A stretch of DNA of 61,145 nt. Source: a virus (Duplodnaviria; Caudoviricetes). A program made the position numbers and the translations under genes. How positions within the stretch are numbered: position 1 is the stretch's first letter; each line of letters begins with the position of its first letter. Shown piece after piece: positions 1-61,145 of this stretch. The stretch covers positions 1-61,145 of IMG/VR virus record IMGVR_UViG_3300022920_000542. The stretch is one strand, 5' to 3'. Below the pieces are notes generated by a model, which saw nothing but the letters and a program-made list of their open reading frames with translations, ran no database searches and was not told the DNA's origin.

Positions 1-1760
<1,760 letters not shown>

Positions 1761-1771
1761 AATAGATAACA

Positions 1772-2056
1772 ATGAAATATTATATTAAAGATACAACCCT
1801 CAAAGATTCTCCTGTTAAACTGTTTGAATCAACACAACATACCATAAACTATCTAAAGACGGCAGTTCAACGAAAAACTGGTATGACTTACGAACAATAT
1901 TTAACACACCTAGCAGATTTAGGACACTTTGGATACGATGAACGTGAGGTGTACGAAAGTATGCGTGATCATTTTGATATGGGTGTAATGAGAGGTAACA
2001 CATTCGTTCGTTGTAGCATATACGAAGCAAACTTAAATGCCGATGGCAGTGATTAA
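1772..2056 (+). CDS. hypothetical protein
   Basis: 94 aa ORF behind a consensus promoter, 2 nt before the next gene. Confidence 0.7.
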   Translation: MKYYIKDTTLKDSPVKLFESTQHTINYLKTAVQRKTGMTYEQYLTHLADLGHFGYDEREVYESMRDHFDMGVMRGNTFVRCSIYEANLNADGSD

Positions 2057-2058
2057 TT

Positions 2059-3000
2059 ATGACAGAAACAATAACAGCTGGAGAAAAAAAGCAAGTTAAA
2101 GAAAAGAAGTTCAACAAGTATGTGAGTTTTTCTCAATACTCAATGTACTATAAATGCCCACGTAGTTGGAAACTTGCATATGTAGATAACCTTCGTAAAA
2201 AAGAAAGTAACATACACTTGGTGTTTGGTACTTCTATGCACGAAGTTATTCAAGATTATCTTGAAATGATGTATAATCAACCACAACTTGATGTCGATTC
2301 TATTGATTGGAAAGCAAAGCTGTTGCAAACTATGAATACCATTGCCGATGAAGAACGTAATCTTATTGATGGTAAACGGTGCATGACCGATGACGAGTTT
2401 AACGAGTTTGTTGAAGATGGAAATCAGTTACTTGATTACTTTCTTGATGAAGAAGTCAGACGAAAATACTTTTCAACAACACGACACACATTGACAGGAA
2501 TTGAGACCTCTATTGATTTAGAAGTAAGAAAGAATGTAGGATACATTGGATTTCTTGATGTTGTGTTATTTGATAAAGTCAACCAAAAGTATAAAATTAT
2601 TGATTTGAAAACTTCTACCCGTGGTTGGAACAAGTGGCAAAAAGCAGACGAAAGTAAAACACATCAGTTGCTATTATATAAGGTTTTCTATGCAAAAGAA
2701 TTTGGTGTACCACTTGATAAAATTGACGTGGAGTTTATTATTCTAAAACGCAAACATGATCCAGATGATCCTTGGGGTGGTGATCGTGTACAACGATTCG
2801 TTCCTCCTCATGGAAATATGTCTTCAAAGCAGGCTTGGTCAAGTTTTAATAACTTTCTAAATGAATCATTCACCAAAAGTGGTGAATATGATATGGATAA
2901 TCCGTTTCCAAAAACACCCGGTAAAGCAAAAAAGAATTGTCGTTGGTGTGAGTTTGCAAAGAAGTCGGGAGGTCCATGCGATGGCAAAGAAGGTGAATAA
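2059..3000 (+). CDS. PD-(D/E)XK exonuclease, Cas4/AddB-like with probable Fe-S cluster
   Basis: SFSQY..Y.KCP, FGTSMHE, GFLDVV, IIDLKTS, QLLLY and C-terminal CRWC...C (1+3 Cys arrangement). Confidence 0.85.
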   Translation: MTETITAGEKKQVKEKKFNKYVSFSQYSMYYKCPRSWKLAYVDNLRKKESNIHLVFGTSMHEVIQDYLEMMYNQPQLDVDSIDWKAKLLQTMNTIADEERNLIDGKRCMTDDEFNEFVEDGNQLLDYFLDEEVRRKYFSTTRHTLTGIETSIDLEVRKNVGYIGFLDVVLFDKVNQKYKIIDLKTSTRGWNKWQKADESKTHQLLLYKVFYAKEFGVPLDKIDVEFIILKRKHDPDDPWGGDRVQRFVPPHGNMSSKQAWSSFNNFLNESFTKSGEYDMDNPFPKTPGKAKKNCRWCEFAKKSGGPCDGKEGE

Positions 3001-3027
3001 AAGTAATTTTAACTTATATTTATATAC

Positions 3028-3071
3028 AGATAATGCTCAATGAGATTATCTAGAATGCTCAATCGAGATTC
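3028..3071 (+). promoter_or_regulatory. tandem bulged-G hairpins in the dnaK 5' UTR
   Basis: AGATAAT-G-CTC-AAT-GAG-ATTATCT and GAAT-G-CTC-AATC-GAG-ATTC. Same architecture upstream of hsp20. Confidence 0.75.
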
Positions 3072-3105
3072 AAACAAACTAACAAAATAAAAAGAGGAAT
3101 AGAAA

Positions 3106-5037
3106 ATGGCTAAAGTAATTGGCATTGATTTAGGTACATCGAACAGTTGTGTTGCGGTGGTAGAAGCAGGAGAACCAAAAGTGATAACCAACTCAGAGGG
3201 AGCAAGAACTACCCCAAGTATAGTTGGATTTGCAAAAGACGGACAACGACTTGTAGGTCAGGCCGCAAAAAGGCAAGCAATCACTAATCCAGAGAATACA
3301 ATTTTTTCTGCGAAACGTCTTATTGGACGAAAATATAAAGAGATAAAGAAAGAAGTTAAAAATCTTCCTTATTCTGTTGTATCTGGTAAAAACGGAGATG
3401 CATACATCAAATGCAAAGATGGTGACGAAGAAAAAGAATATGCACCTGAGTTTATCGCAAGTATTGTTCTTGGTAAATTAAAAGCAGATGCAGAAGCATA
3501 TCTCGGAGAAGAAGTAACTCAAGCAGTTATTACCGTACCTGCATACTTTAACGATTCTCAACGACAAGCAACAAAAGACGCAGGTGAAATTGCAGGACTA
3601 GAAGTATTACGTATCGTTAATGAACCGACCGCTGCATCTCTTGCATACGGATTAGAAAAGAAAAATGAAGAAACCATTGCAGTTTACGACCTTGGTGGTG
3701 GAACATACGATGTATCTATTCTTGAAATAGGTGACGGAGTATTTGAGGTAAAGTCTACTAATGGTGATACACAATTGGGTGGTGACAATTGGGATGATAC
3801 TCTTATTGATTATCTTGTATCCGAGTTCAAGAACGAGTCTGGAATTGATTTACATGAAGATGGACAAGCAATGCAACGTCTTAAAGAAGAAGCAGAAAAA
3901 GCAAAAGTTGCTTTATCATCAAGTGCGTCCACCACAATAAATCTTCCATTTATTACGGCAGATGCAAGTGGACCAAAACACTTAAACATCGATGTTACTC
4001 GTAGCAAGTTTGAACAAATTTGTGATTCTTTATACCAACGGACAAAAGAACCTTTTGAAAAATGTCTTGATGATGCGGGTATCACCATGAGTGATGTTAA
4101 AAACCTCATTCTCGTTGGTGGAATGACTCGTAGTCCCAAGGTTGTAGAAATTGCAAAAGAACTTGCCGGTGGTAACGATCCACACCAAGGAGTTAATCCC
4201 GATGAGGTAGTTGCCTTGGGTGCGGCCATTCAAGGTGCGATTCTTGCAGGAGACGAGGGTGTAAGTGATGTTTTGTTGCTAGATGTAACCCCACTTACTC
4301 TTGGAATAGAAACGCAAGGTGGTGTGTCTACACCAATGATAGAACGTAACACTACAATTCCAACCAAGAAGTCACAAATATTTACAACTGCAAGTGATAA
4401 TCAACCTGAAGTGGACATCGTTGTGCTTCAAGGAGAACGAGCAATGTCTGCTGATAATAAGAAACTCGGGAATTTCAAGTTAGACGGAATACAATCTGCT
4501 CCAAGAGGAACACCCCAAGTTGAAGTTACCTTTGATATTGATGCAAATGGTATTTTGAATGTAAGTGCAACTGATAAAGGAACTGGTAAAGATCAAAAAA
4601 TTACTATCAGTGATTCAAGTGGACTTGACAAAGACGAAGTTGAAAAAATGAAGGCAGATGCTGAAAAGTATGCCGATGAAGATAAACAAAAGAAAGAAAA
4701 AATTGAACTTCGTAATCAAGTAGAGTCGGGTGTTTATCAAATAGAAAAAATGCTCGAAGATAACAAAGAAAAAATTCCAGAAGACGAAGTTAAACAAACC
4801 AACAAACTTCTTGAGACTACTAAAAAAGAACTTGAAGATGCAACGATTGAACCCCATAAGTTGACTGAGTTATCAAAAAACTTAATGGATCATGTCCAAA
4901 CATTAATTCCTCATACACAACCTGATGAATCACAAGAAACTACCGATAGTGATGAAGAAATACCTACTAGCAATGATGAAGATGTAGTTGACGCTGATTT
5001 TGAAGTCGTGGATGAAGAAGAAAAAACTTCTAGTTAA
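3106..5037 (+). CDS. dnaK: Hsp70 chaperone DnaK
   Basis: [56 protein letters not shown]; GAGGA RBS upstream. Confidence 0.97.
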
Positions 5038-5056
5038 AAATAATAAATTTATTTTT

Positions 5057-5087
5057 AAGGTGAGGATTATGTCCTCACCTTTTTTTT
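5057..5087 (+). terminator. rho-independent terminator after dnaK
   Basis: AAGGTGAGGA-TTATG-TCCTCACCTT followed by a T run. Confidence 0.85.
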
Positions 5088-5119
5088 GTCTAAAAATATA
5101 AATATGTATATATACACAT

Positions 5120-5302
5120 ATGAGTAACCCACTAACTGATCCGTGGAAGGTATGGACAAACGAAAACCTTAAACTTGGAGTCTCACCTACTAAAATATTT
5201 GGAATTCTGGTTAATAATAACTTTGATTTGAATGAGATTATAGAAGAACTGAATCGATTAAAAGATGCCAACCAATCCACTGATTTATCCAGAGACACAT
5301 AA
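5120..5302 (+). CDS. small hypothetical protein
   Basis: 60 aa ATG ORF following an AT-rich intergenic stretch. Confidence 0.5.
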   Translation: MSNPLTDPWKVWTNENLKLGVSPTKIFGILVNNNFDLNEIIEELNRLKDANQSTDLSRDT

Positions 5303-5394
5303 TCACGATCAACCTATAGTCGTGACAGATGTGATCATATAACCCAAATAAAAAACCATTCAAACTATTATAAAAACTATTTTTTATAATATTT

Positions 5395-5595
5395 ATGAGC
5401 ATGGGATATGATGATACTGATATTGTAGTGCGTATAAAATCGCAAGTGTATAAATTAAAACACAGAAGAATTGAAGGTTTTGTTGATAAATCTTTGTTAT
5501 CTGCGTGTTTAATAAATGAAATTAAATATTTATTTTCATTATTAGGCAAAGATTTACAAAAAGAAATATTAAAACAACCATGGCTGGATGAATAA
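5395..5595 (+). CDS. small hypothetical protein
   Basis: 66 aa ORF whose stop directly abuts the next ATG. Confidence 0.5.
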   Translation: MSMGYDDTDIVVRIKSQVYKLKHRRIEGFVDKSLLSACLINEIKYLFSLLGKDLQKEILKQPWLDE

Positions 5596-6282
5596 ATGAA
5601 TTATGTGTTTGATGTAGACGGAACTCTAACTCCAAGTCGTTTAAAGATGGATGTGGAGTTTGAGAAGTTTTTTAGAAACTGGATAAAAGATAAGAATGTT
5701 TATCTTTTAACTGGATCTGACCACGACAAAACAATAGAGCAGGTTGGAGTTAACATCTGGAGTGAAGTGACCGAATCACATCAGTGTGGTGGTAACGTTG
5801 TTTTTAGAAAAGGTGACATGGTAGAAGTAAGTAAGTGGCAACCGAGTAAAAGTCTACTCGACACCTGTAAAAACCTAATTAATATCAGCAAATATTCTAT
5901 TAAAGCAGGAAACCACATAGAAGAACGAGTCGGACTTCTTAATATAAGTGTAGTTGGAAGAAATTGCACACAACAACAAAGAGAAGACTACTACGAATGG
6001 GACAAAACCAACAAAGAACGAGAATTTATTTGTCAGGCAATAAACAAAATGTTTCCGGAGTTAGAAGCAAGTGCAGGAGGTCAGATCAGTGTAGATATCC
6101 ATAAATTTGGTAAAAACAAGTCTCAAATAAGAAGAAAAATTGAAGGAGACATTTGGTTTTTTGGGGACAAAACAATGAAAGGTGGTAATGATTACCCAAT
6201 TGCAAATATACTAAAAGATCCTGATAAAGTGTTTCAGGTAGATGATTGGGAACATACATACAAACTTTTAAAAGAAATTTAA
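5596..6282 (+). CDS. HAD-superfamily phosphomannomutase (PMM, eukaryotic-type family)
   Basis: FDVDGTLTP, LTGSD, IEERVGLLNISVVGRN, GGQISVDI, FFGDK..GGNDYPI. Confidence 0.85.
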   Translation: MNYVFDVDGTLTPSRLKMDVEFEKFFRNWIKDKNVYLLTGSDHDKTIEQVGVNIWSEVTESHQCGGNVVFRKGDMVEVSKWQPSKSLLDTCKNLINISKYSIKAGNHIEERVGLLNISVVGRNCTQQQREDYYEWDKTNKEREFICQAINKMFPELEASAGGQISVDIHKFGKNKSQIRRKIEGDIWFFGDKTMKGGNDYPIANILKDPDKVFQVDDWEHTYKLLKEI

Positions 6283-6284
6283 TT

Positions 6285-6731
6285 ATGTCAGATAAGCTTA
6301 TCAAAGGATTTACGTGTGGGGCAATGGACGTATTTCATGCGGGTCATGTGCTTATGATGGAAGATTGTAAACGACACTGCGATTATTTAATTGTAGGATT
6401 GCATACAAATCCTCAGTTGGATAGAGCAGACAAAAACAAACCAATTCAATCAGTTGTAGAAAGATATATACAACTGCGTGGAAGTAAGTTTGTTGACGAA
6501 ATAATTCCATATGAAACTGAATCGGATTTGATTGAAATTCTTAAAGGTATTGATTATGATGTTAGGTTCGTTGGAGACGATTGGAAAGATAAACCTTTTA
6601 CAGGACATGATTTACCAGGACATTTGAATAAAGTGTTGTACAACTCTAGGCAACATGATTATAGCAGTTCTGCGTTGAGGCGTAGAGTCGCACAGGGAGA
6701 AACAAAAGAAAAGAAATCTAAACGTAAATAA
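6285..6731 (+). CDS. cytidylyltransferase (TagD/RfaE-II-like)
   Basis: GFTCGAMDVFHAGH, LIVGLH, VDEIIPY, GDDW, YSSSALR. Confidence 0.88.
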   Translation: MSDKLIKGFTCGAMDVFHAGHVLMMEDCKRHCDYLIVGLHTNPQLDRADKNKPIQSVVERYIQLRGSKFVDEIIPYETESDLIEILKGIDYDVRFVGDDWKDKPFTGHDLPGHLNKVLYNSRQHDYSSSALRRRVAQGETKEKKSKRK

Positions 6732-6788
6732 AATATATATTATATTTATATTCAAATAAAGGTTATGTTCACTTAATGATGATGTGAT

Positions 6789-7259
6789 ATGAACTTTATT
6801 TATTTTATTTGTCCAGAAAACCAACAACTAGCAAAATATTGCGAAGGATTTTATAACTATTTAACATACGGATATAAAACTTGGAGTCGTGATCGGTATG
6901 TTCAATCTTCACCGAAGGAGAAAGTGGGGAAATCACGTATGTTGATGAAAAAGAATGTTCCTCAGTATGAGGAAATGAAGGCAGGTGATTCGGTTCTTGA
7001 TAGAATTTACAAAAAAGTAATCACAAGTGATTGCTACGAACACTCGTATAGTAGATTAACAGACCTAGATATACACAAAAGTGAATTAATAATATTTATC
7101 ACATCATGTAAGTCTCCAAAAAGACCACCCACTTATTTATATACAAAAACAAATTCTGTTATTATGTGGAAGGTATCTAATGTAGATAAACTCAGTGACA
7201 ATAAATACCAACTACTTGAGTCGTTGATCCGAAAACTTGCAAAACCCAATCAATCGTAA
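6789..7259 (+). CDS. hypothetical protein, possibly degenerate LMW-PTP/ArsC fold
   Basis: IYFICPENQQLAKYCEGF resembles the LFVCxGNxCRSxMAEG loop but lacks CR; SELIIFIT resembles ADLIITM. Confidence 0.4.
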   Translation: MNFIYFICPENQQLAKYCEGFYNYLTYGYKTWSRDRYVQSSPKEKVGKSRMLMKKNVPQYEEMKAGDSVLDRIYKKVITSDCYEHSYSRLTDLDIHKSELIIFITSCKSPKRPPTYLYTKTNSVIMWKVSNVDKLSDNKYQLLESLIRKLAKPNQS

Positions 7260-9682
7260 AGATTTTCTACAAGTTCTCCGAAGTTACGCATAATGATACC
7301 AGCACACGCATTTGCTTCGTTCTCTATATCACTTCCTGTTTGACCACTATCCACTTCAAGAACTCCTAGTTCGTTTTGCTTTTGGTGTACCAATTCGTGT
7401 GCTAAACTTCTACATACATCGGGAAATGCTCTGCCTTTTGTATATATAGAAATTTCATTTGTATTGGGATCATAACAAGCAGCTGTCATATGTTCGTGTC
7501 TTTGTGTTAAAAGTTTCACAGATACCTTTTCTTTTAATTGCAAAGCTTTTCTTGCAAACTTGATAAACTCATGAACATTATCTTTGTTCATTGCGACTTC
7601 GTTTAATGATTCTTTTGTATATTTCATATTCATTTCGTTTATATTTGCTCCACCTGTTCTGACAATTTCACGAAAGAACCAACGAGTCCACTCTCCTAGT
7701 TTGCCTGGTCCTTTTACTATATATAGTTTAAATGCTTCTGCAAATGCTTCTTCTGGATTTGTATTTCCGTAGTTGGTAATGTGTTCAATTGGAATTTCTT
7801 TACCGGGTCCAACCCATCTATCTGCTAATTTTGTTACAACTTCTTTTCTGTTCTCGGTTGACCAAACGGATGTCATTTGTAATGCTTTGAACTTTGCTTT
7901 GGTCTCGGCGTTGGTTTCTTTTTTATCAATGACTTTTAATCCTACTCGTCTTTTATGTATCTTGCTTCCATTCTTATCAAAATACTTTTCTACATAATCT
8001 TCTACATCTTTACGTTCAATAGATACTTTCTTGCTTTTAATTGTATCTTGCCAATGCTTCTTTGCATTAGATGGAACATTACGATACCAAAAACGATGAC
8101 CAAGTTCGTGAGTGAATGTGTCTTGGGTCATTCCACATCCATATAACTTGAGCATATCTTTATTCATGTAATACTCACCGTTAACCATATCGTTGCTATT
8201 ATCTGATGTTAATCCAAAATCCAAATCAACCACCAATCCATCAATACATTTTCCGAAACCTGCTTTTTGAATTTGCTTTGACCAATGCTTGATTCCATTT
8301 ACTAAACCCTTGAAACTTTTTTCACGACTTGCTTCTCCTTGTTCTGTTCCACCTTTTCGTTTGAAGTTGTGAATAACCAACTTGACAGGTCCTATTTGTG
8401 CTTGTTCAATTGGTTTTTCTCGTTCTTGATCACCTTCTATTGCGATGTATTGAAGAAGTGCTTTGATACCTTCACGAAATTGGGTTCTGTATCTTCTGAT
8501 ATTGGTTTCTCGTTCTTTGGCTAATCTATGTGGACTTACACGATGCTTTTTATCTATAAAGTCCCACATCTCTGGAAAATTTCCACCAAGACCCGTAACT
8601 GCACCCCAGCATTTTTCACGAACTTCTTTTTCTTCCCAGGTTTCCATCTTCTTACCACTCGCACCTGTATGCTTATACTGCAAAAAGAATTTGTAAACCC
8701 AATTCTCAAAGTTTTCTTGAAATGTACCGAATGCTCTTCTTACTTTTTTAAAGTCCTTGATTGTCTGTGGGTCTTCACTATTATCACCAATTGATTTGTA
8801 TGCTTTAGTAAGAACTCTTAAATCTGTTGCCCACTTCTTTACTGAGTTGCTATCAACCTTTACTTTGTCTTCTGAAATGATTTCCGACAGATTACCTTTT
8901 TGTATATACATATATAAACCTGCTAATCGTTTCTTAAACTTCTTGAGATATTTACTGTTGATATATGTAAGAAAGTCTTTATCAAAAAACTCTACATCAA
9001 TTGCCCAATCTTGAAATGATTTGTAACTTTCTAATTTTTTCTTTTTAAAGTCGGCAAGAAATTCCGGACGATGTGCAAACCGATCAGATAGATTTTTCCA
9101 TACACGAACTATCTGAGATTGTCCTGCTTGATAATATGCATTAAATTCTTCTGGTGTGTTGTAGTATCCTTCTATATCTTGTGTATCTAAGTACTTGGCA
9201 CTTGTTTTACCTAAACCACGATCACGATACCTTAAATGATCCAGAAAGTGTATATATTCGTGAATGAATGTATCTTTATCAAGACGAGTGTCCATATACT
9301 TACCATTGTATTCACCGATTAGATTGGCATTTACAATTACACCTTTAAATGATATTCCCCCAACTTTCAAACTTTTGTTTGTAAAACCACCTGCGATTGT
9401 TACTCCACCACGTGATGTACTTTTTGTTGGAATGAAAAATAATACTACCTCACTTAAAGACGGAAAGTTTTTATCTATGTCTGTTCCTCTAAGAGCAACA
9501 CCTTTCCATTGTGTAAGTGGTATAAATGGTTTGTTGACTATACTATTCTCACCTTCACCTTCTAATTTATCTTTATGTTTAGTTAAAAACCGCACCACTT
9601 TATCGTATGCTTTTTCGGCAATACCTGTGTAATACATATCTTGCTCTACATTTGCTTCTTTTATATGGGTGCTATTCATCAA
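7250..9682 (-). CDS. multi-domain protein with three zincin-like HExxH metallopeptidase domains
   Basis: FIHEYIH..EEFNAY, FTHELGH..PEEAFAEAF, LAHELVH..IENEANA; ATATTTATA motif just upstream. Confidence 0.75.
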   Translation of the reverse strand: MMNSTHIKEANVEQDMYYTGIAEKAYDKVVRFLTKHKDKLEGEGENSIVNKPFIPLTQWKGVALRGTDIDKNFPSLSEVVLFFIPTKSTSRGGVTIAGGFTNKSLKVGGISFKGVIVNANLIGEYNGKYMDTRLDKDTFIHEYIHFLDHLRYRDRGLGKTSAKYLDTQDIEGYYNTPEEFNAYYQAGQSQIVRVWKNLSDRFAHRPEFLADFKKKKLESYKSFQDWAIDVEFFDKDFLTYINSKYLKKFKKRLAGLYMYIQKGNLSEIISEDKVKVDSNSVKKWATDLRVLTKAYKSIGDNSEDPQTIKDFKKVRRAFGTFQENFENWVYKFFLQYKHTGASGKKMETWEEKEVREKCWGAVTGLGGNFPEMWDFIDKKHRVSPHRLAKERETNIRRYRTQFREGIKALLQYIAIEGDQEREKPIEQAQIGPVKLVIHNFKRKGGTEQGEASREKSFKGLVNGIKHWSKQIQKAGFGKCIDGLVVDLDFGLTSDNSNDMVNGEYYMNKDMLKLYGCGMTQDTFTHELGHRFWYRNVPSNAKKHWQDTIKSKKVSIERKDVEDYVEKYFDKNGSKIHKRRVGLKVIDKKETNAETKAKFKALQMTSVWSTENRKEVVTKLADRWVGPGKEIPIEHITNYGNTNPEEAFAEAFKLYIVKGPGKLGEWTRWFFREIVRTGGANINEMNMKYTKESLNEVAMNKDNVHEFIKFARKALQLKEKVSVKLLTQRHEHMTAACYDPNTNEISIYTKGRAFPDVCRSLAHELVHQKQNELGVLEVDSGQTGSDIENEANACAGIIMRNFGELVENLYD

Positions 9683-9728
9683 GTATAAATATTAACTACC
9701 TATAAATATATACATTTTATATAAGTAC

Positions 9729-9761
9729 AAAAAAAAGAACCAATCCTAGAATTGGTTCTTT
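9729..9761 (-). terminator. rho-independent terminator after the clamp/clamp-loader operon
   Basis: AAAGAACCAAT-CCTAGA-ATTGGTTCTTT inverted repeat; A run on + gives the U tail on -. Confidence 0.75.
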
Positions 9762-9782
9762 AATATAACCTTTGGTTTTGTA

Positions 9783-9899
9783 TTACTCGTTACCGGTTAG
9801 AATATACCAAACTTGTAAACAAATAATAAAACTAAATGCAACTATTCCACCAAGTAGTTCATAAACTGCGTATAACCTATTTTTTAGATTCTTATTCAT
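9783..9899 (-). CDS. 38 aa single-pass membrane protein
   Basis: MNKNLKNRLYAVYELLGGIVAFSFIICLQVWYILTGNE; ATGA overlap with the clamp loader stop; lies before the terminator. Below the ORF-track cutoff. Confidence 0.55.
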   Translation of the reverse strand: MNKNLKNRLYAVYELLGGIVAFSFIICLQVWYILTGNE

Positions 9900-10852
9900 A
9901 GTGTTTGAACAATTTGTGCGATGGTTGATGCAAATGTAATTTCTTTATCAACCACCAAACTATCGTGGTAAGTTTGTTGATCAAGCATAATAACAATGTT
10001 TGCACTTTTACCAGGAGCATACTCATCTACATTATCAAACAAAAACTTATAAACATCCGTGAAGTCATTTATTTTTTCATTTGCAATAAGTTGACGAGCA
10101 GTTAACCAAGCATTCTTTTTGTCTTTACTTGCATTCTTTAGAATGTCCAACAACTTTAACTTATAGTCACCTTCAATGAGGTCTTCTTTGATAATCTCAA
10201 GAGTACCATGAATACTATTCTGTTGAGCATTGTTGATCACCTTACGAATATCAGGATAACCTTTGTTTACAATCAATGCAATATCGTCTGGTTGTGCTTT
10301 AATGCCTTGCTTGGCAAGAATCTTGGCAAGATGTATTGCGACATCTTTACGATTAGGAGGAACGATGTTGAATGTTTGACAACGACTGACAATCGGTTCG
10401 ATAATCTTTTCGTGGTAATTACAAGTAAGAATGAAACGAGTAGTCATACTAAACTGCTCCATTAAATTTCTTAAAGCAGCCTGAGCATTGCCTGTGAGAA
10501 AGTCACACTCATCAAGTAGAACAATTTTTAGATCATTGAATCCCATGCTACTTGCAAACGACTTGATCTTGGTACGTACCGTATCAACATTATTTTCGTC
10601 ACTTGCATTGATGTACAGATAGTCACATGGTACTTGCTTGGTAAGCAACTTACCAAGTGTGGTTTTACCGGTACCTGCTTTGCCATACAAAAGTAAGTGT
10701 GGAATGTCACGTGACTCAATCCACGAAGCAGCTCGTTTCTTTAAAGGTTCGTTTCCAATATAATCAGAAAGGTCTTTGGGTCGATATTTTTCGACCCAAA
10801 GACTATTTTCCGATTCAACTGGAGACTTTGTTGCTTCTTCTAAAAAATTCAT
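9896..10852 (-). CDS. clamp loader AAA+ subunit (RFC-small / T4 gp44-like)
   Basis: LWVEKYRP, GKAGTGKTT, INASDE, LLDECD, AQAALRN, SRC. Confidence 0.93.
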   Translation of the reverse strand: MNFLEEATKSPVESENSLWVEKYRPKDLSDYIGNEPLKKRAASWIESRDIPHLLLYGKAGTGKTTLGKLLTKQVPCDYLYINASDENNVDTVRTKIKSFASSMGFNDLKIVLLDECDFLTGNAQAALRNLMEQFSMTTRFILTCNYHEKIIEPIVSRCQTFNIVPPNRKDVAIHLAKILAKQGIKAQPDDIALIVNKGYPDIRKVINNAQQNSIHGTLEIIKEDLIEGDYKLKLLDILKNASKDKKNAWLTARQLIANEKINDFTDVYKFLFDNVDEYAPGKSANIVIMLDQQTYHDSLVVDKEITFASTIAQIVQTL

Positions 10853-11577
10853 TAATCGGTTGTTTGAATTTCAACCAAGTAATAACTGCTACGGAAGTCA
10901 CCGACTTCAAACTCAATGCTTGCAATTCCCTTGGAACTGACATTAAGGACACTCTTTTCAGAGTCACTATTTGCATTAAGAATTTCCTTGAAATACTTCG
11001 AGGAAAAACTAATGGGGTCTGTGAGAGTGCTTGATCCTTCGTTAATCGCACTTAAAGAAACACGATTACTATTGATTGTAGAATAACCAATTACCAACTG
11101 AATTCCGTCTTTTGATGGAACAATGGTAAATGTATCGCAATCACTTAATGCACTTGCAGAACGAACAAACTTCTTTGCGAAGTCATTACTGAAAGGAATT
11201 TGCAGATCATAATCTGGTAAATCCTTTAATGCAGGAACATTAGGAATTACTGCTAAGTCAGCAAGCATGAAGTTTACACTTGTTGTATCATCTGATACTT
11301 TAACACTAACGTTCTTTTCGTTTTTTTCAACGACATCAACATTAATGTCATCACCAACGACTGATAGTAGTTGCTTTAACTTTGCAGTATCATAAACACC
11401 AATTTCACCTTCACCAAGTTCAAACTCTTTGGCCGATACTTTTCCGAGAACACTTTTGTCATCGGTAATGAAGGTGGTTTCGCAAACGTTGTCTCCGTTG
11501 GTATTCCATTTAACTGATTCCACGTTACCATTAAGGTTGTAACGTGAAATGAATTGTAGTACTTTATCTTTTTTCAT
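10852..11577 (-). CDS. DNA sliding clamp (T4 gp45/PCNA-like)
   Basis: 241 aa acidic protein, EIGVYDTAKLKQLLS, C-terminal S.KGIASIEF...SSYYLV; TAATG overlap with the clamp loader. Confidence 0.75.
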   Translation of the reverse strand: MKKDKVLQFISRYNLNGNVESVKWNTNGDNVCETTFITDDKSVLGKVSAKEFELGEGEIGVYDTAKLKQLLSVVGDDINVDVVEKNEKNVSVKVSDDTTSVNFMLADLAVIPNVPALKDLPDYDLQIPFSNDFAKKFVRSASALSDCDTFTIVPSKDGIQLVIGYSTINSNRVSLSAINEGSSTLTDPISFSSKYFKEILNANSDSEKSVLNVSSKGIASIEFEVGDFRSSYYLVEIQTTD

Positions 11578-11584
11578 AGTTTAT

Positions 11585-11613
11585 ATTATATTATTTTAAT
11601 TGTTATTTGTCAA
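11585..11613 (-). promoter_or_regulatory. consensus sigma70 promoter, probably leaderless transcript
   Basis: TTGACA-17 nt-TATAAT, then only 7 nt to the ATG of the clamp gene. Confidence 0.8.
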
Positions 11614-11866
11614 TATTTGTTTTATCGTTTTCGGTAAAATTTTGCTTTATATCATATCCGTCCTCTTTATTTAGACTTTTGTGAATAAGACTACTGACAT
11701 AGTCTCCTAACTCTTCCTGTGTTAATTCGTCTTTTTCCAATTCAAACTTAGCATAATCAAGAAATTCGTCACATACCTCAAACTCGACATTAAGTTTTCC
11801 TGCTTTATCAGTATCCATTGCTAGGATTTTTATTTTAGGAAGTGTGTTGTTAGTTGACTGCTCCAT
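11603..11866 (-). CDS. hypothetical protein
   Basis: 87 aa acidic ORF overlapping the upstream gene. Confidence 0.6.
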   Translation of the reverse strand: MEQSTNNTLPKIKILAMDTDKAGKLNVEFEVCDEFLDYAKFELEKDELTQEELGDYVSSLIHKSLNKEDGYDIKQNFTENDKTNIDK

Positions 11867-12230
11867 CTGTAATCATACTCCTAAGTTGTGTAGGTATAAA
11901 TTCTACCTTTTTGTTTTTTGTATTAACGAGAACAAGAGAGTGGTTTTTGATTTCTGCGTTCATAAAACTGTCTATATCAAAAAAGTGGATAATATTCTTA
12001 TATGATATTTCTAATATTCTATCGGAAGGTTTCATACTCTTAATGTCATATAATGTATGTTCATACATTTGATTTTTAATCATAATAACGTGACACTCAG
12101 TTATTGCAGAATACAATCCGTAGAACTTTTTTTCTTTTTTGAGATCAAACATAGAAGAAAACCTAGATGCGTACTTTTTGTAACGATCATCTTGTTCTTC
12201 TTCTATATCAAATAAGTCTTCGTAAAACAT
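11850..12230 (-). CDS. hypothetical protein
   Basis: 126 aa ORF behind TTGACC-17-TATAAT (12254-12282). Confidence 0.6.
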   Translation of the reverse strand: MFYEDLFDIEEEQDDRYKKYASRFSSMFDLKKEKKFYGLYSAITECHVIMIKNQMYEHTLYDIKSMKPSDRILEISYKNIIHFFDIDSFMNAEIKNHSLVLVNTKNKKVEFIPTQLRSMITDGAVN

Positions 12231-12285
12231 TTTTAATTTTTATATATGTATATATTATATTATATATGTATATATAGGTCAATCA

Positions 12286-13404
12286 TTATTTCAATAATTG
12301 ATCTGGATTAAGTGGGATCAAGTCATTAACAACAAACTCTCCGTCTTTACGAACAAGTTCATCGTCAAAGTAAATTTCACCTCCACCATAATCGGGTCGT
12401 TGAATCTTCACCATATCCCAATGAACTTGAGAATCGTTTCCATTGCTTGCATCGTCATAACATTGTCCTGGTGTGAAGTGAAAACTTCCACCAATCTTTT
12501 CATCAAACAAAATGTCACGCATAGGTTGAACAACATAAGGATTGAATCCAATTGCAAACTCACCAATGTATCTTGCTCCATCGTCACTATCAAGAATTTC
12601 ATTTAGTGCTTCTGTGCTTGCATCACTATTTGCGATTGCATCTATAATTTTACCATCTTTGAATTCCAACCGAATTCCGTCAAAGTCACAACCACGATAA
12701 ATTGTTGGAGCATTAAATTGAATGTGTCCTTGAACACTATCTTTGATTGGACAACTGAATACTTCTCCATCCGGAATGTTGTGAGTTCCACCACACGCAA
12801 CTGCTCCAATGCCTTTGATTGAAAAACGTAAGTCTGTGTCATCTCCTTTGATGTGAATTTTGTCTGCGTTTTGCATTCTCGTTTGGAGGTTGCTCATACC
12901 CGGATTAAACTTGGAGTAATCAAATGTGCATACGTCAAAAAAGAAATTCTCAAATGCTTCGGTACTCATGTTTGCTTGTTGTGCCATTGCAGGAGTGGGC
13001 CACCTCAAGATGCACCACCTAGTTTCGTTGACACGATAATCAAGATAAGGTTTGGTAATCTTTGACATCATCGTTTTAATATCTGCATCTACATCACTTG
13101 TTTCGTATATGTTGTTTGAACCTGCGATAGCAATGTAAGCATCCATTTCTTGAATCTTGGGCATACTGAATCTCATAAAGATTTCCATTTGCTCTTTGGT
13201 TGCGTGTTGCATAATCTCACGACCAATACGACTTTGTGAAGTTTGCACAAACGGAATTCCACCATATTCACGAACTGCACGAACAAGTGCAATCGTCATA
13301 TTGTCTGGTACTTCCGTGTTGTCTATTAATACCTTTTCTCCTTTCTGTAAAGACACACTATGTCTTACAAGAAGGTCTGCTAATTTTGTATAGTTCTGTT
13401 CCAT
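12286..13404 (-). CDS. aminopeptidase, peptidase family M29 (AmpS/PepT-like)
   Basis: [51 protein letters not shown]. Confidence 0.92.
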
Positions 13405-13444
13405 GATGTTTTATATTTTATATATTTATGTATGTATATACAAG

Positions 13445-14860
13445 TCAAAATACAAAGAACTCGTTGCTTTTGTTTTTCTCACTTGCTTGGTTGGGAGATT
13501 CTGCATCTTTAAGACGAGTTTTGGCAATGATTGCATAATCCTTTTCTTTTTCAATTCCGATGTATTTTCTATCAAGCATTTTGGCTGCGATACAAGTTGT
13601 TCCACTTCCAACAAACGGATCAACGACCACATCATTCTCACGACTTCCAAGTGTTATCAAATAACTCATTAGTTCAATTGGTTTAACGGTTGGATGAACA
13701 TTTTGTTTTTCCGTGACAAATCTACCAGTAACATCGTGGTCGATTTTGCTATTGCTCATATCTTCTGCATTTCTTCTTCCTGGCATTGAAGAACTTTTCT
13801 TTTTAGGAAGATGTTCAAGACCTTTGTTTTTTTCTGCTTTGCTTGCTTTCGGAACAATCATAAAAGGAAAAGTCTTTTGAACACTTTCGGGCAATTTATG
13901 TATTTGTGATTTCCACCAAGAATCCAAATCATAAAAACGAGAAAACGATCCTTCGTCTCCGTAAGTTCTTCCGGCGGGTTTGCCTGTGCTTTCTTGCCAA
14001 ATACCACCAGATGCACTTCCACTATCTGTGTGTTTTCCTTTGCTTCGTTTTACTCCATCGTTAAGTACATCATCTTGTACAATTAAGTTGGCTGCGAATC
14101 TTCCGTCTGGTTTGTCGTAACCAATTTGTTCTCCACTTGAATAAACTCCAGTATTTTCTCCGTGGAATCCACCACGATTATCACTTTGTTTATTTTGAGA
14201 TTCTGATTGATCGTTTTCGTTTTTGTAAGGAATTCTACAATCGTCCAACCAAGTAATTCCTTTACCATTTTTCATTGCTTGTTCAATGGTGGTTTTTTCT
14301 GTAATTGGTTTCATTGCAACAAGCACAACTTCCACCGCAGGTTTAGGTTGATAACCTACATAAGAACCCTCAAGTGCTTTTGCTTCATCGGATGCAGGTT
14401 CAGTTATATCGGGTGTTCTTCTTTCCTGTGTGTCACTATCCTTCCAATTGTTATATGTAGTTAGTTCTTGGTTGCCTTCAGGAGTTTTGTATTTTCCAAT
14501 AACTTTTCTTTTTTTACCAAGTTGTTTGCCCACCGTCTTTCCCACATTATGTGCTTTTGGAAATCCTGTTGCGTATGTCCAATAAATCGGAGTGAATCCG
14601 ATATTGAATCCTGCATCTTCTAAACGAACCATCATACGACTTTGTACATCTGAACGAGGTGCTGACATAACAAAGCAGAATCCTCCTGGTTTCAAAACTC
14701 GTAGACACTCTTGCCAAATTTCCAATGCAGGAACTGCTTTGTCCCAATCACGATTCATAAACGAGTATCCATAAGGTGGGTCTGTACACACCATGTCTAC
14801 CGATTCGTCCTCAAGTTTCTTGAGAACTTTCAAACTATCTCCATTAATTATCTTATTCAT
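13445..14860 (-). CDS. DNA amino-methyltransferase (N6A/N4C, beta class)
   Basis: VCTDPPYG near the N-terminus; HPTVKP, VVDPFVGSGTT, YIGIE near the C-terminus. Start at MNKII. Confidence 0.9.
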   Translation of the reverse strand: MNKIINGDSLKVLKKLEDESVDMVCTDPPYGYSFMNRDWDKAVPALEIWQECLRVLKPGGFCFVMSAPRSDVQSRMMVRLEDAGFNIGFTPIYWTYATGFPKAHNVGKTVGKQLGKKRKVIGKYKTPEGNQELTTYNNWKDSDTQERRTPDITEPASDEAKALEGSYVGYQPKPAVEVVLVAMKPITEKTTIEQAMKNGKGITWLDDCRIPYKNENDQSESQNKQSDNRGGFHGENTGVYSSGEQIGYDKPDGRFAANLIVQDDVLNDGVKRSKGKHTDSGSASGGIWQESTGKPAGRTYGDEGSFSRFYDLDSWWKSQIHKLPESVQKTFPFMIVPKASKAEKNKGLEHLPKKKSSSMPGRRNAEDMSNSKIDHDVTGRFVTEKQNVHPTVKPIELMSYLITLGSRENDVVVDPFVGSGTTCIAAKMLDRKYIGIEKEKDYAIIAKTRLKDAESPNQASEKNKSNEFFVF

Positions 14861-15752
14861 TAAAGTCAAAAAATTTATTTGATTGTACACGCAAGTCATC
14901 AAGTGAGCAATAGTCAGGAACTTCATACTCTCCTTCTTTGCGGAATACCATAACGTATTCGTGTATCTTGCTTGTGTATCTTTTGCTTGCTACCTTACCT
15001 GCTTGCAACGGAGCAAATGGACTGATGTTCTTCATTATGATTGTATCGTGGTGAATCAACTTCTCTTTGGTAAACAAGGAAATCAAGTCGGAATGAAACG
15101 AACGAAGTCCACCACCCTTGGGACATCTCCAATCACCCACAACCCAAACACAGAATGCTCCTGGTTTCAATACACGATTAATGTGGTATCCACAAAAACC
15201 AACTTGCTTCAAAAACTTTTCGTAGGTTTCGCAATCACTAAGTTGGTTGGTTACACTTTCATACTTCTCAATGTCGTGATAAGGAGGGCAAGTGAATACC
15301 AAATCGGCAACCTCATCATCGGTGAAAGTAAGAAACAATCCATCGTTATTATAAAGTTTAGGCGATACCCCCAACTTTTTAAAATGCTCCGTAACTCGTT
15401 TATATGTCGTTGGAGAAATTTCGTAACCTTCGTATTGCCTTCCCATCTTGGATGCCACTACCGCACGGGTAGCACGACCTGCGAAGGGGTCTACGACCAC
15501 ACTTCCCTTCATGCTCCAATACCTAAGAATCTGTTCTGCTACTCCTGCGTGGAACTCACTAAACTTTAATCCAGGTAGGTACTTCGCATCGTCACTTCGT
15601 CTGCTTTCGTTTTCTCCATCATCCAAATATGCTTCCTTCCACGATGCCTTTGATTCTTTGGATGGTTCAAGAATACTCATAGGTAACCACCCGAATTGTT
15701 CATCAATACGACAATCGTCCCTAATGGGTAATACTTGCTTATAGACTTTCAT
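14853..15752 (-). CDS. DNA amino-methyltransferase with CPPY variant motif
   Basis: VVDPFAG (motif I), FTCPPY (motif IV variant), RVLKPG, HEYVMVFRK; TAATG overlap with the polymerase stop. Confidence 0.85.
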   Translation of the reverse strand: MKVYKQVLPIRDDCRIDEQFGWLPMSILEPSKESKASWKEAYLDDGENESRRSDDAKYLPGLKFSEFHAGVAEQILRYWSMKGSVVVDPFAGRATRAVVASKMGRQYEGYEISPTTYKRVTEHFKKLGVSPKLYNNDGLFLTFTDDEVADLVFTCPPYHDIEKYESVTNQLSDCETYEKFLKQVGFCGYHINRVLKPGAFCVWVVGDWRCPKGGGLRSFHSDLISLFTKEKLIHHDTIIMKNISPFAPLQAGKVASKRYTSKIHEYVMVFRKEGEYEVPDYCSLDDLRVQSNKFFDFNE

Positions 15753-18259
15753 TAAAAAGAAAAGAATTTTTGTGCAGTTGCGAGGTGTTCACTTGCAAAG
15801 TCCCAATCAAGAGCATCATAAAAATCACGCAATTTACCTTCAAGTTCTCGTTCAAACAACTTGTCCTTGTCTGCATACTTCTCAATAAACTCCATGAGTT
15901 CTGGTGGGTCTTCATATCCACGAAACGCAAGAGCATCCAAACCAAGCTCATTGTTCTTGAGATATATCCACTTGATTTTTTCTCCATTGCGAATGGGTTC
16001 TGCCTGAATCTTAAACTTCTTGATAAACTGATTATGAATAATACTTGCTTTAACATGAGCAGGAGTGCTTTTGGCACACTCACCAACAACCGCACCTTTG
16101 TCCATCATCTTTAAATACTTGGTTACATTTTTAACTGCACTTGTTTTTGCGATGTCTTGAACAGATTCGTTTTTGACTTGTCGTTTAAGAGCAACGATTT
16201 TGTCATCAATTTCTTGTTTTGGAACATCCTTCAAAATGTCTTTAAGAATCTCTGTCATAAACGCACGAAATCGTGTGGGGTAACTACTACGCACCACATC
16301 AAGACCTTTAACTTCCAATTCATCACAAGTAACACCGTTGTTGTTGATGATCCATTGTGCATATCGTTTCTTTGCCAACCAAATACTTGCTTTGGAAATA
16401 ACTTCTTGTTTGATGTCGTAGCGATGTTCTTCAATGTTAAAGAATCGTTTTGCCATCACATCATAACTTTTGTTGATAAAATTCTGTACATTACCTGCAA
16501 CTTCAAGAATAGCAGTTGCCATTTCATCATCGTTAGCAACATTAACATTCGGCATTGTTTTTTCAACGATAGGCAATGCTGAAAAGAACACCGAGTCAGT
16601 ATCAATGTAAATACAATGATCTTCTGAATCACCAAGAGTTTTGTTGTAATAGTGATTCGCAATTTTTCTACTGAACTTAATTACCGACACACCTGTGGTT
16701 GTAACTGCTTCTGCATTATCCACATCATAAAAACGAAAGATAGGTAACCCCAATACACCATATAAAGAGTTAAGAAGAATCTTTTGTACGTGTTGTCTTC
16801 TTTTATAGAACACATACTTGGCATCGTCACCTGCGTTACCATATTCTTTCATTTTATCTTTGAATTCAACTCGTTGATTAAACCACTGTTCAAGAATCGC
16901 AGGAATAAGTCCGACCTTTTCTTTGGTATACATCACACCATTACTACTAATAGCAAGATTGTTTTCCTTCAAAAATGTTTTGAATTCATCTGCTGAATAT
17001 ACATCTCCACGAAATCCCACTTCGGTTTGCTCACCATCACAGAAATCTTCAGGACTCCACTTGTCAACAACACCCACTTTAGTTTCGGGTGATATATTTG
17101 TGGACATGATGATCGATGGATATAGAGATGTCAAATCCAAGTCAAACACCCACTTGTATTTGCCTGGTGTCGGAGCAGCCACATACGCACCACTAAACTT
17201 CTTTGATCCATCTCCTTTAATTTCATTGAATTTGTCACGACCATCTGGATCTTTGTTTGGTGCAACTAAATTATGTCTGCGAAGATAGGTAAGCAATGCA
17301 CCTTCAAGATAACGAGACGAAAACAAAATGTCTTCATATGGAACGTGACCAACATGACAGATACTACGAGTCAATTCAATGAGTTCCATCTTTTTGTCAA
17401 TCTCTACAACAATCTTTACATCATTCAAATTGTATTCAATAAACTTCTCAATGTCCGAGGAAAACAAATCATCAAGATTACCTTCATATTCAATTTTACC
17501 AATGCCAACTTCTTTGCGACCAATTGCATCCAAACGATAACTTGGTTCAACTGAGTATGTAAAGTTTTTATACAACACAAGATAATCCAAGCAACTAACA
17601 CCTGCGATTACAATGCGTTTCTTAAACGGGTGATAGTATGCGTGGCCAATCGGACTCAAACGATTTGCTTCTTCTTGTCCTAATACTCTTGCAAGTCTGC
17701 GATACAAATAAGGAACATCAAATCCATCAATGTTCCAACCCGTCAATATTGTCGGACTAATCTCTTGATAGAAATCAAGAAAATGAGAAAGCAATGCTCG
17801 TTCATTATCATAAGAATAAACTGATACTTCATCATTAGAGTAGTCGGTAATTTTGTCTTCTTTATCAAGAATCAATACCACATAATTATTAGTACAACTA
17901 TCGTGCCACGCAATAGCAGTAACAGGATTATTTGCTTTTTCTGTATCAGGTAAATCACCTTCCATGCTTACCTCAATATCAAAGTTCATAACGCAATGAC
18001 CGGTACTCGGTTCATCATCGTCTTCGTATAAGTCAATTAGATTACGAGTTTCAATTGGTACATCTGATTCAAACAAACCCGTGTCTTCGTAACGATACCG
18101 AGTTACCTTTTCCAACTTATCACCATACATACTGCGATACATCCCGTTCGGAGATTTTTTGTATGCGTATGGTTTATTCTTGAATGTTACGAGACCTTTT
18201 TTATCGTCCCACAGATAGACCGTATGATCTTTTTTATTTACGAATATGTTTTGATACAT
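15752..18259 (-). CDS. polB: family B DNA polymerase (T4 gp43-like)
   Basis: Exonuclease FDIE, GWNIDGFD, YNLND; polymerase DLTSLYPSII, KILLNSLYG, YIDTDS, KKRY. Confidence 0.97.
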   Translation of the reverse strand: MYQNIFVNKKDHTVYLWDDKKGLVTFKNKPYAYKKSPNGMYRSMYGDKLEKVTRYRYEDTGLFESDVPIETRNLIDLYEDDDEPSTGHCVMNFDIEVSMEGDLPDTEKANNPVTAIAWHDSCTNNYVVLILDKEDKITDYSNDEVSVYSYDNERALLSHFLDFYQEISPTILTGWNIDGFDVPYLYRRLARVLGQEEANRLSPIGHAYYHPFKKRIVIAGVSCLDYLVLYKNFTYSVEPSYRLDAIGRKEVGIGKIEYEGNLDDLFSSDIEKFIEYNLNDVKIVVEIDKKMELIELTRSICHVGHVPYEDILFSSRYLEGALLTYLRRHNLVAPNKDPDGRDKFNEIKGDGSKKFSGAYVAAPTPGKYKWVFDLDLTSLYPSIIMSTNISPETKVGVVDKWSPEDFCDGEQTEVGFRGDVYSADEFKTFLKENNLAISSNGVMYTKEKVGLIPAILEQWFNQRVEFKDKMKEYGNAGDDAKYVFYKRRQHVQKILLNSLYGVLGLPIFRFYDVDNAEAVTTTGVSVIKFSRKIANHYYNKTLGDSEDHCIYIDTDSVFFSALPIVEKTMPNVNVANDDEMATAILEVAGNVQNFINKSYDVMAKRFFNIEEHRYDIKQEVISKASIWLAKKRYAQWIINNNGVTCDELEVKGLDVVRSSYPTRFRAFMTEILKDILKDVPKQEIDDKIVALKRQVKNESVQDIAKTSAVKNVTKYLKMMDKGAVVGECAKSTPAHVKASIIHNQFIKKFKIQAEPIRNGEKIKWIYLKNNELGLDALAFRGYEDPPELMEFIEKYADKDKLFERELEGKLRDFYDALDWDFASEHLATAQKFFSF

Positions 18260-18267
18260 TGAATATT

Positions 18268-18296
18268 ATAGTATCGCAATTTATATAAAAAGTCAA
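18268..18296 (-). promoter_or_regulatory. sigma70-like promoter for the polymerase-methyltransferase operon
   Basis: TTGACT-17 nt-TACTAT(AAT), 8 nt before the ATG. Confidence 0.7.
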
Positions 18297-18820
18297 GCAC
18301 CGGTGCTTCCGAATCCACATTTTCCACGATCAGTCTCTGACAACTCTTCTACGATTTCAAATTCGACTTTGTGAGTTTCTGCGATTACAAGTTGTGCAAT
18401 GCGTTCACCCTTTGTATAAATTTTGTCCATGTTAACTTTAGTGAGCAATGGAATAGTTGCTTGGTGTCCAAGAATTCTTGCGTGAATGTCTTCGGGTTGT
18501 GTGATGTACTTGAATCGCACAAGCAACTCTCCACGATAACCACAATCAATCAATCCAACTGAATTTGCAAGCATTAGATTTTTGTTGCTGATACTGCTTC
18601 TTGGGAAAATGTTAGTATGATAAACTTTATCATCAACACACGGTTCTATATACAAGTCTGTGTGATACTGAATGTAATCTATTCGGGACCATGCTTTTGC
18701 TTCTTCATTGTATTCACCCGAAATTGCTGGATGTGATGATGCAACTAGATCATATCCTACATCATACTGCGTTAAATTTTTTGGTACAATAGTTCCAGTA
18801 TTTTTTATCTTAATTTTCAT
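18293..18820 (-). CDS. dut: trimeric dUTPase
   Basis: GYDL, FPRSS, GLIDCGYRGE, ERIAQLV, RGKCGFGSTG. Confidence 0.93.
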   Translation of the reverse strand: MKIKIKNTGTIVPKNLTQYDVGYDLVASSHPAISGEYNEEAKAWSRIDYIQYHTDLYIEPCVDDKVYHTNIFPRSSISNKNLMLANSVGLIDCGYRGELLVRFKYITQPEDIHARILGHQATIPLLTKVNMDKIYTKGERIAQLVIAETHKVEFEIVEELSETDRGKCGFGSTGA

Positions 18821-19286
18821 TCAAATATAATATCGCATCTTCAAAGGTATTGACAACCTTAATATCATTTTCTTTTGCTTCGTGTTCAAGTAGATGTCTC
18901 CAAAACTTAATGGTTGGCCACATATGATTTTGATTTATTTCCAACAAATTTTGTTTATGTCGTTCTTCATCAATGGTAACAAGAACATTAGGTTTAATAG
19001 GCCATTCCCAAAAACTTCTTGCACTCCACACTTCGGGTATACTTAAAATTACATCAGTTTCATTTGTATAATCTTCAAGAACTTTCCAAGAATCACGTGA
19101 AAATTGAACTGCGAGTTCGTGTTCATCAATTAAAGGTGACGAATATATTTTGTCGGAGAACTCTTTTTTGTCAAAGTGAGATGGCCAACCAATTGCTTCT
19201 CCAATTATTTTATCGCAATCTACAAACCCAAGTGATTTACTATGATATGTTTTTCCTGAATGTCTAACTGCTGATATTATTTTCAT
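18810..19286 (-). CDS. P-loop-like hypothetical protein (possible nucleotide kinase fold)
   Basis: N-terminal IISAVRHSGKT followed by FVDCD. Confidence 0.45.
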   Translation of the reverse strand: MKIISAVRHSGKTYHSKSLGFVDCDKIIGEAIGWPSHFDKKEFSDKIYSSPLIDEHELAVQFSRDSWKVLEDYTNETDVILSIPEVWSARSFWEWPIKPNVLVTIDEERHKQNLLEINQNHMWPTIKFWRHLLEHEAKENDIKVVNTFEDAILYLNEN

Positions 19287-19623
19287 TTGGATAATATTTT
19301 TCTATAAGTTTAACAATAACATCTCCGTGACAAGATTTGGGTTTACACCAACAACCAAGTATTTTTCCTTTGAGTGTTTTGAGTTCTTCAATAAGTTGAG
19401 GTTGATTTTCAATCCATTCTTCATAACTTTGAATTGCTTCTGATTTACTTGCAACACGATACTTTGCGAGAGTTCCGTCTTTAGAAGAAAATGGATTACC
19501 CCACGAAGAAGGCCTTCCAATGTAGACATCATATTCTGATTTCTTGCAGTGGACTACTTTAGTTGTATTTGTGTTTATTTCTAAGTTAGAATAAAATGAT
19601 AAATTAACTTTTGGTTGTGTCAT
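19264..19623 (-). CDS. DUF4326-like protein
   Basis: VVHCK..YDVYIGRPS.WGNPF, LKGKILGCWCKP..CHGDV. Confidence 0.85.
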   Translation of the reverse strand: MTQPKVNLSFYSNLEINTNTTKVVHCKKSEYDVYIGRPSSWGNPFSSKDGTLAKYRVASKSEAIQSYEEWIENQPQLIEELKTLKGKILGCWCKPKSCHGDVIVKLIEKYYPNENNISS

Positions 19624-19945
19624 CCAAATCTATATCTGTATCTTTATCAATGTCTTCTATATTGGAAAATAATTCGTTAACGAAGTCAAACTCAAGCTGT
19701 TGATTTTGAAACTCTGGTTGATTTACCTCAGAGTAATTTACATCAGTTGAATGATTATCTTCGTTTACGAATTCGAGGTGTCCATCAAAATGGAAACCTG
19801 ATCCTCTTAAAAACAACTCAAACGCATTTATTACGTCACCTAAAGTTTCTTCTGTTGTAGAGTGTCTTGTTCTTGATACAAGATTATCATCAGAATCTCT
19901 CCATGTGTAATCAAATGTGAATTTTGCTGTATTGTCGTATTTCAT
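19604..19945 (-). CDS. hypothetical phage protein
   Basis: 113 aa, TL.DVI.AFE.FLRGSGF.FDG pattern; ATATTTAT upstream. Confidence 0.65.
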   Translation of the reverse strand: MKYDNTAKFTFDYTWRDSDDNLVSRTRHSTTEETLGDVINAFELFLRGSGFHFDGHLEFVNEDNHSTDVNYSEVNQPEFQNQQLEFDFVNELFSNIEDIDKDTDIDLDDTTKS

Positions 19946-19987
19946 ATATACATAAATATATACAATTAAACTCCAAACGTAAAGTCT

Positions 19988-20194
19988 TTATTTTTTCTGA
20001 GAACCTAACATAACAGCTTTTAACACTATTTGCGTATATAGTTGGATAAAAACGATACTCAACCAGTTAAAAAATGTATACTCAATTTGTAAATTTAATA
20101 GTGTATTAAAAGACCAAATTAGTCCAAGTGGTAAAAATATTAAACCAGTTATTCCTAGAAAAAATGTAGTTAACTTTGATGTATCCAATTCCAT
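19988..20194 (-). CDS. small two-TM membrane protein
   Basis: Hydrophobic 68 aa ORF, PLGLIWSFNTL...IEYTFFNW. Confidence 0.65.
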   Translation of the reverse strand: MELDTSKLTTFFLGITGLIFLPLGLIWSFNTLLNLQIEYTFFNWLSIVFIQLYTQIVLKAVMLGSQKK

Positions 20195-20196
20195 GT

Positions 20197-20487
20197 TTAC
20201 TTTCTTATGTCACAAATCTTTTCGTGTAATATTTTGATGTCATCTTCTGTCATTCCAAATATTGCTTCAACTCCTTCAACCATTTTATCAAATGAAATAA
20301 TTGTTCCTGCTTCTACCGGATCGGCCTCTGATTCTACAATTTCGTACTTCAACTCAAGTGCATCATCTTGTACTTCTGCAAGTTTGCATAATGTCATGTG
20401 TTCGTATAATGCAACAAAGTCATCTACGGAGCAAGTTGTTAAAAAGTCCAATGACTCTTGTTCAATTCTATTTTCTTCGGAATTCAT
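20197..20487 (-). CDS. hypothetical acidic protein
   Basis: 96 aa ORF collinear with neighbours. Confidence 0.6.
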   Translation of the reverse strand: MNSEENRIEQESLDFLTTCSVDDFVALYEHMTLCKLAEVQDDALELKYEIVESEADPVEAGTIISFDKMVEGVEAIFGMTEDDIKILHEKICDIRK

Positions 20488-20546
20488 TTTATATTATTGA
20501 TTTAAGGTTATGTATATGTATAAATATATATTATAGTTTGAAAATG

Positions 20547-21764
20547 TCAATTCTTTTTCCATATCCAGATGGGTTCTGCGAATGCTACATTCTTTGTTTC
20601 TTCGGTAATTTCTTTGAGGTCTTCCGAGAAATATTCACTTTTGGCATTACCTGCTCCACCTGAGTTGAATCGTTTAGTCATTTCCATTCCGATGCAACCC
20701 TGATACTTCAATCCACATGATTTAATAAAGTCATTCATTGGATTGGTGATTTCTACATAGTCGTTGATTGGTGCATTGAATACATCTGCGATATTGACTG
20801 CGAGAATTCCACCCAACTTTAATGTGGGAATAAGTTTCTGAATAGTTGCGTGTAAAAAGTTAACGTTCCAATCATCTATTTTTTTGTAACGAACCCACGA
20901 TTGAGTATCATCTTCCGAATACTTTTCTGTGTTAAAATAAGGTGGACTTGTAAAAATGGTATCAAAGAAGTTTTCGTATTTAGAATAATCTACATCTTCT
21001 GCTGGACTATCAATCAATTCAACTTCTCTGTTATGTTCAAAGAAGGTAGAATACTTTTTGTAGAACTCAATCTGCTTTTGATAATTAGGGTGGTTGTTGC
21101 TATTAGGATCAATCCCAACGTAATGTTCGGTGGTTTCACCTGTGTAGAATCCTGCTAATCTATCTCCCCATCCTGCACTAAAGTCTAATACATTTCTGCT
21201 TTTAAAGTGATCGTAAAATGCTTTTGCTACTGCCGGTTTGAATTGTGATGCGACATACTTACGAAGAGTTGTAGCAACACGAAGAGTATTAACATCAACA
21301 CGATTGAGAACTTTATCTAATGTCCAATAAGCACGAACGATTGTTTTGATTCCTTTAACAGTTTGCCACGTCTTCCACCCACTCGGAGTTCTTGTCCAAT
21401 CTACTTTCCAACGATTTTCTACGTGAAACGGATTAGACGCATTGTTACCCGAGTTGTTTCTTTTTAATAGAAACTGAGAACCTTTATAGTTCAAGTGATA
21501 GTTGCTTTTTCTTTCGTTGCGAGGAAACCACTTTCTTTCAACGAGAACATCGTTATGCTTGATTCCTTTTAACTTGTTTAAACTATCAAGGGTTTGTTTA
21601 TCACTAATCTCGGGTAACGGAGCAGGATAAGTATGCAATACTTTTGCTAGTTCTTCTACGACATCTTCTTTCTCATACTTTTGCATGAGGTTTTTCCACT
21701 CGTCTTCTTCAATGAGAAGATATGGTTTCATGTCGTAGAACTTTTTGAAATGCTCTTTTAGCAT
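20547..21764 (-). CDS. DNA amino-methyltransferase, SPPY type
   Basis: ASQFKP, VLDFSAGWGDRL, YVGIDPN, IFTSPPYFNTEKYS, VNIAD, EPIWIW. Start at MLKEH. Confidence 0.88.
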   Translation of the reverse strand: MLKEHFKKFYDMKPYLLIEEDEWKNLMQKYEKEDVVEELAKVLHTYPAPLPEISDKQTLDSLNKLKGIKHNDVLVERKWFPRNERKSNYHLNYKGSQFLLKRNNSGNNASNPFHVENRWKVDWTRTPSGWKTWQTVKGIKTIVRAYWTLDKVLNRVDVNTLRVATTLRKYVASQFKPAVAKAFYDHFKSRNVLDFSAGWGDRLAGFYTGETTEHYVGIDPNSNNHPNYQKQIEFYKKYSTFFEHNREVELIDSPAEDVDYSKYENFFDTIFTSPPYFNTEKYSEDDTQSWVRYKKIDDWNVNFLHATIQKLIPTLKLGGILAVNIADVFNAPINDYVEITNPMNDFIKSCGLKYQGCIGMEMTKRFNSGGAGNAKSEYFSEDLKEITEETKNVAFAEPIWIWKKN

Positions 21765-21765
21765 T

Positions 21766-22491
21766 TTAATTTTTTGACTCAACCTGATAATTGTCGGGAA
21801 GATTACCCCGTTCTGCATCCCGTTTTGCTCTATGTGATTTTATATGTTCAAGAACACTCGGATCAACATTTTTAGTTTCAGACTGACCACCATTTGTCTC
21901 TTTCACAATTTTATTAACAGGTTGAAATCCAGTTTCTACATCTGTTAATGATGCAGAGTTTTCGGTGGTTTTCTTTGTGTCAGAGTATCTTGTTTGTGTG
22001 GGTGGCATACTTGCTTCGGTTAATTTTTCTGGATTGATCTGCAAATCAGATGTCGTTGCAATATTTTCTATTGTATCGTGAATATCACTATATTTTTTTT
22101 GAGAATAAACTTGATTGTTTATCGTAATATTCTTTTTTGTTTCTGTGTTCACAATGTTTTTGTCAGTAACCTTAATCAAAGACTCGATTTCTTCTTCAGT
22201 AACTTTCTCAACTACATTTTCAGTTGTGGTTGTTTCAGTTGTAGTTAAATCTACTGTTCTAAATTCATCATCTGATTCAGTTTCGTCTGTTGATTTAATT
22301 TTATTTCTAAGATGATTTTCAAAAACCGATAGCAGACCCGTTACAGGTTTTTTATCAAATGACTCTTCATATTTATCTTTATCTTGTAAAGAGTCTACTG
22401 ACATTTCCTGTACCGGATCTACTTTTTTATTTTTTTCTGAAAATCCTTTTGCTACTTTTTTAAACTTCTCGTCTATATTATCTAATGACAT
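21766..22491 (-). CDS. hypothetical low-complexity (T/E/K-rich) protein
   Basis: 241 aa ORF with AGGAG RBS. Confidence 0.6.
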   Translation of the reverse strand: MSLDNIDEKFKKVAKGFSEKNKKVDPVQEMSVDSLQDKDKYEESFDKKPVTGLLSVFENHLRNKIKSTDETESDDEFRTVDLTTTETTTTENVVEKVTEEEIESLIKVTDKNIVNTETKKNITINNQVYSQKKYSDIHDTIENIATTSDLQINPEKLTEASMPPTQTRYSDTKKTTENSASLTDVETGFQPVNKIVKETNGGQSETKNVDPSVLEHIKSHRAKRDAERGNLPDNYQVESKN

Positions 22492-22532
22492 TGTTTACTC
22501 CTGCTTTGGAACTAGGGGTTTAATTTCGTTTG

Positions 22533-22781
22533 TTATCCGATCCACTCAAATAAAAGAGTTGGCCTACCAATCTCTCCTTCAACTTTTCCTGCGGTTTTTA
22601 TAGTTCCCGTTTCGAGTGCCTTTTTAACACGAAACCGAAGAGTAATTGGAACGGCATCTGGATGACTTTTTTCTAAATCAGATATACTGAATTTTCCGTT
22701 TGGCCAATTCACTACTAACTTCTTTTTGCTGGGAAGTTTTAGTTCTGTTTCAACTTTAATAGTATTATTTGTATTTTTCAT
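22533..22781 (-). CDS. small putative winged-helix DNA-binding protein
   Basis: FSISDL....PDAVPITLRFRVKKALETG.IK..GK.....GRP pattern typical of wHTH. Confidence 0.55.
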   Translation of the reverse strand: MKNTNNTIKVETELKLPSKKKLVVNWPNGKFSISDLEKSHPDAVPITLRFRVKKALETGTIKTAGKVEGEIGRPTLLFEWIG

Positions 22782-22812
22782 AATTATATTATATTAAATT
22801 GAAAACATTCGG

Positions 22813-23001
22813 TCAATCTTTTTTTGATTCTGCTACCGAGGCCTTTCTGTAATCTGTTGCCAATTTTTTAATTTCACCAATTGCTTTTCTAGCTCTGGTT
22901 CCAGATACTTTAGTACCCGACTCTGCGTTTTGGTTGTGATTTTCATCAAATGCTTCGTATAAAGCCTTGATTTGTTCATATAGGTCTGTTGTGTTGCTCA
23001 T
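22813..23001 (-). CDS. histone H1-like (Hc1-family) small nucleoid protein
   Basis: GTKVSGTRARKAIGEIKKLATDYRKASV matches the GNKAAG.RARK...L.K....RK.S pattern. Start at MSNTT. Confidence 0.75.
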   Translation of the reverse strand: MSNTTDLYEQIKALYEAFDENHNQNAESGTKVSGTRARKAIGEIKKLATDYRKASVAESKKD

Positions 23002-23067
23002 AATTTTATATTTAAGGGTTAATGTTAATATATTATATAATGTTTGAAATTGATGCAAGAAAAAAAG

Positions 23068-23487
23068 TTAAGCAAATAAAATAGTATAAGAGTCTTCATC
23101 GGATGTTATATTCATAAAAGAAAACACCCACCGTTGAGTTTTCATGTGTTGAACGAACTCTGCATATGCTTGTTCTGTTTTTTCTATTTTAAATAACCGA
23201 CCCGCAACCTGCACGACCTCGTATTTATTTAGAAATGTGGTCCAATTAAGCTCACTTTCATTTGCAAGTAGATATTCATGTAAATATTTTTTTAAAGATT
23301 TCTCGTTATGTGCGAATAGATTTTGTAAGTGATCTTGGTTTTCTGAACTTGGAGTTTCGATTAATTGTGCAATTACTCCGTGTAGTTCCTTAAAATTATC
23401 TGCCAACTCTTTTACAAATTTTTTGGAAGTAAATGCAAGTTCTACAAAAATTAGAGAGGAATATGTGTTAAATTTTTCACTGTCCAT
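23068..23487 (-). CDS. hypothetical protein
   Basis: 139 aa ORF behind TTGACA-17-TAGTGT, divergent from the HNH gene. Confidence 0.6.
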   Translation of the reverse strand: MDSEKFNTYSSLIFVELAFTSKKFVKELADNFKELHGVIAQLIETPSSENQDHLQNLFAHNEKSLKKYLHEYLLANESELNWTTFLNKYEVVQVAGRLFKIEKTEQAYAEFVQHMKTQRWVFSFMNITSDEDSYTILFA

Positions 23488-23567
23488 TTATTTACACTAT
23501 TGTTATATTTTCAAAATGTCAAACAATTTAACATTGATTTTTTTTTAAAATGTTTTATTATAGAGTT

Positions 23568-24176
23568 ATGTATCAATATGTAAGTGGTTCTGATAACTTG
23601 GTTCTTTTGTTAACTCACTACTGGACTCCCTTGAATGTGACATCTGCTAAAGAAGGTTTAAAGAAGTTAATGGGTGCAAAAGAGCGATTTCACAAAACAA
23701 GACCAAAGGTTATGGCAGTTGCAAGTGACGGAACTACGTGTGACTGGGATACTTGGATCGAATATAAGCATGGATTTTATCCAAACCAACCATTTGTTCG
23801 TTCTGTTAATCATGTTATACCCGTTCCAACTATATTATTAACAACTGCAAACTTTACATATAATACGAAACGAAAACCTTCTCTAAAATATCTGTATAAA
23901 AAATACGAAGGATTGTGCCAAATATGTGGAAATCATTTTCCTCAAAATCAATTAACTATAGAGCACATCAAACCCAAGAGCAAGGGGGGTGATAACGACT
24001 ATTTTAATTTGACACTCACGTGCGTCAAATGTAATTCACGAAAAGGAAGTATATTTCCTTATTATGATTTTAAAGGAGATATTCTTAAAGCAGAACCACC
24101 AAAACCATTTTACGAAGTGGGTGGTGTTGGTCGTGAAGAATGGAAACCGTTTCTTTTTAAAAATTCGTCTTTTTAA
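23568..24176 (+). CDS. HNH endonuclease (McrA-like)
   Basis: CQICG...LTIEHIKPKSKGG..DYFNL.LTCVKCNSRKG. Start at MYQYV. Confidence 0.9.
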   Translation: MYQYVSGSDNLVLLLTHYWTPLNVTSAKEGLKKLMGAKERFHKTRPKVMAVASDGTTCDWDTWIEYKHGFYPNQPFVRSVNHVIPVPTILLTTANFTYNTKRKPSLKYLYKKYEGLCQICGNHFPQNQLTIEHIKPKSKGGDNDYFNLTLTCVKCNSRKGSIFPYYDFKGDILKAEPPKPFYEVGGVGREEWKPFLFKNSSF

Positions 24177-24179
24177 TTG

Positions 24180-24208
24180 TTGACATTTCTTATAAAAATA
24201 AGTACAAT
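24180..24208 (+). promoter_or_regulatory. sigma70 promoter of the tRNA cluster
   Basis: TTGACA-17 nt-TACAAT. Confidence 0.8.
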
Positions 24209-24308
24209 AGCAACATAATCAAATCTTCCTATGTAGATAACATAGGCAAAAGGTCTAATAAGAGGTGTCCAATCCATGTTTAATGATAGGGGCAAGTTTT
24301 TCTTTTGT

Positions 24309-24384
24309 GCATCGGTGGCTCGAATGGCTAGGCAAGGGACTGCAAATCCCTATCATGCAGGTTCGAGTCCTGTCCGATGCTCCA
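24309..24384 (+). tRNA. tRNA-Cys(GCA)
   Basis: Acceptor GCATCGG/CCGATGC, anticodon arm AGGGA-CTGCAAA-TCCCT, GTTCGAGTC T loop, U73, encoded CCA. Confidence 0.93.
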
Positions 24385-24396
24385 TATCAATTTTAT

Positions 24397-24472
24397 GCCA
24401 CTTTAGCTCAGATGGTAGAGCACCTCACTTGTAATGAGGATGTCGTCAGTTCGATCCTGACAAGTGGCTCCA
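24397..24472 (+). tRNA. tRNA-Thr(TGT)
   Basis: GCCACTT/AAGTGGC, CCTCA-CTTGTAA-TGAGG, GTTCGATC, encoded CCA. Confidence 0.95.
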
Positions 24473-24480
24473 TTTTATGT

Positions 24481-24557
24481 CGGGATATAGCGTAGCCTGG
24501 TATCGCGCTTGCTTTGGGAGCAAGAGGTCGCAGGTTCAAATCCTGCTATCCCGACCA
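24481..24557 (+). tRNA. tRNA-Pro(TGG)
   Basis: CGGGATA/TATCCCG, CTTGC-TTTGGGA-GCAAG, GTTCAAATC, encoded CCA. Confidence 0.95.
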
Positions 24558-24571
24558 TAGTTTTATTGTTT

Positions 24572-24646
24572 TGCTCGGTAGCTCAGTGGCAGAGCAGGTG
24601 ACTGTTAATCACTTTGTCGTTGGTTCGACCCCAACCCGAGCAGCCA
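24572..24646 (+). tRNA. tRNA-Asn(GTT)
   Basis: TGCTCGG/CCGAGCA, GGTGA-CTGTTAA-TCACT, GTTCGACC, encoded CCA. Confidence 0.95.
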
Positions 24647-24852
24647 AACTTGTCTCCACCTATTTTAAAATAACATAGTCATAAAAATAGAAAAAGAACC
24701 AAAGAACTCTGCAAGTTGAAAGACAAAAATCATTGCATCATTAATTGACCACACCGCTATAACCGAGTCATACGGTGGTAAGCAGTTGATGGTAACTGCT
24801 AGTGTTTATTATAAACCATAACTTTTTTGTAATAGATATATATTTATTGTTT

Positions 24853-25776
24853 ATGAAGTCCGAAAATATTGTTTGTGAAGAGTGGATAGGTTATAAACCT
24901 AATATGCCTGTTCAAGTTGTTGGTGTTAAAAACGGAAAGATTACCGGTGATGGTAGTGGTGTTGAGATATTCAAGAACCTCAAAGACGCACAACGCAGAT
25001 ACGATGATCTCAATCCTGAAGAAAACTCAATGAGATTTACATGGGTAACCAAAGGAGAAGTTAAAGGAAAAGACGCCGGACGATTTGAAACATGGAGAGC
25101 ATATAAAATGTATTCTATGGAAGAACAGATATTTCAAGATACAATGAAAGAAGCAAAATTCAATGCTCGTATTCTTCCTGCTAATTTAGAAGATATTGAA
25201 ATGAAAACTTTAATTGTTGCAATTGGAAGTGCAGTCGTTGGGTTATTAGATAAAATTAAAAAGAACACAGGTTCTAATGCTAATCCAGTAAGTTTGCAAG
25301 TAATAAAAGGTGGAGATGCTATCAAGTCTGCACTCAAAGATAAAATAGATTTAAAAGGCAAAGAAGCACTCGTAGCATTTTTTAAAGAAACAAACAAGCA
25401 TTTTGCAGGAAATGCACCTGTAATATCAAGTATAGTGAGGAAATATAAATTGAAATCAGATAAATATAGTGGTAAGGTATTTGCAGAACAAGAAACAAAA
25501 TTACGTGAACTTGTTCGTGGTTATTTAAAAAATAAACTTAATATGAACGAAGCAAAAAAAAGCAAAATGATTCCTATGGAGAAATATGGAGCTGCGTTCA
25601 TGGTTGATAACGGACATCTTATGTCGGTTGCTATGAATCGGGATGGTAGTCTTGAAACATTTGATGGTGACTTGGATTGGGGTGAAGTAACTGCTCCAGA
25701 ATCTCAAAAGTTTCTTGATGACATCAACAAAAAGTTCAAGACGAAGTTCAAGATGGATGACTTCGCAGGACGATAA
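24853..25776 (+). CDS. hypothetical late protein, possibly head-internal
   Basis: ATATTTAT 5 nt before the ATG; linkers with MEE, MKEA, LRELVR..L...MNEA. Confidence 0.6.
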   Translation: MKSENIVCEEWIGYKPNMPVQVVGVKNGKITGDGSGVEIFKNLKDAQRRYDDLNPEENSMRFTWVTKGEVKGKDAGRFETWRAYKMYSMEEQIFQDTMKEAKFNARILPANLEDIEMKTLIVAIGSAVVGLLDKIKKNTGSNANPVSLQVIKGGDAIKSALKDKIDLKGKEALVAFFKETNKHFAGNAPVISSIVRKYKLKSDKYSGKVFAEQETKLRELVRGYLKNKLNMNEAKKSKMIPMEKYGAAFMVDNGHLMSVAMNRDGSLETFDGDLDWGEVTAPESQKFLDDINKKFKTKFKMDDFAGR

Positions 25777-25814
25777 ATTTCTATAAAAATTGCGTTTATC
25801 GTATATTTATAGAC

Positions 25815-26141
25815 ATGGCAGATAAAAAAGAATTTAAAGGAAAACCCTTTTCAAAGGAAGATAGAGAACAGGCATTGAAAGATATTGTTCCATCTAATAT
25901 GGATGATAAAAGAACCGTATGTAATGTTGTTCGTTTGATATTTGAAAATTCCCAAGACGAAGCATATAATCTCGGAGCAATTCGTGAATTGGCATTAGAA
26001 GCAATGTGGATGGGTAAACGAATGAACGACAAACTTACTGATTATCGTCAAAAAGAAATGTACGAAGAGTATCTTGATCAAAAAGAAAGTCATTTAAATT
26101 CAAACTACGATATGTATCCTGCTCAGGGTAATTGGGACTAA
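25815..26141 (+). CDS. hypothetical protein
   Basis: 108 aa ORF directly behind ATATTTATA. Confidence 0.65.
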   Translation: MADKKEFKGKPFSKEDREQALKDIVPSNMDDKRTVCNVVRLIFENSQDEAYNLGAIRELALEAMWMGKRMNDKLTDYRQKEMYEEYLDQKESHLNSNYDMYPAQGNWD

Positions 26142-26172
26142 TTTCCACATCATCTGATATGTATATATTGGA

Positions 26173-27726
26173 ATGACTAAACCCAAGTGTACAAAAACAT
26201 CATGCTTGTATCCAGAAACGTGTGACTGGAATAATATGTGCATGACAGAGCAACTTGAAATAAGTAATTCTGTAAGACTTAATGAAACCTCAATTGATAA
26301 GATTGGGGTTCTTTTGTGTCATGGGTTTCTATCTAAACACGAACAAATGGTCCCACTAAGCAATTATATATACGAAGCCCTTGGGTGGGAAACTAGTTTA
26401 GTTGAATTAACCGGACATGGATATGATCAAGAAAACATTGCAACTGCAACTTGGAACAACTGGGTTGATGATGTAAAAGAAAAGTATTTAAGTTTAAGGC
26501 AACGATGTGATAAAGTTTATATGATTGGGTTCTCGTTGGGTGGTTGTGTATCTGCATATGTTGCTAGTTTAAAAAGCATACGACCTGAAGGTTTGATTAT
26601 TGTAAATGGTGTGTTTGGTGTTAAGAATGTTTTCAACAAACTTCTTCCTGGTGTAATGATCTACAACAAAGTATGCAGTAAATTGAAACTTCAAAAGATT
26701 ATGTTGGAATCGATAACCAACGATAGTGAAGATCCTGATTTGAATCAACCTCTTGTGAATTTGTCGGCAACAAACGAATTGCGTAAAATGTCTAAAATAG
26801 CAGGTACTATATTACAAGATGTTAAGTGTCCTACATTTTTAATTCAAGAATACAATGATCCAACTGTATTTTATGGAAGTGGAAAACGAGCATTCAAAAA
26901 ACTAGGTGCTACTTTCAAACGATTTTATACAACCAAGTTAAATACTCATCTTACGATTCATGACAAAGGACTTGAGTGTAGTGTGTTTTGTAAAGTCTTG
27001 GAATTTTTAAAAGATGTTGAAAAGGATGATTTCGTTAATATTGCTCATCGTGGAGCAAGTGGTGATTTTACTGAAAACACCCTGCAGGCATTTGAAGAAG
27101 CAATTGATCGTGGTTGTGATGCAATTGAATTTGATGTACAAATTATAGGAAGTCGTTTTAGAATATTTCACGACCGTAACTTTCATAGAATGTTTGGGAT
27201 TGATATTGAAACAAATAAAATATCGGAAGCTGAGGTATCTAAATTAGTTTATCCGAACCTTGAGAAACTTCCTACCTTACAAGAAGCACTTGATTGTATA
27301 AATGGTCGTGTTGATGTTAACATTGAAGTCAAAAGTAATCAAGTTGCTGTAAACATTGCTAATATAGCAGAATCATATTTAGGAAAACCAGAGTGGAAAA
27401 ACAAAAGCATTACTTTATCGTGTTTTAGTTTTGCTACTATAAACACATTGTATAGATTCCGTAAAAAAGCAAAACTTTCATATTTGTTGTACGACCAGTA
27501 TTGTAATTTAGAAGAAATCAAACGACTTAAAGATGATTATATTAAATACAACATTCATTCGTTGAATCTTCCACTTGAAAGTATTTCCAAGCAAATCATT
27601 GAATATTGCAACGACAACAATATTAGAATATATGTATATACCGTAAATGAAATCAAACAAATTCGTTATTTACGAGAGTTGGGTGTGAGTGGTGTATTTA
27701 CTGACTTTCCTAAATTGATAAGATAA
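26173..27726 (+). CDS. fusion of alpha/beta-hydrolase (carboxylesterase/monoacylglycerol lipase-like) and glycerophosphodiester phosphodiesterase
   Basis: N-terminal CHGF, LTGHG, GFSLGG nucleophile elbow, DPTV, H; C-terminal IAHRGAS..ENTL.AF, IEFDV, FHD, NIEVK, YTVN, GVFTDFP. Confidence 0.88.
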   Translation: MTKPKCTKTSCLYPETCDWNNMCMTEQLEISNSVRLNETSIDKIGVLLCHGFLSKHEQMVPLSNYIYEALGWETSLVELTGHGYDQENIATATWNNWVDDVKEKYLSLRQRCDKVYMIGFSLGGCVSAYVASLKSIRPEGLIIVNGVFGVKNVFNKLLPGVMIYNKVCSKLKLQKIMLESITNDSEDPDLNQPLVNLSATNELRKMSKIAGTILQDVKCPTFLIQEYNDPTVFYGSGKRAFKKLGATFKRFYTTKLNTHLTIHDKGLECSVFCKVLEFLKDVEKDDFVNIAHRGASGDFTENTLQAFEEAIDRGCDAIEFDVQIIGSRFRIFHDRNFHRMFGIDIETNKISEAEVSKLVYPNLEKLPTLQEALDCINGRVDVNIEVKSNQVAVNIANIAESYLGKPEWKNKSITLSCFSFATINTLYRFRKKAKLSYLLYDQYCNLEEIKRLKDDYIKYNIHSLNLPLESISKQIIEYCNDNNIRIYVYTVNEIKQIRYLRELGVSGVFTDFPKLIR

Positions 27727-27753
27727 AGTTGTTTTAATATATATTTATTCATC

Positions 27754-29310
27754 ATGGATGTCGTTGAACATTATCTATCGGAGATTGATTTAACCGATGT
27801 TTCTTCTGAGTTAAGAACTTTGTTGAGTGAAGCTGCCACTACAAATGCCTCGGATGCCGAAGTTGCTATATGTGTTGCGTATAACATCAAACAAGGTAAG
27901 AACGAGGTAGATGCTCTTAAATCGGCAGGTGTAGACAAATCAACCTGGAAAAAGATTAAAGCAAACAAATTAGTATATAGTGCAGGTAAAAAAGTTGCGA
28001 AAGGATTAAAGAACATCGGAGGTACTTTAATATGGTCAGGAAAAACATCTGCATCTACATTTTACAAAAACGGAAAAAAAGAAGCATCAAAAGCAGACTT
28101 AATAGGAAACAATCGTAATCGGTTATCGGTGAAGCAAGCAAGTGGTTCTGCAAAAAGTGCTCAACTTGTTAGTGGAACTTCGGGTGAAGCAAGAGGAGTA
28201 TTTGAGTTTGCAGTTAAACATCTTGAAGCAAGTGGTGGAAAACTGACATCTGATTCTGAGATTAAAGAGTTGTTTGATATTTTTGAAAAAGAAATGTCAA
28301 AAGCAATTCGTACTGATATAAATGTGGAAGTCGGAAAAGGTAAAAAGGATTTTCGTGATTGGGTTATATCTGACAGTGGTCGTTATGATGTTGTTAAGTC
28401 AAAAGCAAAGCAAGCAACGGACGATGAAATAAAACGACACATTCGTGCAGAGTTGGCAGTTAATAATGCTATATCAAATGCAGATGCTCCAAAACTTCAA
28501 GGAGATTACATCAAAGGAGTTAAACCATTAACTGCAAAGCAAATCAGCAAAATGCGTTCTGATTATATTTCATCGGATATGAAAATTGGTGATGTTACAA
28601 TTGCTAAAGATTATCTTGAAAAAGCAAATGTACCTTCTGATTTATTAACCAAGGAAGCACTTAGAACTCAAATAATGGATTTGATTGATGTGGCATTAAA
28701 AGCAGATACTTGGAAAACTCGTATTCGTGAGATTATGCAAAACAACGCAGAGCTTAAAAAGTGGATTGTTTATGAAGCTGCAAGTGGTCTTGGTAAGTTT
28801 ACAGGTAAAGCATCTAAAGGAGGAAATTACTTTGGTGATAATACTGCGGTTGCTAACAAGATATTGGTATTTGATTCTAAAGGTGTAAAAAAAGTACACG
28901 ATTTATTCAAGTGGTCACAAAGCAATGGTAATCTTTGTAATAATGTAGATATTAGTTTCAAAGGAAGTGGTCGCAGAAAATTCATTAAGTTTGGATTGGC
29001 TGCTGAATCTATTGATAGCAATATAGATAACATCATAAACGAAGAATACAACAAACTTGAAGATCAATTGAAACTGCTTAACGAAGGTAAAATTTGGGAC
29101 ACCATAAAAAGTGGATTTGATTCTGCGTCAACTTGGGTTAAATCATCGTATGATAAAATTGAAGTTTTACTTTTGCAATTTTATGAAAAGGTTGTAAAGG
29201 GAGTTCTTGATTACTTTTGGGAACTATTTCAAAAAGGATTGAGTCCCGTACTTGAAAAAATGGGATTCATTATGGAAGGTGTATGTTCGTTATCTGTTCC
29301 TGTTTGGTAA
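27754..29310 (+). CDS. putative PD-(D/E)XK-fold nuclease-like late protein, paralog 1
   Basis: DAEVAI, SKADL, RLSVKQ, AQLVSG...EA, YEAASG.GKF; shares MD(V/I)VEHY start and amphipathic C-terminus with the next gene. Confidence 0.55.
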   Translation: MDVVEHYLSEIDLTDVSSELRTLLSEAATTNASDAEVAICVAYNIKQGKNEVDALKSAGVDKSTWKKIKANKLVYSAGKKVAKGLKNIGGTLIWSGKTSASTFYKNGKKEASKADLIGNNRNRLSVKQASGSAKSAQLVSGTSGEARGVFEFAVKHLEASGGKLTSDSEIKELFDIFEKEMSKAIRTDINVEVGKGKKDFRDWVISDSGRYDVVKSKAKQATDDEIKRHIRAELAVNNAISNADAPKLQGDYIKGVKPLTAKQISKMRSDYISSDMKIGDVTIAKDYLEKANVPSDLLTKEALRTQIMDLIDVALKADTWKTRIREIMQNNAELKKWIVYEAASGLGKFTGKASKGGNYFGDNTAVANKILVFDSKGVKKVHDLFKWSQSNGNLCNNVDISFKGSGRRKFIKFGLAAESIDSNIDNIINEEYNKLEDQLKLLNEGKIWDTIKSGFDSASTWVKSSYDKIEVLLLQFYEKVVKGVLDYFWELFQKGLSPVLEKMGFIMEGVCSLSVPVW

Positions 29311-29339
29311 TAAAACATCTTTGATATATATTTATTGTC

Positions 29340-30965
29340 GTGGATATAGTAGAACATTATATTAAAAACATAGATACTTCTTTTGAAGTTGATGATATAT
29401 TATGTGAACTTGCATTGCACGATTTGTTTAAACGAGATAACAAGCAACGATTCATTGACAAAGTTGATGGTAACGAAGTTCTTGATGATAAAAACAATCC
29501 TCTTAAAATTAAAAGTGGTACTACTGCTTTATGGAAAGATATGAAGAAGCAACTTTTATCTGCAACAGACAAAGATGGAATTGCTGATTGGGGTGGTCGT
29601 GGTGAAACCAAGATAAAACAACTATTTGGTGTTCCTATTAGTAAAATAGGCAAATCTCAGAATGATATGAGTGGGGGAGCAAGTAGTGGAAATCCAAGTG
29701 GAGAAGATTGGGAAGCAATGATTGCTATTGGTCTTGCTACTATTGAAAAGAAAGACCCATCAAAAGAAGTACCTGACGAATGGTCAAGAATAGATCGAAA
29801 GGGTTTTTGGGATAGTGAATTTAATCGTGACATCGCAGAAAAGATTGCAAGTGCATTTAAGAAAAACGGATATGCACCCATTTCGCAAACTGGTAGTGGA
29901 AAGGGTGGTGTGGGTGTATCAAGTGAATGGGGAGAGATATTCAAAGAATACGGAAGTGGTAGTATGAACAAAACTCCAAAGACTGACCTCAAGGGAGGTT
30001 CAAAGAAAATTTCATTAAAAAAAGCAGGTGGTTCTCAAGCAATGAGTGCCAAGCAAGCTGAAGCAGCTTCTACATTCGGAGCAGCTGTTAGTATGTATGG
30101 TAAAAATTATCCAAGTAGTGTAAATAAAATCTTAGATTCATTTAAGAGTTCAATTCTTGATTTATCTGAAAGTGGTTACCGTGGTAGTATATCTGCTCTT
30201 GAAAAAGACATCAACGCAAGTGAAGGTGATCCAAAGAAAATGAAGAAACTTAAACCAGTAGTTGATAATTTGAAGCAAGCAAGAGATGATGGTAAGTTTA
30301 TTACATCTGAAATGAATCGTTTGTTTTTAAGTGATTCAAAATTCAAAGATTTATTTGTATTTGAAGCTGCTACCGGTTCTGTTAAGTTTGGTGATTCTTC
30401 GGAAAGTCGTGCTGATACTATGGTGGAAATTGATACTGATAGTGGTAAAATTACATCGCAATACAAAATGAATTCTCCAAGTGATATTTCTTCGTTAGCA
30501 AGTCAATACAAGTTTTATTTGTCATTCAAAACAAGTGGTAATAGCACTCCTTATATGGCACTTAGAGGAAATATGGAACAAGACCCAAAGAAGGTTACTG
30601 CGTGGATGAAGAAGCAGGTTGTAGAAAATAAAAACTTTTCAACGATATGTCCAACATTTTCTACTATTATTCAAGAAGGTTTCAAACAAGACGATTTTGG
30701 AAAAAGATTATTAACTGAATCAAGTTTCCAAAATCTCAATGAGTGGCAATTACTTAAAAAAGTTCGTGACGGAATAACATCTGTTAGCAACAAGGTAAAA
30801 GACCGTTTTGTTAAAATATGGAATTGGATTTCCGAACGAGTTTCTGTTGCATTTGATTGGTTAAAGAAGCAAGGAGCAAAAGCACTTGTTTATCTTCAAA
30901 AGTTTTTTGGAGTGAAACTTGACAAGTGTGGAATAAATGGAAAGATAGAACTTTTCTCTGCTTAA
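29340..30965 (+). CDS. putative PD-(D/E)XK-fold nuclease-like late protein, paralog 2
   Basis: DWEAMI, TPKTDL, KISLKK, SQAMSA...EA, FEAATG.VKF; GTG start behind ATATTTAT. Confidence 0.55.
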   Translation: MDIVEHYIKNIDTSFEVDDILCELALHDLFKRDNKQRFIDKVDGNEVLDDKNNPLKIKSGTTALWKDMKKQLLSATDKDGIADWGGRGETKIKQLFGVPISKIGKSQNDMSGGASSGNPSGEDWEAMIAIGLATIEKKDPSKEVPDEWSRIDRKGFWDSEFNRDIAEKIASAFKKNGYAPISQTGSGKGGVGVSSEWGEIFKEYGSGSMNKTPKTDLKGGSKKISLKKAGGSQAMSAKQAEAASTFGAAVSMYGKNYPSSVNKILDSFKSSILDLSESGYRGSISALEKDINASEGDPKKMKKLKPVVDNLKQARDDGKFITSEMNRLFLSDSKFKDLFVFEAATGSVKFGDSSESRADTMVEIDTDSGKITSQYKMNSPSDISSLASQYKFYLSFKTSGNSTPYMALRGNMEQDPKKVTAWMKKQVVENKNFSTICPTFSTIIQEGFKQDDFGKRLLTESSFQNLNEWQLLKKVRDGITSVSNKVKDRFVKIWNWISERVSVAFDWLKKQGAKALVYLQKFFGVKLDKCGINGKIELFSA

Positions 30966-32543
30966 TTACTTCTTGTAAAACACAAAGATAGGTTCGTACT
31001 TGTGCAACTCTCCGTTTATTTGACAACAATTTTTTATCGTTGTTCTATCTCCACGCATTGTTGCCATAAGCATTTTAAGAGTTTCAACATACTCAAGACC
31101 GTATTCGTGTAAAATATTTTTGCTATCTTCTTCAAGTGGTATATATCCACCATCGTGTGTGATGTCCGCAATATTCCACAATAAATACCTGTCGTTTCTT
31201 AAATACTGAGATGCAGTTCTTAATGTGGGACGAAGAAAGTTTTCTTTCCAATCTTCATACGATGGAAACTTCTTGAAACTCTGAGATTCATCTGCTGAAT
31301 ATTGCTCTCTATTAAAATATGGTGGACTTGTAAATACTAAATCAAATGTTCCTTTGTATTTTTCAAATTCTTTGTTTCGGTGAATGACCTCACTTCCGTC
31401 TTGAAACAAGTCGTGTGTATTGCGATGACCAAAAAACGGATTACCACCATTGGTTTTGTCGTTGAAAAAATCTGCTACATATTCGTATCTTGATTTATTG
31501 AGTTCATTTATATAGTTGTCTGTATTTGGGTCTGTTCCAACATAATGTATTTGACGATCATCTATACTCATAGCACCAAGTATTCTTCCTCCCCAACCTG
31601 CACTTGGATCATATACGGTGAGATCATTTTTGTTTTCAATGTGATCTGTATATTTTTGATAAACAAACTTTGCAGTTAGTGGTGGAAAGTTTACGGCAGG
31701 ATGTCTTCCGAGTCCAAGACGAAGTGCTTCCATTGCGGATGGAAAGATAGTTGATGTTTTGTTGTAGTAACGAACACTAAATTTATATTGAGTTTCATCA
31801 AGTGTATCAAGTTTATCAAAATCTGTATTAAAGTCTGTTGTTCGTTCTAAATTGCTGATATTGTTTTGTTCAAGCAAACCTTCTTTATGCAACTGAAGTA
31901 TTTGTTGAGCAGATAACAATAAATGATTTTCTTCATAGTCTTCAAACTTTCTTTCGGTGAAAAGTTCAATGATCCAAAAGTCATTGTTGGGATATAAATG
32001 TTTTTCTGCTATAAAGTTTCTAATCCAAGTTTCTCCATCGTTTGTTGGATATGGTACTTCATCATCATTTTTTCTTATGGTTTTTCCGTGGGCAAAAAAA
32101 GCATCTCGTCTGATGGTTCTTCTCATTGTAACATGGAAACTATCTCGTTTATCTGGATCAACAAAGTAATCGTAAATGCTTTCTGAGTGTGTACCTGTTT
32201 GTAATGCCATTTTTGTTTTAAGCATTGTTGGAAAAAACTGATCAATTACGGTTGCAAACTTGTTAAAGTTTTTAATGATTGTGTTTGTTTTGTCAAGTTC
32301 ATCGTAATGTAGAAACTTGCTAACATCATATCGTTGTAGTTTGTTAAATTGAGCAATAATGTCTTTTTCTATTTTACCACTTCTCGGTGGAATTCCACTT
32401 TTATCCCATGTAGTAACAATATAATCTCGTAAATCATCCAACCAAATTTCAAGTTCTTCTTTACTTTTTAACAACAACTGATGAAAGGTGATGTTTTGAT
32501 CCCACTCTACGAGGTTGTTTTTCTCGTAAAAATATTTCTTCAT
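30966..32543 (-). CDS. SPPY-type DNA amino-methyltransferase-like protein, paralog B
   Basis: PAVNFPPLTAK, YDPSAGWGGR, GTDPN, FTSPPYFNREQYS, WNIAD, YEPIFVF. Start MKKYF overlaps the upstream stop (ATGA). Confidence 0.88.
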   Translation of the reverse strand: MKKYFYEKNNLVEWDQNITFHQLLLKSKEELEIWLDDLRDYIVTTWDKSGIPPRSGKIEKDIIAQFNKLQRYDVSKFLHYDELDKTNTIIKNFNKFATVIDQFFPTMLKTKMALQTGTHSESIYDYFVDPDKRDSFHVTMRRTIRRDAFFAHGKTIRKNDDEVPYPTNDGETWIRNFIAEKHLYPNNDFWIIELFTERKFEDYEENHLLLSAQQILQLHKEGLLEQNNISNLERTTDFNTDFDKLDTLDETQYKFSVRYYNKTSTIFPSAMEALRLGLGRHPAVNFPPLTAKFVYQKYTDHIENKNDLTVYDPSAGWGGRILGAMSIDDRQIHYVGTDPNTDNYINELNKSRYEYVADFFNDKTNGGNPFFGHRNTHDLFQDGSEVIHRNKEFEKYKGTFDLVFTSPPYFNREQYSADESQSFKKFPSYEDWKENFLRPTLRTASQYLRNDRYLLWNIADITHDGGYIPLEEDSKNILHEYGLEYVETLKMLMATMRGDRTTIKNCCQINGELHKYEPIFVFYKK

Positions 32544-34129
32544 TTCTTGTAAAACACAAAGATAGGTTCGTACTTTTGCAACTCTCCGTTTATCTTGCAA
32601 CAATTCTTAACCGTTTCTGCTTTAACACCACGCATTGTTGTCATAAGCATTTTAAGAGTTTCTACATACTCAAGTCCGTATTCCGCAAGAATATCACGAC
32701 TATCTTTTTCTAATGGCATAAATCCGTCTCCGTCTGCGATGTCTGCGATATTCCAAAGTAGATATCTATCGTTCTTCAAATACTCGGCAGCCGTTTTCAA
32801 AGTAGGACGAAGAAAGTTGTCTCTCCAATCTGCATACTCTGGAAACTTTTTGAAACTCTGAGATTCATCTGCTGAATATTGTTCACGATTAAAATAGGGT
32901 GGACTTGTAAAAACCAAATCAAGTTTGCCTTTATATTTTTGGAAACTTGGATTATTAGAAATTTCTTCACTTCCATTTTGATAAACATCGTATGTGTTAC
33001 GATGACCAAAAAACGGATTACCTCCGTTTGTTTTATCATTAAAGAAGTCGGCAAGATATTCGTAACGACTTTTACCAAGTTCATCAATATAATTGTCGGT
33101 GTTTGGGTCAGTTCCGATATAATGAATCTGACGATCATGTACTGACATAGCACCAAGAATACGACCACCCCATCCTGCACTTGGATCATATATATGAAGA
33201 TTGCTTTTATCTTGAATGTGATCTGTGTACTTCTGATAAATGTACTTTGCAGTCAACGGAGGAAAGTTTACTGCTGGTTGACTCAAACCCAACTTAAATG
33301 CTTCCATTGCTGATGGAAAGATTCTTGAGTTTTTGTCGTAATATCTAATGCTAAAACGAAACTCTACTTCTTTGTCATCTTCTAATATAACATCATTTAT
33401 ATTTTCAATATCATCACCAAAATTTGCAGTTCTTTCTAAATTTCTGATGTTGTTGATTTCAAGCAAACCTTCTTTGTGTAATTTCTTTATTTGCTTTGCC
33501 GTAAGCATCAAACTACTTTCTTCGTATGAATCAAACTTCTTTTCGGTAAACAACTCAATAATCCAAAAGTCATTGTGTGGATGAAGATGTTTTTCTTTAA
33601 CGAAATTACGAATCCAATCTTCTGCGTTTTCAGTTGGACACGGAACGTCATAATCATTTTTCTTGATTGTTCTTCCGTGAGCATAAAACGAATCTCTTCG
33701 TACCGTTCGTCTCATACAGGTGTGGAAACTTTCTCGTTTCTCTGGATTAGCAAAGCAATCGTAAACACTCCAAGATGTATGCTTACTTGAACCTATTTTA
33801 GTTTTAAGCATTGTTGGAAAAAACTGATCAACTACGGTTGCGAACTTGTTAAAGTTTTTGACGATGGTATTTGTTCCGTCCATTTCGTCTTTGTGCTGAA
33901 ACTTATATACATTGTATCCAGACAATTTATTTAAGTTGGCAATAATACCCTTTTCGTTTTTGCCTGTTCTTGGTGGGAGGCCTTTGTTGTCCCATGTATC
34001 TACAATATAAGTTCTAAGTTCATCAATCCACTTGGTTAACTCTGTACCATTCTTCTGAAGAAGTTCGTGGAATGTAATATTAACTCTACATTCTGCAAGA
34101 TTGTTTTTTTCGTAAAAGTATTTTTTCAT
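32540..34129 (-). CDS. SPPY-type DNA amino-methyltransferase-like protein, paralog A
   Basis: Same motifs as paralog B over the full length; ATGA overlap with the PLP-enzyme stop. Confidence 0.88.
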   Translation of the reverse strand: MKKYFYEKNNLAECRVNITFHELLQKNGTELTKWIDELRTYIVDTWDNKGLPPRTGKNEKGIIANLNKLSGYNVYKFQHKDEMDGTNTIVKNFNKFATVVDQFFPTMLKTKIGSSKHTSWSVYDCFANPEKRESFHTCMRRTVRRDSFYAHGRTIKKNDYDVPCPTENAEDWIRNFVKEKHLHPHNDFWIIELFTEKKFDSYEESSLMLTAKQIKKLHKEGLLEINNIRNLERTANFGDDIENINDVILEDDKEVEFRFSIRYYDKNSRIFPSAMEAFKLGLSQPAVNFPPLTAKYIYQKYTDHIQDKSNLHIYDPSAGWGGRILGAMSVHDRQIHYIGTDPNTDNYIDELGKSRYEYLADFFNDKTNGGNPFFGHRNTYDVYQNGSEEISNNPSFQKYKGKLDLVFTSPPYFNREQYSADESQSFKKFPEYADWRDNFLRPTLKTAAEYLKNDRYLLWNIADIADGDGFMPLEKDSRDILAEYGLEYVETLKMLMTTMRGVKAETVKNCCKINGELQKYEPIFVFYKK

Positions 34130-35055
34130 TGTCTCCAAAAGTGCGATGCACAAGCACCACCTAGATTATAGAATAGTACATCTCCTTCCAATTTGCAACC
34201 ATTTTCTTTTAACCAATCCCATGCTTTTTTGTCCCAATTACCATTACAAGGAAACGGTGTATATACTTGATCCAGATCATCTGCAAACTCATGTGGGGTT
34301 TCGTGGATTTCGGTTACGTGGTTATGCTTTCCGTTTTTTGTATAGAATACACCCCACGATGTTAACTTAGTTTCAATGGAAGACTCTGATGCAGTTGTTA
34401 TGAGATGTGCTTTCTTTATGTCACTCTGATGTAATTGAAAATGTCTTTCTCCGAAAAAACCCTGAAGTAGTCCTGATGGTGTTACTCCACTACCTGCATT
34501 TACAACAAGGTGTTTAATGTTTTTGTCTGAGTTCTCTTCAAGTAGAGTTTGCATTCGTGTTTTGAAATAACCTACATAATCTGGATGATCAAACGCATAT
34601 GGCATCATTTGATATCCGTTTTTGTTTGCAAGAATATTAACCGAACTTGTTACTATACTAAGAATGTTTGGTTTCATTGGGACCAACTCTGCCCCAAGAC
34701 TTTCTATTTTTTCAAGTGCTTTTTTGGGATAGTCTTTCGTATTAGGGTATGCAATCTTAATATCAAATCCAAGTTCACGACCCATATATGCCAATGCCCA
34801 ACCACTATAACTTACAGCAACTGACAGATGGATTATAGGTTTGTTTCTTGTAAGTTTTTCAACCGAGTATGTCTGATTCTTGTTATTGTCATCAGTAAAT
34901 GCCCCATCACTTTCAAGGACTCTACGAATGCCTTCTAACTTTGCCCACGGTGGTAAATCTAAATTTCCGTTTAGCAAATCGTCACGTTTTACGTAAACTT
35001 TTTTTTCTCCACATAAATGTTCTTCGAGTGGAGTATCAAAATTAAAGGAGAGCAT
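34126..35055 (-). CDS. PLP-dependent enzyme, fold type II (ACC deaminase/D-cysteine desulfhydrase/TrpB-like)
   Basis: VYVKRDDL...WAKL (PLP lysine region), SYSGWALA, VVNAGSGVT phosphate loop, WDKKAW, LFYNLGG. Confidence 0.82.
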   Translation of the reverse strand: MLSFNFDTPLEEHLCGEKKVYVKRDDLLNGNLDLPPWAKLEGIRRVLESDGAFTDDNNKNQTYSVEKLTRNKPIIHLSVAVSYSGWALAYMGRELGFDIKIAYPNTKDYPKKALEKIESLGAELVPMKPNILSIVTSSVNILANKNGYQMMPYAFDHPDYVGYFKTRMQTLLEENSDKNIKHLVVNAGSGVTPSGLLQGFFGERHFQLHQSDIKKAHLITTASESSIETKLTSWGVFYTKNGKHNHVTEIHETPHEFADDLDQVYTPFPCNGNWDKKAWDWLKENGCKLEGDVLFYNLGGACASHFWRQ

Positions 35056-36247
35056 CTAAGTGTTTTTGTTCACATTCAATATCCATTATTACATGGAAAC
35101 GATAATTCTCTGAGTTGTTTACAACCCAATGAGGTTTTCTTTTATCCATATAATAATATTCTCCCGTTTTCAAACGGAAGTCTTCTGTTTCACCATCAAG
35201 TCCTACTTGAGTGAATATACATTCTTCGTCAACTTGAATGGGAAAGTGAATTCTTAATGAACGACCAAGTTTTGGTCCATTCTTTGTTTGGTAATTCCAA
35301 CTATCGTGACCAATATCGGTATGTCTTTGAATCACTCCGTTTTTTGGTTCTACTCTAGTAATAACCAACCAAGTACACTTTTCAACTGATGTAATTTCAT
35401 TTACAACCTTTGCAAGTTTAGGAATTTTTTCAAGAATGGTATAATCAATTTTACTATTTGGATTAATCGGAACAACTTCAACTGTGTACCAAGTTTTTTC
35501 GGGTCCTCCATAGTTTCCATTGATTCCATCGTAACTCCAAGGATTAACTGCTTCTTTGTAATCTTTAATTTCTTGAACAAGTTCTGCACATTCTTTTTTG
35601 TTGATAGAATTTATCTTCATTTTCTGGATTTTGATGTCTTCATACTTTGAAACACCGGGTTGTTTCAACTCACCACTATACCAAATACCACGAACCTCAG
35701 AACCAACCGCAGTTACTTTACTGCTTAACCAAGTTGCTTTTATTGCTTTGCAAAAATCTTTATCTTGTTTCAGTTCCATATTAACATCTGTTAAAAACAA
35801 ATCGCACTTGGTATCAAACAAATCATTTTCTAATGTTCGTTTACTTTCAATATCTGCTATTAAGTCTTCTAGGTGTCCATCAACATAAGCAAATCTTGTT
35901 ATCTGTAAATCACCGGTCTTGATTGTTCCTACTACATCTTCTGCTACATCTTTTATTCCACGATTAGATTTACATTCTGAACAAATATATGCCCACAAAA
36001 GTTTGCCATAAAATGTTTTATGAAAGAATCTACCTTTTTGATCTGCTTCATATAAATTCTTCCAGTTTATTTTTTTGAATGGATCAAGGTTTGGTTCTTT
36101 GCAGGCAATGGGTTGATTTTTCCATTGTGGTGGAACATCATACTCTTGGAAGAATTTTGCGTACTCTTTATACTTGTCTTTTATTTCATCTGAAATTTCG
36201 TCTTTGACTTTTACTTTTTTTGTTTTCTTTTCTTTTACTGAAACCAT
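35042..36247 (-). CDS. 2OG-Fe(II) oxygenase (Asp/Asn beta-hydroxylase-like) with an N-terminal domain, possibly degenerate GNAT
   Basis: C-terminal IQRHTD...RIHFPI...[15 protein letters not shown]...RFHVIMD (HxD...H triad plus 2OG-binding R). Confidence 0.8.
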
Positions 36248-37044
36248 TTGTTTTCTTGCCTTTCTAAAATTGCATTATTCACTTTATTTTCTAAACAATT
36301 CTCTATAATTTTTTTTAAGTTTTCGTGATCGTTTTTTTCCCCAAGGAAATCCCACGATGTGTGGTTGTAATAAAATGCTTTGTTTGTTTGTAGTAATTCT
36401 TCACGTAAATCTGTTCCTAGTGTATCTATATGTGCGGTTTTTATATTACCACTGTTTATTAAGGATAGCAAGGCTGTATTATCGTGGCAATCTGATCTAG
36501 ATATTGATACAAAGTTTATGTTTCTGCAATTTTCAAATAATTTTTCATTGAACATATTTTTCGTGGAATCATTTAATGATACCGTTGCAATAACATTCTT
36601 TATATTAGATGATGACATAATCTGTTGAATTGTTTCTTCATCTGTTTTTGAATCAACAACCGAAATAAAATGTTCAACGATACCTTGAACTTTTTTAGAA
36701 ATGACACCATTACCAAATATAACACAATCACCGTCTACAAGTTTATCTTTGATCCAATAAGCACATCCGTTTGTATTCGGACTAGTTGCAACTACACCTA
36801 TATTATGCTTTTTGCACAACTTTAAGTTTACTGAATCTACTCCATGACCACGGTGAACCACCCACTCAAGGTTTGGATACCGATCAAGTGTAGTTTTTCC
36901 TACTTTACTGAACTTAGTTGAGATAACCTTAATTTCATTTGAAGGAATTCCGTCTGCTTTTTGCATTGCACCAAGAATATGGGCATCGGGAATAAACTTC
37001 TCTATATCAGCAAGATCGGATTTATCTTTTATTAAGGTATTCAT
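36235..37044 (-). CDS. D-2-hydroxyacid dehydrogenase-like protein (shortened, divergent)
   Basis: [20 protein letters not shown]...[34 protein letters not shown]. Confidence 0.72.
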
Positions 37045-37055
37045 TTTTATACTCT

Positions 37056-37084
37056 ATACTAAACGAATACTCATCAAATATCAA
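37056..37084 (-). promoter_or_regulatory. sigma70-like internal promoter
   Basis: TTGATA-17 nt-TAGTAT, 11 nt before the ATG at 37044. Confidence 0.55.
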
Positions 37085-37098
37085 GTATATAATATAAT

Positions 37099-38745
37099 TT
37101 ATGCCAACTCGGTAACTTTGATTCTCGCAGATACATGACCAAGATTTCTATTTAGATATTCTGTTGGAACTTTGTTTTCAATGAACAACTCGTTAAAGTA
37201 TTGATCAATAGTATCTTGTTCTTTTTTAAGATAATCTGTATGGCATCCTTGTTGAAATGTTTTTTTGGGTCTCCAGAGCAACTCATCTGAAATTTCTCCT
37301 TCAAATGCTTTTCGCAAAACATATTTCATTATGTTTCCTTTGCCATCTGCTTCATCTCTGTATCTGGTTGGAATTCTTAAACCAAAATCAATAACTTCTT
37401 TATTAAGAAACGGAGTTCTTAGTTCTACCTTACCACCATACATCATTGCTTTGTTGGTTCTAATAAGATTATTTTTGTGAAGATTGTTTATGAGGTTAAC
37501 TCGTTTTTGATGCCAAGCAAGTGGATCGGGCCAACAAAATCTTTTGACATCTCCATAACTAGCAAATATTTCATCTGCTCCTTCTCCACCAAATACGACT
37601 TTATATCCTTTGTCTCGGATTTCCCAAGATAGAAATAATTGAGCAACTGCGGGTGATACTTGTGTCCATTTGTGAGTTTCTGATGCCCATATACTTTCTT
37701 TTAGATTATTCTGAATATCTTCCTTACTTACATTAACTTCGTGCAACCTAACACCCAATTCCTTTGATGCAATTTTAGCATAATACAAATCATCTTTCAA
37801 AGTTTGCTTACGATTAGATGTTACATTTACAACAAATGCTTCAATGTTTGGATTTTTCTTTTTAAGTAAATAAGTAATAATAGTGCTATCTATACCACCA
37901 CTCAAAATTGTACAAATCGGAGTATCACTTATTAGTTCATCATCAACTGCTTGTTCCAACCGTTTTCTAAACTCGGATGCATAGTAATCAATTCCTTTAT
38001 CTTCCTTTTCAAATAATTTTAAGTCTGTTTCTGATCGTGTGTATAAAGTTGGATTCTCTGGATTAAACTCTGGTTTGAAATCGTTCCATCGTTTAATTTC
38101 ACAATTTGTTACTCCAATTAAATTTTCGGAAACCGTTACAATTGTTCCAGGTTCTACTATTTTTATTTTTTCCACTTCACCTTTTGGTGCTTTGCGATTT
38201 CTATCAACATTGAAAAATTTAAGATTTGGTTTTGCTGATTGTAGTCCTTTAACTTCACTTGAAAAAACAATCTTTTCATTTTCAAATGAATAGTACAATG
38301 GAAGTCTTCCGATAAAGTCTCTTCCTAGTGTTAACTGATTTCGTTCTACATCATAAAAAGCAAAACAAAACATTCCATCAAGATTTTTCATTGCTTCTAA
38401 AATATTATCACGATTATCTATCAAGTAATAAAGCAACAACTCTGAATCACTTCGTTCAGTCTTAAAATTATATTTCTTTCTAAGTTTGTTATTAAACTTT
38501 CTAAAAAATGGTTTCCACATTTCTCCGTTGAATGCCAGCACAAACTTTTCATTCTCTGAAATAAGTGGTTGATTTGCTGACTCTGATAAATCTTGTATAG
38601 ATAAACGATTATGACTCATATAAAAATCATTCTTCTCAAAATGAAATATAACATTACCATCTGTTCCACGATGCATAATTGAAGCAAGACCATTCTTGAC
38701 TTCTTGTATATCGTTAAAATTATTTCCGCCTAATATACCGCACAT
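37099..38745 (-). CDS. asnB: asparagine synthetase B-like glutamine amidotransferase
   Basis: Ntn start MCGI, HRG.D, HNRLSI.D, ANQP, FNGE, RD.IG..PLYY, LSGGIDS, GEGADEIF..Y, ELRTPFL, KYVLR.AF, RPK. Confidence 0.92.
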   Translation of the reverse strand: MCGILGGNNFNDIQEVKNGLASIMHRGTDGNVIFHFEKNDFYMSHNRLSIQDLSESANQPLISENEKFVLAFNGEMWKPFFRKFNNKLRKKYNFKTERSDSELLLYYLIDNRDNILEAMKNLDGMFCFAFYDVERNQLTLGRDFIGRLPLYYSFENEKIVFSSEVKGLQSAKPNLKFFNVDRNRKAPKGEVEKIKIVEPGTIVTVSENLIGVTNCEIKRWNDFKPEFNPENPTLYTRSETDLKLFEKEDKGIDYYASEFRKRLEQAVDDELISDTPICTILSGGIDSTIITYLLKKKNPNIEAFVVNVTSNRKQTLKDDLYYAKIASKELGVRLHEVNVSKEDIQNNLKESIWASETHKWTQVSPAVAQLFLSWEIRDKGYKVVFGGEGADEIFASYGDVKRFCWPDPLAWHQKRVNLINNLHKNNLIRTNKAMMYGGKVELRTPFLNKEVIDFGLRIPTRYRDEADGKGNIMKYVLRKAFEGEISDELLWRPKKTFQQGCHTDYLKKEQDTIDQYFNELFIENKVPTEYLNRNLGHVSARIKVTELA

Positions 38746-38755
38746 TATAGGATAT

Positions 38756-38784
38756 ATTATAGTGTAATTATTGTTTTAGGTCAA
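38756..38784 (-). promoter_or_regulatory. consensus sigma70 promoter heading the asnB-like gene run
   Basis: TTGACC-17 nt-TATAAT, 10 nt before the ATG. Confidence 0.78.
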
Positions 38785-39690
38785 TTACTTTCCTGCAACT
38801 ATTTTAGCAATATAATCTTCCAACTTTATTTTTGCTTCCCATCCAAGGTGCTGATAGGTTAATGATGGAATTGCTTTTCCATAAAATCGTTCACCACGAC
38901 GTTCTGGAATCATAATGTGTTTGTGATTAAACATTTTTGCTACATCAATGATTTTATGTGGAACTCCTGTACCAAGAGGATATTCACCTTGTTGTCCTTT
39001 TTCGGCAGCCAACACCACACCACTTACGATGTCGTTGATGTGAGTAAAATCTCTTGATTGTTTACCTGGTTCTACGACTGTAAGTGGTTCTCCGTTTGCA
39101 TATTGTTCTTCAAAGATTCCCAGTACGGTTGCATAATCACCTGTTCTAACTTGTCCGGGTCCGTAAGCATTATAGAAATATGTAATTTCAAATTTAAGAT
39201 CAAACCAATCTGCATAATTGTTGATAAGTTCAACCATTTTTGCTTTCATCCAAGCATACGGAGAAAGATTTTCGTCTTTGCCATCGTTTCCGAATTTACT
39301 TGAACTTGCTGAGTAAATTAACTTTGCCTTTTTTGATATACAATAATCAAGAACCATTTTTGTTCCTTGCATATTGTAGTCCCAACAATTGTCAAATCCA
39401 TCAAAACTTGTTACTATTCTTGAAAACTCACCGAAATGAAAAACAACCTCGGGTTCAAATACATCAGCAATATCCGACTTTGTGTTACTCGCATCAAAAT
39501 TTTTCGGAATCAAGTTCTGAGTATCCTTAACTATATATGTCACCTGTTTGCTTTTGATATGATTGCTTTTGCAACCACTACTATAATTGTCAATAGACAC
39601 AATTTCTATATTCTTATACTTGCGTATAAGTTTGCGTATAAGTGCAGTTCCAACGAATCCTGCACCTCCTGTTATTAATACCTTGTTCAT
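38785..39690 (-). CDS. NAD-dependent nucleotide-sugar epimerase/dehydratase (extended SDR)
   Basis: ITGGAGFVG, YSASSS, SPYAWMK (YxxxK), FYNAYGP, QSRDFTHI.D. Confidence 0.92.
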   Translation of the reverse strand: MNKVLITGGAGFVGTALIRKLIRKYKNIEIVSIDNYSSGCKSNHIKSKQVTYIVKDTQNLIPKNFDASNTKSDIADVFEPEVVFHFGEFSRIVTSFDGFDNCWDYNMQGTKMVLDYCISKKAKLIYSASSSKFGNDGKDENLSPYAWMKAKMVELINNYADWFDLKFEITYFYNAYGPGQVRTGDYATVLGIFEEQYANGEPLTVVEPGKQSRDFTHINDIVSGVVLAAEKGQQGEYPLGTGVPHKIIDVAKMFNHKHIMIPERRGERFYGKAIPSLTYQHLGWEAKIKLEDYIAKIVAGK

Positions 39691-39706
39691 GTTTATATAT
39701 ATGGAC

Positions 39707-40114
39707 TTACTTCTTTTCTTTCAACCCAGTCAAATCAGATGAACTTCTTATTTTGTCGCCGAGACCATCAATCATTTCAATGTTGTGTTTCTTACACACA
39801 ACACTTTCAGGAACTTCACCTGTGCTTCTGTCTCCACCATTTGCGAAGATGTCGGGTTTAATTGCATCAAGGGAAGCACATACACTTTTGTCTTGATCAA
39901 TGCTGAGAAACACTTCATCAACAATTTTAAGTGCTTCTACGATTTTTACTCTATCTGCGTCATCCATGAATGGTTTGCCTTTTTTAAGAACACATTGATG
40001 ATTGTTGTTTACAATAACAACAAGACGATCACCGAGTTGTTTTGCCATTTCTAAATACTCCAGATGTCCTACATGAATAGGATCAAAATATCCACTAACT
40101 GCTACTGTTTTCAT
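39707..40114 (-). CDS. cytidylyl/adenylyltransferase (RfaE-II/TagD-like)
   Basis: AVSGYFDPIHVGH, IVNN, FANGGDR, KIRSSS. Start at MKTVA. Confidence 0.88.
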   Translation of the reverse strand: MKTVAVSGYFDPIHVGHLEYLEMAKQLGDRLVVIVNNNHQCVLKKGKPFMDDADRVKIVEALKIVDEVFLSIDQDKSVCASLDAIKPDIFANGGDRSTGEVPESVVCKKHNIEMIDGLGDKIRSSSDLTGLKEKK

Positions 40115-40118
40115 AATG

Positions 40119-40490
40119 TTACTGCGATTTGTGTTTTTCCGGACGATCATAATCGTCTTGAACACGAACAATATCGTCTTCACCAAAATAAGTTCCTGTT
40201 TGAACTTCCACTAAAATCATATCTTCTGACTCACTTGGATTTGCCATACGATGTTTTGCTCCAAGTGGAATCAATACAGTTTCACCTGCTTTGTAATCTT
40301 CCGTAACATCATCTAAAGTTATTCGTGCAACACCACTAACAACTGTCCATGCTTCTTGTCGTTTGTGATGATACTGATAACTAAGTCTTTGTCCTGGTTT
40401 CACAAAGATACGTTTAACTTTGCAGTAATCTGCGTCTAAGAGAATTTCATAATTTCCCCAAGGTCTAATGCTTTCGTCTGTTTCACTCAT
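40119..40490 (-). CDS. cupin, mannose-6-phosphate isomerase type II C-terminal-like
   Basis: RPWG.Y, KVKRI.V.PGQRLS.QYH..R.E.W, HR..NP, EVQTG.YFGEDDIVR..DDY.R. Confidence 0.9.
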   Translation of the reverse strand: MSETDESIRPWGNYEILLDADYCKVKRIFVKPGQRLSYQYHHKRQEAWTVVSGVARITLDDVTEDYKAGETVLIPLGAKHRMANPSESEDMILVEVQTGTYFGEDDIVRVQDDYDRPEKHKSQ

Positions 40491-40494
40491 AATT

Positions 40495-40623
40495 TTATCC
40501 CCACCTATCTGCTAAATCCTGTGTAGATATTTGATTGTTGTTTTTATTTTGTTTAATAATTTTTAATTTATTCGGTAAAATTATTGTACTATTTTTTATG
40601 ATTTTAGTAAAGTTAATTTTCAT
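40495..40623 (-). CDS. 42 aa hypothetical protein
   Basis: MKINFTKIIKNSTIILPNKLKIIKQNKNNNQISTQDLADRWG; ATGA overlap with the DHH gene; fills the gap. Not in the ORF track. Confidence 0.35.
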   Translation of the reverse strand: MKINFTKIIKNSTIILPNKLKIIKQNKNNNQISTQDLADRWG

Positions 40624-41573
40624 TTTCCATAAACTCCTTCAAACTTTTCAATAAAGTTATTCAATTCCGACTTTGGCAATTCATTAACACCAGCTGCTTT
40701 CTCTCTTCCTCCTCCCGTTGGAAACTGCAATGCAAGTTTGCTTGCTCCGTATGGATTTGTTTTTGGTGAACGTATACTTACACGATAGTTTTCTTCGTCT
40801 ATAAATGTCAATATCACAAATGCTTTATCTGGATCATCGGTTGTTTGTTGATTACTATATATACCCGAATAACGAACTGATGCTTTGGTATCAGGAAGTA
40901 ATATCACTTTACCTGTGTTGGTATCGTGTAAAATTTCAGAAGAACTTAATTCTGATTTATCCGAAATCATCTGTGTATGAATCTTGTTGTAGATTTCCGA
41001 TTTTTTTCTGTATTGAAACGGAGAGATGTATTGATGCAAATCAAGATACACTTCGTTTGGATTAACTGTTAAATCTGACAATTCAGTTCCGTATCCGTTG
41101 TAGTTTAATGTTTCACCAATTTCTTTAAGTTCCAACATTATCATTTCACTGAAGTTGGGATTAAGTTTTTCTGCTTGTTCGTGTAGATTGTCTCCATATG
41201 CACCACATATAGTCCACGGCCTGTGTAATCCATCTACGTACTTATCAACTAAAATGTTTGTGCAACAATTTGGGTCTGTGTCTACCTTTATTGAAAAGTT
41301 TTCACCAAGATTGATTTCACCTGGTTCGTGGTGATCAAACCAAGTTACACGATTATTATTATCAAGTACATCGTTGATATAGTCTTTATTAGACAACAAT
41401 GATATATCAAAAACAGTAAGTGTTGAGTTTTTAATATCAACTGCGTGTCTTAATAGTTTTACATCTCGTTTAACTCCTGTGAAAACTTCACTTTTTTGTG
41501 GAAATTGCAAACGATATTGATGCAAACTGATTATACCATCTGCATCTCCGTTGAAAAAATCGTAGTACTTCAT
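40620..41573 (-). CDS. DHH-family phosphoesterase
   Basis: FNGDADG, VFDIS, WFDHH, YGDNL, VSIRSP, GGGR..AAG. Confidence 0.85.
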   Translation of the reverse strand: MKYYDFFNGDADGIISLHQYRLQFPQKSEVFTGVKRDVKLLRHAVDIKNSTLTVFDISLLSNKDYINDVLDNNNRVTWFDHHEPGEINLGENFSIKVDTDPNCCTNILVDKYVDGLHRPWTICGAYGDNLHEQAEKLNPNFSEMIMLELKEIGETLNYNGYGTELSDLTVNPNEVYLDLHQYISPFQYRKKSEIYNKIHTQMISDKSELSSSEILHDTNTGKVILLPDTKASVRYSGIYSNQQTTDDPDKAFVILTFIDEENYRVSIRSPKTNPYGASKLALQFPTGGGREKAAGVNELPKSELNNFIEKFEGVYGK

Positions 41574-41574
41574 T

Positions 41575-42417
41575 TTATTCCTCGGCAACTGCACGACCTT
41601 TATCTGCTTTCCAATCTTGCTCAGGACGATCTATTTCTTCGTTTCTTTTAATTACTGCATCTAAAATCGGTGATTCAATACCATTTTCTTTTGCAAAATT
41701 TGCTAATGCATTTGTGTCTTTCGGAAAACAAGTTCCACCAAATCCTCTTTTACCGTCATGTCCAGGTACTTTAGTATGACCTGTGCCGATTCTTGTATCC
41801 TGTGTTGCGATACAACGCACGTTTTCATAATCAATACCCACCTCTGAGCAAATGCTTTCTAGTTCATTGAAGAAACCAACCTTAACACTAAGAAACACGT
41901 TCTTTAAATATTTTATCATTTCTGCTTCACTTGGTTTGCACTGAATTACTTCTTTGTTAACAACCGAACCACTTCCGTTGTTATATGCCAACTCAAACAT
42001 ACGTTTCATTTTTTCATATAAAAAAGGATCAGTAGAACCAAGTATCCATTGGTTACAATTCTTAAAATCATCTTCCCAATTTTTCTCGGTGAGGAATTCC
42101 GGCATAAAATTAACATCAAGTTCTTCACTTGTTCCAGGTGGCACGGTTGATCGGAGGACAATGTACTTACTATCATCTATTTCTTGTATTTCTTCACATA
42201 CTGAACGAACAATATCAAGATTTGCACTTCCGTCTGAATTCATGGGTGTGGGAACTGCAACGAAAATAATTTCGGACTCCTCTACGAATGTTTCAATATC
42301 CAATGTTTTAGGATCTCTCTTTTCGGGAACTACATCCCATACTAATACTTCTACGTGTGGTTTAAGCAATGTCATTGCATGACCCACGAAACCATTACCA
42401 ACTACTCCAATCTTCAT
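41575..42417 (-). CDS. UDP-glucose/GDP-mannose dehydrogenase family, lacking the C-terminal domain
   Basis: GNGFVG, FVAVPTP, RSTVPPGT, PEFL.E, AEMIKY..N.FL, GFGGTCFPKD. Confidence 0.88.
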   Translation of the reverse strand: MKIGVVGNGFVGHAMTLLKPHVEVLVWDVVPEKRDPKTLDIETFVEESEIIFVAVPTPMNSDGSANLDIVRSVCEEIQEIDDSKYIVLRSTVPPGTSEELDVNFMPEFLTEKNWEDDFKNCNQWILGSTDPFLYEKMKRMFELAYNNGSGSVVNKEVIQCKPSEAEMIKYLKNVFLSVKVGFFNELESICSEVGIDYENVRCIATQDTRIGTGHTKVPGHDGKRGFGGTCFPKDTNALANFAKENGIESPILDAVIKRNEEIDRPEQDWKADKGRAVAEE

Positions 42418-42483
42418 ATAACACAATCTCCATAAAATTAAGTGCGATATAACCTTTTATTATAAGTATTACTTTATTTAGTT

Positions 42484-43098
42484 TTAACTTACTTGAAATC
42501 TTCTGAGTTGCCAGAATAACCAAACAAATAGTTTTGGTACTTTTAGTATAAAACCACACCCTCGTTTAATTGGTGTTTCTGAATATAATCTTCTTGAGAT
42601 TATTTTTTTGTACCAAGATACATTTTCAAATGTATAATCTATTATATACACATCCTTAGTTTTTGGCAAATCGTCTACATCGTAGTCGGACCAGTTTCCC
42701 AAATCCACAAATGCTCCGTCTATGAGTTTGTTAAAGTCGTTTACAAAAACACAATCTTTTATGGTTATGTTTGATACTTGACATTTTATGGTAAAATGAT
42801 GTTTGGTGTTTTTAGATACAAAACGACAATTTTCAAATAACATAAACCCACCACGAACTATGTCTACACAATCTTCAAATCCACCTATGATTGTACAATC
42901 TTTTACAATAACGTCGTGGCAGTAAGATAGTTTCAGTCCCTCTGCAACGGGTCCCGCATCTATTGTACAATTTTCAATTCTTATTTTTTGCTTCGGCATT
43001 CCCGGTCTCCACATGAAACCAAGTGCGTTGCTTTGTATGCCATTTTTTAAATCACCTTTAAAGGATTTTCCTTTAACGAGTATTTCACTCACTTCCAC
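42484..43098 (-). CDS. right-handed beta-helix (pectin lyase-like) protein
   Basis: Repeats IRIENCTI, VIVKDCTI, MLFENCRF, ITIKDCVF; EDCVDI. Confidence 0.65.
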   Translation of the reverse strand: MEVSEILVKGKSFKGDLKNGIQSNALGFMWRPGMPKQKIRIENCTIDAGPVAEGLKLSYCHDVIVKDCTIIGGFEDCVDIVRGGFMLFENCRFVSKNTKHHFTIKCQVSNITIKDCVFVNDFNKLIDGAFVDLGNWSDYDVDDLPKTKDVYIIDYTFENVSWYKKIISRRLYSETPIKRGCGFILKVPKLFVWLFWQLRRFQVS

Positions 43099-43898
43099 TT
43101 TCTCTTTATGCGGTCAATTGCGTTTTTATCAGAACTATTGGTAGAATTTCCAAGTGACGATCCAAAAATATTAAGAACTTCAGTTTTACTGAGTTTTCGT
43201 TCGTCATCAAGTGACCTAACTTGCTCTTTGGCATCGTAGACACCCTTGATAATGTTGCTTGTCATTTGACTACTTGTAATTCCTAACCAAGTTATTAGTC
43301 CTGGTAGTTTGCTCACCAACCAACCAAATAACTGAGTAATTACTGGTAGTAGTGCAGGACCTGCGATGACACATACTGCAATTGCCCCGATTAATCCAAA
43401 TGTACCTGTTAACCATGCCCATACTGAGGATAAGAATCCATCTTTATCTTCTTTTGCCTTTAGTTCACCTAGACTAATTAATTTTTCTTCGGTATCCTTT
43501 AAATCGTGTCCTAGAATTTCCTTTCGTCTGCTTAATTCAATTACGTCTATATCTCTATCTGTTAAATTTTCCATTGCAATATCGTTGTTGTGTATTACAT
43601 CGTCTATGTGAATTTTATCACCAGGTTGTGGTAATCCAACTATCTCTTGTGCTTTTTGTGCAAAGTTTAGTGCGACTAAATCCTCTCTCGATTTGTCTTC
43701 TGATAGTGAGAGTGCGTCTACAGTACCCGATACAAACGCACGGGTGTGTCTATCTAACTCCCCTTCTTTTCTTGTTATTTCTCCTGCAATTTCTTGTCTG
43801 TTTTCTTTTAGTCCCCAGTTTGGGAATGTTACGCAACTAGATGTAAACATAACTAAGGTAAACAAGATCGCAGTAATTATATTTTTTTTAACTCTCAT
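43089..43898 (-). CDS. putative lipoprotein with coiled coil and C-terminal transmembrane segment(s)
   Basis: Signal-like N-terminus ending FTSSC; hydrophobic WLTGTFGLIGAIAVCVIAGPALLPVI. Confidence 0.6.
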   Translation of the reverse strand: MRVKKNIITAILFTLVMFTSSCVTFPNWGLKENRQEIAGEITRKEGELDRHTRAFVSGTVDALSLSEDKSREDLVALNFAQKAQEIVGLPQPGDKIHIDDVIHNNDIAMENLTDRDIDVIELSRRKEILGHDLKDTEEKLISLGELKAKEDKDGFLSSVWAWLTGTFGLIGAIAVCVIAGPALLPVITQLFGWLVSKLPGLITWLGITSSQMTSNIIKGVYDAKEQVRSLDDERKLSKTEVLNIFGSSLGNSTNSSDKNAIDRIKRKWK

Positions 43899-44751
43899 TT
43901 ATATTATATATATCTCGGTTTACTCTTTTTTTAAAATTATTATACTCGGCAATCACATGGCGATTACCAAGTTGTCTGAAATTATTTATTTTTATATATT
44001 TTTTATTCTTGTTTATGAGTGTGCGATCTTCACATACTACATTATTTAGTAAAGTAAATTGTTGTACTTTTATTTTTCTACTTTTCATATAACCACAACA
44101 ATGCATCATAAATGTATCATCGTGTCCGTATCCAACAAACACATCCGGTATTCCTATGTACTTTGCAAGTTTGGCTGATATACAAGTGAACCAACCTCCT
44201 GCCCATTTGAATTTCTCACACATTATTAATTTTGAATCTCCGTGGTTTGTTTCTAAGACACTACTTATGTCTAACTTATTGCAAAATCCAATCTTTTCTT
44301 TTTTGTAGTTTTCATTGACTATTATGTCCCATGTTGAATCCCACAATCTAACTACCTGTGGTGTTATTACATAATATTCATTGATAATGCTTTGCAATTC
44401 CGATAGTAAGTTGGTAAGCAACTCATCGTTGAACTGTAAGTCAACATCTAGGAATATCAAATTATCATTTACATCCGCATCGTTTATACACACTCGACGA
44501 TGTTCATTTACACCGAAATACTCCGATGTAATGTGACTTTTTATTTTTCCGTGACACATTTGTGACACCGAGTTGAAACTATAAATTTGTTTTTCAAGTT
44601 CTTTGTGATTTTTGATTACACTTTTATTGATGTTTAATACACTTTTTACTTCAATGTCGGTTTTGGTATTGATTGATTCTTCAAGTTGGTTGATAACTCG
44701 TATGTAGTTTTCAAGTTCGTGTGGAAATACGTGTATGGATAGTGTGTTCAT
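43888..44751 (-). CDS. GT-A fold glycosyltransferase
   Basis: IFLDVD, GGWFT.IS, GYGHDDTF. Confidence 0.7.
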   Translation of the reverse strand: MNTLSIHVFPHELENYIRVINQLEESINTKTDIEVKSVLNINKSVIKNHKELEKQIYSFNSVSQMCHGKIKSHITSEYFGVNEHRRVCINDADVNDNLIFLDVDLQFNDELLTNLLSELQSIINEYYVITPQVVRLWDSTWDIIVNENYKKEKIGFCNKLDISSVLETNHGDSKLIMCEKFKWAGGWFTCISAKLAKYIGIPDVFVGYGHDDTFMMHCCGYMKSRKIKVQQFTLLNNVVCEDRTLINKNKKYIKINNFRQLGNRHVIAEYNNFKKRVNRDIYNINES

Positions 44752-47006
44752 TGGAATAAACTATAAAATGCTAACTTTAGCATATATTCTTCTTTCTCAG
44801 GATATTGCTTATATTTTCCGAGAATAGATGAGTAATGCAATACGGATTTTTTATGTATAACAGTTCTTGGTATAGAAAAGCACGAACCTACAAATGTTTT
44901 ATATTTTTCATCATATACTTTATTTATGGTTTCTTTATACCAGACCCTAAGTGTTTTGTAGTTTTTTATGTTTATGTGCTGATCTATGTTTAATATACGC
45001 AGTTTACCAACCACAGGATTAAATTCTGTGTAATTATCTTCGCATATTTTTTTAAAGTTTGAGTATACGTCTATGTTTGTTTGATTGTGAGTAAAGTATA
45101 TTACATCTGGAAGTTCTTCATAAAAAGTACATATAAATTGTAAAAATATTCCAAACGGTCCGTAGTTTTTAAAACTAGTAAACGAATTTAAACACGGAGA
45201 TACATTGCCGTCGATTAATATCTTACATGGTATTGGCATTCTGTTTATTGAAAATAGTGATTCATCGGATCGTACAGCTACCAACATTTTTTCTGTATCA
45301 GTTATTGCAAAGTCAGATAATTTATTTTTTATATGTGTGTCGTTTATATATGAGTATATTTCATTCTGAGTGAAATCCAAACTCGAAATTGACATCGTTT
45401 GTTTTATTTTATTTACTAACTCTAAATCAGAGTAAGTAAAATTAACATCTTCGTTCCTGGATAAAAAGTGATTATAAATTTCGTTTTTTATTGAGGGATT
45501 TTTAATTTGATATACTTTGTCCTTTGTTGATAAATCTGTTATTGGATTGTATCTGTGTTTACTTAATATATGCTCACGTGTTACATATTTTCTATCTAAT
45601 TTATTTCCGTGGAATAATACATTAATATCCACGTTTGCATACCCAATTCCATTGGAAACTTTTTTATTTCTTTTACACCACTCTACATAAGTTTGCTTGA
45701 ACTCATCTGTCATATTAGAAAAGAAGCGGTCATTGAGTATAGTTTTGTGAGTTTGTTCGTTGTAATAAAATCCGATTAAATTTAAGATATCACCACCTCC
45801 TATTATCGATAGATCATATAAATTATTTTTTTCAAGAAAGCTTCTGTGGTAGCAATGACCATATCCTGGTTCGTTTTTCCGTGACATTATTATTTGCAAA
45901 TCGTGTTTTGTATTTGTATGTGATAGCATATATGCAGACGAATGTTTGTGTTGAAGAGTGGGTGCTACTCTTTGCTTGACCGAGTTTGCAAATATCTGCA
46001 CTACTCCGTAAAATTCCGTAGCAATTATAACCTGCTTCCACCAATCGTTTTCGTTAAAAATTATATCTGCATCAACCCATGCTATATACACAAAGTTTTT
46101 CTTTAACAACACATCTATTCCTATATTTAATAGTTGTTCTTTTTTCCAGAATATAGAATCAGTTTTAATTGATACGATGTTGTCCGTGAGTTTATGTATT
46201 CTGTATATTGAACTATCTGAGTAGGTCTCTACAACAAGTGGGTTAATTCCAGTTGCTTTTATTGAGTTTAAAAATTTTACAAAATTTAAAAATTTGCTTT
46301 TATAGTTACACGGATTGAAGTAGCAACAAACAACTCCAAGTGAGTTTATTGGTGGGTTGTAATTAATTAGGTTTTTGTATAATGTTTTACTTTTTTTAAG
46401 ATTATTATGTGTCTTGGTGTGTGTTATGTAATATCCATCTGAGTATTTTAACTTTTTACTATTAACGGCTCCGTTTATTTGTTCGTGTAGTTTTTTCTTC
46501 CACTTTAGTTTTTTATCATTGCGATATATTCTACCCTGATAATCTGGAAAGTTAACTGCATTTTTTTTATCTTTATCAATGCTCATTCCCATTTTTTTAA
46601 TTTCATCTTTCCCAACTCCCGTGAAGTAATTCAATCTCGGAATCCAATATAAATCGTGACTTGAATCGGCAATCAAGTTGTGTATGTTTTTTATCAAATA
46701 TTCTGATGGTAGTTCATCTGAATCTAAGTTGAATATATAGTCATTCTTACATAACGAAAAGAATATATTTTTGTGCGAAGCAAAATCATTTAATAATTTT
46801 CTGAATATATGTTTATCAACTTTTTTAATATATTCCTTTATTTTTGCTGACTTACTAAAATCTGAAATTACAACAATTTCGTCTCCTGCTTTTTTATACT
46901 TATTTAAAAAGTCAATCAATTCTACAAATGAATGTGATTCCTCACCAACACATATTGCAAAGCTTATTTTAGGTTTTACTTGCATCAAAGTCTTCCTCTG
47001 ATTCAA
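44748..47006 (-). CDS. multi-domain glycosyltransferase (GT2 + second GT-A domain + divergent C-terminal domain)
   Basis: ISFAIC..E, DFASHKN, FNLDSDE, FPDYQGRI, LHE; second domain CYFNP, WKKEQLLN, AWVDAD, IGGGD, FHG. Start could be MQVKP (46985). Confidence 0.8.
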   Translation of the reverse strand: MNQRKTLMQVKPKISFAICVGEESHSFVELIDFLNKYKKAGDEIVVISDFSKSAKIKEYIKKVDKHIFRKLLNDFASHKNIFFSLCKNDYIFNLDSDELPSEYLIKNIHNLIADSSHDLYWIPRLNYFTGVGKDEIKKMGMSIDKDKKNAVNFPDYQGRIYRNDKKLKWKKKLHEQINGAVNSKKLKYSDGYYITHTKTHNNLKKSKTLYKNLINYNPPINSLGVVCCYFNPCNYKSKFLNFVKFLNSIKATGINPLVVETYSDSSIYRIHKLTDNIVSIKTDSIFWKKEQLLNIGIDVLLKKNFVYIAWVDADIIFNENDWWKQVIIATEFYGVVQIFANSVKQRVAPTLQHKHSSAYMLSHTNTKHDLQIIMSRKNEPGYGHCYHRSFLEKNNLYDLSIIGGGDILNLIGFYYNEQTHKTILNDRFFSNMTDEFKQTYVEWCKRNKKVSNGIGYANVDINVLFHGNKLDRKYVTREHILSKHRYNPITDLSTKDKVYQIKNPSIKNEIYNHFLSRNEDVNFTYSDLELVNKIKQTMSISSLDFTQNEIYSYINDTHIKNKLSDFAITDTEKMLVAVRSDESLFSINRMPIPCKILIDGNVSPCLNSFTSFKNYGPFGIFLQFICTFYEELPDVIYFTHNQTNIDVYSNFKKICEDNYTEFNPVVGKLRILNIDQHINIKNYKTLRVWYKETINKVYDEKYKTFVGSCFSIPRTVIHKKSVLHYSSILGKYKQYPEKEEYMLKLAFYSLFQ

Positions 47007-47676
47007 TTCCAGGTTGATCTACAAAACTTTTTATATCACTTAGCATTTCATAAAATGCAGTTAAACTACCAAATCTATCGATTATTAGTTTTTTGAATCT
47101 TGCGTTGTTTAAATTTGAAATGTCTTGCTTTAATATTTTATTTAACAACAACTTACTTTGCTTTACCTCGGTTAAAGTCTCGGTTCTGGTTATGATGGCA
47201 GCTGAGTGTGTTGTGTTGTCGAATATTTTTAACCTCTTCCAGTCTAACATATACAATTTTGGTTGTTTAATTTCGTACATTTTATATGTACGATAGCAAT
47301 CAAATTCAAGCAAATTATTTTTTACATATTTTGAATAAAATGATCTAGGTCTATCAATTAGTTGCGAAAACGGTCCTTTTAGTTCATATTTTCGTTTTAT
47401 CAATGATAGGGTGTCTTTTATTATTACTCGTTTTAAAAACGCATATAACTTAGACTCGGGAATATATTCTATGTTTAGTCCATGTAAAAGCAAACTTCCA
47501 CCTTTGTTGAACTTACCAAGAACCAGAACTAAACGATTTAACTTTCTTCGTGAAGTTTCACTTCGGTATCTAAATGATATTATTTGTCCAGGTTCTATTT
47601 TTGGACGAGCAACGGAAACGTTTCCTCCGATTAGTCTTTGTAGGTACTTAGTGTAGTGGGTCATAATAATATACAA
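46969..47676 (-). CDS. hypothetical protein with weak resemblance to T4 gp2 DNA end protector
   Basis: PGQIISFRY...LVLVL...LHGLNIEYIP...CYRTY. Confidence 0.4.
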   Translation of the reverse strand: MYIIMTHYTKYLQRLIGGNVSVARPKIEPGQIISFRYRSETSRRKLNRLVLVLGKFNKGGSLLLHGLNIEYIPESKLYAFLKRVIIKDTLSLIKRKYELKGPFSQLIDRPRSFYSKYVKNNLLEFDCYRTYKMYEIKQPKLYMLDWKRLKIFDNTTHSAAIITRTETLTEVKQSKLLLNKILKQDISNLNNARFKKLIIDRFGSLTAFYEMLSDIKSFVDQPGIESEEDFDASKT

Positions 47677-47683
47677 GTGTATA

Positions 47684-48811
47684 TTATATATATGATTTTA
47701 TTACTTCTTTATAGTGTACTTGAATAGATTTCTTAGTGTGACTTATTTTTAAATTCTTAGATACTTTCTCAATTCCAGTTTTATATGTTTCGTAGTTTTC
47801 AATCACGTCACTTATCTTTTCCGAAAATTTGTGTGGATCGATATCAATCCAGTTTTGAATTTCTGTTTTGTTTCCACCAACCAAAAACATCGGATCATCT
47901 ATATACTCACGAATTGATGGAATGTCTGTTGTTAGTATCGGTGTGTTGTTTAATGCAGATTCAAATACACTACGAGAAAAACTTTCATGTCGTGATGCTG
48001 AGATTGTTGCTTTTATACACGGATGTCTGTATAGTTCTTTTGTTTCATTGCTTGTGAGGTGACCGTGTATTAAGTATATGTTTGGATTGGAAACATGACT
48101 ATCTTTTAATATATTAGATATTGTGTCATGTATTTTAATATAATCTGACCTACTATAACTTGAGGTCTCTGTTTTTAATATAAGTCCTGGTTTGATTTTA
48201 TGTTTAGTTGATGCAAGAATAAATGATCGTATAAGTGTTTCCACATTCTTCCTATCATCTAACTGATTTGATTCAGGATTCCAACTCCCCTTGTATAAAA
48301 AGCAAAACTCTTCTTTAATTGTATTTATGTACGATTTTAACTTTGAAATATCACTTGTGGTAGATTGATGTACATGGATACATTGTGGAATTGTAGATAT
48401 CTTGGAGTTTATACGGGATGATATAATATCTCGGTGATAATTTGTGGATACAACTATATGATCCATTTTGTTGTATGAATCAATGTCTTGTTTAGATATC
48501 ACATCTGTGTTTATCTCCGTAACCACTCCTATATTATACTTTCCTATGTTTTTAAACTGAGTGGGGTTTCCTAATTTAATGTAAACAAACACACTTTCAA
48601 CTTGCGATGAGTCTAGTTTCTTTTTCATTACATTACCGACTACTTCACTTTCCATTGTCAGAATACTCTGAGTATTGGGTATAGGTGTATCTATAAAGTA
48701 TATTTCGTAGTTAGGGGCAAGGTCACATATATATTCTGCAACTTCCCGAGCATGATCTCCCGTGTCACCGATAGATGTTATGGGTGAGTCGTATATTAAA
48801 ATAGGTTTCAT
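47684..48811 (-). CDS. GT-B (GT4-like) glycosyltransferase, divergent
   Basis: GDHARE, IGKYNIGV, DRKNV, IYLIHG.L, SRHESFSRSVFE (degenerate EGFG..LE). Confidence 0.7.
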   Translation of the reverse strand: MKPILIYDSPITSIGDTGDHAREVAEYICDLAPNYEIYFIDTPIPNTQSILTMESEVVGNVMKKKLDSSQVESVFVYIKLGNPTQFKNIGKYNIGVVTEINTDVISKQDIDSYNKMDHIVVSTNYHRDIISSRINSKISTIPQCIHVHQSTTSDISKLKSYINTIKEEFCFLYKGSWNPESNQLDDRKNVETLIRSFILASTKHKIKPGLILKTETSSYSRSDYIKIHDTISNILKDSHVSNPNIYLIHGHLTSNETKELYRHPCIKATISASRHESFSRSVFESALNNTPILTTDIPSIREYIDDPMFLVGGNKTEIQNWIDIDPHKFSEKISDVIENYETYKTGIEKVSKNLKISHTKKSIQVHYKEVIKSYI

Positions 48812-50046
48812 TTTATTTTTTCAAATTTGTATCTACTTGGGGGTTCATATGAACTGATAGTTTCATCTACTTGGTCGCATATTGATTTACACATATCTTC
48901 CGATGTGAATTTGTTTTCTTTTAAAAACTCAAGATACGAATCCATTGGGGGTGGTTCGTTTTTGAATACAGACATTATGGCATCAGATGTTGAATCAACA
49001 CTTACATAGTCCGAATATATATACGGTGTCTTCTGTGTGCCTCTCATTAAACTAAAATCAGGTATTATTGGGTGAGTCCATACTTCGTTTATTTGGTCAA
49101 TTAATCCTCCTGTTTTATTTACTATTATGGGAGTTTTGGTGGCAACTGACTCCAGTGTGGATAACCCAAATCCTTCATTTGATGATATATTTATCACACA
49201 ATGTGATAAATTATACATATTGTTCAATACCTGTTCATTAACTATCTCATCGGATAGCAACACAGGAAGATCGTCATACAAATTATCTAGTAACGCATTT
49301 ATATTCACCCCACGTGTAGATGTTGAGTTACTGTGTATCAGTAAAGTGACATCCTTCTTCTCATCTGAGTTTAACTTACGATAAAAATTATTAAATCCTG
49401 CAATAATAGTTGTAATTTCTTTTCTTGGTATATTTGTTCCGTTGAAAAATAAAACAAATTTATAGTCACGTCCTAAGAAGTCTTTTCTGTTTTTTTCTAT
49501 CGTAGATTCAGACTGGGGTTGGTACGTATGTGTATTAACTCCATGTGGTGTGTAAAAAACACGTGGGTGGTCTGGTACTATTGTGTTTACACATTCATGG
49601 GTCAGTTTACTGATACAACTAATTGTGTCGCAACCATCGTAATATTTTTTAAGAAAATGTGGATATGGTTTATTGTCCCACACATGATAATAAAAAATAG
49701 GACACACACTTCTAATTTCGTGTTCTGAGTTGAACAACCACTCAAATTTGTGTGGATCTGTCATTATCAGTATACAATCAACCGACTCTGTTTTTATTAT
49801 ATTTCTTAATAGTTCAAGTGATCCATACTCATGTGTTCCATACAACTTGAAATATACCGAATCATTTCCAGTCACTTTGCTTACCGACTCCGACAGATCA
49901 ATTACTTCATTTGGTCGAAGACCCGCTGCGATTTGTACAATGTCGTACTTATTGGATAGTTTTAATGATATAGACTTCAATATATTACCCACCCCCGTGG
50001 GTTGTCGTATATCATCTCCAACTAATATTATTTTTTTATTTTGCAC
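48808..50046 (-). CDS. GT-B (GT4) glycosyltransferase
   Basis: DDIR.PTGVG, TDP, YYHVWD, PHGV, RK, SSNEGFGLS.LES, TGGL.DQ; TTGACA-16-TACTAT promoter upstream. Confidence 0.88.
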   Translation of the reverse strand: MQNKKIILVGDDIRQPTGVGNILKSISLKLSNKYDIVQIAAGLRPNEVIDLSESVSKVTGNDSVYFKLYGTHEYGSLELLRNIIKTESVDCILIMTDPHKFEWLFNSEHEIRSVCPIFYYHVWDNKPYPHFLKKYYDGCDTISCISKLTHECVNTIVPDHPRVFYTPHGVNTHTYQPQSESTIEKNRKDFLGRDYKFVLFFNGTNIPRKEITTIIAGFNNFYRKLNSDEKKDVTLLIHSNSTSTRGVNINALLDNLYDDLPVLLSDEIVNEQVLNNMYNLSHCVINISSNEGFGLSTLESVATKTPIIVNKTGGLIDQINEVWTHPIIPDFSLMRGTQKTPYIYSDYVSVDSTSDAIMSVFKNEPPPMDSYLEFLKENKFTSEDMCKSICDQVDETISSYEPPSRYKFEKIK

Positions 50047-50083
50047 ACTTGTATAGTATGCTATAAAAAACTATTGTCAACAA

Positions 50084-50281
50084 TTAATATTTATTGTCGT
50101 TATCAAATATTTTTGCTTCATCAAGTTTCTTTTCAAACTTCTCATCATTCAGATACTGCTCAATTGCACGATTTACCAATTTTTGCAGAGTCATAGGTGA
50201 GTCTATTGTCTTTAATTTAAACTTGGAATAGTTATCGGACAGAACCTTAACGGTTGTTAACTTGTAATTTGCATCATTCAT
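50084..50281 (-). CDS. small ribbon-helix-helix-like DNA-binding protein
   Basis: LTTVKV strand followed by two helices (Y.KFK, TLQKLVNRAI..YL). Confidence 0.6.
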   Translation of the reverse strand: MNDANYKLTTVKVLSDNYSKFKLKTIDSPMTLQKLVNRAIEQYLNDEKFEKKLDEAKIFDNDNKY

Positions 50282-50324
50282 TTACGATAAATATTACCTA
50301 ACATGAAAAAAAAAATTATAAAAA

Positions 50325-50678
50325 TTAAATTTCACTCGTCCACTTGGGAGGATTCAGTGGACATTTGCTTGTAGACAACAACAGTTTACCACTACTACAT
50401 CCACATTTTAAACATCGTGCAATCTTTGTTTGATTTATTTCTTGCCAGAATTCACAACCACGACAAATGGATAATCGTTTATTCCATTGCTCACTACTAA
50501 CAACTGGACGACCCGCTCGTTGCCACTCTACTAATGCTTTTGATAAATTATTTGCCAAATCGAAGAACCCAACATTTGATTTAGGTTTCGCTGCGTTACT
50601 GCTCGTTGAATCTGATGTGTTGGTGTCTACATTATCCTCTTCAAGTTTTTTGTATCGTTTAAAAAATCTTCTAGCCAT
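50325..50678 (-). CDS. Cys-rich putative metal-binding protein (DUF6171-like)
   Basis: RLSICRGC, RCLKCGC, K......KCP...KW. Confidence 0.65.
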   Translation of the reverse strand: MARRFFKRYKKLEEDNVDTNTSDSTSSNAAKPKSNVGFFDLANNLSKALVEWQRAGRPVVSSEQWNKRLSICRGCEFWQEINQTKIARCLKCGCSSGKLLLSTSKCPLNPPKWTSEI

Positions 50679-50718
50679 AATTCTTCGTAATATTATTTAA
50701 TTAAATATACTTATAGAT

Positions 50719-51009
50719 ATGGATAATATAACTTTTCAAATTCCAAAAGACAACAAATCTTTAAAAAAAGATATAAGTAAACGAAAATACGAATACATGA
50801 AGCATATATACGAGTGCTTTAAGCAAATAGACGAAAATTCTATTCCCGATAAACTGAATATTTTCGCATTCAAAAGCACTAATTTAGAAATAGTAGTTAA
50901 AAAAGAAAGTTACGAAATTAACTTGAAAAATTTAATAAACTATTTTAGTAATATAGAAGAGTATGAAATTTGTACAGTACTTAGTAATAAGCTTAATTCG
51001 CTTAAATAG
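50719..51009 (+). CDS. hypothetical phage protein
   Basis: 96 aa ORF ending YF..IEEYEIC..L. Confidence 0.65.
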   Translation: MDNITFQIPKDNKSLKKDISKRKYEYMKHIYECFKQIDENSIPDKLNIFAFKSTNLEIVVKKESYEINLKNLINYFSNIEEYEICTVLSNKLNSLK

Positions 51010-51073
51010 AATAATAATAATATAGACTTATAAGTATAAGACAACAATACTGTCATAACGTGGAGAAATAACG

Positions 51074-51829
51074 ATGTCAAGAAAAAAAACAAAAACTGTA
51101 AATAAGAATCTACTTGCAAATGCTCACATAGAAGAAGAAATGCAGGAAAACCAACTAACTCCTCTTAGAAAACTTAAAATAAAATTAAATAAAAAGTTTA
51201 CTAAAAAGCAAGAAGAGTTAAACAAGATTGCATTGGAAAAGGATACGAAACTTATATTCATTGACGGTCCTGCAGGTACGGCAAAAACATGGTTGAGTGT
51301 TTATTGTGGGTTGGAATTATTTCAGAACCAACAAATAGAAGAAATGATATATGTTAGAAGTGCTGTGGAAAGTTCTGATCAAAAACTTGGATTTCTTCCA
51401 GGAGCACAAGACGATAAAATGGCTCCCTACTTAGAACCATTTAAAGATAAACTAGAAGAACTTCTGAACCCCATTGACATAAAATACTTACAAGAAGAAG
51501 AACGTATATACGGTATACCTGTAGGATTTCTCCGAGGAGCTAGTTGGGAGAATAAATTCATACTTGTAGATGAAGCACAAAATTTATCAGAAAAAGAAAT
51601 GATTACCATAATGACACGTATAGGTGAAAACTGTAAAGTATTCATATGTGGTGATGTCATGCAGAGTGATATTGGTAATCGTAGTGGGTTTAATAGTATA
51701 CTCAACTTATTTGAAGATGATGCCTCAAAAAAACAAGGAATTCACACATATAAATTCACAGAAGAAGATATTGTGAGAAGCAAATTGGTAAAATTTATAA
51801 TTACTAAGTTAAAAAGTTTACCAAAATAA
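51074..51829 (+). CDS. phoH: PhoH-family ATPase
   Basis: GPAGTAKT, RSAVES, LGFLPG, FLRG, DEAQN, TRIG, GD..QSD, DIVRS. Confidence 0.95.
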   Translation: MSRKKTKTVNKNLLANAHIEEEMQENQLTPLRKLKIKLNKKFTKKQEELNKIALEKDTKLIFIDGPAGTAKTWLSVYCGLELFQNQQIEEMIYVRSAVESSDQKLGFLPGAQDDKMAPYLEPFKDKLEELLNPIDIKYLQEEERIYGIPVGFLRGASWENKFILVDEAQNLSEKEMITIMTRIGENCKVFICGDVMQSDIGNRSGFNSILNLFEDDASKKQGIHTYKFTEEDIVRSKLVKFIITKLKSLPK

Positions 51830-51893
51830 TATTTATATATCATAAAACAATATATGTATATTTATAGATTCACATACTTTTAGAAATTTACGC

Positions 51894-53789
51894 ATGGCCA
51901 ACCAAAAAATAACAGACCTAAATAGATTAAACAATCTAGATGCAGACGACCTGTTTATAGTTGTTGACACCGACTCCAAGTCCAACTCAGCGTCCCCAAC
52001 GGGTGAGACCAAGGGAATCTCAGCTGGATCACTTGCAGCGGAGTTAAATAAAATAGCAAATAACGAAGTGGGTATTGACTTTAAGCACCTACGTGATGTA
52101 CCTGATACATACGAAGAAAACAAAGGGGGGTACATAAAGATCAACAACGATGGAACGGGTATAGAGTTCACAGACTCACCTGGTGCATCAGAGCAAGCAT
52201 TTACAGGTTCGTTCCTTGAAGATCGTGTTAACGGCCAACTACAAGAATATCTAATTGGGGATATTTTATATGTATCTAGTAACAATAAGTTTTCTAAAGC
52301 AAGTTGCACTAGTTTAGGTATGTCAGAGGCAGTTGGTATTATACGTAAAATAAAATACACATCAAATTCTACGGACTCAAACAAACTAATAGAAAAAGTA
52401 AGTGTAGTGTTTAATGGATATATAGAATTTGAATGGGATACTAGTGTTTTAGGTGGTCCTATCTCAATAGAGATGAGACCAATTGATCCAGATGATACAT
52501 CAATAACACGTGTGTACGACAACCAATTACTTGAACCTGGAAAAACATATTTTCTAGGAACGACTGGTAGTTTAATGAATCTAGATCCTGCTGAATTGGT
52601 TAGTTTAGACACAACGGTTTCTAAACCAATGTTAGTTGCGACATCAAAAACAACAGGTATACTTATGAACTACCGTGGACTTGTATGTTCATCCGATGAG
52701 CAATCAAATAAGTTTGTAATATACGAATCATCTGCGTGTAATAGTATAAAAACCGGTGATGTTCTTAGGATAAAACGAAATAAAGTACGTACCTCAGTTG
52801 ATAACTTTATAGTGTCCTCTGACTACGATGATTCGTTATTGTCAGAAAATGTACTACCCAATTTTATTGGTAGGGAAAGTGGTACGACTGAATACGCATT
52901 GTGTAACTCAGCATCTCAACAAAAGACAATATCAACTGTAGACAATCAAAATCCACCGATAGAGGATGACAATTATGGATGTGATATGCTCGGAGTTGTA
53001 ATAAACTCAACGAGTGATTTTTTTGAAATACAAACGAGTGGTATGGTAGAATTCATACCACCTGAATATCAATCAAATGAAACAATCACGTTACCAAGTG
53101 GAGACACTCAACCAGTAAATCGTGAAATACAGGATGGTCTCTTTAAAACCGGATATACATATTACATTGAATCATTTCCAATTAATAGTGATCAACTTGC
53201 ATCAACTAATCAAACCACAGAATTAAGAAACTCCGTATACGATTATTCTACTGAAGAACTAAGTGAATACTATACATCAGGTGAAGGTGGTAACTTATCG
53301 GTTCTTGGTCAGAAATTAAAACCCCTATTAAATGGAACTTCTCCATTCAGAAATACAACAAGCATAGACCCATTTGTACGAGACCACACATCCGGAAAAG
53401 TAGTATCATATTCTAAACCAGCGTTTTACGCAGTTTCACCAAATAAAATTTTAATACTAAATCAACCTGCGTATCCCAACCCAAAAGACCGATGTAACGC
53501 AGTTGACCCAACTACATGGACTCCGTGTACTTACGAGGCACGGGATTCGCATAGTTATACAATAAATCGTCCAAGAGAATTTACGGGCCAAACTGAACTT
53601 GAAAAATTCTCAAGTGATTTCCTTAAAATTGCATGGCCTGAAGCAGGAGCAAATGATAGAAGTGTAATAACTTTCATAATTGAATACACCGAAAACAACG
53701 AAGTAGTTACTAGGTTTGAATCACATGAATTAATAAAAATTGACTCCGTGGACGGTTCTAACTGGAACTACGTAAGGAAATTATCATAA
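51894..53789 (+). CDS. putative virion structural protein (fibre/decoration-like)
   Basis: MANQKITDL...DDLFIVVD start; internal repeat of (L/F)..G.TY(F/Y) ... SKP...A(T/V)S; ATATTTATA upstream. Confidence 0.6.
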   Translation: MANQKITDLNRLNNLDADDLFIVVDTDSKSNSASPTGETKGISAGSLAAELNKIANNEVGIDFKHLRDVPDTYEENKGGYIKINNDGTGIEFTDSPGASEQAFTGSFLEDRVNGQLQEYLIGDILYVSSNNKFSKASCTSLGMSEAVGIIRKIKYTSNSTDSNKLIEKVSVVFNGYIEFEWDTSVLGGPISIEMRPIDPDDTSITRVYDNQLLEPGKTYFLGTTGSLMNLDPAELVSLDTTVSKPMLVATSKTTGILMNYRGLVCSSDEQSNKFVIYESSACNSIKTGDVLRIKRNKVRTSVDNFIVSSDYDDSLLSENVLPNFIGRESGTTEYALCNSASQQKTISTVDNQNPPIEDDNYGCDMLGVVINSTSDFFEIQTSGMVEFIPPEYQSNETITLPSGDTQPVNREIQDGLFKTGYTYYIESFPINSDQLASTNQTTELRNSVYDYSTEELSEYYTSGEGGNLSVLGQKLKPLLNGTSPFRNTTSIDPFVRDHTSGKVVSYSKPAFYAVSPNKILILNQPAYPNPKDRCNAVDPTTWTPCTYEARDSHSYTINRPREFTGQTELEKFSSDFLKIAWPEAGANDRSVITFIIEYTENNEVVTRFESHELIKIDSVDGSNWNYVRKLS

Positions 53790-54181
53790 TGGGATCGTTA
53801 TACGACATAGGAAACTTTAGATATAAACACTTTACATTCTTTTCTTGTAAAACAGAAAACACCGATGGGTGTGATGGTTCTCCACCAAACTCAATTGATG
53901 ACACCGGAAACGATGTTGACGAGATTATAGGATTTCTAGATAGAGTCTGGCCACATAAGGGTATATTCATAGGAGATAGTTCAGAAGGAGACTATTGTTT
54001 TGTTACTTATGTAACACAAAGCTCTGAAAAAATAGAAGTTAAGCAAATTTATGTATACAAACGTGTCCGTGCAGTTAATGTATCAGAAAGCACCGCATCG
54101 GCAACCAAGTATATACTACAATGGGAACGTGTAATTGATCCATTAAAATCACTCAAACCGGGTATTACACAAAATATTTAA
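53789..54181 (+). CDS. hypothetical protein, probably structural
   Basis: TAATG overlap; FL.R.WP resembles FL.IAWP at the end of the upstream gene. Confidence 0.55.
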   Translation: MGSLYDIGNFRYKHFTFFSCKTENTDGCDGSPPNSIDDTGNDVDEIIGFLDRVWPHKGIFIGDSSEGDYCFVTYVTQSSEKIEVKQIYVYKRVRAVNVSESTASATKYILQWERVIDPLKSLKPGITQNI

Positions 54182-54193
54182 GGAAAAAAGGTT

Positions 54194-56419
54194 ATGTCAA
54201 ATTCAGCATTCAATATGTCAAAGTGTGGATCAAGTGGAGGTCGTGGTGGTGCGTGTAACCCAAGTGGTTGGGCAACGATACAACCCACAGACGGAAACGA
54301 AATAACAGTCGTATCTGATGACAAGTTAAGAAGTGCACTTAGGGAAATTCACAAAGAGTACTACGGAGACAACAAAGAAGTAGGAGGGTTGAGTTCAGTA
54401 AAAGATCACGTTGACCTTGTTTATGATTGCCCAAAGTCGGGTGACGCAATTTACTTTAACCCAAATAAAAACGGGTGGGACTTGGCATCTGCTGAATTAG
54501 ATAACTCAAATTATTTTGATACAGAGCGGCTTATTGAGTCACTTGCAATAGTAGAAAAAGTGTTAGTTGAATGTAAAGAGGGTGACACGGAAAATAACAG
54601 ACACGAAGCTCGGGTTGTATTTTTCGGAAAAGTCACCTTTCCAGAGGACTCCACTAAGCTACAACCGGGTATCGTTTACTACCTTGCCGACACACTTGCA
54701 CTTTTAAATGAAGCACAAGAAACAAACAGACAATCAGTTACTTCGGGATTAGTAGACACAGGAACATGGAAACGTATTGGATCAAATGTAGTACACTCCA
54801 ACTACGAACCTACAATCAGCAAACCTGTTTTTGTTGCAACGGGTGAACACACGGCAATTGTAACAAACTACAGACCACTCACTGGATCACCAACAGGTGG
54901 ACGGGAGTTATCAGAAGAATACAAAGTTAGAGTTGACCCACATATATATACAGAATCTGACTCGGGTGATATCCTATATACAGGATGGAAAATTAGAGTT
55001 GAAAATACAGGAACTGTTACAAGTAGAAATAACCTAGTTCTTGAAATTGCGTATAACAAACTAGAAGGTTCTCAGGAGAAACGTGACTACGGAGATGGAA
55101 GTGAAGCACACCCAACACTAATTGGAGCAGAAACATATGTCTATCATATAGATATTGGAGTTTTGCACAACGAAGCAGAAGCAAATGTAAAATCTGACGA
55201 TACACTTGTTTCATTTAAAATAATTGATTTTATTCCGTCAGCATTTACAGAAAATACGGGTATAGGGGATGTTAATGTAAAACTTAAAGTAATGACACAA
55301 TCAACTGCAAACATAAGTTTTAGTGATCGTTATAGTGCTCCTGAAGTTTTACTTGCCAACCAAGATGAAATAAAAACAAGCAGACTTGTACCTACATTAG
55401 AGTGGACAGGAAGTTGTGCAGATAATTTACAAAACAACAATGATATTTATGTTAAAGGAAGCACTATATTACCTGCAAACGATGTAGACTATGAAGAAGG
55501 TTCTATATTTGAAGTCAAACTCGTTGACTCAACAACACCTTCGGTTGGTAGTGATGATGTATATGAATTTAAAGTTCCCATGCCATATAACATTGGATTT
55601 AAAATTGACTCCTTGATAGAAAATAGTGAAGGAGACTATGAAAACGATGATCAGTGGACTGATGTAACAGGAACATTCAAGTTAACACTACCCAGTAAAG
55701 AAATGATTGAAATAATTCCAGTTAGTTCGGGTGGACAAACTGTTGTTGAGAAGATATTGAGAATTTCTGCCGTATCTCTTGACGGAAAATCACTACCAGA
55801 TACACACTGGGCAAACCTATACTCTACGAGTCAACTTAAAAATAACAGAGTAGTTTGTTTATCAAACTCATGTTGTATTGATGAGTTTGAACAATTTATA
55901 CCCGAGAACTCTGCAAGCATCGAAAAAAGCATTACTTCAATTCTTACTAATGGAGATTCTCAGTTGTTAAACAATACTGATGGAGCAACATTTTATAGTA
56001 AATCTAATAATGCACAATCATGGCAAGGTTCTAAATCTAGAATTGCAATTTCTTGGAAAAACTTCAGAGAAAATACTGTATTCTGCTATCCTCCTGTGGA
56101 CAACGGAACTGAAGCGTCGTTTATGACGATATACGCAGATGAAGCACGTACAATTGAGTCCATAGAAAACCACGAAAAGACTGATAATGAGTCTACATTC
56201 TACGACCCGAGATATACAATAATGGAAGTTGGTGCTCAGAACACACTAAACGGTCAACTTGTACGGGTCACCGTAAACTCCGGTTCTAAGATTTCAGACG
56301 CACCTGAAACCTGCTTCGTGTTTAAGTTTGTGGGTAGTTTAAAGGGTACACACTTTACCCTCAAAGAATTAAAACACTTTGACCCGTCATACTCCGAACG
56401 ACAAATAAACAAGACATAA
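54194..56419 (+). CDS. putative virion structural protein
   Basis: LQPGIVYYL...ISKPVFVAT.....IV.NYR, homologous to the repeat in 51894..53789; acidic, S/T/N-rich. Confidence 0.6.
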   Translation: MSNSAFNMSKCGSSGGRGGACNPSGWATIQPTDGNEITVVSDDKLRSALREIHKEYYGDNKEVGGLSSVKDHVDLVYDCPKSGDAIYFNPNKNGWDLASAELDNSNYFDTERLIESLAIVEKVLVECKEGDTENNRHEARVVFFGKVTFPEDSTKLQPGIVYYLADTLALLNEAQETNRQSVTSGLVDTGTWKRIGSNVVHSNYEPTISKPVFVATGEHTAIVTNYRPLTGSPTGGRELSEEYKVRVDPHIYTESDSGDILYTGWKIRVENTGTVTSRNNLVLEIAYNKLEGSQEKRDYGDGSEAHPTLIGAETYVYHIDIGVLHNEAEANVKSDDTLVSFKIIDFIPSAFTENTGIGDVNVKLKVMTQSTANISFSDRYSAPEVLLANQDEIKTSRLVPTLEWTGSCADNLQNNNDIYVKGSTILPANDVDYEEGSIFEVKLVDSTTPSVGSDDVYEFKVPMPYNIGFKIDSLIENSEGDYENDDQWTDVTGTFKLTLPSKEMIEIIPVSSGGQTVVEKILRISAVSLDGKSLPDTHWANLYSTSQLKNNRVVCLSNSCCIDEFEQFIPENSASIEKSITSILTNGDSQLLNNTDGATFYSKSNNAQSWQGSKSRIAISWKNFRENTVFCYPPVDNGTEASFMTIYADEARTIESIENHEKTDNESTFYDPRYTIMEVGAQNTLNGQLVRVTVNSGSKISDAPETCFVFKFVGSLKGTHFTLKELKHFDPSYSERQINKT

Positions 56420-56424
56420 CAGGA

Positions 56425-57150
56425 ATGGATATAAGTCTTGTTATACCTATATTTAACTTATGTGAATATAGACTACGAAACCTTGCGTACATCTTACACC
56501 ACATTACTAATTCGGATTTATCTCGCAGTATATATGTGATTGAACAGAAATCAGAAAACAACAAGTCACTTGATATTATTAATAGGTTTCCAAATGTAAA
56601 CCATGTGGTATATGATCTAAAACAAACCAGATTCAATAAGTCAATGTTATTAAATGTATACACCAAAACAACGACATCTGATTATGTCTGGATGTATGAT
56701 GTTGATGTGTTTCTGGATGTGGATTATGTGTTATCGCAAATTCCAACTGACATACAACTAGTTAGACCGTTTGAGTTCATACTTCATTTAAACAAACAAG
56801 AAAGTGATTATTTATTCAAGTCAAATTTAATAAAAACAAAAAAATCTGAAAACAAACTAAATCATGCATTTGGAAAATATAGTTTTATATTAAAAACAAA
56901 CTACTTTAAGCAAATAGGTGGATATGATGAAAGATATGAGGGGTGGGGGTTTCAAGATCTTGATTTAGTTTCAAGACTTCCCAAACAAATATATTCAGGA
57001 TATACAAAAAACATAGCATTTCATTTGTTTCACCCAACTGCGTCACGAGAAAACTACAAAAAAAATAAAGAATTGTTTAGTAAAAAGGGAAATTTTAAAA
57101 AACTTATACCAAAAAAGAAGAAAGTGCTTGATAAAAAAGCAAAACTATAA
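56425..57150 (+). CDS. GT2/GT7-like glycosyltransferase
   Basis: ISLVIP, VIEQ, FNKS..LN, YDVD, IGGYDERYEGWGFQD, HLFH. Confidence 0.85.
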   Translation: MDISLVIPIFNLCEYRLRNLAYILHHITNSDLSRSIYVIEQKSENNKSLDIINRFPNVNHVVYDLKQTRFNKSMLLNVYTKTTTSDYVWMYDVDVFLDVDYVLSQIPTDIQLVRPFEFILHLNKQESDYLFKSNLIKTKKSENKLNHAFGKYSFILKTNYFKQIGGYDERYEGWGFQDLDLVSRLPKQIYSGYTKNIAFHLFHPTASRENYKKNKELFSKKGNFKKLIPKKKKVLDKKAKL

Positions 57151-57156
57151 TATAAT
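57128..57156 (+). promoter_or_regulatory. sigma70-like promoter, near-leaderless
   Basis: TTGATA-17 nt-TATAAT, 8 nt before the ATG at 57165. Confidence 0.65.
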
Positions 57157-57164
57157 TTGGTATT

Positions 57165-57836
57165 ATGAAAAAATATACCGAATCACAACTAGAAGAAAAC
57201 TACAAATCCTTTTTAAAGTTTATTGAAGACACATTCACGGGAGAGAGACAAGAAAAACTACTACATATGTTTGGTACGGACGATGGTTGTCTCGGACTTC
57301 GTGCGTTACTTTCCCCTGCATCCAGTATAGATAGATTTCATAACGCATATGACGGTGGATACATAGACCATATTATGGGTGTATGTAAAACAGTGCGTGG
57401 AGTTAAAGTGTTATTACAAAGCATAGGTGCTCACATAGACTTCACAGATGACGAGATGATGTTCGCAGCTTTTAATCACGACCTTGGTAAGTTGGGTTCT
57501 ATTGATGGGGAGCAATATGTACACAACGAAAGTGAATGGCATCGCAAAAACCAAGGTAAGTTGTATAATATAAATCCAGATATTCACTGGATGTCCGTTA
57601 CAGATAGAACAATTTGGTTACTTCAGCATTTTGAAATTAAAATTACAGAAAAAGAGTTTCTGGGGATAAAATTATCTGACGGAATGTATGATGAATCAAA
57701 TCCACAATATCTAAAGGCATTCTCAAAAGAAGTTGGACTAAAAACCGAACTACCACGTGTAATTCACTGGGCAGATCACATGACCTGTTTGGCAGAAAAA
57801 TCAAATATGGATGACATAATGAAGTTTGAACCATAA
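57165..57836 (+). CDS. HD-domain phosphohydrolase
   Basis: SPAS....HNAY.GGYIDH, NHDLGK, IHWAD. Confidence 0.85.
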   Translation: MKKYTESQLEENYKSFLKFIEDTFTGERQEKLLHMFGTDDGCLGLRALLSPASSIDRFHNAYDGGYIDHIMGVCKTVRGVKVLLQSIGAHIDFTDDEMMFAAFNHDLGKLGSIDGEQYVHNESEWHRKNQGKLYNINPDIHWMSVTDRTIWLLQHFEIKITEKEFLGIKLSDGMYDESNPQYLKAFSKEVGLKTELPRVIHWADHMTCLAEKSNMDDIMKFEP

Positions 57837-57863
57837 TTTTAATTAACTTTATATTTATACACA

Positions 57864-57913
57864 GAACAATGCTCGTATGAGGTTGTTTGACAAATGCCCA
57901 ACATGGGATTTGT
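57864..57913 (+). promoter_or_regulatory. tandem bulged-G hairpins in the hsp20 5' UTR
   Basis: GAACAAT-G-CTC-GTAT-GAG-GTTGTTT and ACAAAT-G-CCC-AACAT-GGG-ATTTGT. Confidence 0.75.
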
Positions 57914-57934
57914 AATTAAAAAAGGAAAAGTAAA

Positions 57935-58432
57935 ATGAAAAACTACGGATTAAATAAGTCCTACGGAACAGGACTAAATAAACACGTTCCAACTATGCGA
58001 GATGAGTTTTTAACTCCATTTGACTCCATATTTGACAAAATGGTCAATCAAGCATTTCCAAATTTTGGTCAAGAATTTGGTGTAAACTTCTTCGGAAACA
58101 GTTCATATCCAAGGGTAAACGTAGCAGACACCAAGACTGAAGTAAGAATTGAGGCAGAAATAGCGGGACTAGGAAAAGATGATGTATCGGTTGAATATGA
58201 AGACGGTATGCTCACAATCTCAGGAGACAAAAAGACTGAAATTGAAGATCCTGATGTAAAATACGTATATCGTGAACTTAAGAGATCCTCCTTCAAGAGA
58301 TCATTTAAAGTTGACGAATCGGTTCTTCATGTTAGTAAAATTACAGCCAAGTTTGATAATGGGATATTAAATGTAACCATACCGAAAAAAGAAGTTATGG
58401 AAACTAAGTCAAAAAAAGTAAAGATAATGTAA
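57935..58432 (+). CDS. hsp20: small heat shock protein (Hsp20/alpha-crystallin)
   Basis: YPRVNV, EIAG..K.DV, LTISG, RE....SF.RSF, AKFDNGIL.V.IPK. Confidence 0.93.
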   Translation: MKNYGLNKSYGTGLNKHVPTMRDEFLTPFDSIFDKMVNQAFPNFGQEFGVNFFGNSSYPRVNVADTKTEVRIEAEIAGLGKDDVSVEYEDGMLTISGDKKTEIEDPDVKYVYRELKRSSFKRSFKVDESVLHVSKITAKFDNGILNVTIPKKEVMETKSKKVKIM

Positions 58433-58454
58433 TATTATCCACAAATTTAACAAC

Positions 58455-58479
58455 AAAAAGGGAGTTACTCCCTTTTTTT
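58455..58479 (+). terminator. rho-independent terminator after hsp20
   Basis: AAAAAGGGAG-TTA-CTCCCTTTTTTT. Confidence 0.75.
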
Positions 58480-58546
58480 ATAATTATATTATATTTATAG
58501 AAAGTACGATGGTCGTATAAAGTTTAATGAGGAGATATATATTATT

Positions 58547-59641
58547 ATGAAAACATTTACAGCAATTATAGGTTTTCTTGCCCTTGCCGTGGCTGGTACA
58601 GCTGCTTTCTTTTCCGTCCGTGGCATCGGTTTGTTATTTGCAGGAGCTGCTATTGCAGCTATGGTAATGGCGGGGGTTTTGGAAGCAGGTAAACTTGCCA
58701 TGACTTCATTTTTATATCGTTATTGGGAACGAATCCCACGATTACTCAAGTGGTATTGTACTGTATCTGTTGTGGTTTTAATCGGAATAACATCACTTGG
58801 TATTTATGGATTTTTGAGTGATGCATACGATGACACCCGATCAAGGGTGGAGATGCACGAAAGCAACATTGAAACTTTAAACAAAGAAATTGTTGTTATT
58901 GAAACTGAGATTAAAACCCTACAGAACACAGATGTAACTGTTGAAGGCAAAAAGACTGAAACAATCACAGGTTTCCAAAAAATTTATGACGATTATGTTG
59001 CGGATAGAAGAGCAAGACAAGATGCTTTATCTTCACGCAATAAATCAGATACCGAAGCAAGAACTACTCGCAGACAACAATTACTTGATCGTCTTTCTGT
59101 ATTAGATTCTGCAAAAACTGCAATAGAGTCTAAGGGTGGTGGGTTGTTTTCAAGTAACAAAAAGAAAATAGAAGAATTAAAAGTTGCTCAACAACCAGAA
59201 CGAGATTCTATCGCATCCTCATTATCATCAATTTCGGAAGAAGAAACGTCCGCAACAAAACGATACAATGATACACTTACAAAAATTGATGACGAGATTT
59301 CGGCAGAATATGATAAATTTGTGGAAAAAGTAAACGGACTACGTGATACAACAAATGATTTAGATAATGTATCTGTTATTGAAGACAAATATACCAAGAT
59401 AAAATCAAATCAAGCAGATATATTAAAAGAAAAAGAAGGAATTCGTGCAACGGATATAGGAAGTTTTCGTTTTATTGCAGAATCATTTAATATGCCAGTT
59501 GATCAAGTTGTTAAGTGGTTTATTATTGTGATCGTTTTAGTATTCGACCCTGTGGCAGTTGCACTTGTGTTAGCATATAACATTATGGTAGGTGGAAAAA
59601 TGACTCTCGGAGAAGAGTTACCGAAAAAAAAAATTGGATAG
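58547..59641 (+). CDS. membrane protein: N-terminal TMs, long coiled coil, C-terminal TM
   Basis: AAFFSV.G..LFAGA, LEAGKL, GIYGFLS.AY; WFIIVIVLVFDPVAVALVLA; GGAG RBS. Ends at TAG just after an A10 run. Confidence 0.85.
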   Translation: MKTFTAIIGFLALAVAGTAAFFSVRGIGLLFAGAAIAAMVMAGVLEAGKLAMTSFLYRYWERIPRLLKWYCTVSVVVLIGITSLGIYGFLSDAYDDTRSRVEMHESNIETLNKEIVVIETEIKTLQNTDVTVEGKKTETITGFQKIYDDYVADRRARQDALSSRNKSDTEARTTRRQQLLDRLSVLDSAKTAIESKGGGLFSSNKKKIEELKVAQQPERDSIASSLSSISEEETSATKRYNDTLTKIDDEISAEYDKFVEKVNGLRDTTNDLDNVSVIEDKYTKIKSNQADILKEKEGIRATDIGSFRFIAESFNMPVDQVVKWFIIVIVLVFDPVAVALVLAYNIMVGGKMTLGEELPKKKIG

Positions 59642-60192
59642 ATAATTTACCATTTGCCGATAAGTTACAAACAGACGGTGACTTTGACGAAGAAATTGTT
59701 GTTATATCAGAAACCCCAACTCCGTCTCCAACTCCAACAGAGACTCCAACTCCGTCTCCTACTCCCGAACCACCAACTCCAACACCGTCTCCTACTCCCG
59801 AACCACCAACTCCAACACCAACTCCTACTCCCGAACCACCAACTCCAACACCAACTCCTACTCCCGAACCACCAACTCCACAACAAACTTCTACACCGAC
59901 TCCACAACAAACTTCTACACCGAAAAAAATAAATTCGGATAAAGACAATGTAATCACGACTGCTATGTATGATAATTCGGAACCCGGTGAAGACGAGAAT
60001 AAAGGTCCTTATTATGTTCCGTGGAAAAAAACATCAATGGATTTATACAATAAAACGAAAGAAACAGATGAAAGTATGTTTGCTAAAAAAAGATACAAAA
60101 CAATGGATGGTTATATACCAGGAAGCACAATCGGAAATGTACCAACTGACGATAAAGCAAAAGAAAAAAAATCCGATAACTCAAAAAATTAA
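59632..60192 (+). CDS. -1 frame extension of 58547..59641: Pro/Thr-repeat linker plus C-terminal tail
   Basis: Stop-free frame NWIDNLPFADK...ETPTPSPTPTETP...AMYDNSEPG...NSKN; first ATG only at 59965. Confidence 0.7.
   Translation, partial: NWIDNLPFADKLQTDGDFDEEIVVISETPTPSPTPTETPTPSPTPEPPTPTPSPTPEPPTPTPTPTPEPPTPTPTPTPEPPTPQQTSTPTPQQTSTPKKINSDKDNVITTAMYDNSEPGEDENKGPYYVPWKKTSMDLYNKTKETDESMFAKKRYKTMDGYIPGSTIGNVPTDDKAKEKKSDNSKN
59758..59922 (+). repeat. coding tandem repeats: about 3.7 x 33 bp, then 2 x 24 bp
   Basis: CCTACTCCCGAACCACCAACTCCAACACC(G/A)(T/A)CT at 59758, 59791, 59824 and partial 59857; ACTCCACAACAAACTTCTACACCG at 59875 and 59899. Confidence 0.9.
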
Positions 60193-60257
60193 AAAATGCT
60201 ATAGATATGTATTTAAAATTTGACAAATAAACTTATTTATGTAATTATTAAATCATT

Positions 60258-60527
60258 ATGTATCAATACGTTACCGAACATTATCTACAACTCGCAATTA
60301 TATTAGTTATATTATTACTCGTATATATCTGTTATAACTTATATAAAAAAGTAAAAATTTACGAGTCGTGGGTTGATCATATAGATGTGCGTATTAAAAA
60401 ACTAAAATCAGATATAAATGAGGTGGATGAACGTGAACTTTTTGAAAAAGACGATGACGTTGGATTTGTGTATGAAAATATCTCCGAATTAATAAAAGAT
60501 GTTGATATAATGACAAATAAAACATAA
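60258..60527 (+). CDS. small membrane-anchored coiled-coil protein
   Basis: N-terminal TM then YNL.KK..IYE...D....FEKDDDVGF. Confidence 0.7.
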   Translation: MYQYVTEHYLQLAIILVILLLVYICYNLYKKVKIYESWVDHIDVRIKKLKSDINEVDERELFEKDDDVGFVYENISELIKDVDIMTNKT

Positions 60528-60540
60528 AAAAGGACAAATT

Positions 60541-61145
60541 GTGGCAGTAAAAAAACGAAGAAAAAAATCTAAAATATACTTTGGTAAAGAAGCAGAAAAT
60601 GCAATTATAGAATATAACGGTTCTGAAGATGAAGTTTTAAGGAATAAAATATATAACGAAAGAATCTCAGCTCCATTCGATAAACTAGCAGAAAATATAT
60701 TAAACACTTTTAAGTTTTCATATTTTCAATGTAGTCATATTGAGGTTCAACAAGAAGTGGTTAGTAACTTAGTTAGTAATATACACAAATATAAACCTGA
60801 CAACGGAAAGGCATTTTCATATTTTAGCATAATCGCAAAAAATTTCTTAATCCTGTACAATAATGGTAATTATAGAAAGTTTAAAAAGCACGTAAGTGTT
60901 GATGACGAGGAAGCACCAAATGTAGATATGGCACTTAGCTCTACTACACAGAGTTCTCAAACAAAAAAAGAATTAAGTGAATTCTTCCGGTTAATGATTG
61001 GGTTTTGGGATGTAAATATCGAAAAAACATTCAAAAAGCAAAGTGAGTTACAAATAGCATATGCAGTTTTGGAAATATTTAGAAACTCAGATAGAATTGA
61101 AAATTTCAATAAAAAAGCATTATATCTGTATATAAGAGAAATGAC
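60541..61145 (+). CDS. phage late-transcription sigma factor-like protein (T4 gp55-like), runs off the window
   Basis: Not in the ORF track. GTG behind AGGA; manual translation gives KIYFGKEAENAIIEYN...FDKLAENI...HKYKPDNGKAFSYFSIIAKNFLI...FNKKALYLYIREM; AFSYF resembles the sigma region 2 (P/A)FAYF motif. Confidence 0.65.
   Translation, partial: MAVKKRRKKSKIYFGKEAENAIIEYNGSEDEVLRNKIYNERISAPFDKLAENILNTFKFSYFQCSHIEVQQEVVSNLVSNIHKYKPDNGKAFSYFSIIAKNFLILYNNGNYRKFKKHVSVDDEEAPNVDMALSSTTQSSQTKKELSEFFRLMIGFWDVNIEKTFKKQSELQIAYAVLEIFRNSDRIENFNKKALYLYIREM

Follow-up and report, generated by a model that had tools for sequence, protein, structure and literature searches.

The DNA analysed here (the window, in what follows) is the 61,145-base IMG/VR virus record IMGVR_UViG_3300022920_000542, with about 35% G+C and an estimated completeness of about 26%. 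It contains two heat-shock genes some 55 kb apart, dnaK (3106..5037; 643 aa, ATG at 3106; Pfam HSP70 PF00012, E 6.8e-253) and hsp20 (57935..58432; 165 aa, ATG at 57935; Pfam HSP20 PF00011, E 1.7e-18), and the same promoter-plus-leader cassette stands before both. The genes and all the features of their cassettes lie on the + strand. Ahead of dnaK, a promoter-like TATATTTATA (3015..3024), the first six bases of which (TATATT) we take as the -10, is followed by a first hairpin (3028..3051; AGATAAT-G-CTC-AAT-GAG-ATTATCT) with a 7-bp lower stem, a bulged G at 3035, a CUC/GAG inner stem and a 3-nt loop. A single unpaired A (3052) separates it from a second hairpin (3053..3071; GAAT-G-CTC-AATC-GAG-ATTC) with a 4-bp lower stem, a bulged G at 3057, the same CUC/GAG inner stem and a 4-nt loop. 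The A-rich spacer that leads on to the gene (3072..3105) is unpaired in both MFE and centroid folds and holds a Shine-Dalgarno-like (SD) AGAGGA at 3093-3098.

The hsp20 cassette is laid out in the same way. A promoter-like stretch (57826..57859), made up of TTGAAC-18-TATATT (57826-57855) and an overlapping TATATTTATA (57850-57859), precedes hairpin 1 (57864..57888; GAACAAT-G-CTC-GTAT-GAG-GTTGTTT), in which a U.G pair adjoins the bulged G at 57871. In hairpin 2 (57890..57913; ACAAAT-G-CCC-AACAT-GGG-ATTTGT; bulged G at 57896) the inner stem is CCC/GGG, a compensatory change relative to CUC/GAG, and the unpaired A-rich spacer (57914..57934) carries AGGA at 57923-57926. A terminator-like stem with a T run is found 3' of dnaK (5057..5081) and again 3' of hsp20 (58455..58477). 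With a promoter-like and a terminator-like site each, the two genes are therefore independent one-gene units.

MFE folds of the two full leaders consist of exactly these two hairpins, and the SD and the AUG are unpaired in MFE and centroid structures alike. The core pattern AATGCYC-N3-6-GRGRTT has four matches in the 61,145 bases, all on the + strand, compared to 0.06 expected, and four matches were reached in 0/100 shuffles. A covariance model built from relatives (R1), run across both strands of the window with filters off, scores the hsp20 leader at 71.1 bits and the dnaK leader at 57.4 bits, the next best site reaching 15.6 bits. It was conceivable that such a model would hit random loci equally often; instead, in the window only the two chaperone-leader sites score high. 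The original prediction, which had placed four hairpins at dnaK and hsp20 as the sole heat-shock genes of this stretch, is thus borne out by the four pattern matches and by the two sites that R1 finds; its coordinates and sequences for the dnaK pair are exact, and the hsp20 pair is located at 57864-57888 and 57890-57913.

The promoter is not what sets these two genes apart. At intergenic spots in the window, the TATATTTATA motif matches 35 times at no more than one mismatch, against 16.5 matches expected. Given how frequent it is in intergenic regions, the promoter appears to serve the phage in general, and what is special to dnaK and hsp20 is the pair of hairpins. Examples of TATATTTATA-like sequence lie at 6741-6750, 9701-9710 (-), 20519-20528 (-), 25802-25811, 51857-51866 and 58490-58499, often just 3-15 nt 5' of a start codon. 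Probably the motif represents the phage's own promoter class, which would yield leaderless messages or messages with very short leaders. In relatives, the sequence before hsp20 reads TTGAC-N17/18-TATATT. A sigma-70 scan did not call the dnaK copy of the promoter, owing to its weak -35.

In all leaders seen, 7-10 nt separate the end of the -10 TATATT from the first paired base, which puts the predicted transcription start 1-3 nt ahead of hairpin 1. The outermost pairs of the hairpins covary (see below) and must therefore be part of the transcript. In four seawater metatranscriptome runs, for which contigs only were considered, dnaK is covered in pieces, without a 5' end, and DNA carry-over is possible; one metatranscriptome contig of a relative spans from the upstream gene through the hairpins.

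The element is a conserved cis-acting RNA family in a clade of uncultured large marine phages. Searching IMG/VR with a strict 26-base pattern returns 39 viral loci, 38 of which are relatives (32 before hsp20 and six before dnaK), the remaining one being an unrelated G+C-rich repeat; a looser tandem pattern returns 80 viral loci, 23 of them true relatives and 57 not. Pattern searches of this kind fix the core beforehand. Protein-based retrievals are free of that bias but reach only proteins that are 75-98% identical, and within this range the hairpins stand before 25/25 viral loci encoding Hsp20 (75-98% identity) and before 6/6 viral dnaK loci with upstream sequence, a seventh locus beginning inside the gene. 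The same is true of 24/24 metagenome dnaK loci of at least 77% identity for which upstream sequence is present (ten more are cut off upstream). Among metagenome dnaK loci at or below 63% identity (n=36), R1 finds 0 matches.

Five related records of 130-170 kb (65-84% complete) allow exclusivity to be judged over a larger part of the genome. In each of them, two sites and no more score strongly with R1, namely the hsp20 leader and the dnaK leader, which are separated by about 50-56 kb, and a single-hairpin pattern finds no further solitary paired hairpin in the five records, only two unpaired chance matches. Linkage in cis to the phage dnaK and hsp20 genes, and to these alone, therefore holds in the window and in each relative. 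How far the element defines a "chaperone regulon", as had been proposed, is a different matter. The term is apt for dnaK and hsp20; it does not extend to dnaJ (355-370 aa), a gene that four of the five larger relatives encode on the strand opposite to dnaK and about 4.5 kb away from it, as no hairpins were found in its upstream regions. GrpE and Cpn10 were not found in the five records, which are incomplete.

As regards the viruses themselves, DnaK proteins 80-89% identical to that of the window sit on contigs of 398-569 kb, and a 358-kb contig carries one relative locus that shares the upstream gene and has the hairpins in its leader. Of the five related records, four bear the IMG/VR label "provirus". 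When DNA polymerases are compared, the closest cultured phage is Microcystis phage Mel-JY01 (47.5% identity, T4-type cyanophages being at about 33%), in which the element is absent, the best R1 score being 16 bits.

To what extent is the structure itself under selection, rather than the sequence? In an alignment of 45 distinct copies fitted to the model (A4), standard pairs make up 99.0% of 816 pair cells, compared to 93.1 +/- 0.4% in column shuffles, 0/500 of which reach the observed value; in a control where partners were slid relative to one another, just 27-50% of cells are paired. Compensatory changes are present in 6/19 pairs of A4. Cells changed on both sides number 90, a count matched by 0/500 shuffles, and the number of pairs with double changes was reached in 33/500 shuffles. 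Two MAFFT alignments (A1 and A2) agree with A4, and RNAalifold independently predicts the same two stems. Note that the dnaK and hsp20 leaders are homologous cassettes, in which promoter, hairpins and SD region all align, so that the shared core partly reflects common descent and independent events are far fewer than covarying cells. Series such as U-A, U.G, C-G at one pair are seen inside the hsp20 set and inside the dnaK set, not merely between the two. Homologous leaders thus show the covariation expected of a structured RNA, as the original prediction had held this element to be.

The wobble pairs reveal which strand is folded. Wobble cells are one-sided, with 74 G.U against 1 A.C, from which it follows that the folded molecule is the sense-strand RNA, and neither the antisense strand nor a DNA palindrome read by a protein. 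This bears directly on the proposal that the two imperfect palindromes 3' of the -10 are a double-stranded DNA operator bound by a heat-shock repressor, in the manner of CIRCE and HrcA. The element does overlap positions +1 to +46 relative to promoters that serve dnaK and a small heat-shock gene, a placement typical of the operators of such repressors. However, the symmetry exists on one strand only, as RNA; lower-stem positions that are not conserved nonetheless stay complementary, something a DNA-binding protein has no need of; in all copies the two half-sites differ by the unpaired G; and the spacing of the half-sites differs between hairpins 1 and 2. We consider a DNA operator highly improbable. 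CIRCE, through which HrcA represses dnaK and groE operons, acts as duplex DNA and comprises a single perfect inverted repeat of 9 bp whose spacer is fixed at 9 nt. It shares with the phage element the position of an inverted repeat between promoter and start codon of dnaK-type genes, and differs from it in that each phage site has two short imperfect repeats with loops of 3-5 nt, in which an unpaired G is always present and G.U pairs are confined to one strand. No sequence common to the two was noticed, and the element was rejected as a CIRCE/HrcA operator on the strength of its two repeats per site, short loops, unpaired G and G.U bias.

Conservation is distributed very unevenly along the element. 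In hairpin 1, A-A-U, the unpaired G, C-U-C, G-A-G and the U-U that follows (columns 7-13, 19-21 and 23-24) are invariant across 45/45 copies. Hairpin 2 permits only R-A-U, CYC/GRG (with compensatory changes) and R-U-U, so that the core consensus for both hairpins is 5'-(A/G)AU-G-CYC ... GRG-RUU-3', with the G unpaired. Exactly one nucleotide lies between the stems in 45/45 copies. All four lower-stem pairs and every loop position vary, the lower stems remaining paired as they do so. Loop length, and with it half-site spacing, is 4 nt in hairpin 1 (3 in the dnaK leader of the window and 5 in one copy) and 4 or 5 nt in hairpin 2. Two divergent dnaK leaders have the U and the G of hairpin 2 in reverse order, so that the unpaired G is retained but displaced by one step.

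A core that is fixed while loops and lower stems drift, present twice per message, is what leads us to read the element as an RNA operator. Our preferred explanation, which we put forward tentatively, is that the twin hairpins are a 5'-terminal operator for a putative trans-acting factor that would co-regulate both messages after transcription. Each message would start from the common TATATT(TATA) promoter of the phage, placing the hairpins at its extreme 5' end. The nascent leader would fold at once into two adjacent stem-loops with a 1-nt joint, followed by an unpaired A-rich stretch with the ribosome-binding site; the two cores would then dock two copies of the factor (or a dimer or oligomer of it), and the factor would jointly adjust how stable the dnaK and hsp20 messages are or how well they are translated. 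Incidentally, the 5'-terminal stem might also shield the message from decay that depends on the 5' end. That two invariant cores on variable stems form a putative dimeric protein-binding site is a reasonable inference from the pattern of conservation. Comparable arrangements are known: in the thrS leader, two like hairpins bind two subunits of threonyl-tRNA synthetase, and the coat-protein operators of MS2 and PP7 are contacted chiefly at a purine that bulges from the stem. As these operators are generally described, the phage leader may resemble them in its twin hairpins and in its unpaired purine.

Might the hairpins do nothing more than cap the message? Stems at the 5' terminus with few unpaired nucleotides before them slow 5'-end-dependent decay, as in leaders of E. 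coli ompA, of Bacillus and of phage SP82. A passive stabiliser of this kind would prolong the life of both messages with neither a trans-acting factor nor a signal, and the stem is indeed predicted to begin 1-3 nt after the transcription start, a likeness to the known cases where a stem lies a few nucleotides from the end of the message. Yet those stabilisers act by structure alone, and the phage core is invariant. Passive stabilisation leaves unexplained why the core and its unpaired G (45/45 copies of hairpin 1) should be invariant and why two hairpins with free lower stems and loops should be needed, and other genes with the same promoter motif are without such stems. We regard it as rather unlikely that this is all the hairpins do.

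A further possibility is that the RNA acts in cis on the transcription or processing machinery, either by modifying RNA polymerase, as put does, or by presenting stacked stems as a site for a double-strand-specific nuclease. The put element of phage HK022 is transcribed immediately downstream of a promoter and consists of two stems with a single unpaired nucleotide between them; it acts in cis, binds RNA polymerase and suppresses terminators further down long operons. Going by this general description, the two would be alike in that the phage stems directly follow the promoter, are 1 nt apart in 45/45 copies and could stack into about 19-20 bp. The difference lies downstream: the phage units are single genes, no terminator-like site occurs between the hairpins and the gene end, and hence there is nothing obvious to antiterminate. 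Action on the transcription or processing machinery therefore strikes us as improbable.

Returning to the RNA operator, its main rival is a sensor of temperature. ROSE and ROSE-like elements precede small heat-shock genes of alpha- and gamma-proteobacteria and, like the phage element, have a 5' leader with at least two stem-loops and a local module of a pyrimidine paired to G/A, an unpaired G, then C-G and U-A, the UGCU strand lying opposite a G-rich 3' strand. Excerpts of one report give the ROSE-like motif as U(U/C)GCU with a bulged G and a U.G then a C-G pair around the bulge (PMC11342760). As far as those excerpts describe the module, the phage core fits it through its 5'-UGCU with bulged G, through the U.G pair beside the bulge (26/45 hairpin-1 copies) and through a 3' strand that reads GAGG. 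When the strand is compared letter by letter, the phage has A-U-G-C-U or A-U-G-C-C with the G unpaired in 45/45 copies of hairpin 1 and 43/45 of hairpin 2; four of the five letters fit and the first, an A and not a U, does not. The genes, moreover, are heat-shock genes, and the lower stems are rich in A-U and G.U pairs.

The defining step of the ROSE mechanism is that the module pairs with the gene's own SD, which heat then frees. In the phage leaders the real SD and the AUG are unpaired, so that unmasking of the SD cannot apply: the bulged-G strand pairs with GAG or GGG inside the same hairpin, 22-60 nt upstream. There are also two modules per leader, both at the extreme 5' end. None of the ROSE models in Rfam matches a 106-base query even at E up to 10. 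The view that this is not a classical ROSE, already taken on first inspection, accordingly stands. There might still be a temperature-labile leader derived from ROSE, in which heat melts the hairpins and alters translation or decay by another route, such as the unmasking of two SD-like strands further upstream to which ribosomes are drawn, or the loss of a site for a nuclease or repressor. In a nearest-neighbour model all four hairpins are folded at seawater temperatures, the unfolded fraction being below 0.001 at 30 C and half-melting occurring only above about 60 C, although the model is unreliable for bulged stems. On balance, a heat-labile leader seems unlikely to us.

If the twin hairpins are an operator, what might bind them? 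Excerpts of PMC10474464 report that E. coli IbpA binds the 5' UTR of ibpA and represses ibpA translation, that this self-regulation does not tolerate the replacement of Arg93, a residue of the beta6-beta7 loop within the alpha-crystallin domain, and, together with the abstract of PMC10410725, that the feedback also controls a second message. The parallel is that of a structured 5' UTR of a small heat-shock gene, and it would explain why hsp20 and a second chaperone gene have one operator in common. The two differ in that the ibpA UTR masks its SD, and the phage leader leaves it unpaired. By this analogy the phage Hsp20 is an attractive candidate for the binding partner. Phage Hsp20, or the DnaK/DnaJ pair, might bind the bulged-G cores and hold both messages down until unfolded virion proteins titrate the binder away and release them, a scenario that we would nevertheless call unlikely in its full form. 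Were it true, the loop from Hsp20 or DnaK back to the leaders would amount to an IbpA-style aggregation sensor on a phage, with ROSE-like modules moved from the ribosome-binding site to the 5' end. In a gapless alignment (A3) with IbpA from NC_000913.3, the R93 column is Ser in 4/4 phage Hsp20 proteins, with an Arg one residue earlier, and a one-residue register shift is possible; the R97 column is Arg. The alpha-crystallin domain of phage Hsp20 has a cationic KR..FKR cluster, and residues 1-21 (57935-57997) form a conserved N-terminal extension that E. coli IbpA and IbpB are without.

An AUG is found in the 5' arm of every hairpin in the window (3033-3035, 3055-3057, 57869-57871 and 57894-57896). 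One could imagine that it opens a short reading frame, gated by the hairpin and coupled to the main start, and an AUG is indeed part of every canonical core. The frames that begin at these AUGs are of varying length. In 22/24 distinct hsp20 leaders, the one opened by the hairpin-2 AUG ends no more than 8 nt from the main start, forms an ATGA overlap with it or shares its frame; keep in mind, though, that the spacer is just 8-10 codons long, so that a frame ending near the main start is to be expected. At dnaK, the stop of this frame may lie at any point between -43 and -6, or the frame enters the gene out of register, and the hairpin-2 AUG is absent in 2/22 distinct leaders. The peptides are not conserved beyond the constraint on the RNA. 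That a leader peptide accounts for the element is, in our estimation, very improbable indeed.

Is the RNA already known under another name? It might have matched a described family; no family in Rfam 15 does so, whether gathering scores are applied across the whole window or the cut-off is relaxed to E up to 10 for 6 kb and for the leaders alone (101-106 bases). The best score for the hsp20 leader is that of DUF2815 RNA (RF03084; 21.8 bits against a gathering score of 41.2) at 57883-57937, an alignment that falls mostly within the A-rich stretch around the SD; for the dnaK leader it is 6A RNA (RF02925; 12.9 bits, E 5.7, gathering score 41.2) at 3028-3045. A full-text literature search returned no description of such a leader, nor of how phages control their own chaperones.

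An origin of the element in the host was rejected: the strict tandem pattern has 0 matches across 185,579 prokaryote species, each represented by one genome. Among the matches listed in a retrieval by peptide words, the nearest cellular DnaKs are those of Opitutales (Verrucomicrobiota), at about 70% identity to a phage-lineage protein, and R1 finds 0 matches at 80 bacterial dnaK loci, mostly from Verrucomicrobiota. Across 151 genomes of the order to which an Opitutales genome belongs, R1 gives one 34-bit match, 46 nt before carB. This was rejected as a true copy, since the homologous site of a second genome breaks the pairing of hairpin 2 and minimum free energy favours another stem, of 8 bp; the match is probably due to chance. 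Upstream of bacterial dnaK, Opitutales and their kin have GGCAC-N5-TGCA close to the start and TGTGACA/TGTCACA words repeated further up, which looks like a sigma-54-type promoter with enhancer sites.

Phage-encoded DnaK, DnaJ and Hsp20 are known from large aquatic phages, as excerpts of PMC12619734 report. The present results point to a previously undescribed RNA switch by which a phage controls its own chaperones. The leader is a compact candidate for a new RNA family among the structured leaders already known from heat-shock genes, and places a ROSE-like bulged-G module in a setting where masking of the ribosome-binding site is impossible, which would widen the roles supposed for that module. 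With about 50 nt to mutate, it also offers an element on which to test how a virus tunes its own protein-folding capacity.

Some other features of the window deserve mention. Four tRNA genes (Cys-GCA, Thr-TGT, Pro-TGG and Asn-GTT) are clustered at 24309-24646. At 26173-30965, three tandem genes of 517-541 aa have similar beginnings, the first with a tail-fibre-like C-terminal part (phrog_16641), and look like a paralogous receptor-binding set. Methylase-like paralogues are unusually many (13445-14926, 20547-21818, 30966-32603 and 32540-34153, all on the - strand), with matches to DNA methyltransferase families or phrog_12517. Finally, a low-complexity repeat at 59583-59957 is open on both strands, one frame being rich in Gly and Val and the other in Leu and Gln.

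Follow-up and report, generated by a model that had tools for sequence, protein, structure and literature searches.

What do six adjoining phage genes make together, when their products are an amidotransferase, a dehydrogenase, an oxygenase, a PLP enzyme and two methyltransferase-fold proteins? The genes lie in a window of 61,145 nucleotides (the whole stretch of DNA analysed, IMG/VR record IMGVR_UViG_3300022920_000542), which is a fragment of the genome of an uncultured T4-like phage, with a completeness of about 26%. Its PolB matches phrog_262 with 627 bits and its clamp loader matches phrog_168, the closest isolate being Microcystis phage Mel-JY01 (PolB identity 47.5%). The region is probably a DNA-base hypermodification module.

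Layout of the locus

All six genes run in one direction, between positions 30966 and 38745 (Table 1). The AsnB-like and dehydrogenase (DH) genes are separated by 54 bp, and the genes that follow overlap by 13 bp (DH/cupin), 14 bp (cupin/PLP) and the 4 bp of an ATGA (both PLP/MT1 and MT1/MT2). The putative promoter, with 11 of 12 positions matching, scores highest in 30500-40500, an interval with 32 promoter-like sites in total versus 39.4 ± 6.8 in shuffles, i.e. no excess. The co-orientation, the overlaps and the consensus promoter site described in the initial annotation are borne out by coordinates and sequence. An upstream TTG was rejected as the start of MT1, the true start being the ATG at 34129.

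Same-strand sugar genes adjoin the cassette at 38785-50046, and encode an SDR epimerase, a cytidylyltransferase, a mannose-6-P-isomerase-type cupin, UGDH, a GT2 and two GT4 proteins. GDH, PMM, HSP70 and two more clear N6_N4 methylases are also encoded by the same phage.

Table 1. Features of the locus, with the additional methyltransferase-domain paralog of the window.
Feature	Position	Strand	Basis or location
Putative sigma-70-like promoter site, TTGACC-17-TATAAT	38756..38784	-	upstream of AsnB-like gene
AsnB-like glutamine-dependent amidotransferase, 548 aa	37099..38745	-	Pfam Asn_synthase, GATase_6/7
Short D-2-hydroxyacid-dehydrogenase-like oxidoreductase (DH), 269 aa	36235..37044	-	Pfam 2-Hacid_dh, 2-Hacid_dh_C
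Fe(II)/2-oxoglutarate (2OG) oxygenase, Asp/Arg-hydroxylase cupin family, 401 aa	35042..36247	-	Pfam Asp_Arg_Hydrox
gp52-type fold-II PLP enzyme, 309 aa	34126..35055	-	PALP fold; M6 gp52 homology
MT1, 529 aa, N-terminal domain (~1-285) and class-I amino-methyltransferase-fold domain	32540..34129	-	motifs, AF2 fold
MT2, 525 aa, tandem paralog of MT1	30966..32543	-	69% identity to MT1
Third, shorter MT-domain paralog, 423 aa, outside the six-gene set	20547..21818	-	tblastn, Pfam

Enzyme families of the cassette

Family memberships and conserved catalytic residues were established directly. The PLP protein scores over the cut-off of Pfam PALP (38.6 bits), and its best E value against solved structures is only 0.02. 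In a tblastn search of 50,697 phage records its only matches were 40 M6-like Pseudomonas phages, where the matched gene is gp52 of Pseudomonas phage M6. The pairwise alignment with M6 gp52 covers residues 7-299 versus 5-277 at 24% identity (63.9 bits, E 2e-16), keeps the Schiff-base lysine (K39, aligned with K36 of M6) and includes a common C-terminal motif, PFPCN..WD.K.W.WL. M6 gp52 is described as decarboxylating DNA-borne Calpha-GlyT, as shown experimentally (PMC8989533). The family was found only in viral or metagenomic sequence, and a scan of representative genomes by peptide patterns confirmed no relative. This homology supports the assignment of the PLP protein as a gp52-type enzyme; because its identity to gp52 is only 24%, it could catalyse a different PLP reaction. 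As its substrate we propose an amino-acid moiety that has a primary amine and is tethered to a base of the DNA.

The two methyltransferase-fold (MT) proteins are 64% identical over the N-terminal 285 residues and 79% identical in the MT domain, and MT2 is a recent lineage-specific duplicate, found in three of twelve close relatives (L001, L002 and L005). They had been described as SPPY/FxGxG proteins, SAM-dependent amino-methyltransferases acting on DNA bases. The SPPY motif stands, as TSPPYF in both proteins, but motif I is DPSAGWGG and no literal FxGxG is present. MT1 has 2030 homologs. DPSAGWGG, the D341 motif and SPPY are conserved, and every motif of an ordinary methyltransferase is retained in the MT domain. 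These motifs are typical of methyltransferases; as to action on DNA bases, the N6_N4_Mtase Pfam scores of MT1 and MT2 (22.7 and 21.9 bits) lie under the cut-off of 26.7 and the nearest solved folds to the AF2 model of MT1 (pLDDT 82.8) are the tRNA m2G methyltransferases Trm11 (Z 15.4), TrmN (14.9) and Trm14 (14.1), followed by PrmC and METTL5. There is also a weak HemK match, and the most similar sequences from phage isolates carry DNA methyltransferase annotations. No match was found for the MT1 sequence among solved chains at E<=1, nor for its N-domain alone in structure searches (Foldseek best E 0.6, VIA best Z 5.2). The third paralog is 32% identical to an MT1 ortholog over 214 residues (tblastn, E 1.3e-24), and its 26.1 bits for N6_N4_Mtase are slightly under the cut-off.

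The AsnB-like protein carries the catalytic motifs MCGILGG (Cys2) and LSGGIDST (PP-loop), matches Pfam Asn_synthase at 1.1e-51 and is closest among solved proteins to E. coli AsnB (1ct9, 1.2e-47). It passes the generic NCBI asparagine-synthase model TIGR01536 (280.8 bits, cut-off 267.1) and is far under the cut-off of NF006949 (279.8 bits versus 499). DH scores over both Pfam cut-offs (2-Hacid_dh_C 34.8 bits, 2-Hacid_dh 34.4 bits), with G111, G113, R183, D207 and H228 as family invariants. In the cupin oxygenase, a region of ~260 aa precedes the Asp_Arg_Hydrox match (35.9 bits, cut-off 22.6), the catalytic set HxD..H plus Arg is conserved, and the motifs RH[TS]D, RKPH and R.H..D are invariant in 16 sequences, including the cupins of the alternative cassette described below.

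Gene neighbourhoods and domain fusions

Gene neighbourhoods and fusions were likewise observed directly. Around the PLP gene, in 30 loci with at least 6 kb on each flank (from related phages, not independent samples), 29 have the MT domain; AsnB lies within 6 kb in 28 and DH in 12, while 18 loci have a TS-like gene and nine the cupin; around MT, with at least 8 kb each side, PLP occurs in 10 of 11 loci. At least six gene orders are seen across phage loci, and elsewhere the module is found among RNR, DnaB, PolB, clamp and clamp loader genes. The co-occurrence of these families in phages, for which the initial annotation proposed a neighbourhood search, is thus seen in many contigs and in varied orders.

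The six genes do not hold together as one unit, since only four of the 12 close relatives have AsnB-DH-cupin-PLP and MT2 occurs in just three. Six others have an alternative cassette of cupin, a 156-aa protein and a divergent PLP protein; the remaining two (L008 and L009) have neither, with MT1 lacking an adjacent PLP gene. AsnB and DH are frequent accessory add-ons and not part of the core, because in 24 of 29 further loci cupin-PLP-MT occurs in this order with neither of them.

Among the best 150 representatives of the PLP family, 12 are natural fusions of MT and PLP domains (five MT-PLP, three PLP-MT, two PLP(split)-MT and two MT-cupin-PLP). The last two, P0259 and P0310, carry all three domains in one polypeptide, and one additional protein, P0270, is a cupin-PLP fusion. 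N6_N4_Mtase was matched by eight of ten fusions scanned. Neighbourhood linkage and fusions together argue that MT, cupin and PLP form one functional unit.

A proposed route and its alternatives

With a gp52-type PLP protein, co-occurrence across phages and fusions of MT, cupin and PLP domains, the locus very probably encodes a pathway of DNA modification rather than one of amino acids, as had been suggested, and most likely one of hypermodification by a route hitherto undescribed. What is transferred, to which substrate and by what reactions is inferred from homology and gene context. The core enzymes, MT1 (with its duplicate MT2), the gp52-type PLP enzyme and the Fe/2OG oxygenase, would share one base substituent as their substrate. 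The MT-fold protein would move a SAM-derived group to a flipped-out base, at an exocyclic amino group (N6-A or N4-C being the presumed target atom); on the boldest reading, this is the aminocarboxypropyl (acp) group of SAM. The PLP enzyme, whose only characterised relatives are decarboxylases, would then process the alpha-amino-acid end of that group, and the oxygenase, of Asp/Asn-hydroxylase type, would hydroxylate the side chain. In this lineage, the AsnB-like protein is proposed as an accessory tailoring enzyme that amidates a carboxylate on the base-borne group, and the 2-hydroxyacid dehydrogenase may interconvert keto and hydroxy groups.

These reaction types have counterparts outside DNA. 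In wybutosine synthesis the methyltransferase-fold TYW2 transfers acp and TYW5 carries out a 2OG hydroxylation, and in diphthamide synthesis acp transfer is followed by amidation by the PP-loop enzyme Dph6. The likeness is an analogy of mechanism only (a SAM-derived amino-acid side chain, a 2OG hydroxylase, ATP-dependent amidation of a carboxylate), as the substrates are tRNA and a translation factor and neither pathway is known to have a PLP step.

Among phage systems, the thymidine hypermodification of Pseudomonas phage M6 and Salmonella phage ViI (5-HMUDK, amino-acid:DNA transferase, rSAM and the PLP decarboxylase gp52/gp226) follows the same logic of an amino-acid-like base substituent sculpted by tailoring enzymes, and the window PLP protein is a full-length homolog of gp52. 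According to Lee et al., such clusters include amidotransferase-type genes without assigned function. Those pathways as described, however, include no SPPY MT-fold domain or Asp/Asn-hydroxylase-type oxygenase, to which the PLP enzyme here is linked and in places fused. Their 5-hmdU DNA kinase and amino-acid:DNA transferase were not found in the records searched, nor was a TS-like gene in the lineage of the window. The CmoA/CmoX/CmoY system also occurs in T4-like aquatic phages and also combines an MT fold with an asparagine-synthetase homolog. CmoY of the Synechococcus phage S-B43 (a cyanophage) is described as ligating glycine to 5-carboxymethylcytosine in DNA, and its relatives with a glutaminase domain, which the window AsnB shares, are predicted to amidate 5-carboxymethylcytosine (PMC12783734). 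CmoX (structure code 8YF3) moves a non-methyl group derived from SAM, via Cx-SAM, onto a DNA base (PMC12783734), a published precedent for the initial suggestion that the MT fold could pass on a SAM-derived group other than methyl; for MT1 itself such a transfer is proposed. CmoX differs in that it is homologous to C5-cytosine methyltransferases and carries R350 and the motif SPPC, where MT1 has SPPY, and the system as described includes no PLP enzyme or oxygenase. S-B43 was absent from the 15 phage records matched at E<=1e-5, and CmoA (TIGR00740) was not found in five records. Mom of phage Mu likewise hypermodifies a purine of phage DNA with an amino-acid-derived group at its exocyclic amino group, the N6 of adenine, but does so as one GNAT-fold enzyme working from charged Gly-tRNA (PMC13219725).

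An unlikely alternative reverses the order: the side chain would be built on a TS-made C5-hydroxymethyl or C5-hydroxy pyrimidine, or enter through some other transferase, the PLP enzyme would expose an amine or AsnB make an amide, and the SPPY MT would N-methylate that amine or amide instead of the base. Known phage pathways begin with TS homologs (PMC8989533; PMC13326640), and in 18 of the 30 full-flank loci the gene directly upstream of AsnB-PLP is TS-like and has a PC motif that is conserved. Glutamine amide is also methylated by (D/N/S)PPY enzymes, which include the fold match PrmC and the weakly matched HemK. However, searches of the window and of four relatives with a completeness of 66-84% found no TS-like gene, neither the amino-acid:DNA transferase (PF18724) nor the 5-hmdU kinase (PF18748) was found in any searched record (two of them 98-100% complete), and MT-PLP fusions of two domains, such as P0260 (537 aa), lack a further enzyme that could attach the group. 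Because the other entry enzymes were not found, the MT-fold protein is the sole remaining candidate for group transfer in the core; as the window covers about 26% of its genome, the missing enzymes could lie elsewhere.

We give less credence to a role in glycan or nucleotide-sugar tailoring, where the cassette would join the adjacent sugar genes and act on a host-surface sugar or DNA-attached glycan, AsnB amidating a UGDH-derived uronic acid. AsnB-type amidotransferases and Asp/Arg-hydroxylase-family enzymes do act in LPS synthesis, the cassette directly follows the same-strand sugar genes, and in many distant loci the long MT has GT4/GT2 homologs at a distance of 5-7 kb. Sugar-nucleotide and GT clusters for DNA glycosylation are also described in T4-like phages (PMC13326640). 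In other lineages, though, PLP-AsnB-MT has RNR, PolB and clamp genes as neighbours and no intervening sugar genes, the sole characterised relatives of the PLP protein use DNA-borne amino acids, and in the fusions found PLP and cupin domains are joined to MT, not to glycosyltransferases.

It is improbable that MT1 and MT2 are ordinary DNA methyltransferases making m6A or m4C, with AsnB supplying asparagine and the rest serving host metabolism. Their typical motifs, the TIGR01536 score of AsnB and the GDH, PMM, HSP70 and further methylase genes would fit such a set of unrelated auxiliary metabolic genes, but MT is fused with PLP and cupin domains in both orders, the linkage persists across at least six gene orders, the overlaps imply translational coupling, and the PLP family was found only in viral or metagenomic sequence, the peptide-pattern scan of representative genomes having confirmed no relative. 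Least probable is an RNA (e.g. phage or host tRNA) or protein substrate, which the tRNA m2G, PrmC and METTL5 folds and the comparable tailoring of wybutosine and diphthamide would suit, since the closest phage-isolate relatives are annotated as DNA methyltransferases, many phages have the gene inside their replication module, with clamp and clamp loader on either side, and gp52 and CmoY have DNA as their substrate.

Hypermodification of DNA bases by an MT, PLP and oxygenase core is therefore the reading that we prefer, and its likely purpose would be to shield the phage DNA from host nucleases.

Genomic context of the six-gene module

The six genes encode an AsnB-like amidotransferase, a 2-hydroxyacid-dehydrogenase-like protein (DH), a cupin of the Fe/2OG oxygenase type, a PALP-fold PLP protein and two tandem paralogs that carry an SPPY methyltransferase-fold domain (MT1 and MT2), and on balance the region is probably a DNA hypermodification module. 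All six run head to tail, with a gap of 54 bp between AsnB and DH, and, as read from the sequence, the genes from DH through cupin, PLP and MT1 to MT2 overlap pairwise (13 bp, 14 bp, ATGA, then ATGA). The promoter-like site that precedes them is matched at 11 of 12 positions and is the top site of its kind within 10 kb, promoter-like sites not being in excess in the region (32, versus 39.4 in shuffles). The six co-oriented genes behind a consensus promoter, the last five of them overlapping, that were described in the initial annotation are thereby confirmed from the sequence. Five module families pass their Pfam cut-off, but both MT proteins fall below theirs, and a megablast search of the module region against phage records gave no match.

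Positions of features in the window and in loci of related phages (L054, L069, L072 and L077)
Feature	Record	Positions	Strand	Remark
Glutamate dehydrogenase gene	window	338-1753		
HSP70 gene	window	3106-5037		full length, 841 bits
Eukaryote-type phosphomannomutase gene	window	5596-6282		
M29 aminopeptidase gene	window	12286-13404		
Two N6_N4 DNA methylase genes	window	13445-15752		adjoin PolB; 493 aa (111 bits) and 299 aa (75.5 bits)
Shorter MT1-domain paralog	window	20547-21818		423 aa
HNH endonuclease gene, free-standing	window	23550-24176		between replication and hydrolase genes; HNH 53 bits
Three consecutive genes of ~520 aa	window	26173-30965	plus	converge on MT2
MT2 gene	window	30966-32543	minus	
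MT1 gene	window	32540-34129	minus	
PALP-fold (PLP) gene	window	34126-35055	minus	
Cupin gene	window	35042-36247	minus	
2-hydroxyacid-dehydrogenase-like (DH) gene	window	36235-37044	minus	
AsnB-like gene	window	37099-38745	minus	
Promoter-like site	window	38784-38756		TTGACC-17-TATAAT
Nucleotide-sugar/glycosyltransferase run	window	38785-50046	minus	11 kb, directly upstream of module
TS-like, AsnB, PLP and following genes	L054	689-6715 and 13771-14940		distant lineage
Genes between AsnB and DH	L069	4465-6070		
Genes between AsnB and DH	L072	1768-3873		
PP-loop-only synthetase	L077	7075-8001		308 aa

The window (61,145 bases; an IMG/VR virus record with an estimated completeness of 26%) comes from a T4-like phage: its PolB matches the T4-type PHROG at 627 bits over the whole length, its clamp loader matches phrog_168, and among isolates Microcystis phage Mel-JY01 is closest (47.5% identity in PolB). 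A giant virus (nucleocytoplasmic large DNA virus) had been considered because the window encodes HSP70, a eukaryote-type phosphomannomutase, a PCNA-like clamp, an RFC-like loader and PolB, and was dropped on the PHROG and tblastn results. Since the window belongs to a T4-like phage and not to a giant virus, a sigma-70-type promoter is meaningful in it.

The run upstream of the module comprises an SDR epimerase, a cytidylyltransferase, a mannose-6-P-isomerase-type cupin, a DHHA1-like protein, a UDP-glucose dehydrogenase, a beta-helix protein, a GT2 glycosyltransferase (752 aa) and two GT4 glycosyltransferases, one of which matches the ‘GT4-conflict’ family. The T4-like phages RB69 and DLP3 are reported to glycosylate their DNA with comparable gene sets (PMC13326640); the target of the run in the window may be either DNA or the host surface. 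On the other side of the module, the first of the three ~520-aa genes combines an alpha/beta-hydrolase with a glycerophosphodiester phosphodiesterase in one fusion, and the second and third have no match in Pfam or PHROG.

Families and conserved residues of the module enzymes

Among 50,697 phage records, the only ones with a match to the PLP protein are 40 M6-group Pseudomonas phages, and the gene matched is M6 gp52 (BLASTP 63.9 bits, E 2e-16, 24% identity, residues 7-299 versus 5-277). The alignment spans both proteins end to end, K39 of the window protein (in PPWAKLEG) is aligned to K36 of M6, and a C-terminal motif, PFPCN..WD.K.W.WL, is common to the two. M6 gp52 was shown to be a PLP-dependent decarboxylase that converts DNA-borne Calpha-glycinylthymidine to 5-aminoethyl-dU, with K36 named as the residue likely to form the aldimine (PMC8989533). 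The window's K39 is unchanged across 12 PLP sequences that cover two clades, the second and more divergent of which (motifs VVRDDLL..G.SKIRF, PPFPS..YD.K.W and FWNVG) is represented by a 275-aa gene immediately upstream of MT1 in relatives without the AsnB cassette. Full-length homology together with the lysine identifies the window protein as a gp52/gp226-type enzyme, with putative decarboxylation of a DNA-tethered amino acid as its activity. Solved PALP enzymes are matched with a best E of 0.02. In representative genomes of bacteria and archaea, a scan that used the PLP alignment and reached as far as its peptide patterns gave 73 pattern matches and no confirmed homolog.

The AsnB-like protein carries both MCGILGG, with the Cys2 nucleophile, and LSGGIDST, a PP-loop of the SGGxDS type, and aligns with E. 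coli AsnB (1ct9, 1.2e-47). It passes the generic NCBI model TIGR01536 (280.8, cut-off 267.1) but fails the asnB equivalog NF006949 (279.8, cut-off 499). Among phage isolates 15 records were matched, none of them carrying the module cassette, and the record of Synechococcus phage S-B43 was not one of the 15. In five loci (L077, L078, L079, L084 and L086) AsnB is replaced by a PP-loop-only synthetase of 308 aa that lacks the glutaminase; it is reminiscent of the CmoY type that ligates glycine, not of the type that uses ammonia, and has no phage match at E≤1e-3.

DH is short (269 aa), with both 2-hydroxyacid-dehydrogenase Pfam domains above cut-off, R183 and H228 invariant, a degenerate nucleotide motif (GNGVIS versus GxGxxG) and solved relatives at a best E of 0.009. 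The cupin scores 35.9 bits against PF05118 (Asp_Arg_Hydrox, cut-off 22.6), and its motifs RH[TS]D, RKPH and R.H, invariant in 16 sequences, probably supply the metal and 2OG ligands. It has no match among solved structures by sequence, and among phage isolates it matches two Mycobacterium phage records, over 30% of its length.

MT1 and MT2 score 22.7 and 21.9 bits against PF01555 (N6_N4_Mtase, cut-off 26.7), in the motif-IV region only. Both carry TSPPYF and DPSAGWGG, and TSPPYF and DPSAGWGGR are invariant among 36 MT homologs; we take the former to be motif IV, (D/N/S)PP(Y/F), and the latter to be the glycine-rich SAM motif I. In the predicted model the MT domain has a class-I methyltransferase fold, the nearest folds being those of the amino-methyltransferases Trm11, TrmN and Trm14 (Z 15.4-14.1; Trm11 Z 15.4, rmsd 2.8, 178 residues aligned), with a Foldseek E of 1.6e-7; by sequence, MT1 matches no solved chain at E≤1. 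It is only the annotation of distant phage relatives, as DNA methyltransferases, that would make DNA the target and methyl the transferred group of MT1.

The paralogs are 69% identical, and their N-terminal 285 residues (64%) have diverged further than the MT domain (79%). Structure searches with the MT1 N-terminal domain gave no convincing match (Foldseek PDB best E 0.6, BFVD best E 0.16, VIA-wide best Z 5.2), and an Atlas feature search returned unnamed viral clusters alone (≤0.84); since the mean pLDDT of the model is 70, this absence of matches is no proof of a new fold. Two clear N6_N4 DNA methylases and a further, shorter MT1-domain paralog bring the MT-fold genes of the 61-kb window to five.

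Gene neighbourhoods and domain fusions

The initial annotation proposed a search for co-occurrence of these families in phage genomes, and the outcome bears it out. A scan with the PLP alignment, with profiles built from fetched sequences, gave 79 PLP-anchored loci, 30 of them with at least 6 kb on both sides. An MT domain lies near PLP in 52 of the 79 and in 29 of the 30 full-flank loci (9 adjacent), and AsnB in 64 and 28 (17 adjacent), followed by a thymidylate-synthase homolog (TS-like; 39 and 18), DH (24 and 12) and cupin (16 and 9). Conversely, PLP is present in 27 of 62 MT-anchored loci overall and in 10 of the 11 with at least 8 kb on both sides, the sole exception having a distant MT. 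The scanned phages are interrelated, so that locus counts are not independent events, but the differing gene orders are: AsnB-DH-cupin-PLP-MT, MT-AsnB-x-x-DH-cupin-PLP, MT-TS-AsnB-PLP, TS-AsnB-PLP-...-MT-PolB-clamp-MT, MT-PLP-DH-MT-x-AsnB and PolB-MT-PLP-DH-AsnB-cupin. Surrounding genes encode RNR subunits, a DnaB-like helicase, PolB, clamp and clamp loader.

The 12 close relatives (MT1 identity 87-98%) vary in what accompanies MT1: AsnB-DH-cupin-PLP is found in four, cupin with a 156-aa protein and a divergent PLP in six, and a directly adjoining epimerase in two, while MT2 is present in three. The interpretation in the initial annotation is supported in part, for the idea of a pathway and for co-occurrence of its families, with a putative chemistry and a putative target atom (N4-C or N6-A); AsnB, DH and MT2 are accessory. 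In a further scan, 24 of 29 loci have cupin-PLP-MT without AsnB, DH and TS-like.

Some cassettes have proteins of 387, 146 and 701 aa between AsnB and DH, which may be further tailoring enzymes; these and the recurrent neighbours of 543, 442, 344 and 156 aa have no Pfam match, and other recurrent neighbours belong to unrelated families (RecA, Cpn60). In L054, a locus of the 177-kb, 100% complete virus record G003, PLP is followed by a dUTPase/dCTP-deaminase-like gene, a SAM-lyase-family gene and a short MT paralog, with a SAM synthetase a few kb on, gene content which suggests that SAM chemistry features heavily around the module.

A word-index search for longer PLP proteins found none, but an exhaustive search with a profile from 12 PLP sequences of both clades did reveal fusions. 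Among the best 150 of its 1933 representatives (E≤0.001), 21 have at least 380 residues and 12 unite MT and PLP domains in one chain (5 MT-PLP, 3 PLP-MT, 2 PLP(split)-MT and 2 MT-cupin-PLP); one additional fusion is cupin-PLP. Of 10 chosen fusions, 8 have N6_N4_Mtase in Pfam, 3 have Asp_Arg_Hydrox and 2 have YunG, and the fusion motifs are as in MT1 (FPP..AK, DP.AGWGGR, TSPPYF and EP.FVF). Since MT and PLP domains are fused in both orders, fusion arose more than once, and the fusions of MT, PLP and cupin argue that these three work in one pathway on one substrate. Some PLP-family proteins (P0270 and P0285) are joined to a YunG-family domain in place of the MT domain. The PLP domain of P0288 interrupts a DNA methylase of a different type, between its DPFAGG and SCPPY motifs; by eye the N-terminus of P0288 resembles ParB, which the Pfam scan did not confirm.

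Relation to known hypermodification routes and proposed chemistry

The routes with named enzymes in the literature consulted start in one of three ways: from a hydroxymethyl- or hydroxy-pyrimidine with a kinase and a transferase (PMC8989533; PMC13326640), from carboxy-SAM (PMC12783734), or from charged tRNA (PMC13219725). None of the entry enzymes sought was found with the module in the records searched: the 5-hmdU DNA kinase (PF18748) and the amino-acid:DNA transferase (PF18724) were each found in none of five records, one of which is 100% complete and the window genome about 26%, and CmoA (TIGR00740) in none of five, two of them 98-100% complete; Cx-SAM could come from host CmoA. With the M6/ViI pathway the module has the PLP family in common, without the kinase and transferase in these five records.

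The 5-carboxymethylcytosine system of S-B43 shares with it the AsnB-type family, at family level. In that system, a methyltransferase homolog makes 5-carboxymethylcytosine from carboxy-SAM, the asparagine-synthetase homolog CmoY ligates glycine to this base in DNA, and a large sub-cluster of CmoY-type ligases has the AsnB glutaminase domain, with use of glutamine-derived ammonia predicted (PMC12783734). As described there, CmoX is a C5-methyltransferase homolog with SPPC and R350, whereas MT1 and MT2 have TSPPYF and amino-methyltransferase folds. The module, which shares one enzyme family each with M6/ViI and CmoXY, fails to show the defining features of either; it combines an amino-methyltransferase fold with a PLP enzyme of the gp52 type and a 2OG oxygenase, in some cases within one polypeptide. 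No description of a module of AsnB, gp52-like PLP and N6/N4-type MT was found in open papers and bioRxiv.

The reading of the region as a DNA hypermodification module draws on observed family memberships, conserved catalytic residues, linkage and fusion. Within the core, the MT-fold protein would be the sole candidate for group transfer, and a methyl group would offer the PLP enzyme no possible substrate. The four other enzymes appear to be of families that each work on a single functional group in the side chain of an alpha-amino acid: the PLP enzyme would act on its amine, AsnB on its carboxylate, the 2-hydroxyacid dehydrogenase on a keto or hydroxy group, and the cupin, as an Asp/Asn hydroxylase, on the beta C-H. 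It would be most economical if the MT fold handed over a SAM-derived group bigger than methyl, for the other enzymes to tailor afterwards.

The group that fits best is aminocarboxypropyl, the 3-amino-3-carboxypropyl side chain of SAM. We propose only tentatively, as an idea that may well prove wrong, that the SPPY MT-fold proteins do not methylate and instead transfer aminocarboxypropyl to the exocyclic amino group of a DNA base for subsequent tailoring. The gp52-type enzyme would then decarboxylate the group to aminopropyl or deaminate it to a keto acid, the oxygenase would hydroxylate the chain, the dehydrogenase would reduce the keto acid, and AsnB would amidate the carboxylate. Wybutosine and diphthamide are mechanistic parallels to such tailoring. 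For DNA, CmoX and CmoY provide a published precedent, in which transfer of a group other than methyl precedes an AsnB-type step (PMC12783734).

In the main alternative DNA is still the substrate, but the MT would act at the end and methylate an amine or an amide, with a C5-substituted pyrimidine as the entry point where the lineage has a TS-like gene. That gene, a dUMP hydroxymethylase candidate, adjoins AsnB in distant lineage(s) only, and is found neither in the window nor in four relatives that are 66-84% complete.

Should transfer of a non-methyl group by the MT fold be confirmed, it would be a new entry chemistry for DNA hypermodification. If the group is aminocarboxypropyl, this would be the first such modification of DNA, and the two-domain MT-PLP fusions would be self-sufficient enzymes that add a cationic side chain to DNA. 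Phage DNA hypermodifications have in the past been a source of new enzymes for DNA labelling, and they decide cutting by restriction enzymes, CRISPR nucleases and other defences; the module is widespread in marine and freshwater metagenomes, with 1933 PLP representatives and 2030 MT1 homologs.
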